Assembly: GCA_002841595.1 (NCBI GenBank)
Contig: PHAD01000002.1
Coordinates: 1 to 46,160, forward strand
DNA: 46,160 bases
Origin: Firmicutes bacterium HGW-Firmicutes-12
Lineage (GTDB): Bacteria; Bacillota; Peptococcia; DRI-13; PHAD01
Direction: 5' to 3'
In this document: positions 1-46,160 of the stretch, piece after piece
Position numbering within the stretch: position 1 is the stretch's first letter
Layout of the letters: each line of letters begins with the position of its first letter
Program-made: the position numbers and the translations under genes
The notes under the pieces: generated by a model
What the model was told of the DNA's origin: nothing
The model's input: only the letters and a program-made list of their open reading frames with translations
Database searches by the model: none

Positions 1-685
1 GATGTAGCCCTTTACCTATTATATCCTTAACCAGATCCCGCTTTCCTGTTTTTTTACATTCTTGTAATATATCGAGCAGCAAATCCTTTTTCATAAGATA
101 CATGTCCATTGATACCTTATACCTTTTTTTCATTCGCGGTTTATTATAGATAGCTGTAATCCTCATGTCTTTTCCTATCTCAAAAAAGCAGTTCTCTTCA
201 ATATCATCACCATATAAAACATAATCCTCTTTATATATAACCGTTATATCACTTTGTTTTTCCCTATGAAACTGCATAACCATACCGTAATCAATATTAC
301 AAATCATATTGCTACCTGCTATGACAACATATTGTTGCTTGCTTTTTAGTAAATAGTTTAAGTTATTAGATAAATCCTCTAAATCAACTTTGCATGTATT
401 TATATCACGATTATCATGGGCAGTGGGTAAAATGAAAAGTCCTTCATGTCTTTTATCCAAACCCCATTCCTTCCCACTTCCCAAATGGTCCATTAAAGAA
501 TGCATATTTAAAGAGGTTGTTACCCCTATGTTACGTATACCCGCATTAACCATATTCGATAAGACGAAGTCCACCAGACGATATTTACCGCCAAAGGGGA
601 CCGAAGCTATACAACGGTGTTTGCTTATCTCGCCTAAGGCATCTTCATTTTTCAAGTGATGAATTATCCCCATAACATCTTTCAT
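1..685 (-). CDS. glgD: Glucose-1-phosphate adenylyltransferase subunit GlgD (3' end truncated by window edge; absent from ORF track)
   Basis: Manual translation from ATG at 685 (AGGAG RBS upstream): MKDVMGIIHHLKNEDALGEISKHRCIASVPFGGKYRLVDFVLSNMVNAGIRNIGV..., a GlgD-type N-terminus lacking the GlgC LAGG motif; follows glgC. Confidence 0.92.
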   Translation of the reverse strand, partial: MKDVMGIIHHLKNEDALGEISKHRCIASVPFGGKYRLVDFVLSNMVNAGIRNIGVTTSLNMHSLMDHLGSGKEWGLDKRHEGLFILPTAHDNRDINTCKVDLEDLSNNLNYLLKSKQQYVVIAGSNMICNIDYGMVMQFHREKQSDITVIYKEDYVLYGDDIEENCFFEIGKDMRITAIYNKPRMKKRYKVSMDMYLMKKDLLLDILQECKKTGKRDLVKDIIGKGLH

Positions 686-725
686 GATATCTACTCCTGT
701 TAATTTATCTTCGGTTTCCACAAGA

Positions 726-752
726 CGCCCTCTTCAACTTAGTAAGAGGGCG
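726..752. other. Intergenic stem-loop between glgC and glgD
   Basis: CGCCCTCTT(726-734)-9 nt loop-AAGAGGGCG(744-752), perfect 9-bp stem, no clear U-tract. Confidence 0.55.
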
Positions 753-781
753 ATGTGTCAATCCTCGAAATTAGTCTCGCT

Positions 782-2029
782 TTATACTCCTGCAACCTCA
801 CTAAGCTTGCTTTCGTTTCTATTCATTCTAAGGACCACTCCAATTCTTGTATTTGGAGCTAAGTTCAGATTCTCTTCAACTACCGTGATCTTTGGATACT
901 GCTCTACACCAAATTCATCACCAATAAAGTCTCCACCTATAATCGTGCATTCTCCGACCACTGTATTTTCTCCAATGATGCTCTTCTCAATCCTAGCATT
1001 ATTATCAACTTTAACATTTGACATAATAACGGAATCTTTGATTTTAGCCCCTTTTGCTATTAATACTCCTGGGAATATTATTGAATTCTCTACCTCACCA
1101 AAAATTAAGCATCCTTCAGACACCATAGCATTGTTAATCCTAGCACAACCAGCCAAATAATGCGGTGGGTGAGGTGGTATTAAAGAATAAATAGCCCATT
1201 TCTGATCAAAAATATCTAGCGGTGTGCTATCATGCAAAATATCCATGCTAGCCATCCAGTAACTCTCAATTGTCCCGACATCCTTCCAATAACCCGAAAA
1301 AGAATAGGCATACATTCTTCGCCCTTCTTTTAGCATTCTTGGTATAACATTTTTACCGAAATCATTGTCGGAGCTGCTATCAAGCGCATCTCTTTCCAAA
1401 TAGCGCTTTAATATATCAGTATTAAAAACATACACACCCATTGAAGCTAAATTACTTCGAGGGTCACGGGGTTTTTCCTCAAATTCTATTATTTCGCCCT
1501 TATCATTAACGCTCATAATCCCAAAACGGTTGGCTTCATCCCAAGGCACTTTAATAACGGCAATTGTTATATCTGCATTTTTTTCTTGATGGTACTCCAC
1601 TAACAACGAGTAATCCATCTTATAAATATGATCCCCAGACAGTATCAGTACATGTTCTGGATTATGTTTGTTTATAAACTCCATATTCTGATATACAGCA
1701 TGTGCAGTTCCTTTATACCAGCTTCCACCGTTTTCTCCAACATAGGGAGATAAAATTGTAGTTCCACCATTATGACAGTAAAGGTCCCAGGTACTTCCAA
1801 GTCCAATATAGGAGTTTAGTAACTGGGGTTTATATTGAGTCAAAACTCCAACCGTATCTATACCTGAATTAGCACAATTACTCAAACTAAAATCAATAAT
1901 TCTATACTGTCCTCCAAAGGGAACCGCAGGTTTAGCCAGGTTTTTTGTTAACATCCTTAATCTACTACCCTGTCCTCCTGCTAAAAGCATAGCTATACAT
2001 CTCTTCTTATGCTTTAATTTATATGGCAT
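782..2029 (-). CDS. glgC: Glucose-1-phosphate adenylyltransferase (ADP-glucose pyrophosphorylase)
   Basis: [46 protein letters not shown] motifs and C-terminal hexapeptide region. Confidence 0.97.
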
Positions 2030-2043
2030 TACTTCATTCCCCT

Positions 2044-4509
2044 TTAATCTTGTAATTTAAGCTGTCTTGGTAATAAAACCTGTTTGTCTTCTTCCTTTAT
2101 AGGTTTTATTCCCCATATTTCCTCTGCATACTCCCGAATTGTCCGATCACTTGAGAAGGAACCCGAGTAGGCTATGTTATTTATACACATTCTTATCCAT
2201 TCCTTCCTATCCCTGAATTTCTGTTGCAGATTGTTTTGAGCATTCACATAGGTCGCAAAGTCACGCAAGACAAAAAAATCATCATTATGATGGAGAAGAT
2301 GATCATAGATTGACGGATAATTCATTTGGTCAAATACTCCATTGACTAGCTGATTGCAGATTTTATGCACTCTCTCATCAGTATTATAGATATCCCAAGC
2401 TTTGTAATCTCCATTAGTATAATAGTCCAATACCTCATCAGCACTCAGACCAAAGGCAATAAAATTATCTGCACCAACCTTTTCCCTTATTTCCACATTA
2501 GCCCCGTCAAGCGTACCAATAGTTACTGCCCCATTCATCATAAATTTCATATTCCCAGTACCCGAGGCTTCTTTACTAGCTGTTGATATCTGTTCACTTA
2601 CGTCTGCCGCCGGAAAAGCCAGCTCAGCAAGTGAAACGTTGTAGTTTTCTAAGAATACGACTTTAATCTTTTCTCGAATAACCCGGTCATGATTTATGGT
2701 CTGGGCCAAAGAATTGATTAATTTGATAACGCGTTTGGCGAGAAAATATGCGGGTGCTGCTTTCCCACCAAAAATAAAAGTACGCGGTACAATCTCTAAT
2801 TCCGGGTTTTCATACAAACGATTATATAGATCAATGATATGAAAGACATTCAGTAGTTGTCGCTTGTACATATGAATTCTTTTAATATGGATATCAAAAA
2901 TAGAATCTGGATTCAGTTTGATACCCTGTTTATCAAAAATATAATGCGCGAGGCTTAGTTTATTTTCCTGTTTTATCTTTGCAATCTTCTCCTGTAATAT
3001 TCCGTCTTCGGCCATAGTCGCGAGCTTTTCCATTTTCATAGGTTTGTTAATCCAATCATCCCCTAGTACCTCTGTTAATAGCCTACTTAAGGAAGGGTTG
3101 GAAATTGGGAGCCATCTTCTCTGAGAAATCCCATTAGTTTTATTGTTAAATTTTGTGGGATAAAAATTATGAAAGTTATTCATTACTCGTTTCTTTAATA
3201 TCTCCGTGTGGAGACGAGCTACTCCATTGACGCTATGACTACCTATAATGGCCAAATTTGCCATTTTTATATTTCCGTCACTTATAATGGCCATATCTCT
3301 TACTTTTTCCCTTAATTCCGGATAATTATTTATTAAATCACCACAAAATCTGGTGTTGATTTCTTCTACAAGCATATATATTCTGGGCAACAATCGACGG
3401 AAAAGCTCTACCCCCCATCTTTCAAGGGCTTCGGGCAGCAGGGTATGATTAGTATAAGAGATAGACCCAGTTGTTATTGACCAAGCCTCGGCCCAGTTCA
3501 TACCTTCTTCATCAATAAGTATTCGCATTAACTCTGCTACGGCTAAAGCAGGGTGGGTATCATTAATATGGATAGCATTATTCTTATGAAAATCTTTCAT
3601 AGAGCTGCCTTCTTTTTTATATTGATGTATAATACTTTGCAGTCCGGCAGACACAAAGAAATACTGTTGTTTTAATCTTAGTTCTTTGCCCTCATAACTA
3701 CTATCATCAGGATAAAGGACCTGAGAAATAGCTTCTGCACGTATTTTCTCGTGAAAAGCCCAGCCATATTCCCCATGAGAAAAAGTATGAAACTCAAAAT
3801 CAGTTCTATCCGTTTCTGCACTCCACAACCTTAAGTTATTTACCGTATTATTTCGGTAACCAATTATTGGTATATCATAAGGTATTGCCTTAACTACTTC
3901 ATAGTTTTCATGGGTAAACAGTGACTTATCATCCTGAAATGCTACCGTAACTGATCCACCAAATCGCACTTTTTCTGCTTTTTCTGGTTTTCTGTACTCC
4001 CAAACACAGGGCTCATGCAACCAATTATCGGGTAACTCCGTCTGTTCACCGTCTACTATCAGTTGTTCAAAAAGACCGTAGCGATAGCGTATTCCACAGC
4101 CAAACCCTGGCATTCCCAAAGAAGCCAAAGAATCAAGAAAAGCTGAAGCTAATCTACCTAAACCCCCATTTCCAAGTCCAGGATCTTCCTCCTGTTCTTT
4201 TACTTCCTCCAATTTAATAGCGAGATCATCTAAGCCTTCGGATACTATTTCTTCTATTCCCAAATAATGCAGATAGTTTAATAAAAACCTGCCTGGTAAA
4301 AATTCTATCGAGAAGTAGTACACTCTCTTTTCATTTTGTTGGCTATAGATATTTTTAGAAGTATTCCATTTTCTGCTAATTTCATCCCTAACCAAACTAG
4401 CTAGAGTCCGATAGTATTGATATCGGTTACCTTCCGTAAAATCTTCTCCATGTAATTCAAGAAATCGCTCTTGAAATGCCTTCTTAAAGCCTTCCTTTTC
4501 CATAAACAT
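2044..4509 (-). CDS. glgP: Glycogen/starch phosphorylase
   Basis: [37 protein letters not shown] (PLP lysine motif), 821 aa. Confidence 0.97.
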
Positions 4510-4580
4510 GCCTTCAACCCCCGCTTTAGGATGTGGGTATTTATTTTATTTTTACCCAGAAATATCTGTTTTTATTTTAA

Positions 4581-6446
4581 TTACGACAATTTAAAAAGCA
4601 CAAATGCTAGTGGAGGTACTTTAATTTCCAGTGAATATGGTTGATTATGCCATGGTATATTTTCCGCAGCCAGCAACACGCTGTTTTTCTTGTCTGACCC
4701 TCCATAAACTCCTAGGTCACTGTTAAATATTTCTTGATAAGTACCGTCCAATGGTACACCTATCCTGAAGCCTTCATAATACTGCGGTGTGAAATTACAA
4801 AGTACTAATAGCTGTTCAGCTTTATTTCTACTCTTTCTTAGAAATACAATAATGCTCTGTGAATTATTGTGGCAATCTATCCATTCAAAACCTTCCCAAC
4901 TATGATCTTGCTGCCATAATGCCTTCTCGGCACTATACATTCTGTTCAAGTTCTTAACGTAATCCTGAAACCTACGATGCATCTCAAAACTCAAGAGGTC
5001 CCATTCCAAGGCTTCATAATACCGCCATTCAATGAATTGTGCCAACTCGCCACCCATAAATAACAACTTCTTACCGGGATGAGTCATCATATACCCAAGA
5101 AAGACTCGTAAATTAGCAAATTTTTGCCAATAATCCCCAGGCATTTTTTCTATTAGCGATCTTTTCCCATGAACAACTTCATCATGAGACATCGGCAGTA
5201 TGAAATTTTCCGAGAAAGCGTAGAGGAATGAGAAAGTTAATAAATTATGATGCCAGGAACGATAGATTGTTTCTTTTTCCATGTATTTCAGCACATCGTT
5301 CATCCAGCCCATATTCCACTTATAATTGAAACCCAACCCTCCTGCATAGGTTGGTCCTGTTACTAAAGCCCACTCGGTAGACTCCTCTGCTATCATCATC
5401 GCCTTCGGAAAATTTAAGAATACTGCTTCATTCAATTTCTTTAATAAGGTTATGGCCTCTAGATTACCATTCCCTCCATACTTGTTAGATATCCATCCAC
5501 CCTCTTTGCCATAATTAAGGTACAACATACTGGCAACAGCATCTACCCTTAATCCATCCACATGAAATATATCAAACCAAAAAAAAGCATTGGAAATAAG
5601 AAAACTCATAACTTCAGGTCTACCATAATCAAAACGCATGGTTCCCCAGCCTTGTAATTCTTCAGCCTCATAAAGACGGGTACCATCAAAATCAATGAGG
5701 CCATGACCATCCTTACAGAAATGGGCCGGTACCCAATCCAGTATCACCCCTATACCACGCTGGTGACAGCAATCCACAAAATACATGAAATCATGGGGCG
5801 TCCCATAACGACTTGTTACTGCATAATAACCGGTTATCTGATATCCCCAAGACCCGTCATAGGGATGCTCCATAATGGGCAATAATTGGATGTGGGTATA
5901 CCCCATTTCCACTACATACTCTACTAAATCATGAGCCAATTCTCTGTAAGTATAAAAGGTTCCATCATCCTTTAGTTTCCATGAGCCGAGGTGAACTTCA
6001 TAGATATTAACAGGCTTATCGTATACCGTCTTATCGTTATTGACCCACTCTTGGTCACCCCAAATGTATTCATGTAGGTCATATGTTACTGAAGCTGATT
6101 TTGGTCGGCATTCTGCATAAAAAGCATAGGGATCAGCTTTCAGCAAAACCGTTCCATAATCCGTCTTTATTTCATATTTGTACAACTCTCCTTGCTGGAG
6201 GTTAGGAATGAAAAGAGACCAGATACCTGATTCCTTTATCCTTTGTAATGAATGTAATTTACCGTTCCAGTTATTGAAGCTTCCGACGACACTTATTTCT
6301 TTCGCATTAGGGGCCCAGACGGAAAACCGAACTCCTTTTTTTCCATCCTCTTCCCTAAATTGAGCTCCTAACATTTCATAACTCTTAAAGAGATTGCCTT
6401 GATGGAAAAGATATATATCATGGGGTGTTGGAAAACCTAACGTCAT
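4581..6446 (-). CDS. glgB: 1,4-alpha-glucan branching enzyme
   Basis: FSVWAPNA, IYEVHLGSW, SWGYQ, GLRVDAVASM, AEES, SHDEVVHGK; start moved to ATG 6446, which has a GAAAGGCAGGA RBS-like site upstream (ORF track starts at 6518). Confidence 0.96.
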   Translation of the reverse strand: MTLGFPTPHDIYLFHQGNLFKSYEMLGAQFREEDGKKGVRFSVWAPNAKEISVVGSFNNWNGKLHSLQRIKESGIWSLFIPNLQQGELYKYEIKTDYGTVLLKADPYAFYAECRPKSASVTYDLHEYIWGDQEWVNNDKTVYDKPVNIYEVHLGSWKLKDDGTFYTYRELAHDLVEYVVEMGYTHIQLLPIMEHPYDGSWGYQITGYYAVTSRYGTPHDFMYFVDCCHQRGIGVILDWVPAHFCKDGHGLIDFDGTRLYEAEELQGWGTMRFDYGRPEVMSFLISNAFFWFDIFHVDGLRVDAVASMLYLNYGKEGGWISNKYGGNGNLEAITLLKKLNEAVFLNFPKAMMIAEESTEWALVTGPTYAGGLGFNYKWNMGWMNDVLKYMEKETIYRSWHHNLLTFSFLYAFSENFILPMSHDEVVHGKRSLIEKMPGDYWQKFANLRVFLGYMMTHPGKKLLFMGGELAQFIEWRYYEALEWDLLSFEMHRRFQDYVKNLNRMYSAEKALWQQDHSWEGFEWIDCHNNSQSIIVFLRKSRNKAEQLLVLCNFTPQYYEGFRIGVPLDGTYQEIFNSDLGVYGGSDKKNSVLLAAENIPWHNQPYSLEIKVPPLAFVLFKLS

Positions 6447-6579
6447 TAATACAATCCTGCCTTTCAAATATATTCCTTTAAATAATCCTTTATATTTACC
6501 ATCAATATATCTTGCCACTATTCACAGCCAATTAAACAAATTAGGGTAGCTTTTTATTTATGAAAGAATTTTCCTTTTA

Positions 6580-6612
6580 AAAAAAAGAAAACCCAGGTAA
6601 ATAACCTGGGTT
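6580..6612 (-). terminator. Rho-independent terminator after the NYN gene
   Basis: AACCCAGGT(6590-6598)/ACCTGGGTT(6604-6612) stem followed on the minus strand by a long T-run. Confidence 0.8.
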
Positions 6613-6647
6613 GACATACTATTCTTATTGTTTAAGCTTTCTATTAT

Positions 6648-7196
6648 TCACTTTACAACCTCCATAGCAAAATCATTGATCCAGTGTACCTTATCACTAT
6701 ACGACTGAAGGTTTGGAGAAACACCATATCTAAACACACATAATTCTATTCTTTTATTCAAGTATTCCTTTACGTGGACTATGGCATCTTCTAAGTCACC
6801 ATCTCCCGATGATAAAATAAGGTTATCATAGTTTTGTTGATGGGCGAGCTTAACTATAAGCGTAGCTATGCCTACATCCACACCCTTTTGAATCTGTTCA
6901 GATAACATGGACGAGCAATGCGGGCAGCGATATTCATCTTCTTTTAGCTCATATAGCTTTACGATAAATTGAGGTCCATCAGGGCGGGCAGTTTTTAACC
7001 ATGTATTAAAGGCATTTTGGGCATCGGAAGGAGGATTTTGTGTTGAATTTAAATAGTAAGTCCGATTAATACAACCCAACTTTTCTAACTTGTTGCGTAA
7101 TTTTAAATAATCGAAATTAAAAGCGGGACTAACTGAGCGCTGTGCATTAAATAAATATGCAGCATCTATCAGCCAGATGGTTTTGCCCTGTCGCAT
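6648..7196 (-). CDS. NYN/LabA-DUF88 (PIN-like) domain protein
   Basis: IDAAYL, QKGVDVGIA and SSGDGDL acidic motifs typical of NYN domains; CPHC insert; AAGGAG RBS. Confidence 0.85.
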   Translation of the reverse strand: MRQGKTIWLIDAAYLFNAQRSVSPAFNFDYLKLRNKLEKLGCINRTYYLNSTQNPPSDAQNAFNTWLKTARPDGPQFIVKLYELKEDEYRCPHCSSMLSEQIQKGVDVGIATLIVKLAHQQNYDNLILSSGDGDLEDAIVHVKEYLNKRIELCVFRYGVSPNLQSYSDKVHWINDFAMEVVK

Positions 7197-7392
7197 TGCA
7201 ACAACTCCTTTTTTAGGTACACATAACTTATATTAATAATATATTTTTCATTCTACATCTTATTATTCTACCTTTCAATCTCAATATTTTAGCCATTTTT
7301 AATAAACTTTTTAAAAATGATAAAAAAATAGTGGAAAATAATCTATAATAAACTAAATAGTAGTAATTTATCAAGTTAAGGAGGAAACCTTC

Positions 7393-10300
7393 TTGCCTAA
7401 AATGTATCCCCTAACTCACCCTCAAATGCGTATCTGGTATGTTGAAAAGACTTTTCCTGGTACCAGTGTCGCTAATATTGCTGCCACCGTCAGAATAAAA
7501 GAACGTATTGACTATATTGCCTTAGAAAAAGCCCTTAATCATTTCATCAAAATTAACGATTCTATGCGCACTCGCATAATCGAGCAAGGTACTACCCCCA
7601 AGCAGTTTTTTTCTCCATATGAAGAATCCAGTATGGAATTATATGATTTTAGCGGACAACCTGTCGAAGCCCTTTATGAATGGGATACTAAACTCTCCCG
7701 TATTTCTATGCCTTTTATTGACTCACCACTATTCTATTTTGTACTATTTAAATTAAATGATTTTGACGGAGGTTTCTTCTGCAAACTACATCACTTAATT
7801 ACAGATGCCTGGTCAGAGATGTTAATAGTTTCCCAGGTTATGAATGCGTACAGGTCATTTTGCGAGGACCGCGAACCTGAACAAACCTCAAATTATTCTT
7901 ATATCGATTATATTGCGAGAGAACAAAACTACCTACTTTCTGACAGATATCAGAAAGATCAAATATATTGGATAGAACAGTTTACTCCCGTCCCCGAATT
8001 GGTAACATTGCAAACCAAAAAACCTGCCAAAAGAAGTCTTGCAGCAAAACGCAAAACCTTTATTCTTTCAAATGAAGAAGCTGAGCAAATTCGTTTATTT
8101 TGTAAAATAAATGAGGTCACAGTTTTTTCTTTCCTTTTAACCATGCTCACTATATATATTAATCGCTTAACTGGTTCTAATGATGTTGTTCTCGGTACTC
8201 CCGTATTAAACCGTCTCAATTCAAAAGAGAAACAAATGATGGGTATGTTTATTAGCACCGTCCCACTCAGATTTCGTATAGACGAAAATGCTCCATACTT
8301 GGAATATGTATCAAGCATTAATAAGGCGTGGCTTTCCATCCTGCGACACCAACAGTTTCCCTACGATGTACTGCAACGCACTCTAAGAAAGAGTAATACC
8401 GATCTAGAGAACCTCTTTGAAATTACTCTTTCCTATCAAAATGCCAAGGTAACACGAGAAAGCATGCTTTGGGATGCCTCTACGCGCTGGCATTTTTCAG
8501 GATACCAAAATGAACCCTTGGTCATCCATATTAACGATCATGATGATAATGGTGTTCTAATCTTAAATTACGACTATAATACAAGCTGTTTTGCTGATCG
8601 AGAAATTCAATTTATTCATAGCCATTTTAAAAGCTTGCTTGAAGATGCACTCCATAATCCTACTAAACCCATTAAGTCTCTTAGCCTGATTGGCCAGGAT
8701 GAACTCCAGAGAATACAAGCCTTTAATTCAATTAGTTCTGACTATGATAAGAACAAGACATTTGTAGAACTCTTCGAAAGACAGGTTAATTTAACTCCAC
8801 AGGCTCATGCCTTGGTTTTCCACGATATCCCACTCACCTTTGCTGATCTCGAGCTCCAGGCAAATCGCCTCGCATATCACTTACGCAGCTCTGGTGTCAA
8901 GCCTGATAATATAGTAGCTGTAATGCTACCTCGCGGTCATGAACTAATTATTTCCTTGTTAGGTGTCTTAAAATCCGGTGGTGCCTTCTTACCTATAGAC
9001 CCTTCCTATCCTAGTGACCGCATTAAATATATGCTATCTGATAGTACAGCAAAATTTGTTATTACAACTCCCGAGCTTGCGAATAACTTTGCAATAAACC
9101 CTGGGTTGGTTATTCCACCTAACGATAAGCGTATAAATGAGGCCCCCTCATCACGACTGCCCTTAGTCAATAAGCCGGAAGATCTTATTTATATAATATA
9201 CACCTCCGGTTCCACCGGACTTCCTAAGGGTGTCATGGTGAAACATTCAGGGCTTAGTGCATATATACATGCTCTTAATAAGATTATGTATTTTCAAGCT
9301 GGTGAAGCCGTTTTATCCATCTGCACTATTGCCTTTGATATATTTATTTTTGAGGTTTTTCCCTCATTAGTATATGGTATGAAGATAATCCTAGCTGATG
9401 AAAACGAACAAAAAATTCCTTCTTTACAAAAGGAACTAATAACAAACCATAAAATAGTAAAATTCTTGGGGACACCAGTCCGTATGAAGCTACTGTTAGA
9501 TGACCCCGGTAGCCGCGAGAGTCTGGCAAATCTTAAAGAAGTTATGCTTGGTGGTGATATTTTTCCTGTATCATTGCTAAAGCAGATGCAAGAGACCTTA
9601 TCTGCTGAAATATTTAATGGCTACGGTCCAACAGAGACTACCATTGGTGTAACTTTTAAGAATTTAACTCACTCAAATGATATCAATATTGGCCGCCCTA
9701 TCGCTAACACCAAAATTTATATTTTAGATAAACACATGAATCTGGTCCCTATAGGTATACCTGGAGAAATATACATCGGTGGAGATGGCTTAGCCCGTGG
9801 ATATCTGAATAATCCGGAATTAACCTCAGAAAAGTTCATTCCTAACACATTTACTCCAGGCGAATATTTATATCGTACTGGCGACCTCGGTCGTTGGTAT
9901 CCAAAAGGAGAAATTGCCTTTCTAGGACGTATCGACTCACAAGTGAAAATCCACGGACATAGAATTGAGCTAGGAGAGATCGAAAATGCTATCCGTAAAC
10001 ACCCTAATATATCAGACGTCGTTGTACTAGATATCGAAGACCGAGGCAGAAAGGCTCTTTGCGCATACATTGTGCCTTCTAAGGATCAAACACCTGATTT
10101 TCATGTTTTACGAAAAGAATTATATAAAAGATTGCCTAATTTTATGGTTCCCTCTTTTTACATGTTAATAAATACTATTCCCCTGAATTCAAGTGGTAAA
10201 ACAGATAGACGAGCTCTTCCAGCCCCTGACAGTGCAAAATCTCTACATAATAAATTCGAGCCACTAACAGACTCAACAGAGATTAAACTTTCAAATATTT

Positions 10301-11367
10301 GGGAACAAATCCTAGGTCTGTTAGAAATTAATGCCGGTGAGGATTTTTTTGAACTAGGCGGTGATTCTCTTGATGTAGTAAACCTTATTACAGCCATTCA
10401 TTGTGGTTTTGGCGCAGAATTATCAATTAGTGATATTTATGAATTGCCGACATTACGCATGCAAGCAGAAAAAATAAAAGAACTCAAAACTGATGGAACC
10501 GTCTTGACTATATGTCCAAATCTCGTCACATTGCACCATAGCATAGAACCAAGAAAAGTATTTTTTATACACGCGGGTAATGGAGAAATAAACAACTACT
10601 ATGAACTAACTCAACTTCTTAATAGTAATATGTCTTTTTATGGACTACGCTATCTTACTAATAGTGTTGCACCTAATAATGTAACAATACAAGAACTAGC
10701 TAATCTTTATCTACAACAGATACGCACCGTACAACCTCAAGGCCCCTATAATCTTATTGGATGGTGTATCGGTGGTACGATAGCTTTTGAAATAGCCCGA
10801 CAACTTGAAGAATTAGGGGAACAAATTGACTGCCTTTCTCTAATAAATTCTATCTCCCCACGCGTATGGCATGGAGTAACCCCATTTACTCAAGAAACCG
10901 AGCTTAAATTCTTATTAGATATACTGCCGGAACAAGAAAAATATATAAGTACTAACGCTTTAGATATACAAGCACTATGGCAAGATGCAATTAAAGAGCT
11001 CCAATCTATAAGTAATATTGAGCAACTCATACGTACCAAAATTCCCAACGAAGTTGCTGTAAGTATCCCCAACCTTTGTAATACAGACATGCCTACCCTT
11101 ATCAAATATATCAATATTATACGTACTTTGCATGTTGCCCGTGTTTATTACAAACCCTCTACAGCATTAAATACTAAGCTTAGTTTTATCGAGGTTAGTG
11201 CAAATGATGTTATTACTGACAAAAATGCCAACCTAGCAGATTGGCAACGTTTCTGTTCTCATCCCATTAATCGCCTACAAGTACCAGGAGATCACTATTC
11301 GATTTTTGCCGCTCCTAATGTAGTAAAACTCGCTCACCTCCTTAGTTCCTTACTTGGCCGTGAGTAG
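7393..11367 (+). CDS. Stand-alone monomodular NRPS, C(starter)-A-PCP-TE
   Basis: C: YPLTHPQMRIW and HHLITDA (7789-7809); A: YTSGSTGLPKGV, FDIF, NGYGPTE, YRTGD, GRIDSQVKIHGHRIELGEIE, NSSGKTDR; PCP: FFELGGDSL (Ser 10366-10368); TE: GWCIGG and VPGDH; AAGGAGG RBS before TTG. Confidence 0.95.
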   Translation: MPKMYPLTHPQMRIWYVEKTFPGTSVANIAATVRIKERIDYIALEKALNHFIKINDSMRTRIIEQGTTPKQFFSPYEESSMELYDFSGQPVEALYEWDTKLSRISMPFIDSPLFYFVLFKLNDFDGGFFCKLHHLITDAWSEMLIVSQVMNAYRSFCEDREPEQTSNYSYIDYIAREQNYLLSDRYQKDQIYWIEQFTPVPELVTLQTKKPAKRSLAAKRKTFILSNEEAEQIRLFCKINEVTVFSFLLTMLTIYINRLTGSNDVVLGTPVLNRLNSKEKQMMGMFISTVPLRFRIDENAPYLEYVSSINKAWLSILRHQQFPYDVLQRTLRKSNTDLENLFEITLSYQNAKVTRESMLWDASTRWHFSGYQNEPLVIHINDHDDNGVLILNYDYNTSCFADREIQFIHSHFKSLLEDALHNPTKPIKSLSLIGQDELQRIQAFNSISSDYDKNKTFVELFERQVNLTPQAHALVFHDIPLTFADLELQANRLAYHLRSSGVKPDNIVAVMLPRGHELIISLLGVLKSGGAFLPIDPSYPSDRIKYMLSDSTAKFVITTPELANNFAINPGLVIPPNDKRINEAPSSRLPLVNKPEDLIYIIYTSGSTGLPKGVMVKHSGLSAYIHALNKIMYFQAGEAVLSICTIAFDIFIFEVFPSLVYGMKIILADENEQKIPSLQKELITNHKIVKFLGTPVRMKLLLDDPGSRESLANLKEVMLGGDIFPVSLLKQMQETLSAEIFNGYGPTETTIGVTFKNLTHSNDINIGRPIANTKIYILDKHMNLVPIGIPGEIYIGGDGLARGYLNNPELTSEKFIPNTFTPGEYLYRTGDLGRWYPKGEIAFLGRIDSQVKIHGHRIELGEIENAIRKHPNISDVVVLDIEDRGRKALCAYIVPSKDQTPDFHVLRKELYKRLPNFMVPSFYMLINTIPLNSSGKTDRRALPAPDSAKSLHNKFEPLTDSTEIKLSNIWEQILGLLEINAGEDFFELGGDSLDVVNLITAIHCGFGAELSISDIYELPTLRMQAEKIKELKTDGTVLTICPNLVTLHHSIEPRKVFFIHAGNGEINNYYELTQLLNSNMSFYGLRYLTNSVAPNNVTIQELANLYLQQIRTVQPQGPYNLIGWCIGGTIAFEIARQLEELGEQIDCLSLINSISPRVWHGVTPFTQETELKFLLDILPEQEKYISTNALDIQALWQDAIKELQSISNIEQLIRTKIPNEVAVSIPNLCNTDMPTLIKYINIIRTLHVARVYYKPSTALNTKLSFIEVSANDVITDKNANLADWQRFCSHPINRLQVPGDHYSIFAAPNVVKLAHLLSSLLGRE

Positions 11368-11387
11368 ATCTTTAAGGGAGTATTAAA

Positions 11388-13253
11388 ATGGACTTTTCAT
11401 TTATTCTGTTATGTCTTTCATCATTAATGCTATTTATTCTTTTCGCCTTCTCTTTAAAGATAAGAAGACGCAGCCATCTTTATTATGCTTTTTTAGCAGT
11501 ACTAGTAACTATGCTCTTTTGGACAAACGGTAACATTCTTGCCTGGATAACATATCAACAAACAGGAAAGATAGTAATGGGTTTTGTTAAATTGTGGTAC
11601 ATAGGCAACTGTTACCTACCAGTTTTTCTATACCTAACCGGTATTCTTTTCAAAAAAGATCGCCTTGAGCGGACCTGGCGATGTATTTTTCTATTTCTAC
11701 CTCCAACTATATCTTACCTTACTATCTTAACTAACGAGTTTAACGGCGGCTTATTCTATCGTCAATTCTCATTAATGAACACTGAGGTTATTTTAGGCCC
11801 GGTTTTCTATTTTCACTCAGCAATATCATATTTATATTTAGGCCTTGCCATCTACCATTTGATGACATTTTCTACTCAAACTACCGGACTATTCTCAAGA
11901 CAGTCCCTAATTATTATGACTGCTACACTTATCCCTATTACAGTAAATATTATAACTACTTTGAGATTAATTAATTTGCCCGTATATTATACTTCTATTG
12001 CTTTTTCTATTACTGTTTTTCTGTTCTTTATTTCCATTGTCAAATACCGTTTCCTTAACCTAACCCCTATTGCTATCCAAACTGTGCTTGACAAAATGAG
12101 CGATAGTATTGTTGTCATCAGTGACAACCATATTACATATAGTAACAACCCATTTCTGGAGAAATTTCAATTCAAGACTACCAAATTATATAATCTATTT
12201 GAGCTTTTTAATAGCCATCCTCATTTACAGGTTTTAGGCAACAAACTCGAAAAGAAAATTGAAATCTTGCAAGAGTCCCCAGAAATACATTCTTTTGATC
12301 AAGAGTTATTTCTAAATAACGATGTACACTACTTCCATATCGAAATAACTCCCCTCTATACACCTAATAATAATGTGTTGTGGGGTTTCTTACTTTTTTT
12401 TAAGGATACTACTCAAATTCGTAAAGCCAATGATATTATTCACCGCAATCAAACAATGCTAATAGAACAACAGCATCTCGCCTCCCTCGGACAACTTATC
12501 GGTGGTATTGCCCACAACATGAGAACTCCGATCATGTCTATTTCAGGGGGCTTAGAAGCACTACGTGATCTCGTACATGAATACGAGATCTCTCTTGGAG
12601 ATAATACAGTAACAGAGGATGACCATAGAGAAATTGCCGCGGAAATGATAGAATGGATTAAGAAGACTAAACCTTTTTGCTCTTATATGTCTGATATTAT
12701 TTCAGCTGTAAAGGATCAGGCCGTGCGCTTAAATGAATCATCAATGAGTAAATTTACTGTTACTGAGCTTTTAAAAAGGATAGACCTCTTAATGAAGCAC
12801 GAATTACAGATGGGTCACTGTATCTTACTTATAGATAACCGCATGCCTGAAGAAACAGAGCTCCCTGGTACGATGAATAATATGATTCAGATAATTGGGA
12901 ATATTATTGTTAATGCCATTGAGGCTTATGAAGATACGCAAAGTAAAATTGAGTTAATCGTTGATGAGTGCAACACGATACGTAATAATATTAGAATTTC
13001 CATACGCGATTATGGCCCAGGCTTACCAGAACAGGTGCGAGGAAGAATTTTTAAAGAAATGACTACAACTAAAGGCAAAAAAGGTACAGGACTGGGTCTT
13101 TATTTATCCTATCTTACCATCAAGGGTAAATTCGGCGGAACCATGTGGTTTGATACCGTTACAAATCAGGGAACCACTTTCCATATTTCAATACCCACAA
13201 TACAGGCAAGCACGACGACAGGAGGAAAGTACCATGAGGAAAAAACTGGTTAG
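11388..13253 (+). CDS. Sensor histidine kinase with N-terminal 7TM (HisKA_7TM-like) region, PAS-like linker and HisKA/HATPase
   Basis: About 7 hydrophobic helices in the first ~220 aa; PAS-like VLDKMSDSIVVI...FFKDTT; H-box GGIAHNMRTP; N-box NIIVNAIEA; DYGPG; GTGLGLY. Confidence 0.9.
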   Translation: MDFSFILLCLSSLMLFILFAFSLKIRRRSHLYYAFLAVLVTMLFWTNGNILAWITYQQTGKIVMGFVKLWYIGNCYLPVFLYLTGILFKKDRLERTWRCIFLFLPPTISYLTILTNEFNGGLFYRQFSLMNTEVILGPVFYFHSAISYLYLGLAIYHLMTFSTQTTGLFSRQSLIIMTATLIPITVNIITTLRLINLPVYYTSIAFSITVFLFFISIVKYRFLNLTPIAIQTVLDKMSDSIVVISDNHITYSNNPFLEKFQFKTTKLYNLFELFNSHPHLQVLGNKLEKKIEILQESPEIHSFDQELFLNNDVHYFHIEITPLYTPNNNVLWGFLLFFKDTTQIRKANDIIHRNQTMLIEQQHLASLGQLIGGIAHNMRTPIMSISGGLEALRDLVHEYEISLGDNTVTEDDHREIAAEMIEWIKKTKPFCSYMSDIISAVKDQAVRLNESSMSKFTVTELLKRIDLLMKHELQMGHCILLIDNRMPEETELPGTMNNMIQIIGNIIVNAIEAYEDTQSKIELIVDECNTIRNNIRISIRDYGPGLPEQVRGRIFKEMTTTKGKKGTGLGLYLSYLTIKGKFGGTMWFDTVTNQGTTFHISIPTIQASTTTGGKYHEEKTG

Positions 13254-14745
13254 TACTGTTCACGATTACAACATACTACTCGTCGACGATGAAATCGGAA
13301 TTATTGATTCAATTGGAACAGTTCTTAAACGTAATGGCTACATGTTTAAAGGGTGTACAAACCCACATGATGCAATCGATGCCGTCCGCAATGAACACTT
13401 TGATTTACTGGTATTAGACTTCTTAATGTATCCAATCCATGGAGATGAGGTAGTTAAGCAAATCCGCAGGTTTAATAAGGAGATCTACATCCTGCTATTA
13501 ACAGGTCATAAAGATCTCGCTCCCCCACTAGAAACCATAAAGCAACTGGATATACAAGGATATTGTGAAAAAAGTGATAATTTTGATCAACTTCTCCTAT
13601 TAATCGAATCTGGTCTAAAATCAATAAATCAAGTGCGGACAATTACTAAGTTCCGTGATGGCCTTAATAAAATACTGCAATCAGTCCCCAGGATATATCA
13701 ACTGCAACCAATAGATTCAATTCTTGAAGAAATCCTAGTTCAAATAATGCCTATTGTAAACAGTACAAATGCCTTTATTCTGGTGGATAACCCCACCGAA
13801 GAGAACAAGGATAACAAAAGTATATTTCGCGGTATCGGAAAATATAAGGCTGATTTGGATTCTTTCTGGCTAATGCTCACTTCCGAGTTTATTACGAATA
13901 TTGGAACAGCTCGTGCAGAAAAGACGAATGTGTTTCACGAGGAAGGTATTATTATCCCGCTTATCAACGAATACCAACATTCTTTAGGGATATTATATGT
14001 GGAGAGTCTAGACCGTGATGACGGTCTAGCTCTACTAGAGATATTTTCCAACCAAGCTGCTTCTTCTGTTAGTAATGCCTTTTTACATTCTCTAGTCAAT
14101 GTTAAGAACGAACAACTAAACAATACCTATATTCAATTAAAACGAAACTACTTAGATACGGTGCAAGCCTTACGCTTAGCTGTTGATGCGAAAGATGTCT
14201 ATACGCGTGGGCACTCTGACCGCGTAGCTTACTATTCCGTCGAGCTGGGTAAATTTATCGGACTTGGCCCTAAGGATTTACAAACACTTAAGCTAAGTGG
14301 GCTTTTCCATGATATAGGTAAGATCGGAACAGCAAATGATCTTCTTCTTAAGAGCGAGAAGCTTTATCCTGAAGAATACGAAGAAATAAAAAAGCATTCT
14401 CTCACTGGAGCACATATCCTCTCTGTAATATCCTTCTTTAAAGATGTCATCCCCATTGTAAGAAGCCATCATGAAAGAATTGACGGAACCGGCTATCCTG
14501 ATGGCCTTAAGGAAGACGATATACCCTACTTAGCAAAAATCATTTCGATTGCTGATGCTTTCGATGCCATGATGTCCGATAGAATGTATCGTTCCCGTTT
14601 AGAACGAGACAATATAAAGAAAGAGCTATTAAGAGGCGTCGGTAAACAGTTTGACTATCACCTAGTCAAGAGTTTTATAGAGATTATGGATAAATTACCC
14701 CCTACAGAAGATATTATAATGGATGATTTATCAATAGAATATTAA
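13234..14745 (+). CDS. Response regulator REC-(GAF/DUF3369-like)-HD-GYP, probable cyclic-dinucleotide phosphodiesterase
   Basis: REC: LLVDDE, LVLDFLM, LLTGH, YCEK; HD-GYP: HSDRVA, FHDIGK, HHERIDGTGYP, ADAFDAM; ATG 13234 after AGGAGG, overlapping the kinase 3' end by 20 bp. Confidence 0.9.
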   Translation: MRKKLVSTVHDYNILLVDDEIGIIDSIGTVLKRNGYMFKGCTNPHDAIDAVRNEHFDLLVLDFLMYPIHGDEVVKQIRRFNKEIYILLLTGHKDLAPPLETIKQLDIQGYCEKSDNFDQLLLLIESGLKSINQVRTITKFRDGLNKILQSVPRIYQLQPIDSILEEILVQIMPIVNSTNAFILVDNPTEENKDNKSIFRGIGKYKADLDSFWLMLTSEFITNIGTARAEKTNVFHEEGIIIPLINEYQHSLGILYVESLDRDDGLALLEIFSNQAASSVSNAFLHSLVNVKNEQLNNTYIQLKRNYLDTVQALRLAVDAKDVYTRGHSDRVAYYSVELGKFIGLGPKDLQTLKLSGLFHDIGKIGTANDLLLKSEKLYPEEYEEIKKHSLTGAHILSVISFFKDVIPIVRSHHERIDGTGYPDGLKEDDIPYLAKIISIADAFDAMMSDRMYRSRLERDNIKKELLRGVGKQFDYHLVKSFIEIMDKLPPTEDIIMDDLSIEY

Positions 14746-14749
14746 GAAT

Positions 14750-15166
14750 TCACTCGAAGTTATGTTGATCTTTTTTTCTATATACCATCCCAATAAAATT
14801 CGCTACAATTACATCTTTGTTGTCATCAAACACATCAACGTTATAACTGGCCAGCTTACTGTTTGCATATATTTCCTTTGCTTCAGCTATTAGTACTTTC
14901 CCTTTAGGTGGTCTAAAATATGTAATACTCACATTAATCCCTACCGCAACTTGTCCATATGAATTTGAAGCTACACCAAAGGCAAAATCAGCTAATGTAA
15001 AAGTAACTCCACCCTGCACTGAATCAATCGCGTTTAAATGATTATCACATATTTCTAATTTGGCAAGCGCATACCCCGACCCAACTTCTATGAGTTTTAT
15101 ACCTATAGATGCAGCAAACCGATCCTTTTTAAAATACTCCATCATTTGTTGTTGTTCTTTAGTCAT
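14750..15166 (-). CDS. PaaI-family hotdog-fold thioesterase
   Basis: DRFAASIGI, HLNAIDSVQGGVTFTLADFAFGVASNS; ATG 15166 after AAGGAGGAG. Confidence 0.88.
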   Translation of the reverse strand: MTKEQQQMMEYFKKDRFAASIGIKLIEVGSGYALAKLEICDNHLNAIDSVQGGVTFTLADFAFGVASNSYGQVAVGINVSITYFRPPKGKVLIAEAKEIYANSKLASYNVDVFDDNKDVIVANFIGMVYRKKDQHNFE

Positions 15167-15183
15167 AGTCTCCTCCTTATCCA

Positions 15184-15975
15184 CTAATAAATTAGTCTTC
15201 GTTTTAGCTTCTTAACTGCTAAATAGCCAAAAAACAAAATAAAAACAGCTATATAAAGCAAATCTAAAAACAGTTCTATTTTTAAACCTCCGGGCACACA
15301 AAACGCTCGGGATATTCTAACCACATGAGTTAGTGGAAGCATTTCCGCAAAATACCTCAGAGCTGCAGGAAGATTATCTATGGGAAACACTACTCCGGAA
15401 AAGAAAAACATCGGTGACAGTAAGCCAGTAAAGTAAAAATTAAAGTGGTTAATATTATTTACGGCAGATGTAATAAACATTGATATTGCTGCAAACATTA
15501 CCCCACATAGAAAACCGGCCCCAGCCGCCATAATACTTAGAGGGTACGTTATAATACCTGTTAACCAACCCACGATAAGAACGGCAAATGCAAAGAAAAA
15601 GCCTTTTGTTCCAGCAAAAAGTATCTCTCCAATTATAAGGTCGTCTGTGGAAATGGGAGCTCCCAGTATCCCATCATAAACCTTATCAAATTCTAACCGA
15701 ATAAAAGTGCCGAAGGTGCATTCATACGCTGCGGTAAACATTGCAGTAGTTACGATAAGACCACTTGCCAAAAACAAAACGTAATTCATTCCCTCAAAAT
15801 CCTCTAAATAGCTTCCTAAACCTATCCCCAAAGCAGTCAAAAGAATCAACGGTTCTAGGAAGGGAGTAATCGTATTGCTAAAAAAATTGGCATTATATAC
15901 CCTCACATGACGGTACCAAACACTACCAACACGTTTCCACCACGGGGGAACTTGATAAGCTTTATTGCAGTTCAT
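15184..15975 (-). CDS. ABC-2 type exporter permease, NodJ-like
   Basis: About 6 TM segments; LEPLILL..LGIGLG, YDGILGAPI, PMFFFSGVVFP, LPLTH motifs; overlaps the ATPase stop. Confidence 0.85.
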   Translation of the reverse strand: MNCNKAYQVPPWWKRVGSVWYRHVRVYNANFFSNTITPFLEPLILLTALGIGLGSYLEDFEGMNYVLFLASGLIVTTAMFTAAYECTFGTFIRLEFDKVYDGILGAPISTDDLIIGEILFAGTKGFFFAFAVLIVGWLTGIITYPLSIMAAGAGFLCGVMFAAISMFITSAVNNINHFNFYFTGLLSPMFFFSGVVFPIDNLPAALRYFAEMLPLTHVVRISRAFCVPGGLKIELFLDLLYIAVFILFFGYLAVKKLKRRLIY

Positions 15976-16897
15976 TTAGACTCCTCCCCGTAACCTTTAA
16001 GAATAAATCCTCCAGGTTGGCTGGACGAATATGATAATCATGTTCTGGTAATTGATCTCCTAAAACTGAAAGCGCTACAGCCTCATTACTATATATAAAT
16101 ACAGTGTCCTGAAAACACTCATATCTAAGGCCGTATTCAGTACAGTATGATTGGTAATCTCTAGTCCCTCGTTGGGCAGAATGAATTTCCATAACATATT
16201 TCTCTATACTACCTGCTAATAATTCTCTTGGAGGTCCCTCCAATATTTTTTTACCCTTGTCCATTATAATGATCCTATTGCAGATCTGAAAAGCCTCTTC
16301 CATATAGTGAGTTGATAAGAGAATAGTAACCCCTTTTTCTTGCAATTCCCGTATCTTATTCCAGATAAGATGCCTAACCTGAGGATCAAGACCAGTAGTG
16401 GGTTCATCCAATATCAATAAACGGGGGTTGTTAATAAGTGCTCTAGCAATAGTGAGCCGGCGCTGCATCCCCCCTGATAACTCCTGCACACGGGCCTTAG
16501 CTTTATCCTGCAATTCCATGAAAGATAGCAATTCTTCAATTCTTGTCCGGGCTAACTGGGCAGATATACCATAGAATTTAGCATATATTGCTAGATTATC
16601 TTTGACATTAAGTTCACTGTCAAGATTGTCTTGTTGGGGTACAATCCCTGCTAAAGCCTTTATTTTAAGTGCATCCTTTCTCGGATGAAAACCAAAAATA
16701 CTAATGTCTGTATCCTGACATTCATCAGGTACAGATACTCCATAAATTGTTTTCATGGTTGTACTTTTTCCAGCCCCGTTTGGTCCAAGCAGACCAAGAC
16801 ATTCAGTTCTTTTTACCAGAAAATCAAGACTATCTACAGCCTTTATATTGCCGTAAGTTTTATTCAGATTCCTCACAAGTATTTCTACATCATCCAA
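15962..16897 (-). CDS. ABC exporter ATP-binding subunit, NodI/DrrA-like
   Basis: GPNGAGKST, LSGGMQRRL, LDEPTTGLDPQ, THYMEEA, RPANLEDLFLKVTGR; probable TTG start at 16897 after GAAAGGTGA. Confidence 0.88.
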   Translation of the reverse strand: MDDVEILVRNLNKTYGNIKAVDSLDFLVKRTECLGLLGPNGAGKSTTMKTIYGVSVPDECQDTDISIFGFHPRKDALKIKALAGIVPQQDNLDSELNVKDNLAIYAKFYGISAQLARTRIEELLSFMELQDKAKARVQELSGGMQRRLTIARALINNPRLLILDEPTTGLDPQVRHLIWNKIRELQEKGVTILLSTHYMEEAFQICNRIIIMDKGKKILEGPPRELLAGSIEKYVMEIHSAQRGTRDYQSYCTEYGLRYECFQDTVFIYSNEAVALSVLGDQLPEHDYHIRPANLEDLFLKVTGRSLNELQ

Positions 16898-16954
16898 CTT
16901 AATATCACCTTTCCAATACTTAACATACTCTATCATAAGAATAGAGAAAGTAGA

Positions 16955-17137
16955 TTATTTTACTTGTATAGCTTTCATCGGACAGAATTTAATACACTTC
17001 TCACATTTAATACACGCCTCTTGATCAATTGTTGGCAGAGCATAACCTTCTTGCTTTATTGCATTAACTGGGCATACCTTCACTGCTGGACATCTGTGAT
17101 TTTGTGGACATCTACTTTCATTAACTGTAAGCTGCAT
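16955..17137 (-). CDS. Small 4Fe-4S dicluster ferredoxin-like protein
   Basis: CPQNHRCPAVKVCP and CIKCEKCIKFCP motifs; GGGAG RBS. Confidence 0.88.
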   Translation of the reverse strand: MQLTVNESRCPQNHRCPAVKVCPVNAIKQEGYALPTIDQEACIKCEKCIKFCPMKAIQVK

Positions 17138-17166
17138 AATCTATCACTCCCAATATCATATTATTT

Positions 17167-17219
17167 ATACCCCCGTAGGGTATGAATAATATGATATACC
17201 TATATACAATAATTTTCAA
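17167..17219 (-). promoter_or_regulatory. SigA-type promoter with a CsoR-family operator near +1
   Basis: Minus-strand TTGAAA(17219-17214)-17 bp-TATCAT(17196-17191); operator ATACCCTACGGGGGTAT at 17183-17167. Confidence 0.65.
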
Positions 17220-17260
17220 TTAAATTTTGTCCGCTTTCCATATTTTGTTTATTATTTAGA

Positions 17261-17434
17261 CTATTCTTTTACTATCTTAATTGAATCTAGTTGTTGTTTA
17301 AAATTCTGTCTGAAAACTGCCAGATACTCTTGGCGTAGTATCTGCTGTTCTTTAGACTCTTCTGCGGTTAAAGCCTGAAGCTTAGCAATTCTTGCTAACT
17401 CATTTATCCTTTGTATTCGTTCTTCATGTGTCAT
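17261..17434 (-). CDS. DUF896/UPF0291 (YnzC-like) small protein, 57 aa, absent from ORF track
   Basis: Manual translation MTHEERIQRINELARIAKLQALTAEESKEQQILRQEYLAVFRQNFKQQLDSIKIVKE; RINELA...LRQEYL..FR signature. Confidence 0.88.
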   Translation of the reverse strand: MTHEERIQRINELARIAKLQALTAEESKEQQILRQEYLAVFRQNFKQQLDSIKIVKE

Positions 17435-17481
17435 TTCCTAATCAACCCCCATCCAATATATCTCAACTTCTAATTTTGTAT

Positions 17482-18231
17482 TTAAATCTCAAGCCCAACG
17501 GGACAATGATCACTGCCCAATATGTCATCATAAATAGGAGCACACCTAACTTGATCCTTTATGCGTTCTGACACAAGAAAATAGTCAATGCGCCAACCAA
17601 CATTATTAGCCCTGGCCTTAAACATATAAGACCACCACGTATAAGCTTCTGTTTTGTCGGGATGTAAATAACGGAACGTATCAACAAAGCCTGCTCCTAA
17701 TAGCTCGGTCATTTTTTCACGTTCTTCAGGAGAGAATCCGGCGCTCCCAACATTAGACTTCGGGTTTTTTAGGTCTATCTCTCGGTGGGCCACATTCATA
17801 TCTCCACATACTATCACCGGCTTCTTTTTATCTAAGCTTTGCAAATGGGCACAAAAATCGTCCTGCCATCGAATCCGATATTCTAGACGTGCTAAACCCC
17901 TTTGGGAATTGGGGACATATATATTAACAAGATAAAAGTCATCATATTCTAAAGTGATTATGCGTCCTTCTGAGTCATGCTCTGCTATCCCCAAATCAAG
18001 CGTAACTACATTGGCTTTCATCTTAGAAAATACAGCTGTCCCAGAATAACCTTTTTTTACAGCACTATTCCAGTATTCCTCATAATCAGGAAGATTAATA
18101 TCAGCCTGTCCTTTTTGCATTTTTGTTTCCTGTATACAGAAGATATCAGCATCAATATCCTTGAAAAATTCCAAAAACCCTTTATTCAAACTGGCTCGTA
18201 GGCCGTTCACATTCCACGAAACAAGCTTCAT
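17482..18231 (-). CDS. xth: Exodeoxyribonuclease III / AP endonuclease
   Basis: SWNVNGLRA, CIQETK, GYSGTA, CGDMNVAH, GWRIDYF, SDHCP. Confidence 0.96.
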   Translation of the reverse strand: MKLVSWNVNGLRASLNKGFLEFFKDIDADIFCIQETKMQKGQADINLPDYEEYWNSAVKKGYSGTAVFSKMKANVVTLDLGIAEHDSEGRIITLEYDDFYLVNIYVPNSQRGLARLEYRIRWQDDFCAHLQSLDKKKPVIVCGDMNVAHREIDLKNPKSNVGSAGFSPEEREKMTELLGAGFVDTFRYLHPDKTEAYTWWSYMFKARANNVGWRIDYFLVSERIKDQVRCAPIYDDILGSDHCPVGLEI

Positions 18232-18309
18232 CTTATGCTCTTTACCCCCTTATGTTTAAATATTATGCCTATTTTAGCTCCCCGAAATCATAGCCAATAC
18301 CTATGCTGC

Positions 18310-19188
18310 TTAACGAATAATTAACTCCCCATCATTTGAGGTAATAACTCCGTAAAGATCAGGTCGTCTATCTCTAAAAATTCCCCATTCGATACGTTGT
18401 TTTTCCAATTGATCTAAATCAAATTCGGCTATTAGCATTGTTTCATCCTCACGATTTGCTTCAACAAGCTTGTTGCCTTGCGGTCCCGCAATAAAGGAAG
18501 AACCATAAAACGTAATTTTTGAATCCTCATCTTCTTCGCTACCAACGCGATTTGACGCAATAACCGGAACCAGGTTAGCGGCAGCATGTCCTAACATACA
18601 AGTCTGCCAATGATCTTTGGAATCTATAGATTCGTCGTGGGGCTCTGAACCAATTGCTGTTGGATAAAACAGTAATTCGGCTCCCCTTAAGGTCATACAC
18701 CTGGCCGCTTCTGGGAACCACTGATCCCAGCATATTCCTATACCTATTTTGCCATAGCGGGTATTCCAGACTTGAAAGCCCGTATCCCCAGGATTAAAAT
18801 AGAACTTTTCTTCATAACCAGGGCCATCGGGAATATGACTTTTGCGATATACCCCCAATACCAGTCCATTTGCGTCTATTACAGCTACGGAGTTATATAG
18901 GGCGTTATTTTTCTTTTCATAAAAACTGATAGGTAAGACTACCTGAAGCTCCTTAGCAATTTCTTTAAAATGATTAACTGACTTGTTCTCAGTTAATCCG
19001 ACCGCATACTTATAATACTTGGTGTTTTCCTTCTGACAAAAATAGGGCGTTTCAAAAAGCTCTTGCAGTAGAATTATTTGTGCGCCTTCCTTAACGGCTT
19101 CTCTCACAAAACCTTCCGCTTTAGCGATATTATCATCCATATTACCTGAACAACTCATCTGTGTAGCCGCTACTTTAACTTTCCTCAT
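18310..19188 (-). CDS. aguB: N-carbamoylputrescine amidase
   Basis: Nitrilase triad LQELFE, YRKSHIPDGPGYEEKFYF, ICWDQWFPE; adjacent to aguA. Confidence 0.93.
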   Translation of the reverse strand: MRKVKVAATQMSCSGNMDDNIAKAEGFVREAVKEGAQIILLQELFETPYFCQKENTKYYKYAVGLTENKSVNHFKEIAKELQVVLPISFYEKKNNALYNSVAVIDANGLVLGVYRKSHIPDGPGYEEKFYFNPGDTGFQVWNTRYGKIGIGICWDQWFPEAARCMTLRGAELLFYPTAIGSEPHDESIDSKDHWQTCMLGHAAANLVPVIASNRVGSEEDEDSKITFYGSSFIAGPQGNKLVEANREDETMLIAEFDLDQLEKQRIEWGIFRDRRPDLYGVITSNDGELIIR

Positions 19189-19215
19189 TAAAACACCTCA
19201 TTTTTTATAAGCTAT

Positions 19216-20247
19216 CTATTCTTTTCCCCTCGGCATTTGCTGGGTAGTACAGTGCACATTCCCACCTTCTTTAATAAGGGCCATACCGTTTATTTTACGT
19301 ATTCTTCTCCCGGGAAATACTTCTTTTAATACATCTTCGGCTTTTTTGTCTGTATCTTCAGCATTCCCGCCAAAAATCGGCAGGATAATCCCACCATTAA
19401 CAAAATAGAAATTCAAGTAACTTAAAGTTAGCCTGCTTCCTTTATGTTCAAGCATTGGAGGCTGCTGAATGGGAATAATCTCTATACTCCTACCCATGGC
19501 ATCCGTACTATTCGTTAAGATCTTAAGGTTTTCTTGGGTAATCCCGTAATTATCATCCTCCGGGTCATCACAAATCTGGAGAAGTATTTTCCCAGGTGCA
19601 GCAAAACAAGCTATATTATCAATATGACCATCGGTCTCGTCACCGTATAGACCCTTCTTCAGCCAGATAACCTTTTCAATATTTAAATATTGCTTTAAAT
19701 AACTCTCAATTTTATTTTTAATCAAATATGGATTCCTATTAGGATTTAATAAACACTCCTCAGTAGTAAGCAAAGTTCCTTCGCCGTCTACATGAATAGA
19801 GCCACCTTCCATAACCAAGGATGCATTAAAGCGTTCAATATTCAAATAGTCAAGAATTAAAGGTGCGACCTGATCATCTAAATCACAGGGGGTATACTTC
19901 TCTCCCCACGCATTGAATTTCCAATTAACTCCTGCTCTCTTACCGTCATCATTCATCAGAAATGTTGGCCCATTATCCCGAAGCCACGCATCATTATGTT
20001 GGATAGGAATTACTTCTATATTAGGCTCCTCAAATAGCTCCTTGATCTGGTCTTGCTCATCAGGGTTAACTACAACAATAACAGGTTCAAATTCCGCGAT
20101 AGCTTTGACGATCTCTAAATATCCCTGCTGAACCCTTTCATAGTCTTGTGGAAAACACATGGATTCTTGAACCGGCCAAGAGATAAAGGTACATTGATGG
20201 TTTGTCCACTCCGCAGGCATTTTGTAGTTGTGTAATTTAGACCCCAT
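19216..20247 (-). CDS. aguA: Agmatine deiminase
   Basis: MPAEW, DAWLRDNGP, FNAWG, EGGSIHVDGEGT, TDGHID, GGNVHCTTQQ. Confidence 0.93.
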   Translation of the reverse strand: MGSKLHNYKMPAEWTNHQCTFISWPVQESMCFPQDYERVQQGYLEIVKAIAEFEPVIVVVNPDEQDQIKELFEEPNIEVIPIQHNDAWLRDNGPTFLMNDDGKRAGVNWKFNAWGEKYTPCDLDDQVAPLILDYLNIERFNASLVMEGGSIHVDGEGTLLTTEECLLNPNRNPYLIKNKIESYLKQYLNIEKVIWLKKGLYGDETDGHIDNIACFAAPGKILLQICDDPEDDNYGITQENLKILTNSTDAMGRSIEIIPIQQPPMLEHKGSRLTLSYLNFYFVNGGIILPIFGGNAEDTDKKAEDVLKEVFPGRRIRKINGMALIKEGGNVHCTTQQMPRGKE

Positions 20248-20319
20248 AAATACCTCTTTCCGACATTAATATATTTTTGAATTTTAAAAAGTCTATGTTT
20301 TAGGATAATAGATTTCTTT

Positions 20320-21681
20320 CTAAATGGCTAGAGGTATTTTTATTATAAATCTACTCCCCTTACCCAGTTCTGATTCAACTCTTATTGTTCCCATTATCTT
20401 TTGAAGATTTTCTTTTGCTAAAAATAGACCTAGTCCTTCACCTGAAGTCCTATTATCATTATTACTTCTATAATAAGCATCAAATATTTTTGTTTGTTCT
20501 TCTTTTTTTATACCTTTACCGTTATCTTCAATGATTATGAGCATTTCTTTATTTTGCTTTTCATACTTTACCGTTACCTTGCCTTCTGAAGAGGTATATT
20601 TGTATGCATTTGTTAAAACATTATATATTGCCTGACTCAGCTTGTATTTATCAGAGTATATAGTGACTTTTTCATGGTTTAGGACATCTATATTAATAGC
20701 CTTTTTATTAAACTGTACTCTTAATCCGCCAACTATCTGTCTAAGTAATTGATTAAACTCAAATCCTTCTACTTCAATTCTTCCTTCATTCTTGTCTGCA
20801 TCAATCATATTACTCATATTAGCAATAATTTCAGTAATGTTGTCAATTTGTTCATCACAGATTTTAATTTCTTCTGAATTCATATCAATCATACCATCTT
20901 CTAAACTTTCTAAATGGTTTTTTAATATTGTCAGTGGTGTTCTGGATTGATGGATTAATTCATCAATTAATCTCTTTCTACTCCTATTCTTCAGCCTTAA
21001 TTTTGCTTTAAGTGTCTCTAGGCTTTGTTGTACGACTCTGATTTCCTTGATTTTAGACAACTTAATACTAACGTAATCCCCTATTTCTATATTTTGGGCC
21101 AAAGCAGCTGTTTGAACCATATCTTTGCTCATGTTCCTACTAACTATAATTCCTATAATTACAGCAAAAACAAGTACAATTCCTATGGAAATTAAACTAT
21201 TTAAAAGTAATGCTGCTTTAAACATCCTTATGGCTATTGAGTTTTCTACTGAACTATAACGGGTGATGTTTAACTGTCCAACTAAGATATCTTTATCTAA
21301 TATCTCTGCATGATCAACTTCTTCGGACTGCAACTCCATCATTCTGTTAAACATACCCCTATTCTTCATCATGCCTAGCATATCGGACTCATTAGCTACA
21401 TCAACTATTAATTGCCCTTTTGCATTATAAAGCTTAATTCTCGTGATAGGATCGTCTAGATGAGTCTCTAATTCTATTGCCATTTGCCTTAATGAAAAGT
21501 CTTTTTCTGATAATGCTATTTTTGAGTATTCAACTATTTCCGAAAAATGCTTTTCATAATTCTCGGTCATATAGTCTACAAAGTACCTGTCTGTTAAAGA
21601 GCTTAATACAAATGCATTAATACTAACTGAAAATATTGCAACTAATATCAATACTATTAACCATTGTCGTCTTATTGTCAT
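20320..21681 (-). CDS. Two-component sensor histidine kinase (2 TM, BaeS-like)
   Basis: Two TM segments; H-box LIHQSRTPL; NVLTNAYKY; DNGKGI; GEGLGL; Met-rich extracytoplasmic stretch. Confidence 0.9.
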   Translation of the reverse strand: MTIRRQWLIVLILVAIFSVSINAFVLSSLTDRYFVDYMTENYEKHFSEIVEYSKIALSEKDFSLRQMAIELETHLDDPITRIKLYNAKGQLIVDVANESDMLGMMKNRGMFNRMMELQSEEVDHAEILDKDILVGQLNITRYSSVENSIAIRMFKAALLLNSLISIGIVLVFAVIIGIIVSRNMSKDMVQTAALAQNIEIGDYVSIKLSKIKEIRVVQQSLETLKAKLRLKNRSRKRLIDELIHQSRTPLTILKNHLESLEDGMIDMNSEEIKICDEQIDNITEIIANMSNMIDADKNEGRIEVEGFEFNQLLRQIVGGLRVQFNKKAINIDVLNHEKVTIYSDKYKLSQAIYNVLTNAYKYTSSEGKVTVKYEKQNKEMLIIIEDNGKGIKKEEQTKIFDAYYRSNNDNRTSGEGLGLFLAKENLQKIMGTIRVESELGKGSRFIIKIPLAI

Positions 21682-22367
21682 AAGCCATTCTCTCCAAACA
21701 TATACCCCATCCCATATTTACTTATTAGGATTTTTGGTTTTTTGGGATCCATTTCAATTTTTTGCCTAATTCTCTTAATATAGGTATCAATATTTCTATC
21801 ATAGCCCTCATATTCAAGTCCATAAGCCAGGTTGATTAATTGTTCTCTCGTTAAAACCTTACCTTTATTCATGAACATTACTAGTAATAATTTATATTCT
21901 GCAGAAGTTAGATCGATTTCCTCATTAAGTTTGTATAGTTTCATGCTTTTTGTGTGCAAACTTAAGTAACTATGATTATAGACAATTTCGTCCGAATCAT
22001 TATACACTCTTTTTAAGAGAACTCTTATTCTTCGCATGAGTTCTTTTACGCTAAACGGTTTGACGACATAATCGTCTGCTCCGGTATCAAAGCCTTTCAA
22101 GCGATCAACTTCCTCCTGTTTTGCAGTTAACATAATCACAGGAACTTCTGAGATTTTTCTTATTTCACCAAGGACATCAAAACCGGTAATCCCTGGAAGC
22201 ATAATATCAAGAAGAACGAGGTGAATATCACTATTGTGATTAAAAAACTCTAAGGCCTCAAATCCATCTTTCGCTACATGATAACTATAACCTTCTTTGG
22301 CAAGATATTTTGCAACTATATCACTTATTTCCTTTTGATCTTCCACCACTAACACTCTATGTCTCAT
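21678..22367 (-). CDS. OmpR/PhoB-family response regulator
   Basis: VVED, LLDIMLP, MLTAK, DYVVKPF; winged-helix RNIDTYIKRIRQKIE; 4-bp overlap with the kinase. Confidence 0.95.
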   Translation of the reverse strand: MRHRVLVVEDQKEISDIVAKYLAKEGYSYHVAKDGFEALEFFNHNSDIHLVLLDIMLPGITGFDVLGEIRKISEVPVIMLTAKQEEVDRLKGFDTGADDYVVKPFSVKELMRRIRVLLKRVYNDSDEIVYNHSYLSLHTKSMKLYKLNEEIDLTSAEYKLLLVMFMNKGKVLTREQLINLAYGLEYEGYDRNIDTYIKRIRQKIEMDPKKPKILISKYGMGYMFGENGL

Positions 22368-22444
22368 CCCGTCACCTCACCTTAATTTTATCACCTCGGT
22401 TATATCAATGTCTATTTACCATTTTCGACCCCGTATGACATAGA

Positions 22445-22474
22445 AACCGCCTGAAACTTTCGTTTCAAGCGGTT
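22445..22474 (-). terminator. Stem-loop / probable terminator after the SHOCT genes
   Basis: AACCGCCTGAAAC-TTTC-GTTTCAAGCGGTT, 13-bp stem with one imperfect pair. Confidence 0.6.
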
Positions 22475-22507
22475 CTTTGGTCTGTGTTTTCACACAGCCT
22501 AATACAT

Positions 22508-22759
22508 TTACTTTTTATTCAATACCGCTTTTTTCTTCAGAAATTCTTCTTCGGTTATTTCTCCTTGTACTAGTCTGATTTTTAGTGAATCTAATGCTGG
22601 ATTATTAGCTTGTGTTGTATTGTTTCTTCTAACTATATAAACTATTAAAACAATTGCTGCTATAATAACCCCTATTGTGATTAAGCTACTCAATCCACCA
22701 CCCAAAAACCCTTGCCCAAAACAACCATAATTACCAATCATGCCTTTTCCATACATCAT
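22508..22759 (-). CDS. Single-TM SHOCT-domain protein
   Basis: MMYGKGM...TM helix...ALDSLKIRLVQGEITEEEFLKKKAVL (SHOCT-like); start 22759 after AAGGAGGT. Confidence 0.8.
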   Translation of the reverse strand: MMYGKGMIGNYGCFGQGFLGGGLSSLITIGVIIAAIVLIVYIVRRNNTTQANNPALDSLKIRLVQGEITEEEFLKKKAVLNKK

Positions 22760-22772
22760 CTTAACTACCTCC

Positions 22773-22955
22773 TTAGTCTTCAATCATTTTTTTGATCTTT
22801 TCATATTCCTGATCGTCTAGCTCACCATTTACATACCTCAACTTTAAAACCTCTACTGCTTCATTTTCTTTTGGTTGTTTGGTTTGAATTCTATCTTTTT
22901 TAATAACAAAATAGTAGATAACAATACCTATCAAGACCCATAAAATGAACATCAT
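22773..22955 (-). CDS. Single-TM SHOCT-domain protein
   Basis: N-terminal TM helix then AVEVLKLRYVNGELDDQEYEKIKKMI; AAGGAGGT RBS. Confidence 0.82.
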   Translation of the reverse strand: MMFILWVLIGIVIYYFVIKKDRIQTKQPKENEAVEVLKLRYVNGELDDQEYEKIKKMIED

Positions 22956-23018
22956 ATTAACCGACCTCCTTCATATATCAAATTAAGTAAAAAGCAATGT
23001 TTTGATTACCTAACTACA

Positions 23019-23052
23019 ATTATGAGATATAAATGTGGCACAAATATGACAT
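23019..23052 (-). promoter_or_regulatory. Putative OmpR-family tandem binding site and -10 for the SHOCT operon
   Basis: 11-bp direct repeat AAATGTGGCAC/AAATATGACAT (23031-23052) in the -35 position relative to minus-strand CATAAT (23024-23019). Confidence 0.5.
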
Positions 23053-23059
23053 TTATTAA

Positions 23060-23947
23060 CTATGTAAGCCTCTCCAGAATAAAATCAAGGTTTTGCTTTT
23101 GCCCCTCCTCTAGTAACGGCAAAAAAAGATCTCCTTTCTTCTTCAACCTTGCGGATATGTTTAATAACGTATAATCCTCAGGCTTTGCACCTTTCTCTAA
23201 TTCCTGCCATTCAACCGGTACTGCTACCGTAGCTTGGGCAGTAGCTCGAGGGGAGTAGGGAGAGATTATGGTTTTCCCACTCCACATCTGCAAATAATCA
23301 AAATAAACGCGCTGTCCTCGTTTCTTAACCACTCGCTCAATAGTTATCTTATTAGGATATTTGTTAACAAAAAAAATAGCAAAGATATGATTTATTTTTC
23401 TTGCAGTATCATAATCATATTTCTCGTTTACCGGGATATATATCTGCAGACCGGTAGCACCGGACATTTTAACATAGGAATTAACATTTAATTTTTTCAG
23501 TTCTTCATTTATATTGAGCGCTACTTCTGCAGTGTCAGAAAATCTTAGTCCTTCAGCCGGGTCTAGATCAAAAATAATGTCCTTCGGCCTTAATTCATTT
23601 GTATAATAATTAAAAGCCGTATGCAGTTCCAAAGCAGCCTGATTAGCTAGCCATACAAGTGTGGCTGAATCGTTTAGTAATATATAGTTGTTATCATGCC
23701 AAGGATGCGTCTTTATCCATTCCGGAGCATGTTTGGGGGTATTTTTCTGATAGAATGATTTCCCTATATAACCATGGGGATAACGAATGGTCGTAAGTAA
23801 ACGATTGTATGCATGAGGGATAATATATGGGGCAAGCTCTATAATCCTAGTAATATAGTCAATCTTACGTATTCCTAACTCGGGCCATAGTAACTTCTCC
23901 GGATTAGTTATACTTACTTCGTAACCATCTATATAAAGAACCGACAT
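23060..23947 (-). CDS. ligD: NHEJ primase-polymerase (LigD Pol domain, stand-alone)
   Basis: ITNPEKLLWP, RYPHG, FYQKN, FDLDP, KMSGATGLQIY, YFDYLQ, PYSPRA. Confidence 0.9.
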   Translation of the reverse strand: MSVLYIDGYEVSITNPEKLLWPELGIRKIDYITRIIELAPYIIPHAYNRLLTTIRYPHGYIGKSFYQKNTPKHAPEWIKTHPWHDNNYILLNDSATLVWLANQAALELHTAFNYYTNELRPKDIIFDLDPAEGLRFSDTAEVALNINEELKKLNVNSYVKMSGATGLQIYIPVNEKYDYDTARKINHIFAIFFVNKYPNKITIERVVKKRGQRVYFDYLQMWSGKTIISPYSPRATAQATVAVPVEWQELEKGAKPEDYTLLNISARLKKKGDLFLPLLEEGQKQNLDFILERLT

Positions 23948-24897
23948 CAGACTATGTACTCCTTCCCCACAGCTTCTCTGGGATTTTGCTCACTAAAACC
24001 AATTATCTTAGGATGTCTTAACACCCCACCTTCTGTCCATTCAAGAAATTGCACCCAACAGGTTAGTGCCGGTCTGAGCCATACGGTTTTTGGCTCATTT
24101 GAAACATCTATAAAGGGACTCGTTTCTTGCGTCGTACTGGTCTTATACTTGGTGATATAGTTATATAAATCCAAAATGTTTCCTTGCGATAATCCCAGCG
24201 ACGCTCTTCCCACATATACAAGGTTTTCATCATTGTAGATACCTAAAAGCAGGGAATTAGGATATTTGTTTTTTAATATAATACCTCCAATAATCGCGAG
24301 CATTTTTTTATTTATTTTTATTTTTAGCCAATCATTGTGCTTTTTACCCCCTTGGTATAGGCTGGATAATCGCTTAGAGACAATTCCTTCCATACTTCGC
24401 TCTTTCATCATCTCATATAGTTTCTGTCCGTCCAGGTAATCATCTGTTAGAAAGATATGCTCATCAGGTTTAAGAATATCTCGTAATAACGAGCTTCTTT
24501 CGGAGAGTGGAAGACCACGAAGATCTTGGTCATTACAGTAGAGTAGGTCAAAGATAATATAGTTAACGGGGTAGTTGCGACTATAGTAACCTAGCTTAGT
24601 TTGTGTACGAATTCTCTCGCGAGTGAGCACTCGGTTAAAAGAAGGAACCCCACTATCACCCAAAACAACCAATTCACCATCTAAAATCGCCTGTTTTGCG
24701 TTTAAAAGCCTTAAACATTGTTGTACCTCAGGATAGAAATCGGTTCGTTCTCTTCCCTTCTTGGTAAAAACTCTAAGCCTGTTCTGTTCAATATAGCTTA
24801 AACCACGAATTCCATCCCATTTAACCTGATGTATCCACTCCCTTTCATTCATTACTATTAGATTTTGGATTGGTTCCATCGGTTGTAATAAATTCAT
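23947..24897 (-). CDS. ATP-dependent DNA ligase (LigD ligase domain, stand-alone)
   Basis: KWDGIR (adenylated Lys), LDGELV, FDLL, EGIVSKR, WLKIK, LRHP; TGATG overlap with the Pol gene. Confidence 0.9.
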   Translation of the reverse strand: MNLLQPMEPIQNLIVMNEREWIHQVKWDGIRGLSYIEQNRLRVFTKKGRERTDFYPEVQQCLRLLNAKQAILDGELVVLGDSGVPSFNRVLTRERIRTQTKLGYYSRNYPVNYIIFDLLYCNDQDLRGLPLSERSSLLRDILKPDEHIFLTDDYLDGQKLYEMMKERSMEGIVSKRLSSLYQGGKKHNDWLKIKINKKMLAIIGGIILKNKYPNSLLLGIYNDENLVYVGRASLGLSQGNILDLYNYITKYKTSTTQETSPFIDVSNEPKTVWLRPALTCWVQFLEWTEGGVLRHPKIIGFSEQNPREAVGKEYIV

Positions 24898-24962
24898 TTT
24901 GTCTCACCTGCTACTACACTCGTTTTTTGCTACTTTAATTTTCTTGTCATTAAAATATAAAT

Positions 24963-25808
24963 TTAAACAGTAGCCGTTTTCTTTTCCTTATCAGACTTGG
25001 CTGTTTTCTTGCCCGATTTCTTCGTAGCTACCCCTTTTTTCTGAGATTCTTTAAGGCTAGCTTGTAGTGCTTCCATGAGATCAATCACATTTCTCTGAGG
25101 CACAACTTTTGAAACCTCAATTTCCTTACCGGCAATTTTTTTATTAATTAGTTCATTCAATGCTTCACGATAATTATCTTTGTATTTTTCCGGCTCAAAC
25201 GAAGCTGTTAGTGATTCGATGAGTTTGGTGGCTATGTCCAATTCCTTCTCATTGATTTCAACTTTTTCCGGTAATCCGGGAACTTGACTGACAGGCCTTA
25301 CTTCATCCGGATAAAAAATAGTTTCCATAACTAATATTTCATTGCTTACCCTGAGACAGGCTAGAGATTGTTTGTTTCGTATGGTTATTCTGGCAATCGC
25401 AATTTTACCAGTATCAAGCATAGCTTTTTCTAACAGACTATACGCTTTACCACCGTTCTCCTGCGGAGAAAGATAATAGGTTTTTTCAAAATAGATAGGA
25501 TCGATTTCGGATAGATTTACAAAATCCAGGATTTCAATGTTTCTACCATTTACCTCAGATTTAAGACTATTTAATTCATTTTCATCGACTATAATAAAAT
25601 GACTTGGTTCGTATTCATACCCTCTGACAATCTCTTCATCCTTAATCTCTTTATCACAGACAGGACATACTTTCTGATATTTAATAGGGCTCATGCACTC
25701 TTTATGAAGATAACGAAAACGTACATCTTTTTCTTCGGTAGCCGCGAACATCTTAATAGGGATATTAACAAGCCCAAAGCTGATAGAACCTTTCCACATC
25801 GTATGCAT
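24963..25808 (-). CDS. ku: Ku protein (NHEJ)
   Basis: MHTMWKGSISFGLVNIPIK, IDPIYFEKTYYL, VIDLMEALQASL, basic C-terminal tail; start 25808 preferred over 25817. Confidence 0.95.
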   Translation of the reverse strand: MHTMWKGSISFGLVNIPIKMFAATEEKDVRFRYLHKECMSPIKYQKVCPVCDKEIKDEEIVRGYEYEPSHFIIVDENELNSLKSEVNGRNIEILDFVNLSEIDPIYFEKTYYLSPQENGGKAYSLLEKAMLDTGKIAIARITIRNKQSLACLRVSNEILVMETIFYPDEVRPVSQVPGLPEKVEINEKELDIATKLIESLTASFEPEKYKDNYREALNELINKKIAGKEIEVSKVVPQRNVIDLMEALQASLKESQKKGVATKKSGKKTAKSDKEKKTATV

Positions 25809-25928
25809 GATTTTCATCCTTTCAGTGGTTTTAACATTATTCTTTGTTGTCTACGTTGAGATAATGCATCATTATCTTCATTGTCTTGATATAATAGTAC
25901 TTATAATGCTACTAGGAGGTAAATTCAT

Positions 25929-26630
25929 ATGAAAAACTCAGAAGTAAGAATCCAATATATCTATCACAGCGGTTTTATTGTTGAAACAGCCCAAAACATC
26001 TTAGTATTTGACTATTATCGAGGTACCGTTAAACTTAATAATGCAGGCAACAAAAAGGTATTTGTCTTCTCCTCACACGAGCATGCTGACCATTTTACTC
26101 CGCAAATATTTGAATGGCAAAAAGAAAGGCCAGATATCCACTACATCTTGAGTAGCGATATCTGCATCCGGCAAAGAAATGACAATATAAAATTGCTGTC
26201 TCCGTATGAAGAGACAGCAATTGATAATGTAAATATTAGGACTTTTGGTTCAACTGATCTTGGTGTTTCTTTTCTAGTTAACTGTGACGGGATCGATGTA
26301 TTCCATGCCGGAGATTTGAATTGGTGGTACTGGTGGGGCGAGTCTCCGGAAGAAATCGCCAACGCTGAAAAATTGTTCAAAGAAGAAATAGCAAAAATCA
26401 AAGGATTAAATATTGATCTTGCCTTTTTCCCTATAGATCCAAGACTAGAACACAATGACCGTGTAGGAGCAGATTACTTCATTAAAGAAATAACTCCAAA
26501 AGTTTTAATACCCATGCATTTCGCGGATAATCCTGCAACGGCCGAAAAATATGCTGATAGTATGAAGCATTCTCCAACTAGAATAGTTGCCTTGACAAAG
26601 CGGGGACAGGAAATACTACTGTTTGGCTAA
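25929..26630 (+). CDS. Metallo-beta-lactamase-fold hydrolase
   Basis: YIYHSGF, SSHEHADHF, FHAGDLNWW, IPMHF; AGGAGG RBS. Confidence 0.88.
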   Translation: MKNSEVRIQYIYHSGFIVETAQNILVFDYYRGTVKLNNAGNKKVFVFSSHEHADHFTPQIFEWQKERPDIHYILSSDICIRQRNDNIKLLSPYEETAIDNVNIRTFGSTDLGVSFLVNCDGIDVFHAGDLNWWYWWGESPEEIANAEKLFKEEIAKIKGLNIDLAFFPIDPRLEHNDRVGADYFIKEITPKVLIPMHFADNPATAEKYADSMKHSPTRIVALTKRGQEILLFG

Positions 26631-27062
26631 ACGTCTTTGGAAATAAATAAAAACAGGTAACGGTATTACTATCCAGCCAAGGCTTTTAATTATACTGTTT
26701 TGGGCCCTTTGTATTTGTCTATCTTTTTCAGCTGTGACCATAGCATTATAGTTCTCAAGCAATTCTTCGTCAGACAGCTTCTCTTCCTGCTGGCCTTCGA
26801 TGTTAGGTTTTTCCATGCCACCATATCGTTTATAATCTTCAAAGGACTGATAATACGCAGTAGGGCTAATCATATCTGCGGCAGCCATAAACACTGCAAC
26901 ACTACCACCAATCGTCATCATTAAGGTTGCGAAAAGCACCAAATATACATAAACATTTTTTATCAAGTCTTCTCCTCCTTTTTCAGGTGTTGCTTTGATA
27001 CCAGCAATAATTAATAAGATTACGGCTAAAACGGCAACGGGTATCAATATTGATATCATCAT
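26616..27062 (-). CDS. Hypothetical membrane protein (about 3 TM)
   Basis: Hydrophobic segments YVYLVLFATLMMTIGGSV and SLGWIVIPLPVFIYFQ; alternative start at the internal TTG after AAAGGAGGAG. Confidence 0.7.
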   Translation of the reverse strand: MMISILIPVAVLAVILLIIAGIKATPEKGGEDLIKNVYVYLVLFATLMMTIGGSVAVFMAAADMISPTAYYQSFEDYKRYGGMEKPNIEGQQEEKLSDEELLENYNAMVTAEKDRQIQRAQNSIIKSLGWIVIPLPVFIYFQRRLAKQ

Positions 27063-27117
27063 TAATTTCCCTCACAATCATCTTTAAATCATCTTACGCT
27101 ACCTCCTATTATAACAA

Positions 27118-27142
27118 GACGATAGACTGACCGAAAGGTTCC
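27118..27142 (-). promoter_or_regulatory. Putative ECF sigma-factor promoter
   Basis: Minus-strand GGAAC-16 bp-CGTC, resembling the Bacillus SigM/W/X/V-type (G/T)GAAAC-N16-CGT consensus. Confidence 0.5.
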
Positions 27143-27193
27143 CATTATTACTAAAAAATATATTCCTAAAATTACAGCATGTTTGGACATCTG

Positions 27194-28828
27194 TTAATTT
27201 GCCGGTTTAGAAATGCTTTTCAACTGCTCCAAAACCTTATAATATTCAGCTTCAAGAGTTTCCTTATCGCAATACGGTAAACTCATCTTCGCAATGATTT
27301 CAGCAAGACGCATTCTTAGCATATCTTCTTGTGTCTTTTTATGATTATACTCTTGAGATGCTTGCTGACTTTCTTCGAGCTCTTTCATGTTTCCTATAAA
27401 TTCATTTATCTGTCCATTTTGCAGTATAAACAGTCTGTCAGCCGTTTTATTAACGAAAGCACTATCATGAGTTACAAACAATACGGTTCCTTCGTAGTCA
27501 GCAATGATATTCTCCAAAGCTTCTATAGCTGCCATATCAAGATAATTAGTCGGCTCATCCAGGAGCAAGACGTTGGCCTTGGATACAAAAAGTTTAGCAA
27601 AGGATACCTTAATCCTTTCTCCACCACTTAGAACTTTGATGTTTTTGTGAACACCTTCTCCAGCAATGAGTAACCGCGCCAATATGGTACGAATAGCCGT
27701 TTCTGTTTGAATGCTATCTTCCATTACATTCTCTAATACAGTCTTATTATAATCTAGATTTTCGAATCCTTGATAAAAATAGCCGATTACTGCCTTGGGA
27801 ACAATATAAATGTTATCTTTCCTACTACTAATTAGATTTAAAAGTGTGGTTTTACCTGCCCCATTATTACCAATTATTGCTACTTTCATTCCATTATAAA
27901 CTTTGAAACTTGCGCTATTGAATATCCTCTTACTACCATAGCAGAAGCTTAAATCATCACAAGATATGATAATCCTATTTCCAGGAGGATCCGTTAACGA
28001 GAAATCAAATTTAACACCTGGCAGCTCAATGGGCTTGGATTTGACTTCAAGCTTTTCTAAACGTGTTTTAATTATATTAGCTGCTTTGTCTGTTTTTTTC
28101 TTTTTTTCTTTAGTCTTACCCTTATGAAGTCTTGCTTCGGAATTCCCCATCCTTTGCGGGGCTTTTTTCATGGCCTTTGACTTGCTTTGCCTTTCTCTTC
28201 TAGCCTCCTCCAACCTATCCTTCACATCAATGAATTGATTATATTCAAACCATTCTCGTTTTATTTCTTCTTTTTTTTTATTTTGGTAAGACGTAAAGTT
28301 TCCTTCATAAAAAGACAACTTTCCATCCTTTATTTCTATAATCCGTGTACATAATTCGTCCAACAAATCTCTATCATGGCTGATTAAAAGTAAAGTTTCT
28401 ACTTGTATTAGTTTTTTCTTTAATGCTTCAATCCCCTTACGATCGAGATTGGCCGTAGGTTCATCCGCAAAAAGTAATACCTTATCTTTACTTAACTCTT
28501 GGGCAATTTTTAGCCTGGTATGCTCACCTCCGCTAACTTTGTTACAATTTACTTTATCTTGCACGTTAAATTCCTTTAATAACTTTCCGTCTACAGTTAT
28601 CACTTCATCTGAGAACTGTTTAATATATGCTATATCACAATATCTCTTTATAACGCCCTCATCACTAGCAATTTCTCCTGCCAGAATATCAAGTAACGTA
28701 GTCTTGCCGGCCCCATTTTGTCCAACTAACCCAATCTTTTCACCACTTTGTATACATAGCTCATCGAAGGCTATAATCAACTTATCTCCGTAATACTTTT
28801 TTATCTTAATTGCCTCTAAAATAAACAC
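27194..28828 (-). CDS. ABC-F ribosomal protection ATPase (CplR/Vga/Msr-like antibiotic-resistance ABCF)
   Basis: Two NBDs (GQNGAGKTT/VSGGE/DEPT and GNNGAGKTT/LSGGE/DEPTNYLD), no TM domain, long basic linker KKAPQRMGNSEARLHK, C-terminal extension; GTG start. Confidence 0.88.
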   Translation of the reverse strand: MFILEAIKIKKYYGDKLIIAFDELCIQSGEKIGLVGQNGAGKTTLLDILAGEIASDEGVIKRYCDIAYIKQFSDEVITVDGKLLKEFNVQDKVNCNKVSGGEHTRLKIAQELSKDKVLLFADEPTANLDRKGIEALKKKLIQVETLLLISHDRDLLDELCTRIIEIKDGKLSFYEGNFTSYQNKKKEEIKREWFEYNQFIDVKDRLEEARRERQSKSKAMKKAPQRMGNSEARLHKGKTKEKKKKTDKAANIIKTRLEKLEVKSKPIELPGVKFDFSLTDPPGNRIIISCDDLSFCYGSKRIFNSASFKVYNGMKVAIIGNNGAGKTTLLNLISSRKDNIYIVPKAVIGYFYQGFENLDYNKTVLENVMEDSIQTETAIRTILARLLIAGEGVHKNIKVLSGGERIKVSFAKLFVSKANVLLLDEPTNYLDMAAIEALENIIADYEGTVLFVTHDSAFVNKTADRLFILQNGQINEFIGNMKELEESQQASQEYNHKKTQEDMLRMRLAEIIAKMSLPYCDKETLEAEYYKVLEQLKSISKPAN

Positions 28829-28995
28829 AAAAAATCTCTCCTTTGCCTTAGCTGGAAAGATTAAATGAATTCTAAAGGGTATAGCTATACCCTTTAATTA
28901 ATATAAGTTTCATTCAACTAATCCAGCACTATTCAGGCGCATAACGCCTACATCAAAACATTTTTGATTTAATAACTGAATTAGTTAATTCTCAT
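28829..28995 (-). promoter_or_regulatory. Ribosome-dependent attenuator leader of the ABC-F gene
   Basis: uORF MRIN (28995-28981); segment 28986-28976 pairs with 28926-28916; that segment can alternatively pair with 28870-28852; terminator AATCTTTCC/GGAGAGATT plus U-run sequesters the RBS. Confidence 0.8.
28981..28995 (-). CDS. Leader peptide uORF Met-Arg-Ile-Asn
   Basis: ATG AGA ATT AAC TAA preceded by purine-rich AGAGGGTAAGG; overlaps the first pairing segment of the attenuator. Confidence 0.7.
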   Translation of the reverse strand: MRIN

Positions 28996-29043
28996 TTCAA
29001 TATAATACCTTACCCTCTTTTATTATTCTATTCTAATAACATT

Positions 29044-30108
29044 TTACGGGTTTAAATAAGAAAAATCAATCGGATATTCAATTTCTTGTATTTCCTTGAC
29101 TACATACGCATTATTCTTTTGCATTTTTATCAGGCGCTGATACTCCATCTTTTCCCCATCCTCCGGATATTCAAACATGTAATCAACAATCGCATAATAT
29201 ATACCCTTGTTTTGCATGTCTTCCAGTAAAATACGAACTTTAGGATATTCAGATACTCCGCCTACCGCTGGTACAGTGTATTTTCCTTTTTCATATGCAG
29301 TAATATCAACTGCCTTGTGTTCTTTTATTTCTACTCCAAAGTACTTCTTGGCTAATTCATCCATTACGGATACGTCAAATACTATATCCACACCTTCTTC
29401 TACTTTATCTCCAAATCCACTTGTATCCAAAAAGCCCAAAGCCAAATTATAACCAACAAAGTTTATGATTATCTCATCCGTTAAGTCACCTTCAACAAAA
29501 GGTCCAAGCCTGTCTTTAGCCGCAGGGAATAAGAATTGCTCTATGGCTTCTTTTTCTTCATCCGTCATATTTACCTTTTCTGTTTCAATGGGTTTTACAA
29601 AAGTGAATTCCCCTTCCGGGATTCCCCACATCGGAGTAATATCAACTTCATCTCTTGAAATTTTTGCCTGGATCTTCTCTTGGACAAAGGTTAGCTCTAT
29701 ATTCCCAGTATATTCCCATCCTTCATCCTCATAAGATGCCCTTAGTTTTCCATCTTCTATGTTTCCTGTAAAAGCAACTTCTGCTTGACGATAGCTTGGT
29801 GCCCCCTGTACTGAATAGATACTTCCTTTTATTACCCCATTATTATTTTCAACGATGTTTATTCCCGTAGTGCCAAAGTACTCTTCCAAAGCTGTCATCA
29901 AGTAAAGTCCTTCATTTACTGCCACAACTATTTTCCAATCACCTTTATACTTTGCAAAATCTACTGGGTCCATTTCAGAACCTGCCTTTTCCTTATCGGT
30001 ACTCTCTTTATTCTCTAGCTCATTATCAACTTGTGAATTAGTATTATTACATCCAACAACAAGAGTAAGGATTAGCAATATTGCTAATATTAAAGCTAGT
30101 CTTTTCAT
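29044..30108 (-). CDS. Acidic lipoprotein of unknown function
   Basis: MKR + hydrophobic stretch + LVVGC lipobox; GGGAGG RBS. Confidence 0.8.
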   Translation of the reverse strand: MKRLALILAILLILTLVVGCNNTNSQVDNELENKESTDKEKAGSEMDPVDFAKYKGDWKIVVAVNEGLYLMTALEEYFGTTGINIVENNNGVIKGSIYSVQGAPSYRQAEVAFTGNIEDGKLRASYEDEGWEYTGNIELTFVQEKIQAKISRDEVDITPMWGIPEGEFTFVKPIETEKVNMTDEEKEAIEQFLFPAAKDRLGPFVEGDLTDEIIINFVGYNLALGFLDTSGFGDKVEEGVDIVFDVSVMDELAKKYFGVEIKEHKAVDITAYEKGKYTVPAVGGVSEYPKVRILLEDMQNKGIYYAIVDYMFEYPEDGEKMEYQRLIKMQKNNAYVVKEIQEIEYPIDFSYLNP

Positions 30109-30241
30109 CTTTTCCTCCCTTTAATATTTCTTCCTTTAGAATTCTACTTACAAATTTAGGCTGATACAGTATTAATATGCTCCTATTAATAGTTTCTTAC
30201 AAAATGGTATATATTTCAAGTGCTGCTTATGTCGTTTTGGG

Positions 30242-30543
30242 TTACTTATGTAGTTTTTCTCGCATAGGCTTCATATAACTGTTCGAGAGCTTGTACTTCT
30301 CTCTTTAATCCATTAACCATCTTATACAATTGGATCTTAATCTTTATCCGCACCACCAGTGTTATAAATCCTGTGTATCCCTTCTTTTTCATCAGGAAAG
30401 ACCTTTTCAATAAAATCAAAGAAGTGCTTTCGTGTAGTACCTCTTAAATACAAAGTACCTGCTAAGACATAATGGACATTGCATTGGCTTGCCAGCTTAA
30501 ATATATTATCCAGATTATAAGTATACTTTGCTTCACTTTCCAT
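30242..30543 (-). pseudogene. Frameshifted C-terminal remnant of a radical SAM (SPL-like) protein
   Basis: YNLDNIFKLA...HYVLAGTLYLRGTTRKHFFDFI...GGADKD continues across two frameshifts as KIQLYKMVNGL / REKYKLSNSYMKPMREKLHK* (stop 30242); no CxxxCxxC N-terminus; family from recall. Confidence 0.6.
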
Positions 30544-30549
30544 AGATCT

Positions 30550-31989
30550 TTATTGTGTATCTCTAACACTACGTTTAACCTTAGCCCTTTTTGCGTATAA
30601 TCTATAAGCTGTCAGCAAAGCTCCTATAATGCATAATACTCCTGCAGTAATGAATACAACCTTCATGCCATAAATGAATGCATCCTCTTGCCCCGGAATA
30701 TAATCATTAACATCGTATCCTAGTTTATGACTCATTCGATTATATAATAGTGTAGTAGCCATGGATATGCCGAAAACCATTCCCAAATTTCTGACTAAAG
30801 CATTAACACTGCCAGCAATTCCTAGTCTATTTGTAGTTACAGTTGACATGATCAAGGAAGTATTTGGTGATTGAAAAAGTCCATTCCCTATAGACATGAT
30901 GATTACAAAAGTAACCAAGGTTAGGATGCTAGAGTGTTGATTCAAGGTAGACATTAGAAACAATCCAACACTGGTGAGTGTCAATCCCAAAAAGGTCAGT
31001 ATCTCCGACCCAATTATATCGGACAAATATCCACTAATTGGGGCTACTATGGCCAAAATCATCGGAAAGGCCATCAAAATAAGTCCGGTAACAGCCGGTG
31101 ATAAGTTCATTACATTTTGCAAATAAAAGGGCTGTATAATATTTGAACAGCTAATAGCGACGAAAGAGATAAAGGCGCATAAAAGGCTAAGAGAAAATAA
31201 CATATTCTTAAAAATCTCAAGCTGTAAAAGAGGTTCTGACATCCTTTTTTCAATCTTAATAAACATGATCATAGATAGCGCCGCTATAACAAGACCTGTA
31301 ATAATAATTGGTTTAGTATATCCTAGATCCTCACCTCTGATTAATGAACCAAAGAGAGTTAGAATAACAATAATAATCAATAACGCCCCTTTGATATCGA
31401 ACTTTTCCTTAGTAAATTTTTCTATCGCTGGAAGAACTCTAGCTCCCATGATCAAGGCAAATATCCCTATAGGAATATTTATTAAAAAAATGTATTTCCA
31501 ACTTAAAACACTTACGATAAATCCCCCTAAAGGTGGACCAACCAAAGATCCCAACGCCACAGAAGTCCCTGCCATTCCTAGAGCTCTTCCTCTTTCATTT
31601 CTTGGAAACACCTGAGTAATGATGCCCTGATTAGTTGCCATAGCCCCGGCGGCACCAACAGCTTGAATAATTCTTGCCATTACTAGAACTGTAAATGAAT
31701 TTGCAAGACCACACATTAACGAGCCAATAGTAAATATAGCGATCCCATACTTAAATACTCTTATTTTACCTATAATATCTCCTAACTTACCAAATATCAA
31801 AATCGTTGTAGCTATAACAATCAGATAAGCCGTTACTACCCAAGCAATAGCTTCTGTACTAACAGACAACTTTTCTGCCATCATTGGCAATGCTACGTTT
31901 ACGATACTGCTATCCAATGTAGCCATAAAGGTCATCATAACAACATTAAGTAAAATGAGCATTCTGTTTTTATATATTTTCTCTTCCAT
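30550..31989 (-). CDS. DHA2 (EmrB/QacA) family MFS efflux transporter
   Basis: LDSSIVNVALP, GKLGDIIG, ARIIQAVGAA, GPPLGG, WKYIFLINIPIG; about 14 TM. Confidence 0.93.
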   Translation of the reverse strand: MEEKIYKNRMLILLNVVMMTFMATLDSSIVNVALPMMAEKLSVSTEAIAWVVTAYLIVIATTILIFGKLGDIIGKIRVFKYGIAIFTIGSLMCGLANSFTVLVMARIIQAVGAAGAMATNQGIITQVFPRNERGRALGMAGTSVALGSLVGPPLGGFIVSVLSWKYIFLINIPIGIFALIMGARVLPAIEKFTKEKFDIKGALLIIIVILTLFGSLIRGEDLGYTKPIIITGLVIAALSMIMFIKIEKRMSEPLLQLEIFKNMLFSLSLLCAFISFVAISCSNIIQPFYLQNVMNLSPAVTGLILMAFPMILAIVAPISGYLSDIIGSEILTFLGLTLTSVGLFLMSTLNQHSSILTLVTFVIIMSIGNGLFQSPNTSLIMSTVTTNRLGIAGSVNALVRNLGMVFGISMATTLLYNRMSHKLGYDVNDYIPGQEDAFIYGMKVVFITAGVLCIIGALLTAYRLYAKRAKVKRSVRDTQ

Positions 31990-32001
31990 TTACTTCATAC
32001 C

Positions 32002-32457
32002 TTACCCTTCATTCAACTTATAGTTGTTTTTATATTCTTTTGCATTTTTTAAAATAATACTTAATAAATCTAATATCCTTTCCTCATCATCTGCGTTTAA
32101 TTCTTTTGTTATCATTTCGTTCCAATGGAGTAGTTCTCTCTTGACTGCCGGGATAATAGCTTTGCCCCGATCTGTTAAGAATAGTTTATAAGCCCTTGAA
32201 TCCTCAATATCTTCTTTCTTTTCTAAATACTCAAGTTCAATAAGCCTTTTTATAGCTCTCGCCGACATAGCTTTATCTATATTTAGTTCTTTACTTATTT
32301 GATTCTGGTTAATACCTTCTTTCTCTGATAGCACAAATAAAAATGGATATGTACCAGTACTAAGCTTATATTTCGCGAGGACTTCATTAGCGTATGCTTG
32401 CGTGCACCTATAAAGATTATTGGCAAGTTTTGTTAAGGTTGGTTTTCCAAATATCAT
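32002..32457 (-). CDS. MarR-family transcriptional regulator
   Basis: GINQNQISKELNIDKAMSARAIKRL...EDSRAYKLFLTDRG; start moved to ATG 32457 after GAAAGGAAAG. Confidence 0.92.
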   Translation of the reverse strand: MIFGKPTLTKLANNLYRCTQAYANEVLAKYKLSTGTYPFLFVLSEKEGINQNQISKELNIDKAMSARAIKRLIELEYLEKKEDIEDSRAYKLFLTDRGKAIIPAVKRELLHWNEMITKELNADDEERILDLLSIILKNAKEYKNNYKLNEG

Positions 32458-32500
32458 ATCTTCTTTCCTTTCCAAAACATGAATTTTATTTATATTTCTC

Positions 32501-32556
32501 ATAAAATAATAAGGCAATATAGTTGATTGGTCAACTATATTGCCTTATTATTTTAT
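32501..32556. promoter_or_regulatory. Perfect 26-bp inverted repeat, probable MarR operator
   Basis: ATAAAATAATAAGGCAATATAGTTGA-TTGG-TCAACTATATTGCCTTATTATTTTAT, 44 bp upstream of marR. Confidence 0.7.
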
Positions 32557-32691
32557 CCTGATCTTTTCGACGGTTAAAACAATGATAACTGTTTATAATA
32601 TAACCTAGTTCTTTCACCTAGATAATGCTATTGTAATAGTAGGGTAATATTATTAAATATGTATAATAAATTTATAAAGGTGGCATAGTGT

Positions 32692-33837
32692 ATGGCAAAA
32701 GTAGCCTTAATCAGATGTGAGAGCTATGATTATCATGAAGTGAAAGAAGCTGTATATAAGGGTCTGCATTTAATAGGGGGTCCGGAAAGTTTCGTCAAAC
32801 CTGGAGAAAAGATCATACTAAAGCCAAATTTATTAACAGGTGATCCACCAGAAAAATGTGTAACTACTCACCCAAATGTATTCAAAGCTGTTGGTGAAAT
32901 TTTTAAAAGTACAGGGGCCGCTCTTTCTTATGGTGATTCACCTGGCTTTGGCAGTATTGAAAGTGTCTTAAAGAAAACTGGCATAGGAGCCGCAGCGTCA
33001 GATTTGAGTATTCCTTTAGCTAACTTTCAAACCGGAGAGGAAGTACATTTTGAAGGTGGCATTCAAAACAAAAAGTTTGTAATCGCTAAGGGGGTTCTTG
33101 AGTGTGATGGCTTAATCAGCCTACCTAAGCTCAAGACGCACGGTTTAGCTCGGATGACCGGCTGTGTTAAAAATCAGTTTGGTTGTATTCCCGGCTTTCT
33201 AAAAGGAGAATTTCATGTAAAGCTTCCCAACGTCAATGAATTCGCTCAGATGCTGATTGACCTAAATCTATATTTGAAACCAAGACTTTATGTTATGGAC
33301 GGCATTATAGCTATGGAAGGTAATGGTCCACGGGGTGGAACTCCTAAGAAAATGAATGTATTACTTTTTTCCTCCGATCCTATAGCTTTAGATGCAACGA
33401 TTTGCCGTATGATTAATCTTGCACCTGAATTTGTTCCAACTATAACATTTGGTAAAGATGCCGGTTTGGGTACCTACCATGAAGAGGATATAGAAATTGT
33501 AGGTGATCGACTAGAAAACTTCCGAGTTCGCGATTTCGAAGTGAAGCGTGAGCCAATTAAGGCCTATAAGTCTAAAGGAGCACTAAACTTATTAAGGAAC
33601 TCCTTTATTCCCAAACCTTTTATTATTGAGAGAAAATGTGTAAAATGCGGTGTTTGTATAACTATGTGCCCAGTAAACCCTAAGGCTGTCGATTGGCATG
33701 ATGGCGACAAAAAAAAGACACCGAGCTATAAATATAATCGGTGCATTAGATGCTATTGCTGTCAGGAGTTATGCCCTGAAAGCGCTATAGATTTAAAAGT
33801 ACCTTTCATTAGAAAATTATTGAGCCTATACAAGTAA
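32692..33837 (+). CDS. DUF362 protein with C-terminal 4Fe-4S dicluster
   Basis: LKPNLL, TTHP, GDSPG, LPKLKTH, KNQFGC, MEGNGPRGG; CVKCGVCITMCP and CIRCYCCQELCP. Confidence 0.9.
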   Translation: MAKVALIRCESYDYHEVKEAVYKGLHLIGGPESFVKPGEKIILKPNLLTGDPPEKCVTTHPNVFKAVGEIFKSTGAALSYGDSPGFGSIESVLKKTGIGAAASDLSIPLANFQTGEEVHFEGGIQNKKFVIAKGVLECDGLISLPKLKTHGLARMTGCVKNQFGCIPGFLKGEFHVKLPNVNEFAQMLIDLNLYLKPRLYVMDGIIAMEGNGPRGGTPKKMNVLLFSSDPIALDATICRMINLAPEFVPTITFGKDAGLGTYHEEDIEIVGDRLENFRVRDFEVKREPIKAYKSKGALNLLRNSFIPKPFIIERKCVKCGVCITMCPVNPKAVDWHDGDKKKTPSYKYNRCIRCYCCQELCPESAIDLKVPFIRKLLSLYK

Positions 33838-33860
33838 AATTATTTAAAAAGGAGGCTTCT

Positions 33861-34817
33861 ATGGATAAGCGTATCCTGGTTCTAGTGCCCGTAGAGGATC
33901 ATCATAAGGTGATATTAGAAAGTGCTACATCAAAAGCCATTTTTACTTACAGTAGTATCAAGACAGTTACTAAAGAGCAAGTGGAAAGTACCCATATAGT
34001 GATTGGGAATATCCCAATCAGCTTACTAGAGCACGCGAATAACTTGGAATGGCTACAGCTGAATTCGTCGGGTGTTGGTGCTTATTCAAGGTGGGCACTA
34101 CAGAAGAATTTCACTCTGACTTGCGCCACAGGGATCTATGGATTAGCAGTATCAGAGCATATATTAGGACTTATTCTGTCACTCTATAAAAAACTATACC
34201 TATATCGTGATAATCAATTATCCCAAGCATGGGTAGATGAAGGCCCGGTGAAGACTATTGAAGGGTCCATTGCTTTGATAGTGGGATTAGGAGATATAGG
34301 TTCAACACTAGCCAAGAAGCTAAAAGCTCTGGGTGCTTATACTATTGGTGTACGTCGTTTAGATTTAAATAAACCTAACTACGTTGATGAACTCTATCCC
34401 ACCGAGAAACTAGATGAGCTTTTACCCAGAGCTGACATAATTACGTTTATTCTCCCCGACACCAAAGATACCTATCATCTAGTTAATGAACGTCGCCTCA
34501 ATCTTATGAAGAATGATGCAATACTAATCAATACCGGCAGAGGAAGTTTAATTGATCAAGATGCTTTGTGCAATGTTCTAGATACGGGAAAACTTTTAGC
34601 CGTTGGACTTGATGTAACTAATCCAGAACCTCTGCCAGCTAATCATAGACTATGGGGAATTAAAAACGTAATTATTACACCACATGTGTCAGGAGATTAT
34701 CATCTAAAAGAGACTCATGAAAGATTGATCCAACTTACAGCAACGAACTTACATGCCTTTTTCAATGACAAAGAATTGACTAGTTTAGTTGATCACTCTA
34801 CAGGTTATAGACGGTGA
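33861..34817 (+). CDS. D-2-hydroxyacid dehydrogenase family protein
   Basis: VGLGDIG, LINTGRG, LDVTNPEPLP, ITPHVSG. Confidence 0.9.
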   Translation: MDKRILVLVPVEDHHKVILESATSKAIFTYSSIKTVTKEQVESTHIVIGNIPISLLEHANNLEWLQLNSSGVGAYSRWALQKNFTLTCATGIYGLAVSEHILGLILSLYKKLYLYRDNQLSQAWVDEGPVKTIEGSIALIVGLGDIGSTLAKKLKALGAYTIGVRRLDLNKPNYVDELYPTEKLDELLPRADIITFILPDTKDTYHLVNERRLNLMKNDAILINTGRGSLIDQDALCNVLDTGKLLAVGLDVTNPEPLPANHRLWGIKNVIITPHVSGDYHLKETHERLIQLTATNLHAFFNDKELTSLVDHSTGYRR

Positions 34818-34839
34818 AAGCTTTTTAGTAAACTTAACT

Positions 34840-36303
34840 TTAAGCACTTTCGACAAAGATATCATCTTCGTTGACATTACGCTGCTTGAGTACTTTCATA
34901 GCCGGTCCTATCATGGGCTTCGGCCCGCAAATATATACTTTGTAGCCCTCTAGTTCCATTTCTTGTATGATGTTGGTTACAAAGCCTTTTTTCCCTTCCC
35001 ACGTTTTATCAGAAGCTACCACCTTGATATACTCAAATTTAGCATACTCATATTCTAGCTTTTTAAAATGATCATCATAGATGAATTCATCTTGCTTGTT
35101 TACACCATATATCAATTTGATTTCATCTATATTATTCTTCGTTTGTAGTAATTCCGTTACAATAGGTCTAAACGGCGTAATCCCTATACCCCCAGCAATC
35201 AGAAGCACCTTTTTCACTGACTTATCGACAACAAGCTCCTTACCCATTGGACCTTCTAATTCTACCTTCTTTCCAACTTTAAAGGTATCCGCTATTATCT
35301 GGGTTCCATAGCCATCCGACATATTCTTCATCGTAACACTCAAGCTTCTACCATCTTTATCATATGATGAAATGGAATAGGCACGGCTCATCGAAGGATA
35401 ATCGGAAATTTTAACTAGTATAAACTGTCCCGGTTTGTAGTCAACCCTCTGAGGATCTTTAAAATTAAAGGAGTATTCAGTAATGTCATCTTTTAATTGC
35501 ACAATCTTGCTAATAACCGCGCTAATCCTCTGTCTACCTTCATACCCTTCAATTTCAGTGCTTGCATTAATTATCTCAGCCTCTTTTTGGGTATCTAACG
35601 ATAATATACCTGCTGGGCAGTTTACTACACAGGTCGAGCATCTTATACATTTCTCATTGTCAAACTGGTTTTTATCTGAGAACTCTTGATACGGCAGTAA
35701 TTGCATTGGGCAAACCCTAGCGCATTTACCACAGTTATGGCATTTCTCTTGGGCCGCTACAATAACTTTTTTATCAGTTAACTTGGCTACTCCCAGTAAC
35801 TTACCAAGCTTGTAGGACAATGTCTGAATTGTACCCATAGGACAAAACTGACACCAGGCTCTCGGTGAAATAAAAATGCTTAGCAAACCACCAACTATCA
35901 AAACCATAAGATACGTGGTTACAAAAACAAAACCTAACTTATCGAGAAACATATCGCTTCCAAAGGTAGGAAATACCTTCATGAACTTGTTCGTCATACT
36001 GTATCCGAACCCGGCAAAAACAAGGGCACGAAAAACCTTTGATTTTAAGATGGCCGGTATTTTTTTATTTGAGCTTAAGGGTAAAGCAAGAAAATCATAT
36101 AAGCTACCATGGGGACAATAGTTTCCACACCACTGTCTTCCCCTGAAAAAGGATAAGGCACTAAGTGCTATCATTATTGGTATAACCAGTAATCCAAGCT
36201 TATGGTACCACAGACCACCAATTGCTACCAAAAGTGTTATGATCCATGCTCGCTTTCTAACTAGAGTAAATGTTCTGTTTGTTTTAATATTAAATGTCGC
36301 CAA
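34840..36303 (-). CDS. Membrane 4Fe-4S protein (NapH/YccM-like) fused to an FNR-type FAD/NAD(P)-binding oxidoreductase
   Basis: TM helices with GRQWCGNYCPHG and PRAWCQFCPMG; two CxxCxxCxxxCP motifs; RAYSISS, IAGGIGITPF, YICGP; TTG start after AGGAGG. Confidence 0.85.
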   Translation of the reverse strand: MATFNIKTNRTFTLVRKRAWIITLLVAIGGLWYHKLGLLVIPIMIALSALSFFRGRQWCGNYCPHGSLYDFLALPLSSNKKIPAILKSKVFRALVFAGFGYSMTNKFMKVFPTFGSDMFLDKLGFVFVTTYLMVLIVGGLLSIFISPRAWCQFCPMGTIQTLSYKLGKLLGVAKLTDKKVIVAAQEKCHNCGKCARVCPMQLLPYQEFSDKNQFDNEKCIRCSTCVVNCPAGILSLDTQKEAEIINASTEIEGYEGRQRISAVISKIVQLKDDITEYSFNFKDPQRVDYKPGQFILVKISDYPSMSRAYSISSYDKDGRSLSVTMKNMSDGYGTQIIADTFKVGKKVELEGPMGKELVVDKSVKKVLLIAGGIGITPFRPIVTELLQTKNNIDEIKLIYGVNKQDEFIYDDHFKKLEYEYAKFEYIKVVASDKTWEGKKGFVTNIIQEMELEGYKVYICGPKPMIGPAMKVLKQRNVNEDDIFVESA

Positions 36304-36328
36304 AGTAGTATCCTCCTATTTTTGTATT

Positions 36329-36357
36329 ATTATACCCATACCCCTATAGGGTATCAA
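36329..36357 (-). promoter_or_regulatory. SigA promoter with a CsoR-family operator over the spacer and -35
   Basis: Minus-strand TTGATA(36357-36352)-17 bp-TATAAT(36334-36329); ATACCCTATAGGGGTAT at 36354-36338. Confidence 0.75.
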
Positions 36358-36420
36358 TACATATTATTTTATCTATGTGTTAGGATATTGTCAATATATA
36401 TATCCCATATACCATTTTTT

Positions 36421-36481
36421 GCATATATAAATAACCCCGGAACAGTTCACACAAACTTAGTCCGGGGTTATTTATATATGC
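36421..36481 (-). terminator. Long stem-loop, probable terminator after the flavin oxidoreductase
   Basis: Perfect 21-bp arms GCATATATAAATAACCCCGGA / TCCGGGGTTATTTATATATGC with a 19-nt loop. Confidence 0.7.
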
Positions 36482-36499
36482 TCGTACTTTTATAATCTT

Positions 36500-37498
36500 C
36501 TATCTAAAACTATCTACTGCCTGCTTTGCCCACTCTGAGTCGTTTAGTACTGCCCTACCGACACCAATAAGGTCAGCTTTTTGTTCAGCCAATAACTGTT
36601 CTACAATCCTTGCCTCTGTTATACCGCCAGTGAGAATTACGGGAATTTTCACTTCCTTTTTCATGGCTTCGCTTAAAGAAGCGAAATAGCCCTGTTCCCC
36701 TGTATGCCCCGGTATTGTATATCCGCAGAAGCCTCCTGATATATCTAGAATATCGATTCCTGCCTTTTCAAATTCCCGCACTGCTATTAAGCTATCTTCA
36801 ACAGTAGTTCCACCTTCGATATAGTCTGCTGCACCTAATCTAAAAAGAATAGGGAAATCTACGCCCACTGTTTTTCGCACTGCTTCAATTACTTCAAGAT
36901 GAATTCTAATACGGTTTAAGACGTTTCCCCCATATTCATCTTTCCGTTTGTTACTCAGTGGTGAAAAGAACTGGTTTAGTAGATATCCATGTGCTGAATG
37001 AATTTCAACACCATCGAATCCGGCTTCTTTTACACGAGTGGCAGCATTTTGAAAAGCAACAATAATTTCTGCTATTTCCTTTTTCGTAAGTTCATGGGGT
37101 ACATCTTTACCTTTCCGCAGGTTTACAATAGGAGATGGCCCTACAGGTCGCATACCAATGATTTCCTCTTCAGTAGCGCTACCTGCATGATTTATCTGCA
37201 TAACACCCTTTGCTTTATTTTGGTGGATTATCTCTGCCAGCTTTTTGAGGTTCTCAATTACGTTATCATCTGCTATCGACAGTTGGTTCTTACTGGCTTT
37301 ACCTTCCTGACTAATAAAGCTGTGTTCTACAATGATAAGTGATATGTAACCACCTTGGGATTTCTCTTCATAGTAATCAAGTATAGCCTGGCTAACCATA
37401 CCGTCAGCTTCAGCCTTTGCCGTTGCCATAGGTGGCATGACTAACCGGTTATTTAGCAACACGGGGCCTACTTGTAACGGTTTAAGAAACAATGCCAT
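36500..37498 (-). CDS. NADH:flavin oxidoreductase (Old Yellow Enzyme family)
   Basis: NRLVMPPM, QINHAG, AGFDGVEIHSAHGYLLNQFFSP, DEYGG, ADLIGVGR; start 37498 after GGAGG. Confidence 0.93.
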   Translation of the reverse strand: MALFLKPLQVGPVLLNNRLVMPPMATAKAEADGMVSQAILDYYEEKSQGGYISLIIVEHSFISQEGKASKNQLSIADDNVIENLKKLAEIIHQNKAKGVMQINHAGSATEEEIIGMRPVGPSPIVNLRKGKDVPHELTKKEIAEIIVAFQNAATRVKEAGFDGVEIHSAHGYLLNQFFSPLSNKRKDEYGGNVLNRIRIHLEVIEAVRKTVGVDFPILFRLGAADYIEGGTTVEDSLIAVREFEKAGIDILDISGGFCGYTIPGHTGEQGYFASLSEAMKKEVKIPVILTGGITEARIVEQLLAEQKADLIGVGRAVLNDSEWAKQAVDSFR

Positions 37499-37537
37499 AA
37501 ATATGACCTCCATATTATGTTATAAAGCTCTTAAAAT

Positions 37538-37927
37538 CTAGACTTCTCCCTTTGCCGCTGCTATCGGATCGTCTCCAGGATAATTAACTAGTATGGCTCG
37601 CATACCAAATAGATCTAACACCACTTCATCCATTTGACCAACGGAGAATTCTGATAATACTTTTACTCCATTATCCTGTACCCAGCTTTTGGCTTCCTCT
37701 AAATCCTTTGCTTTAAAATGGAAGCTCCTAAAATGAATGGCCTTACCCGGTACTTCCACCAGTTCAAAACCTTGTTGGCTTATGGCAGCTTTTATTTTTG
37801 CTCCATTAGGCAATACTACTTCACCAACAAATTCAAATTCCAGACCAAAAATATTATTAAAGCTCTTAATACCCTCTTCCAAATCAGGGACACCCAGACA
37901 TAAACGTTCCAGTTTTTCCACTTTCAT
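37538..37927 (-). CDS. VOC (glyoxalase-like) family protein
   Basis: LCLGVPDLEEGIKSFNNIFGLEF...FELVE...FHFKAKDLEEAKSWV pattern; start 37927 after AGGAGGTGG. Confidence 0.7.
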   Translation of the reverse strand: MKVEKLERLCLGVPDLEEGIKSFNNIFGLEFEFVGEVVLPNGAKIKAAISQQGFELVEVPGKAIHFRSFHFKAKDLEEAKSWVQDNGVKVLSEFSVGQMDEVVLDLFGMRAILVNYPGDDPIAAAKGEV

Positions 37928-38016
37928 TACTATCCCACCTCCTATAATCATCTAGTTTACTTTCTAGAACGCTTTTTATTTATCCTTCCATATTTTACGA
38001 ATTAATTAATTAACCA

Positions 38017-39312
38017 TTAATTAAGAGGTATTTTTATTATTTCATTAAATTGCTTTTTGTATCTAATCTTTTTAATAAGCAATTTATGCTTTTCACCTGT
38101 AGCTAGGAATTCTAATTTTCTTTGATAGTATATCTTTGCATCTAATGACTTTTCTTCTTCCCCTGGTATAGTTTTCTCCAGCGATATCTGTTCTCCATCA
38201 ACAACTAGATATACCTTTTCCAACAGTACATGGTCTTGAGTTGTTATCGTCACGTAGGTTTTATCATTTTGGGTATAGACTTTATTCACGATGATTTCAT
38301 TGCCCTCAATTTCAATGCTTTTATCTTGTTCATTCCTCTCCAAATCTATAGCGATATCAACCGATTCGCTTTCTGTAACGGTATTAAATTTTATTGCTAA
38401 CTCTTCTAAGTCTTGTGGTAAGGGATCAAAGCGACCTTCAAACTCAATTCCTTTAGTTGAAGTGCTCATTCCTCCACCCTGTCTGCCTACTATTTGTCCA
38501 TTTGCTATGAGATCATACTCAAGACCAAAACGATAATATCTGTTTTGTAGTACATTGTTTAAAAACTCTAACGCAGTTCCGATAGAACCGTTAATTACTG
38601 TTTGGGTCGGTGAGGCAGTTATTGTCTCAAATCTAATTATAGTATCCTTAAGCTCTAATTCTCTATCTATATTTTGTTTTATCGAATAACCCATGGCTTT
38701 AGTTCTATCCAATTTAAATTCAATAGAACCACTCTCCTGGAATTGGTTGGGTCCACTTAAATCAAAGTTTAAGGTTAGATTCCTTTCAAAAAAGTAAGGA
38801 GGCTCAAAATCATAGACCCATTTCACCTTAGTAAATTCCTCATTAGATTTGCCATGTCCACCTTGACTATAGTATCTTAGCATTCCCTTCATGCTCAGAA
38901 ACAGGTTATAGTCGTCAACATTTCCTACTGTGGATTCTAACGTGTGAAATACAATTAGTCTGTTTTCGTCTAACATAATACCATCCAAAATAAGTACTGC
39001 GCCGTTTTTAAAATTATACCTTTTATTTATTTCTTGTCCCTGTCCTTGTTCATTCAAATCCTTTAAAGCTCCATTCATTACTTCATCATAGCCTAGAATT
39101 ATTTTCCCATAATAGGCTATGACATCATAATTATAAGAAAATAACAAAAAACAGATTAGAATTGCAGCAACCATAGGTATATTTTTTTTGGTTTTTTTTC
39201 TTTCACCAAGGGCATTTCTTAGCCTTATCTCTAATTCCGGCGGCGCTTCAAGTTTATTTAATCTTTCTCTTTCAGAAGCTAGAATCTGCTCTATCTCAAC
39301 CAAGGTATTCAC
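38017..39312 (-). CDS. Probable anti-sigma factor (single TM, DUF4179-like)
   Basis: Short cytoplasmic N-terminus, one TM, large extracellular domain (GQEINK...LDGIMLDEN); overlaps the ECF sigma gene. Confidence 0.75.
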   Translation of the reverse strand: MNTLVEIEQILASERERLNKLEAPPELEIRLRNALGERKKTKKNIPMVAAILICFLLFSYNYDVIAYYGKIILGYDEVMNGALKDLNEQGQGQEINKRYNFKNGAVLILDGIMLDENRLIVFHTLESTVGNVDDYNLFLSMKGMLRYYSQGGHGKSNEEFTKVKWVYDFEPPYFFERNLTLNFDLSGPNQFQESGSIEFKLDRTKAMGYSIKQNIDRELELKDTIIRFETITASPTQTVINGSIGTALEFLNNVLQNRYYRFGLEYDLIANGQIVGRQGGGMSTSTKGIEFEGRFDPLPQDLEELAIKFNTVTESESVDIAIDLERNEQDKSIEIEGNEIIVNKVYTQNDKTYVTITTQDHVLLEKVYLVVDGEQISLEKTIPGEEEKSLDAKIYYQRKLEFLATGEKHKLLIKKIRYKKQFNEIIKIPLN

Positions 39313-39820
39313 CTCCCATGCTTTCCTTTAGTTTCTTTAGGCCAAGGGATATTCTGGACTTAACAGTTCCCAAGGGTACATCCAATATCTCAGCAATAGT
39401 TTTATAATCCAAGTCCAGAAAATACTTTAAGCGTATCGCCTCACTGTGCTCATCACTAAGTAAGTTCATATATTTTAATAAATCAGTTCTTTGTTCCTTT
39501 TGTTCATATATTTCCTGATAGGGCTCTTCTTCTATTCTCTCCAATAAAATGAGCTTATTTTTTTTCTTAATTAATTGTTTACAGCAGTTAACCAAAATAG
39601 TCTTACTCCAACTAAAGAAAGCTTCTGGTTTCTTTAGCTTTGTAATATTCTCATAGAGAATAACGATCATATCCTCCAGACTATCCAGGGTATCTTCTTG
39701 ATTGCCCAGATATACATAGGCTAATCTGTAGTATTCATGTTGCTTGGCCATAACAAGCTCAAGCAGCACATTCTTATCACCTTTTTTAGCTCTTCTAATC
39801 TTTGATGCCAGATCAAGCAA
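39296..39820 (-). CDS. ECF sigma-70 factor
   Basis: AKKGD, YRLAYVYLGN, FFSWSKTILVN, YKTIAEILDVPLGTVKSRISLGLKKL. Confidence 0.92.
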   Translation of the reverse strand: MLDLASKIRRAKKGDKNVLLELVMAKQHEYYRLAYVYLGNQEDTLDSLEDMIVILYENITKLKKPEAFFSWSKTILVNCCKQLIKKKNKLILLERIEEEPYQEIYEQKEQRTDLLKYMNLLSDEHSEAIRLKYFLDLDYKTIAEILDVPLGTVKSRISLGLKKLKESMGGEYLG

Positions 39821-39843
39821 ATCTTAACCTCCTCTCTTATATA

Positions 39844-39872
39844 TAAGAGTGTTTAGTTATTAAAAAAGTTCA
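39844..39872 (-). promoter_or_regulatory. Putative autoregulatory ECF promoter
   Basis: Minus-strand TGAACTT-16 bp-CTCTTA just upstream of the sigma RBS. Confidence 0.45.
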
Positions 39873-40034
39873 AATATAACAATTGAATAATCAATAGTAG
39901 GTACATACACCAAAGAGTACTCTCTCCAATAAACTAACTACAAAAACAAATGGTCTGCTGGCGGTCATAATAGAAGGAGGTGTGGCAACTAGTAACCGCC
40001 CTTTTTAATTTAGTTTTAAAAGGAGGAAATTTTA

Positions 40035-41042
40035 ATGAGAAAAATAAGCTTAATCCTGGCTATCGTTCTTGTCTTAAGCTTAGTAGTCGGAAGCTTATGT
40101 GGTTGCGGTCAGTCCAAGATGACCAAGGTGCGTCTAAACGAGGTAACGCATTCCATTTTTTATGCTCCCATGTATGCAGCCATTAATCTTGGTTTTTTTG
40201 AAGATGAAGGTTTGGATATCGAACTTACAAACGGAGCAGGGGCTGATAAGGTCATGACCGCTGTTTTGGCGGGGCAGGCGGATGTGGGATTTATGGGACC
40301 CGAATCTACAATCTATATTTTTAATGAAGGAAAAGAAGATCATGTCGTCAACTTCGCCCAATTAACCAAGCGCGATGGTTCCTTTTTGGTGGGCCGAGAG
40401 CCTGATCCCAACTTTACTTGGGATAAACTAAAAGGTAAAACGATAATCGGAGGGCGTAAAGGCGGTATGCCCGAAATGACCCTGGAATATGTGCTTAAAA
40501 ATAAAGGTTTAGAACCTAATAAGGACCTAACTGTGCTAACTAATATCCAATTTGCTCTGATGGCCGGAGCTTTCACCGGCGGAACCGATGACTATGTAAC
40601 TCTCTTCGAGCCAGTAGCTACTTCTTTAGAAAAAGAGGGTAAGGGCTTCGTAGTAGCATCTGTAGGTAAAGAAAGTGGTGAAGTGCCCTATACTGTCTTT
40701 TCTGCTCAAAAAAGCTTTATAGAAGAAAATCCTGAGCTTATTCAGAAATTTACCAACGCGATATATAAAGGTCAGCTCTGGATTGAAGATCATACACCAA
40801 AAGAAATAGTAACAGCCCTAAAACCGTCTTTCCCGGATACTGATGAAGATGTTTTGGAAGTTGTAATCAAGAGATACCGTGATCAAGACACCTGGGCAAA
40901 GACTCCTGTCTTCACTGAAGAAGCCTTTAACAGGATGCAAGATATTCTACAAGAAGCAGGAGAGTTAAGCAAACTAGCGCCTTACGACAAGCTAGTTACT
41001 AACGAGTTTGCTGAAGCGGCCATAAAAATACTAAAGAACTAA
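40035..41042 (+). CDS. ABC transporter substrate-binding lipoprotein (SsuA/NMT1-THI5 type, YtlA-like)
   Basis: Signal peptide with LCGC lipobox; EVTHSIFYAPMY, GGRKGGMPEM, LFEP. Confidence 0.88.
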   Translation: MRKISLILAIVLVLSLVVGSLCGCGQSKMTKVRLNEVTHSIFYAPMYAAINLGFFEDEGLDIELTNGAGADKVMTAVLAGQADVGFMGPESTIYIFNEGKEDHVVNFAQLTKRDGSFLVGREPDPNFTWDKLKGKTIIGGRKGGMPEMTLEYVLKNKGLEPNKDLTVLTNIQFALMAGAFTGGTDDYVTLFEPVATSLEKEGKGFVVASVGKESGEVPYTVFSAQKSFIEENPELIQKFTNAIYKGQLWIEDHTPKEIVTALKPSFPDTDEDVLEVVIKRYRDQDTWAKTPVFTEEAFNRMQDILQEAGELSKLAPYDKLVTNEFAEAAIKILKN

Positions 41043-41085
41043 ACAGGGATAAAGCGAGATCTTAATTCAAAAGGGAGTGGATTAG

Positions 41086-41856
41086 ATGGAAAGCAGGGTA
41101 ATAGTAGACGTAAGAAACCTAACTATGAAATACCACACCTTAGCTGGGGAAACGGCAGCTTTGAATAACCTCTCACTACAAGTTCGAGAAGGTGAGTTTG
41201 TCAGTATTATCGGACCCAGTGGATGCGGAAAGTCTACCCTGCTTTCGCTGATCTGTGGTTTGCTCAGCCCATCCGGAGGGAATATCCTGGTGGACGGGGA
41301 AACCGTACAAGGCCCCAATCCCAAAATTGGTTATATGCCGCAACGTGATCAGCTTTTTCCCTGGCGTAATATTTTGATGAATGTAACCCTAGGGCTGGAA
41401 GTTCAAAATAAGCTTAACGAAAAAACAAGGAGTAATGCTAAGGATCTTTTGGTGAAATATGGACTTGGGGATTTTCTTTATCATTATCCTGCCCAGCTTT
41501 CCGGTGGAATGCGCCAAAGGGTAGCCTTAATTCGCACGCTAGCCATCGACCCGGAAATACTTATTCTCGATGAACCCTTCTCTGCTCTGGATTACCAAAC
41601 TAGACTATCTGTTTCAGATGAAGTAAAAAGAATTATAAATAACGAGAAAAAAACCACTATTTTAGTCACGCATGACATTGCCGAGGCAATCAGCATATCT
41701 GACAGAATAGTGGTATTAACAAAACGGCCAGCCGATATAAAAAACATTCATGATATTGCTCTAAGCTGTGATGACATATCACCGATCAGAAGAAGGGAAT
41801 GCCCGGAATTTAGACATTATTTCAACCTGCTATGGAAGGAGTTGGAGGTTAAGTGA
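41086..41856 (+). CDS. ABC transporter ATP-binding protein (SsuB/TauB type, YtlC-like)
   Basis: GPSGCGKST, LSGGMRQRV, LDEPFSALD, VTHDIAEA. Confidence 0.92.
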   Translation: MESRVIVDVRNLTMKYHTLAGETAALNNLSLQVREGEFVSIIGPSGCGKSTLLSLICGLLSPSGGNILVDGETVQGPNPKIGYMPQRDQLFPWRNILMNVTLGLEVQNKLNEKTRSNAKDLLVKYGLGDFLYHYPAQLSGGMRQRVALIRTLAIDPEILILDEPFSALDYQTRLSVSDEVKRIINNEKKTTILVTHDIAEAISISDRIVVLTKRPADIKNIHDIALSCDDISPIRRRECPEFRHYFNLLWKELEVK

Positions 41857-42668
41857 AAGAAGAAACTCGTCTCGTATCTATGGAACATCTGAAATTCATA
41901 CGGGCTGTAAGAATGGAAAACTACCGAGTTCTCGTGGCCCGCCTGACTATACTGTTCTTCTTTATCCTGAGCTGGGAATTGGCTGGTCGCTTTGGCCTTA
42001 TTGATCCCTTTATCACCAGTCAACCTAGCCGTATCTTAAAAACTCTAATTAACCTCTACCGCGAAGGGCAGCTATTTCATCATATTCTGATAACAGTCGT
42101 GGAGAATATCATCGGCTTCGTCTCAGGGACACTGCTAGGGACTCTTATTGCCGTTGCCCTCTGGTGGTCCAGCTTCCTATCTCGTGTCCTCGACCCCTAT
42201 CTTGTTGTGCTGAATGCTTTGCCTAAGATAGCCTTAGGTCCTATTCTCATCGTCTGGATCGGCAACGGCCCACCCTCTATTGTGGCTATGGCAATACTGA
42301 TTTCCGTAATTGTAACCATCCTGACCGTATACTCGGGCTTTGTCCAGGTGGACGAAGAGAAAATTAAGATCCTCAAAACTTTTGGTGCTACCAAATACCA
42401 GATTCTCCAAAAGGTTATTCTTCCTGCCAGCGTTCCTACCATTGTCTCAGCTCTGAAAATTAACGTAGGCCTATCCTGGGTAGGAGTTATAGTGGGTGAA
42501 TTTCTTGTCTCTAAAGCTGGCCTAGGATATCTTATTGTTTACGGAGGGCAGGTCTTTAAACTGGATCTGGTTATGGCTAGCGTGATTATTCTTGCCGCAG
42601 CTGCAGCCTTGATGTATCAAGGTATGGTGTGTCTGGAGAAATCCCTATCCAGATGGCAAGGTAACTAG
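41853..42668 (+). CDS. ABC transporter permease (SsuC/TauC type, YtlD-like)
   Basis: LPKIALGP, GATKYQILQKVILP, SWVGVIVGEF, AGLGYL; GTGA overlap. Confidence 0.92.
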   Translation: MKEETRLVSMEHLKFIRAVRMENYRVLVARLTILFFFILSWELAGRFGLIDPFITSQPSRILKTLINLYREGQLFHHILITVVENIIGFVSGTLLGTLIAVALWWSSFLSRVLDPYLVVLNALPKIALGPILIVWIGNGPPSIVAMAILISVIVTILTVYSGFVQVDEEKIKILKTFGATKYQILQKVILPASVPTIVSALKINVGLSWVGVIVGEFLVSKAGLGYLIVYGGQVFKLDLVMASVIILAAAAALMYQGMVCLEKSLSRWQGN

Positions 42669-42682
42669 TACATTATCTGGTT

Positions 42683-43024
42683 TTAATTGGTCACCAATAT
42701 GAATTGAATGGTAATCATATAAATAACTGTTCCACTTAAAATACTAATTAAGTTATTCCGCTTCCAAATATGCAGGATTGCTACAGTAGCAACTCCTATC
42801 AATTCCGGAATCCCAAAAGGAAACTTAAATAGATTAACATTTTTTAAGCAATAGATAATAAGCATGGAAATAACCGCAGGAGGCAAGTACTTCCCAATAT
42901 AAACTATATATTTAGGAGTAGCCTTACCTTTTCTAAAGAAGATAAAGGGTGCTACTCTAGTGCCGAATGTAACGATTGCAATAACCACTATTGCAAAAAA
43001 AGTATAATTATTGCTAAAATTCAT
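42683..43024 (-). CDS. azlD: Branched-chain amino acid exporter small subunit
   Basis: VTFGTRVAPF, YLPPAVISMLIIYCL, LHIWKRN; follows azlC. Confidence 0.88.
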   Translation of the reverse strand: MNFSNNYTFFAIVVIAIVTFGTRVAPFIFFRKGKATPKYIVYIGKYLPPAVISMLIIYCLKNVNLFKFPFGIPELIGVATVAILHIWKRNNLISILSGTVIYMITIQFILVTN

Positions 43025-43733
43025 TATTCATTGCCTCTTCTCGTTTTTCATATTCTTTTTTATCTATCTTCTTCTCAAAAACCAATAAAATTGCAGTTAT
43101 AAATATCATAGAGGGTAAAATCATATTATCACTACCAAAGATCATCAGGGATAATAATGTGGCCACTATACCAATCAGTACCGGTATATGAGTCTTATAA
43201 GTAAACCATTGTTCAATAAATATCACCACAAATAGGGCTGTCATAGCAAAATCAATTCCTTGAGTATTAAATGTAATCAAGGAGCCTGCGATAGCACCAA
43301 TAATTGAGCCTATTATCCAGTACATTTGATTTAATAAAGCGATAGAAAAAAGAAACAGATTATTATCAACACCAACAGGTGCTTTTAAAGAACAAATTAA
43401 TGAGTAAGTCTCATCTGTGAGAGAAAAAATCATATAGGTTTTTTTCTTACCCATATCTTTAAATTTATCTATAAATGATAAACCATAGAAAACATGTCTA
43501 ACATTTACGAACAAAGTCATCAATGCTATTTCAATAAGACCAACCCCGTTTGTCAATAGATTAATCGCTATAAATTGCATAGAACCTGCATATACCGTTA
43601 TACTCATGAAAATTGCCCACAAGAAATTATGTCCTGTCTTCACCATAAGTAAGCCAAAGGCTAACCCAACTGAAATATATCCAAGCATAACTGGTATTGT
43701 GGCTGGGAATGCTGCTTTCAATGCTTTTCTCAT
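43014..43733 (-). CDS. azlC: Branched-chain amino acid exporter AzlC
   Basis: TIPVMLGY, YAGSMQF, VNVRHVFYG, LTDETYS, FAMTALFVV. Confidence 0.92.
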   Translation of the reverse strand: MRKALKAAFPATIPVMLGYISVGLAFGLLMVKTGHNFLWAIFMSITVYAGSMQFIAINLLTNGVGLIEIALMTLFVNVRHVFYGLSFIDKFKDMGKKKTYMIFSLTDETYSLICSLKAPVGVDNNLFLFSIALLNQMYWIIGSIIGAIAGSLITFNTQGIDFAMTALFVVIFIEQWFTYKTHIPVLIGIVATLLSLMIFGSDNMILPSMIFITAILLVFEKKIDKKEYEKREEAMNNEF

Positions 43734-43769
43734 AAGCTGTCTCCTTAAAAATGCCTAGTATTTATAAAA

Positions 43770-43955
43770 ATGTCTCTTGCTCTAATTTCACTTTCTTCTC
43801 CAACAGGCTATCATGCATACCCTTATTTGCCTAATGAGAAGACAGCCAGGGACTATGGTATATTTAACGACTCGGAAGGGACATCCGAGCGGGCAAGTAT
43901 CATTATTGACGAAAACGGCAAGATAAAATGGGTTAAGGTATATCAACGAAAATAA
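43770..43955 (+). pseudogene. C-terminal remnant of an AhpC/TSA-family peroxiredoxin
   Basis: TARDYGIFNDSEGTSERASIIIDENGKIKWVKVY resembles a peroxiredoxin C-terminal part; no peroxidatic Cys motif and no RBS. Confidence 0.65.
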
Positions 43956-43998
43956 GTCCTATAAATAATCCTTAGTATATTATTTATAAGACTTATTT
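43950..43998. terminator. AT-rich inverted repeat between convergent genes (possible bidirectional terminator)
   Basis: AAATAAGTCCTATAAATAAT / ATTATTTATAAGACTTATTT, 20-bp arms with one mismatch. Confidence 0.5.
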
Positions 43999-44032
43999 AC
44001 AAGCATACACAAAGTAAAAGTCATCTGCTTAA

Positions 44033-44614
44033 TTAGATGCCTTTTACTTTGTGTATGCTACTTTTAATTAATTGCTGGTCTTGTGCTAAATTCGTCTCGT
44101 TATGTGTTGGTTCATTTTGTTTAATCTTAACTGTTCCTGGAAACAATGGAATATTTCCGTTAAACAGACGTTCGTCACCTATCGCCAAAATTGTACTGGC
44201 TGTGACTATACCGTATGCAGTATGGGCGAGATATTCTGTAAGGACCGTCTTGGGTGATACTGGTGTCACTTTAGTCGCCCCCATAGTCCCCAATACCCCA
44301 TAAATAAAGGTCCACATAGCCTGTCCTGTGGCTGCCCCTTTTAAGACTCCTCGATTCTTTCCGGTAAGTGAAAACAAATATACCAAAGACACTCCCAGTA
44401 GACTAGCTACGGCACCATCAGCCAGATAACCCACTATTCTCCCTTCCTTGGTAGTTACGGTATGGGGAGGAACAAGCATCCCGGCAGCTCTCTCAGGACC
44501 ATCAATTTCAGCTATTTTTTTCTTCTTAAAATAACCGTCGATAACTAACTTAAAGATGTTCCCGGCCACACCACCTATGACTCCCAAGATCATCCTATCC
44601 TTAATCTTTTTCAT
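44033..44614 (-). CDS. Hypothetical membrane protein
   Basis: MKKIKDRMILGVIGG..., about 4 Gly-rich hydrophobic helices, AHTAYG; start 44614 after AGGTGG. Confidence 0.75.
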   Translation of the reverse strand: MKKIKDRMILGVIGGVAGNIFKLVIDGYFKKKKIAEIDGPERAAGMLVPPHTVTTKEGRIVGYLADGAVASLLGVSLVYLFSLTGKNRGVLKGAATGQAMWTFIYGVLGTMGATKVTPVSPKTVLTEYLAHTAYGIVTASTILAIGDERLFNGNIPLFPGTVKIKQNEPTHNETNLAQDQQLIKSSIHKVKGI

Positions 44615-44740
44615 TTCGTTCCACCTATAACGATTATATTTAGATTTAGTTTTTATTAAATGACCCAATAATATCCCTCAAGCCATATAGTTAATCTATT
44701 ATCTAACGAAAATCCAATTCTGCTTCGCTTATGTTTACTT

Positions 44741-44777
44741 AAAAAAATAACCGGCCAAGTTAATAACTCTCAGCCGG
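44741..44777 (-). terminator. Probable terminator after the aldehyde dehydrogenase
   Basis: CCGGC...GCCGG stem followed on the minus strand by TTATTTTTTT. Confidence 0.55.
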
Positions 44778-44804
44778 CGTAAAATTTTGTTACTGCTCAT
44801 ACAT

Positions 44805-46160
44805 TCATCTATCCGTACTTCTTTTACTTATCACTCTGACTTGAGTAAACTGCCGATGACCATCTGGAGAGCCATGATAGCCATAGCCACTGTGTTTCGC
44901 TCCTACCCAAGGTGTATCCCCTATTCCTCCTACTCCCTGGTTAATACCAACCATACCTGCTTGTAATTGCTTCGCTACTATTTCTGCGTCCTTTTTCCCA
45001 AACACGACAGCCCCTAATCCAAAGTTCGTGTTATTGGATGCTTTAATGGCTTCATCTATATCAGTGTATCGCGAAATACATACAACAGGTCCAATAGTCT
45101 CTTCTTTGGCAATAAGCATATCGTCAGTAACATTCGTTAATACCGTTGGCACTACATAACGCTCAGGATGATTATATCCTCCCCATAAAACCTTTGCCCC
45201 TTTGTCTATTGCATCTTCTATTTGTCTAATAATATTATTTCTCTGTTTATCATTAATAATAGGTCCTATATTTGCCTCTTGGTCATTCCATGGTCCAACT
45301 TTGTAGTATTGAGCATAGTGTGTTGCTTTTTGCTCAAATTCATCAGCGATTCCTTCATCAACAAATATTCTCTCCGTAGATATACATACTTGGCCTGCAT
45401 TATCAAAGCTGTTTGCTACTGCAAACCTTACTGCTTGATCAATATCTGCATCTTTCATAACAATAAGCGGGTCTTTTCCACCTAACTCCATAACAAGTCG
45501 TTTCAAGGCACCAGCAGCATTTTTCATAATATCTTTACCTGCATTTTGGGACCCTGTAAAAGCAATAAGGCTTACATCTGCTTCTACCAAGGCCTTACCT
45601 TGTTCGTCTCCACCATGTATAATTTGCAATACACCCTCAGGCAAAACTTTATTGAAAACATCAACATAGGCTTGCGCAATTAGCGGTGTCTCTTCTGATG
45701 GTTTTAAAACCACTGTATTTCCTGCTGTTAAGGCTGGAATGATAAGCCAATGTGCCATTGATATAGGAAAGTTCCATGGTGTTATAACAGCACATACACC
45801 TAAGGGGTTATATTCCATCTGCGTCTCTAACCCACCGCCTTTAAATACTTGTGTCTTTATACTCTCTTTAACCAATTTAGCTCTATAGATCGCATCATAC
45901 GCACAGCCCTCTACTTCTCCAACTCCCTGATTTAATCCTTTTCCCATTTCTCTACAGAGTAATACCCCAAGTTCATGGGATTCTTCTGATAAAATCTTTG
46001 CTGCTCTATCGATATACCTAATACGTTCATCTACAGAGAGCTTTCCCCATGACAATTGACTAAGCTTAGCCGTTTCTACAATTTGAGGAATTAGTTCTTT
46101 TTGAGTTATCTTAACTGTACCTACTATTTCTCCATTACTTGGATCATAGGATGTAAGGAT
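44805..46160 (-). CDS. NAD(P)-dependent aldehyde dehydrogenase (5' end beyond window)
   Basis: ITPWNFP, LKPSEETP, FTGS, MELGGKD, NAGQVC (catalytic Cys), EETIGP; frame stays open to the window edge (ILTSYDPSNGEIVG...). Confidence 0.93.
   Translation of the reverse strand: MLTSYDPSNGEIVGTVKITQKELIPQIVETAKLSQLSWGKLSVDERIRYIDRAAKILSEESHELGVLLCREMGKGLNQGVGEVEGCAYDAIYRAKLVKESIKTQVFKGGGLETQMEYNPLGVCAVITPWNFPISMAHWLIIPALTAGNTVVLKPSEETPLIAQAYVDVFNKVLPEGVLQIIHGGDEQGKALVEADVSLIAFTGSQNAGKDIMKNAAGALKRLVMELGGKDPLIVMKDADIDQAVRFAVANSFDNAGQVCISTERIFVDEGIADEFEQKATHYAQYYKVGPWNDQEANIGPIINDKQRNNIIRQIEDAIDKGAKVLWGGYNHPERYVVPTVLTNVTDDMLIAKEETIGPVVCISRYTDIDEAIKASNNTNFGLGAVVFGKKDAEIVAKQLQAGMVGINQGVGGIGDTPWVGAKHSGYGYHGSPDGHRQFTQVRVISKRSTDR

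What the first reader, a model, noticed from the sequence alone, without database searches (positions are those of the whole stretch)
7393..14745. Candidate new signalling system: single-module NRPS co-operonic with a 7TM sensor kinase and a REC-HD-GYP phosphodiesterase
Seen: three tightly linked plus-strand genes (20-bp gap, then 20-bp overlap, each with its own RBS) in an otherwise mostly minus-strand region: a C-A-PCP-TE NRPS, a HisKA_7TM-like kinase and a REC-HD-GYP protein. The operon has no tailoring enzymes, further modules or obvious immunity gene. Known: N-terminal starter C domains N-acylate the first amino acid; multi-TM kinases with little extracellular domain (LuxN, CqsS, AgrC) often sense lipophilic autoinducers; HD-GYP domains hydrolyse c-di-GMP, and the RpfF/RpfC/RpfG DSF system has the same synthase-kinase-REC-HD-GYP logic. 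Inference: the NRPS makes an N-acyl-amino-acid (or cyclised derivative) autoinducer that the kinase senses to switch cyclic-dinucleotide levels, an NRPS-based analogue of DSF quorum sensing in a Firmicute. I do not know of a described system with this composition.
Basis: partly seen in the sequence, partly recalled or inferred. Interest (0 to 1): 0.9.

Follow-up and report, generated by a model that had tools for sequence, protein, structure and literature searches.

The report
NRPS, sensor kinase, c-di-GMP phosphodiesterase cassette
A small peptide-making enzyme, a membrane sensor kinase and a c-di-GMP-degrading response regulator form a three-gene unit kept together in many anaerobic Firmicutes, gut species included, and it looks like an undescribed kind of self-made chemical signalling system.

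Summary
Window 7393-14745 (+) encodes a C-A-PCP-TE NRPS, a HisKA_7TM-PAS histidine kinase and a REC-DUF3369-HD-GYP regulator, with a 20-nt gap, a 20-nt overlap and an RBS for each gene.

The trio is a conserved cassette. Of the 80 closest kinase relatives in public genomes, 75 have NRPS domains directly upstream and 71 have the REC-HD-GYP gene nearby; no other gene family is shared widely. In an even sample of 401 genomes of the phylum, 16 of 18 kinase matches lie beside an NRPS. Module number, release domain and amino-acid codes vary.

The kinase's sensor domain co-varies with NRPS specificity. Near-identical loci differ by one replaced block covering the last NRPS module, the release domain and the 7TM sensor, as in agr specificity groups. 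Related NRPSs sit beside membrane-sensor-GGDEF/HD-GYP fusions.

Best reading (0.6): the NRPS product is sensed by the kinase, which switches c-di-GMP hydrolysis. All of this is comparative inference; no chemistry or expression data exist. No Sfp-type PPTase was found in this genome. Eight full-text searches found no description of the cassette.

The parts
7380..7384 (+). Ribosome-binding site (GGAGG) 8 nt before the TTG start of the NRPS gene
   Evidence: Read directly from the sequence.
7393..11367 (+). Single-module NRPS, C-A-PCP-TE, 1324 aa
   Evidence: It is the only adenylation-domain match in the own genome.
7399..8712 (+). N-terminal condensation domain (aa 3-440), starter position. It carries an HHxxxD motif, with Ala in place of the usual Gly that follows.
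   Evidence: Pfam; motif read. It is homologous (29-68% identity) to the first C domain, not the internal C domain (20-26%), of the two-module relatives. Among solved structures it matches teixobactin synthetase Txo1/Txo2 chains best and the 7c1h and CDA C1 chains next.
8773..10200 (+). Adenylation domain (aa 461-936). The ten-residue pocket code DIFLMGGIGK is hydrophobic with several Gly residues.
   Evidence: Pfam. The code was extracted, using a mapping that recovers codes I recall as canonical from relatives.
10288..10470 (+). Peptidyl carrier domain (aa 966-1026) with the GGDS phosphopantetheine site
   Evidence: Pfam; motif read.
10555..11328 (+). Thioesterase domain (aa 1055-1312). It has Cys at the nucleophile position (GWCIGG), His in GDHYS, and Asn where Asp usually lies.
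   Evidence: Pfam. Alignment of the six TE-type relatives: Cys in 6 of 6, Asn in 5 of 6.
11388..13253 (+). Sensor histidine kinase, 621 aa: 7TM (nt 11409-12068), PAS (12102-12416), HisKA (12486-12599), HATPase (12882-13199)
   Evidence: The AlphaFold2 model of aa 1-350 has mean pLDDT 91.5 and shows seven long helices followed by a PAS fold.
13234..14745 (+). Response regulator with phosphodiesterase output, 503 aa: REC (13273-13605), DUF3369 (13609-14091), HD-GYP (14179-14658)
   Evidence: The HD, HHE..DG.GYP and downstream D motifs are intact (read).

Best explanation
The three genes form one signalling cassette. The NRPS makes a small lipophilic product. In this window the product is probably an N-acylated hydrophobic amino acid: the N-terminal C domain would take an acyl donor from primary metabolism, the A domain would load the amino acid, and an unusual Cys-type TE would release the product. 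The kinase detects that product through its membrane-embedded 7TM domain, possibly with help from the adjoining PAS domain. The kinase then sets the phosphorylation state of the REC-DUF3369-HD-GYP regulator. The regulator changes c-di-GMP hydrolysis and so the organism's c-di-GMP-controlled behaviour, which is probably motility or chemotaxis.

Shown here: the gene and domain anatomy; conservation of the trio as a unit; co-variation of the sensor with NRPS specificity; intact catalytic motifs; and a large c-di-GMP network in the genome.

Inferred: the product's structure; that it leaves the cell; that the kinase binds it; the sign of the response; and whether it works as population-level quorum sensing or as cell-autonomous feedback.
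For: (1) The trio travels as a unit.
- In all 3 same-family genomes carrying an NRPS orthologue (G001 and G002 at 62-63% identity, G003 at about 40%), the kinase and regulator follow the NRPS directly.
- The flanks of G001 and G003 are unrelated to the window's.
- G003 has a reductase in place of the TE.

(2) The 80 closest kinase relatives (36-67% identity).
- NRPS domains lie directly upstream in 75.
- The regulator is present in 71, and is adjacent on the same strand in 50.
- In ORF clustering of 83 loci, only three families are widely shared: kinase 83, NRPS 75, regulator 73. The next family occurs in only 30.

(3) Even phylum sample (401 genomes).
- The kinase matches in 16 genomes including the window's own; 16 of the 18 other matches lie in an NRPS cluster.
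- In the reverse direction, the C domain matches in 22 of 401 genomes. 15 of the other 21 are those kinase genomes.
- 3 more genomes have a multi-TM sensor fused to GGDEF-HD-GYP or to HD-GYP directly after the NRPS.

(4) Co-variation.
- At matched catalytic-domain identity, 7TM identity is higher when the predicted product is the same: 0.90 against 0.69 (8 and 8 pairs), 0.78 against 0.54 (10 and 83 pairs), and 0.69 against 0.50 (7 and 198 pairs).
- Around the window itself: L016 has the same A code, with 7TM 67% and catalytic domain 75%. L013 and L017 have different codes, with 7TM 55% and 50% at catalytic 75% and 72%.
- Three locus pairs are 95-99% identical in DNA except for one block at 47-78% identity (mostly 50-65%). 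The block runs from the second module through the R domain and the 7TM domain, and stops at or just after the sensor.
- The last-module code needs 26 changes on the sensor tree and 37 on the catalytic tree; shuffled labels need about 50.

(5) The genome has 18 GGDEF matches, 18 HD-GYP-type matches and one c-di-GMP-I riboswitch, which lies upstream of a che operon.

(6) The REC-DUF3369-HD-GYP architecture includes VCA0210, an enzyme reported to hydrolyse c-di-GMP (passages read in 10.1101/2021.11.05.467447).
Against: - There is no direct evidence of any kind: no product, no binding data, no transcript data.
- The replaced block is contiguous. The sensor could therefore co-vary with the last module simply because they are neighbours.
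- Pair counts and tree counts use related, non-independent loci.
- Some pairs do not fit. L092 and L094 differ in both codes yet have 76% 7TM identity.
- One kinase-regulator pair has 5.6 kb of upstream sequence without an NRPS (L081). Another has a transposase-like gene upstream instead (L101).
- Six of the 80 loci have no regulator within 6-10 kb, and 6 of the 18 phylum-sample kinase places lack it.
- No Sfp-type phosphopantetheinyl transferase was found in this 96.8%-complete genome; only one AcpS-sized match appeared. Several relatives do carry one beside the NRPS.
- No exporter is conserved with the cassette.
- No c-di-GMP riboswitch or other Rfam element lies in the window.
- The C-domain subtype was not resolved.
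Confidence: 0.6

Rival explanations
1. Co-regulated but not cognate. The kinase senses something other than the NRPS product, such as membrane state, a fatty acid, an amino-acid precursor or a host or environmental lipid. The NRPS product would then be an effector (a protease inhibitor or an antibiotic) whose synthesis is simply co-expressed with a c-di-GMP lifestyle switch. On this reading the sensor co-varies with the last module only because the two are adjacent and are replaced together.
For: The diverged block is one contiguous stretch that also includes the R domain. Products of related gut NRPSs were interpreted as host-protease inhibitors (recalled from Guo et al. 2017, and seen only as a summary passage in PMC12327764). 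Some pairs with different codes keep similar sensors. The genome also holds two 7TM-GGDEF proteins that have no NRPS next to them by position.
Against: Three different kinds of sensor module sit beside related NRPSs: the 7TM kinases, about 680-aa HAMP kinases, and multi-TM GGDEF/HD-GYP fusions. That is hard to explain without a link to the product. The right-hand breakpoint falls at the sensor boundary in 3 of 3 pairs, while the left-hand breakpoints differ. No gene other than the three is conserved with the cassette.
Confidence: 0.2
2. Cell-autonomous feedback or self-protection rather than cell-to-cell signalling. The kinase would monitor the producer's own membrane load of a reactive lipopeptide (an aldehyde or an acyl amino acid) and adjust physiology through c-di-GMP, with no population-density role.
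For: No exporter is conserved with the cassette. Most relatives release with a reductase domain (64 of the 75 loci with NRPS domains), and from general NRPS knowledge that gives reactive aldehydes. The sensor is buried in the membrane with short loops.
Against: The allelic diversification of synthase module plus sensor is the pattern known from the agr and com pherotype systems, where it separates communicating groups. Self-monitoring gives no obvious reason for such diversification.
Confidence: 0.15
3. The cassette is not functional in this genome. With no Sfp-type transferase the carrier domain would stay apo, making the NRPS a relic and leaving the two-component pair to work alone.
For: No Sfp-type match was found, either with a relative's PPTase as query or with PF22624. 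The only PF01648 match is AcpS-sized, in a 133-aa frame.
Against: All NRPS frames are intact and the catalytic motifs are present. The orthologues in G001 and G002 are also intact. The genome is a 189-contig draft at 96.8% completeness, so a gene may be unassembled. From general knowledge, some AcpS-type enzymes serve carrier domains of secondary metabolism.
Confidence: 0.07

Closest known systems
Rpf/DSF system of Xanthomonas (RpfF synthase, RpfC sensor kinase, RpfG REC-HD-GYP)
   Same: The logic is the same: a synthase of a lipophilic signal, a multi-TM sensor kinase and a REC-HD-GYP regulator are encoded together, and c-di-GMP is the output (established knowledge; the RpfG family is described in 10.1101/2021.11.05.467447).
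   Different: The synthase here is an NRPS, not a crotonase-type enzyme. The kinase is a plain HisKA_7TM-PAS kinase with no receiver or HPt domains. The regulator has a DUF3369 (GAF-like) domain between REC and HD-GYP, which places it in the preprint's 'RpfY' rather than RpfG family.
agr (AgrBDCA) and ComQXPA pherotype systems of Firmicutes
   Same: A multi-TM histidine kinase sits next to the signal-making genes. A hypervariable block covers the specificity part of the synthase and the sensor domain, while the kinase core and the regulator stay conserved (the agr and com patterns are recalled).
   Different: The signal here is non-ribosomal, not a processed ribosomal peptide. The output is a c-di-GMP phosphodiesterase, not a DNA-binding regulator. 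There is no sequence relationship to AgrC that I tested.
NRPS-derived autoinducers: Pvf of Pseudomonas, and the leupeptin-derived pyrazinones of Klebsiella oxytoca
   Same: Small NRPS products, often aldehyde-derived, act as bacterial signals (abstracts of PMC10194917 and PMC11480411 in the listings).
   Different: As far as I saw, those systems have no adjacent dedicated 7TM kinase and HD-GYP regulator. They are in Proteobacteria.
Gut Clostridia NRPS family making dipeptide aldehydes and pyrazinones (Guo et al. 2017 Cell; ruminopeptin, Schneider and Balskus 2018)
   Same: The two-module C-A-T-C-A-T-R genes from gut MAGs that carry this kinase (49 of the 67 loci whose NRPS begins with C) have the architecture I recall for that family. 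The products are summarised in PMC12327764 (passages).
   Different: Neither primary paper is held. I could not check whether my loci belong to that family or whether those papers mention the flanking kinase and HD-GYP genes. They interpreted the products as host-protease inhibitors (recalled).
Cys-type NRPS thioesterases (ObiF1 of obafluorin, SulM of sulfazecin)
   Same: A cysteine sits at the nucleophile position of a terminal TE. ObiF1 also appears among the solved-structure matches (6n8e).
   Different: Those enzymes close strained beta-lactone or beta-lactam rings on beta-substituted residues (recalled). The window's pocket code is purely hydrophobic. I made no closer comparison of the TE domains.

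Membership tests
Non-ribosomal peptide synthetase, C-A-PCP-TE termination-type module | Condensation, adenylation, carrier and thioesterase domains in one polypeptide, each scoring above the Pfam cut-off | tested here: met
   291.9, 275.6, 51.1 and 88.0 bits against cut-offs of 30.6, 29.9, 20.8 and 26.4. TIGR01733 scores 424 bits against a cut-off of 317.
Non-ribosomal peptide synthetase, C-A-PCP-TE termination-type module | Catalytic motifs: HHxxxD in C, Asp235/Lys517 anchors in A, Ser of GGxS in PCP, and a nucleophile-His pair in TE | tested here: met
   Read; code positions; TE alignment. One deviation: the TE nucleophile is Cys, not Ser, and Asn stands at the usual Asp position.
Non-ribosomal peptide synthetase, C-A-PCP-TE termination-type module | A phosphopantetheinyl transferase able to load the carrier domain | tested here: inconclusive
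   Only one AcpS-sized PF01648 match was found, and no Sfp-type match, in a 96.8%-complete draft genome.
Starter (lipo-initiation) condensation domain | N-terminal position with no upstream carrier domain, and grouping with starter C domains rather than internal ones | tested here: inconclusive
   Position is met, and the genome has no other A-domain protein. The domain groups with the first C domain, not the second, of two-module relatives (29-68% against 20-26% identity). Solved-structure matches do not separate the subtypes: Txo1/Txo2 116 bits, 7c1h 103 bits, CDA C1 76 bits. No reference phylogeny was available.
HisKA_7TM sensor histidine kinase (PF16927) | N-terminal seven-helix membrane domain followed by the DHp and ATPase domains | tested here: met
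   106.3 bits against a cut-off of 28.6, with HATPase_c at 68.9 bits. HisKA (24.1 bits) falls just below its cut-off of 26.9. The model shows seven helices plus PAS, pLDDT 91.5.
REC-DUF3369-HD-GYP response regulators ('RpfY' family of Galperin and Chou) | The three domains in this order, with complete HD-GYP metal and substrate motifs | tested here: met
   for the domains; motifs read; family definition from passages. Enzyme activity cannot be tested here.
Rpf/DSF quorum-sensing system | RpfF-type enoyl-CoA hydratase/crotonase synthase | tested here: not met
   The only synthase in the operon is an NRPS. No crotonase-family hit appeared among the 23 ORFs scanned between window positions 1 and 30108.
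Rpf/DSF quorum-sensing system | RpfC-type hybrid kinase with receiver and HPt domains | tested here: not met
   The kinase has no REC or HPt domain.
agr-type peptide quorum sensing | Ribosomal precursor peptide with an AgrB-type processing protein and a LytTR regulator | tested here: not met
   None of these is in the operon. The resemblance lies only in the mosaic pattern.
Gut dipeptide-aldehyde NRPS family (Guo et al. 2017) | Membership of the published cluster family | not testable with these tools
   The papers are not held and I had no reference sequences.

The most novel reading that the evidence does not exclude
This may be one member of a large, unrecognised class of quorum-sensing systems in anaerobic Firmicutes, including many human and animal gut Clostridia. 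A one- to three-module NRPS would make the autoinducer: an N-acyl amino acid, amino aldehyde or dipeptide aldehyde. A dedicated membrane sensor (a 7TM kinase, a HAMP kinase or a fused GGDEF/HD-GYP protein) would read it and convert it into a c-di-GMP change. The last NRPS module and the sensor domain would diversify together into pherotypes, as in agr. If so, the primary role of the gut peptide aldehydes and pyrazinones would be signalling between bacteria, not host-protease inhibition.
Probability: 0.45. Interest if true: 0.95.

Novelty: new variant of a known kind. Interest (0 to 1): 0.85.

Why it matters
Apart from agr-type peptides and AI-2, little is known about how Clostridia and their relatives talk to each other. 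The native role of the abundant small NRPS clusters of gut anaerobes is also an open question.

A conserved NRPS-sensor-c-di-GMP cassette with allele-specific sensor/synthase pairs gives a concrete, testable answer. It names the receptor for each product, so ligand-receptor pairs can be tested directly. It links secondary metabolism to the c-di-GMP switch between motile and sessile life. It also offers natural orthogonal signal/receptor pairs. For c-di-GMP biology, it would assign a ligand class to the uncharacterised HisKA_7TM domain.

Tried and rejected
- **4HBT thioesterase and ABC-2 transporter (14750-16936, minus strand) as part of the cluster.** Rejected. They are conserved only in G002, whose whole neighbourhood is syntenic with the window. 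They are absent beside the cassette in G001, G003 and L017 and absent from the widely shared gene families.
- **c-di-GMP riboswitch or other RNA element in the window.** None reached Rfam gathering thresholds.
- **Promoter scan.** Uninformative: 26 sites found against 31.4 expected.
- **C-domain subtype by similarity to solved structures.** Not resolved.
- **Fold search with the sensor model.** Only the PAS part found solved relatives. Rank 1 was a WalK-YycH model with rmsd 37.5 A, which I treat as not meaningful. No solved relative of the seven-helix bundle was found.
- **Expression.** No RNA holder was listed for window 7200-14900, so co-transcription was not tested and read laying was not used.
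- **Earlier-findings tool.** It was closed.
- **Literature.** Eight full-text searches listed nothing that describes an NRPS with a 7TM kinase and an HD-GYP regulator. I read only listings and abstracts, except for passages from PMC6694145, PMC12327764 and 10.1101/2021.11.05.467447. Guo et al. 2017 and Schneider and Balskus 2018 are not held, and supplements are closed. Those papers or their supplements may show the flanking genes.
- **Sfp-type PPTase in the own genome.** Not found with two queries.
- **Beta-lactone-forming Cys-TE reading.** Considered because of the Cys nucleophile. Set aside for this window because the pocket code shows no polar residue. This rests on recalled chemistry.
- **Rows dropped.**
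  - L040 was left out of the trees because its NRPS is split into two ORFs.
  - The pair analysis used 67 of 83 loci, namely those whose NRPS starts with C inside the flank.
  - L066, L069 and L079 were left out of alignment A2 as near-duplicates.

Full report
**What is in the window.** Three plus-strand genes occupy 7393-14745.
- The first is a 1324-aa NRPS with Condensation, AMP-binding, PP-binding and Thioesterase domains.
- The second is a 621-aa histidine kinase: a HisKA_7TM domain, a weak PAS match, HisKA and HATPase_c.
- The third, read from ATG 13234, is a 503-aa regulator with Response_reg, DUF3369 and HD_5/HD (HD-GYP) domains.
- NCBIfam gives no equivalog for any of the three. The closest named model for the regulator is a NosR-family c-di-GMP phosphodiesterase regulator, scoring below its cut-off.
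- No plus-strand terminator-like site lies inside the operon.
- The neighbours are on the minus strand. Glycogen genes and a NYN-domain gene lie upstream. A 4HBT thioesterase, an ABC-2 transporter, an endonuclease/phosphatase-family gene, polyamine genes and an OmpR-type two-component pair lie downstream.

**The trio is a unit.**
- The window is contig C148 of a 2.78-Mb, 189-contig genome that is 96.8% complete.
- All three other genomes of its family hold an NRPS orthologue followed directly by the kinase and the regulator.
- One of them (G002) is syntenic throughout. The other two have unrelated flanks.
- G003 ends its NRPS with a reductase domain instead of a thioesterase.

**The 80 closest kinase relatives.** A search of one genome per species with an alignment of the four kinases returned the 80 best of 474 confirmed stretches, at 36-67% identity. 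They are all from Clostridia-type MAGs and isolates, many from human, rabbit and mouse gut.
- 75 of the 80 have NRPS domains directly upstream on the same strand.
- Of the 5 exceptions, 4 have 1.3 kb or less of upstream sequence. One (L081) has 5.6 kb without an NRPS.
- 69 show the regulator by my script, and 2 more show it cut off by a contig end. 50 have it within 400 nt on the same strand; 19 have it 0.5-7.9 kb away or inverted.
- Of the 9 without a regulator, 6 have at least 6 kb of downstream sequence.
- When all ORFs of 83 loci were clustered, only the kinase (83), the NRPS (75) and the regulator (73) were widely shared. The next cluster occurred in 30 loci and reflects local synteny in one gut clade.

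**Unbiased samples.**
- In the 88 genomes of the window's class, the kinase (E up to 1e-60) was found in 5: the four of its family and G014. In G014 it follows a two-module NRPS and contains one TGA.
- In 401 genomes drawn evenly from the phylum, it was found in 16, including the window's own genome.
- Of the 18 places in the 15 other genomes, 16 lie in an NRPS cluster. One has only 1.9 kb upstream, holding a transposase-like gene (L101). One is at a contig end.
- Some of these kinases share only the catalytic half. Their N-terminus is about 355 aa of unknown type followed by HAMP. In three places the kinase precedes the NRPS. One locus ends with a REC-GerE regulator instead.
- In the reverse direction, the window's C domain (E up to 1e-50) matched in 22 of 401 genomes, and 15 of the other 21 are the kinase genomes.
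- Of the remaining six:
  - Two have a Sfp-type transferase, a C-A-T-R NRPS and then a protein with five or six predicted TM helices fused to GGDEF and HD-GYP.
  - One has C-A-T-R followed by a five-TM HD-GYP protein.
  - One has no signalling gene next to the NRPS.
  - One has large multimodular NRPSs.
  - One contig is too short to judge.
- So related NRPSs are tied to c-di-GMP enzymes through three different kinds of membrane sensor.

**What varies.**
- Among the 67 of 80 loci whose NRPS begins with C inside the flank, 49 have two modules and a reductase. 18 show one A domain: 9 with reductase, 4 with TE, and 5 with no release domain recognised. Two of those 5 (L041, L055) show two C hits.
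- With the window and G001, six loci are of the TE type.
- I extracted the ten pocket residues of every A domain from an alignment anchored on the window's motifs. The same columns give strings that I recall as the canonical Ser, Thr, Val, Gly and Pro codes, which supports the mapping.
- One-module reductase forms mostly carry the Ser-type code (9 loci, including G003). TE forms carry hydrophobic codes. The window and its G002 orthologue share DIFLMGGIGK. Gut two-module forms are diverse.

**Sensor and synthase co-vary.**
- For 67 loci I compared kinase regions pairwise. At equal catalytic-domain identity, the 7TM region is more alike when the predicted product (codes plus release type) is the same:

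| Catalytic-domain identity bin | 7TM identity, same product (pairs) | 7TM identity, different product (pairs) |
|---|---|---|
| 0.9-1.0 | 0.90 (8) | 0.69 (8) |
| 0.8-0.9 | 0.78 (10) | 0.54 (83) |
| 0.7-0.8 | 0.69 (7) | 0.50 (198) |

. The pairs are not independent.
- The same holds around the window. L016 has the same code, with 7TM 67% and core 75%. L013 and L017 have other codes, with 7TM 55% and 50% at core 75% and 72%.
- Examples: L038/L078 have 97% identical cores and 51% identical 7TM regions. L072/L094 have 95% and 48%. L053/L089 have 91% and 47%. In each pair the last-module code differs and the first-module code is the same.
- Sliding DNA identity shows why. These loci are 95-99% identical through module 1 and again through the kinase core and regulator. 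In between lies one block at 47-78% identity (mostly 50-65%).
- The block starts at different points in module 2. It ends at the 7TM/PAS boundary or at the end of PAS (PAS identities 0.49, 0.88 and 0.76).
- On trees of 66 loci, the last-module code class needs 26 changes on the sensor tree and 37 on the catalytic tree; shuffled labels need about 50. In two-module loci the figures are 19 against 30 (shuffled 34). The first-module code gives 19 against 22.
- Results against this reading: L092/L094 differ in both codes yet keep 76% 7TM identity. The block is contiguous, so hitchhiking cannot be excluded.

**The window's chemistry (inference).**
- The C domain is N-terminal and no other A-domain protein was found in the genome. 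The donor is therefore most simply an acyl-CoA or acyl-ACP.
- The C domain resembles the first, not the second, C domain of two-module relatives. The subtype was not settled.
- The pocket has no polar residue beyond the Asp/Lys anchors and has Gly at three positions, so I expect a bulky hydrophobic amino acid (this reading is mine).
- All six TE-type proteins have GWC(I/L)GG, a conserved His, and Asn (5 of 6) where Asp is usual. This is a Cys-His-Asn arrangement whose release chemistry I cannot predict.
- No Sfp-type transferase was found.

**The signalling side.**
- The kinase model (80-sequence alignment, pLDDT 91.5) has seven long helices with short loops and then a PAS fold. Only the PAS part has solved relatives.
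- The regulator keeps the HD, HHE..DG.GYP and later Asp motifs. It has the architecture of VCA0210, reported to hydrolyse c-di-GMP (passages).
- The genome has 18 GGDEF matches, 18 HD-GYP-type matches and two further HisKA_7TM proteins, both fused to GGDEF.
- It also has one c-di-GMP-I riboswitch, which lies upstream of CheX/CheC-like, CheY, CheA, CheW and MCP genes.

**Reading.** The most economical explanation is a cognate signal/receptor cassette: the NRPS product is sensed by the membrane kinase, which controls a c-di-GMP phosphodiesterase. It works like Rpf/DSF in logic and like agr in its allelic structure. It fails the membership tests for both. Whether it is true cell-to-cell signalling or self-monitoring is open. 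I put 0.6 on product sensing, 0.2 on co-regulation without sensing, and less on the other rivals.

**Novelty and limits.**
- Eight full-text searches found no description of this cassette.
- The two primary papers on gut peptide-aldehyde NRPSs and all supplements could not be read. Those authors may have drawn the flanking genes.
- All evidence is comparative.
- No RNA data were available.

Noticed in passing
L113 7691-9520 (-), L114 9550-11322 (+), L116 9901-11307 (+): Directly after related C-A-T-R NRPS genes lie proteins with five or six predicted TM helices fused to GGDEF plus HD-GYP (609 and 590 aa) or to HD-GYP alone (468 aa). This is a one-component counterpart of the window's two-component arrangement. 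Sfp-type PPTase genes precede the NRPS in L113, L114 and L115.
   Followed up: partly
window 10555-11328; TE domains of L013, L016, L017, L022 and L029: The thioesterase nucleophile is Cys (GWCxGG) in all six TE-type NRPSs. Asn replaces the usual Asp in five of them, giving a papain-like Cys-His-Asn set in an alpha/beta-hydrolase TE.
   Followed up: partly
L120 (G000:C66) 5120-5206 (-), genes 4799 down to 2: The only c-di-GMP-I riboswitch found in the genome (88.3 bits) lies upstream of a chemotaxis operon: CheX/CheC-like, CheY-like receiver, CheA, CheW and an MCP.
   Followed up: partly
G000:C1:21696-23246 (+) and G000:C54:2253-3740 (-): Two further HisKA_7TM domains in the same genome are fused to GGDEF domains, in frames of 536 and 524 aa. 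The same sensor type therefore also drives c-di-GMP synthesis here.
   Followed up: no
L105 (G104:C59) 1038-20000: Two NRPS-kinase sets lie in tandem: a two-module NRPS, a HAMP-type kinase and REC-DUF3369-HD-GYP, followed by a second kinase and a second C-A-R NRPS.
   Followed up: no
L109 (G382:C2) 6004-13929 (-): A C-A-R NRPS is followed by two tandem 7TM kinases (583 and 588 aa). No REC-HD-GYP gene lies within 6 kb downstream.
   Followed up: no
L101 (G376:C13) 1-1851; L081 1637-5485: These are kinase-regulator pairs without an NRPS. In L101 a Mu/TnsD-like transposase fragment and a 208-aa unknown gene sit upstream. In L081 a 543-aa protein with no significant Pfam match and a radical-SAM gene sit upstream.
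   Followed up: partly
L030, L035, L037-L040, L042 and other gut-clade loci: In the gut two-module clade the regulator lacks the DUF3369 domain (38 of 69 regulator-positive loci). It is often separated from the kinase by 0.5-8 kb or inverted.
   Followed up: no
window 23060-25817 (-): A bacterial non-homologous end-joining set is present: LigD primase-polymerase domain, ATP-dependent DNA ligase and Ku.
   Followed up: no
window 18310-20247 (-): A Porphyromonas-type peptidyl-arginine (agmatine) deiminase lies next to a carbon-nitrogen hydrolase. This is a likely agmatine-to-putrescine route.
   Followed up: no
window 2-6518 (-): A glycogen gene block is present: two nucleotidyl-transferase (GlgC/GlgD-like) genes, glycogen phosphorylase and branching enzyme. 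A NYN-domain gene follows at 6648-7196.
   Followed up: no
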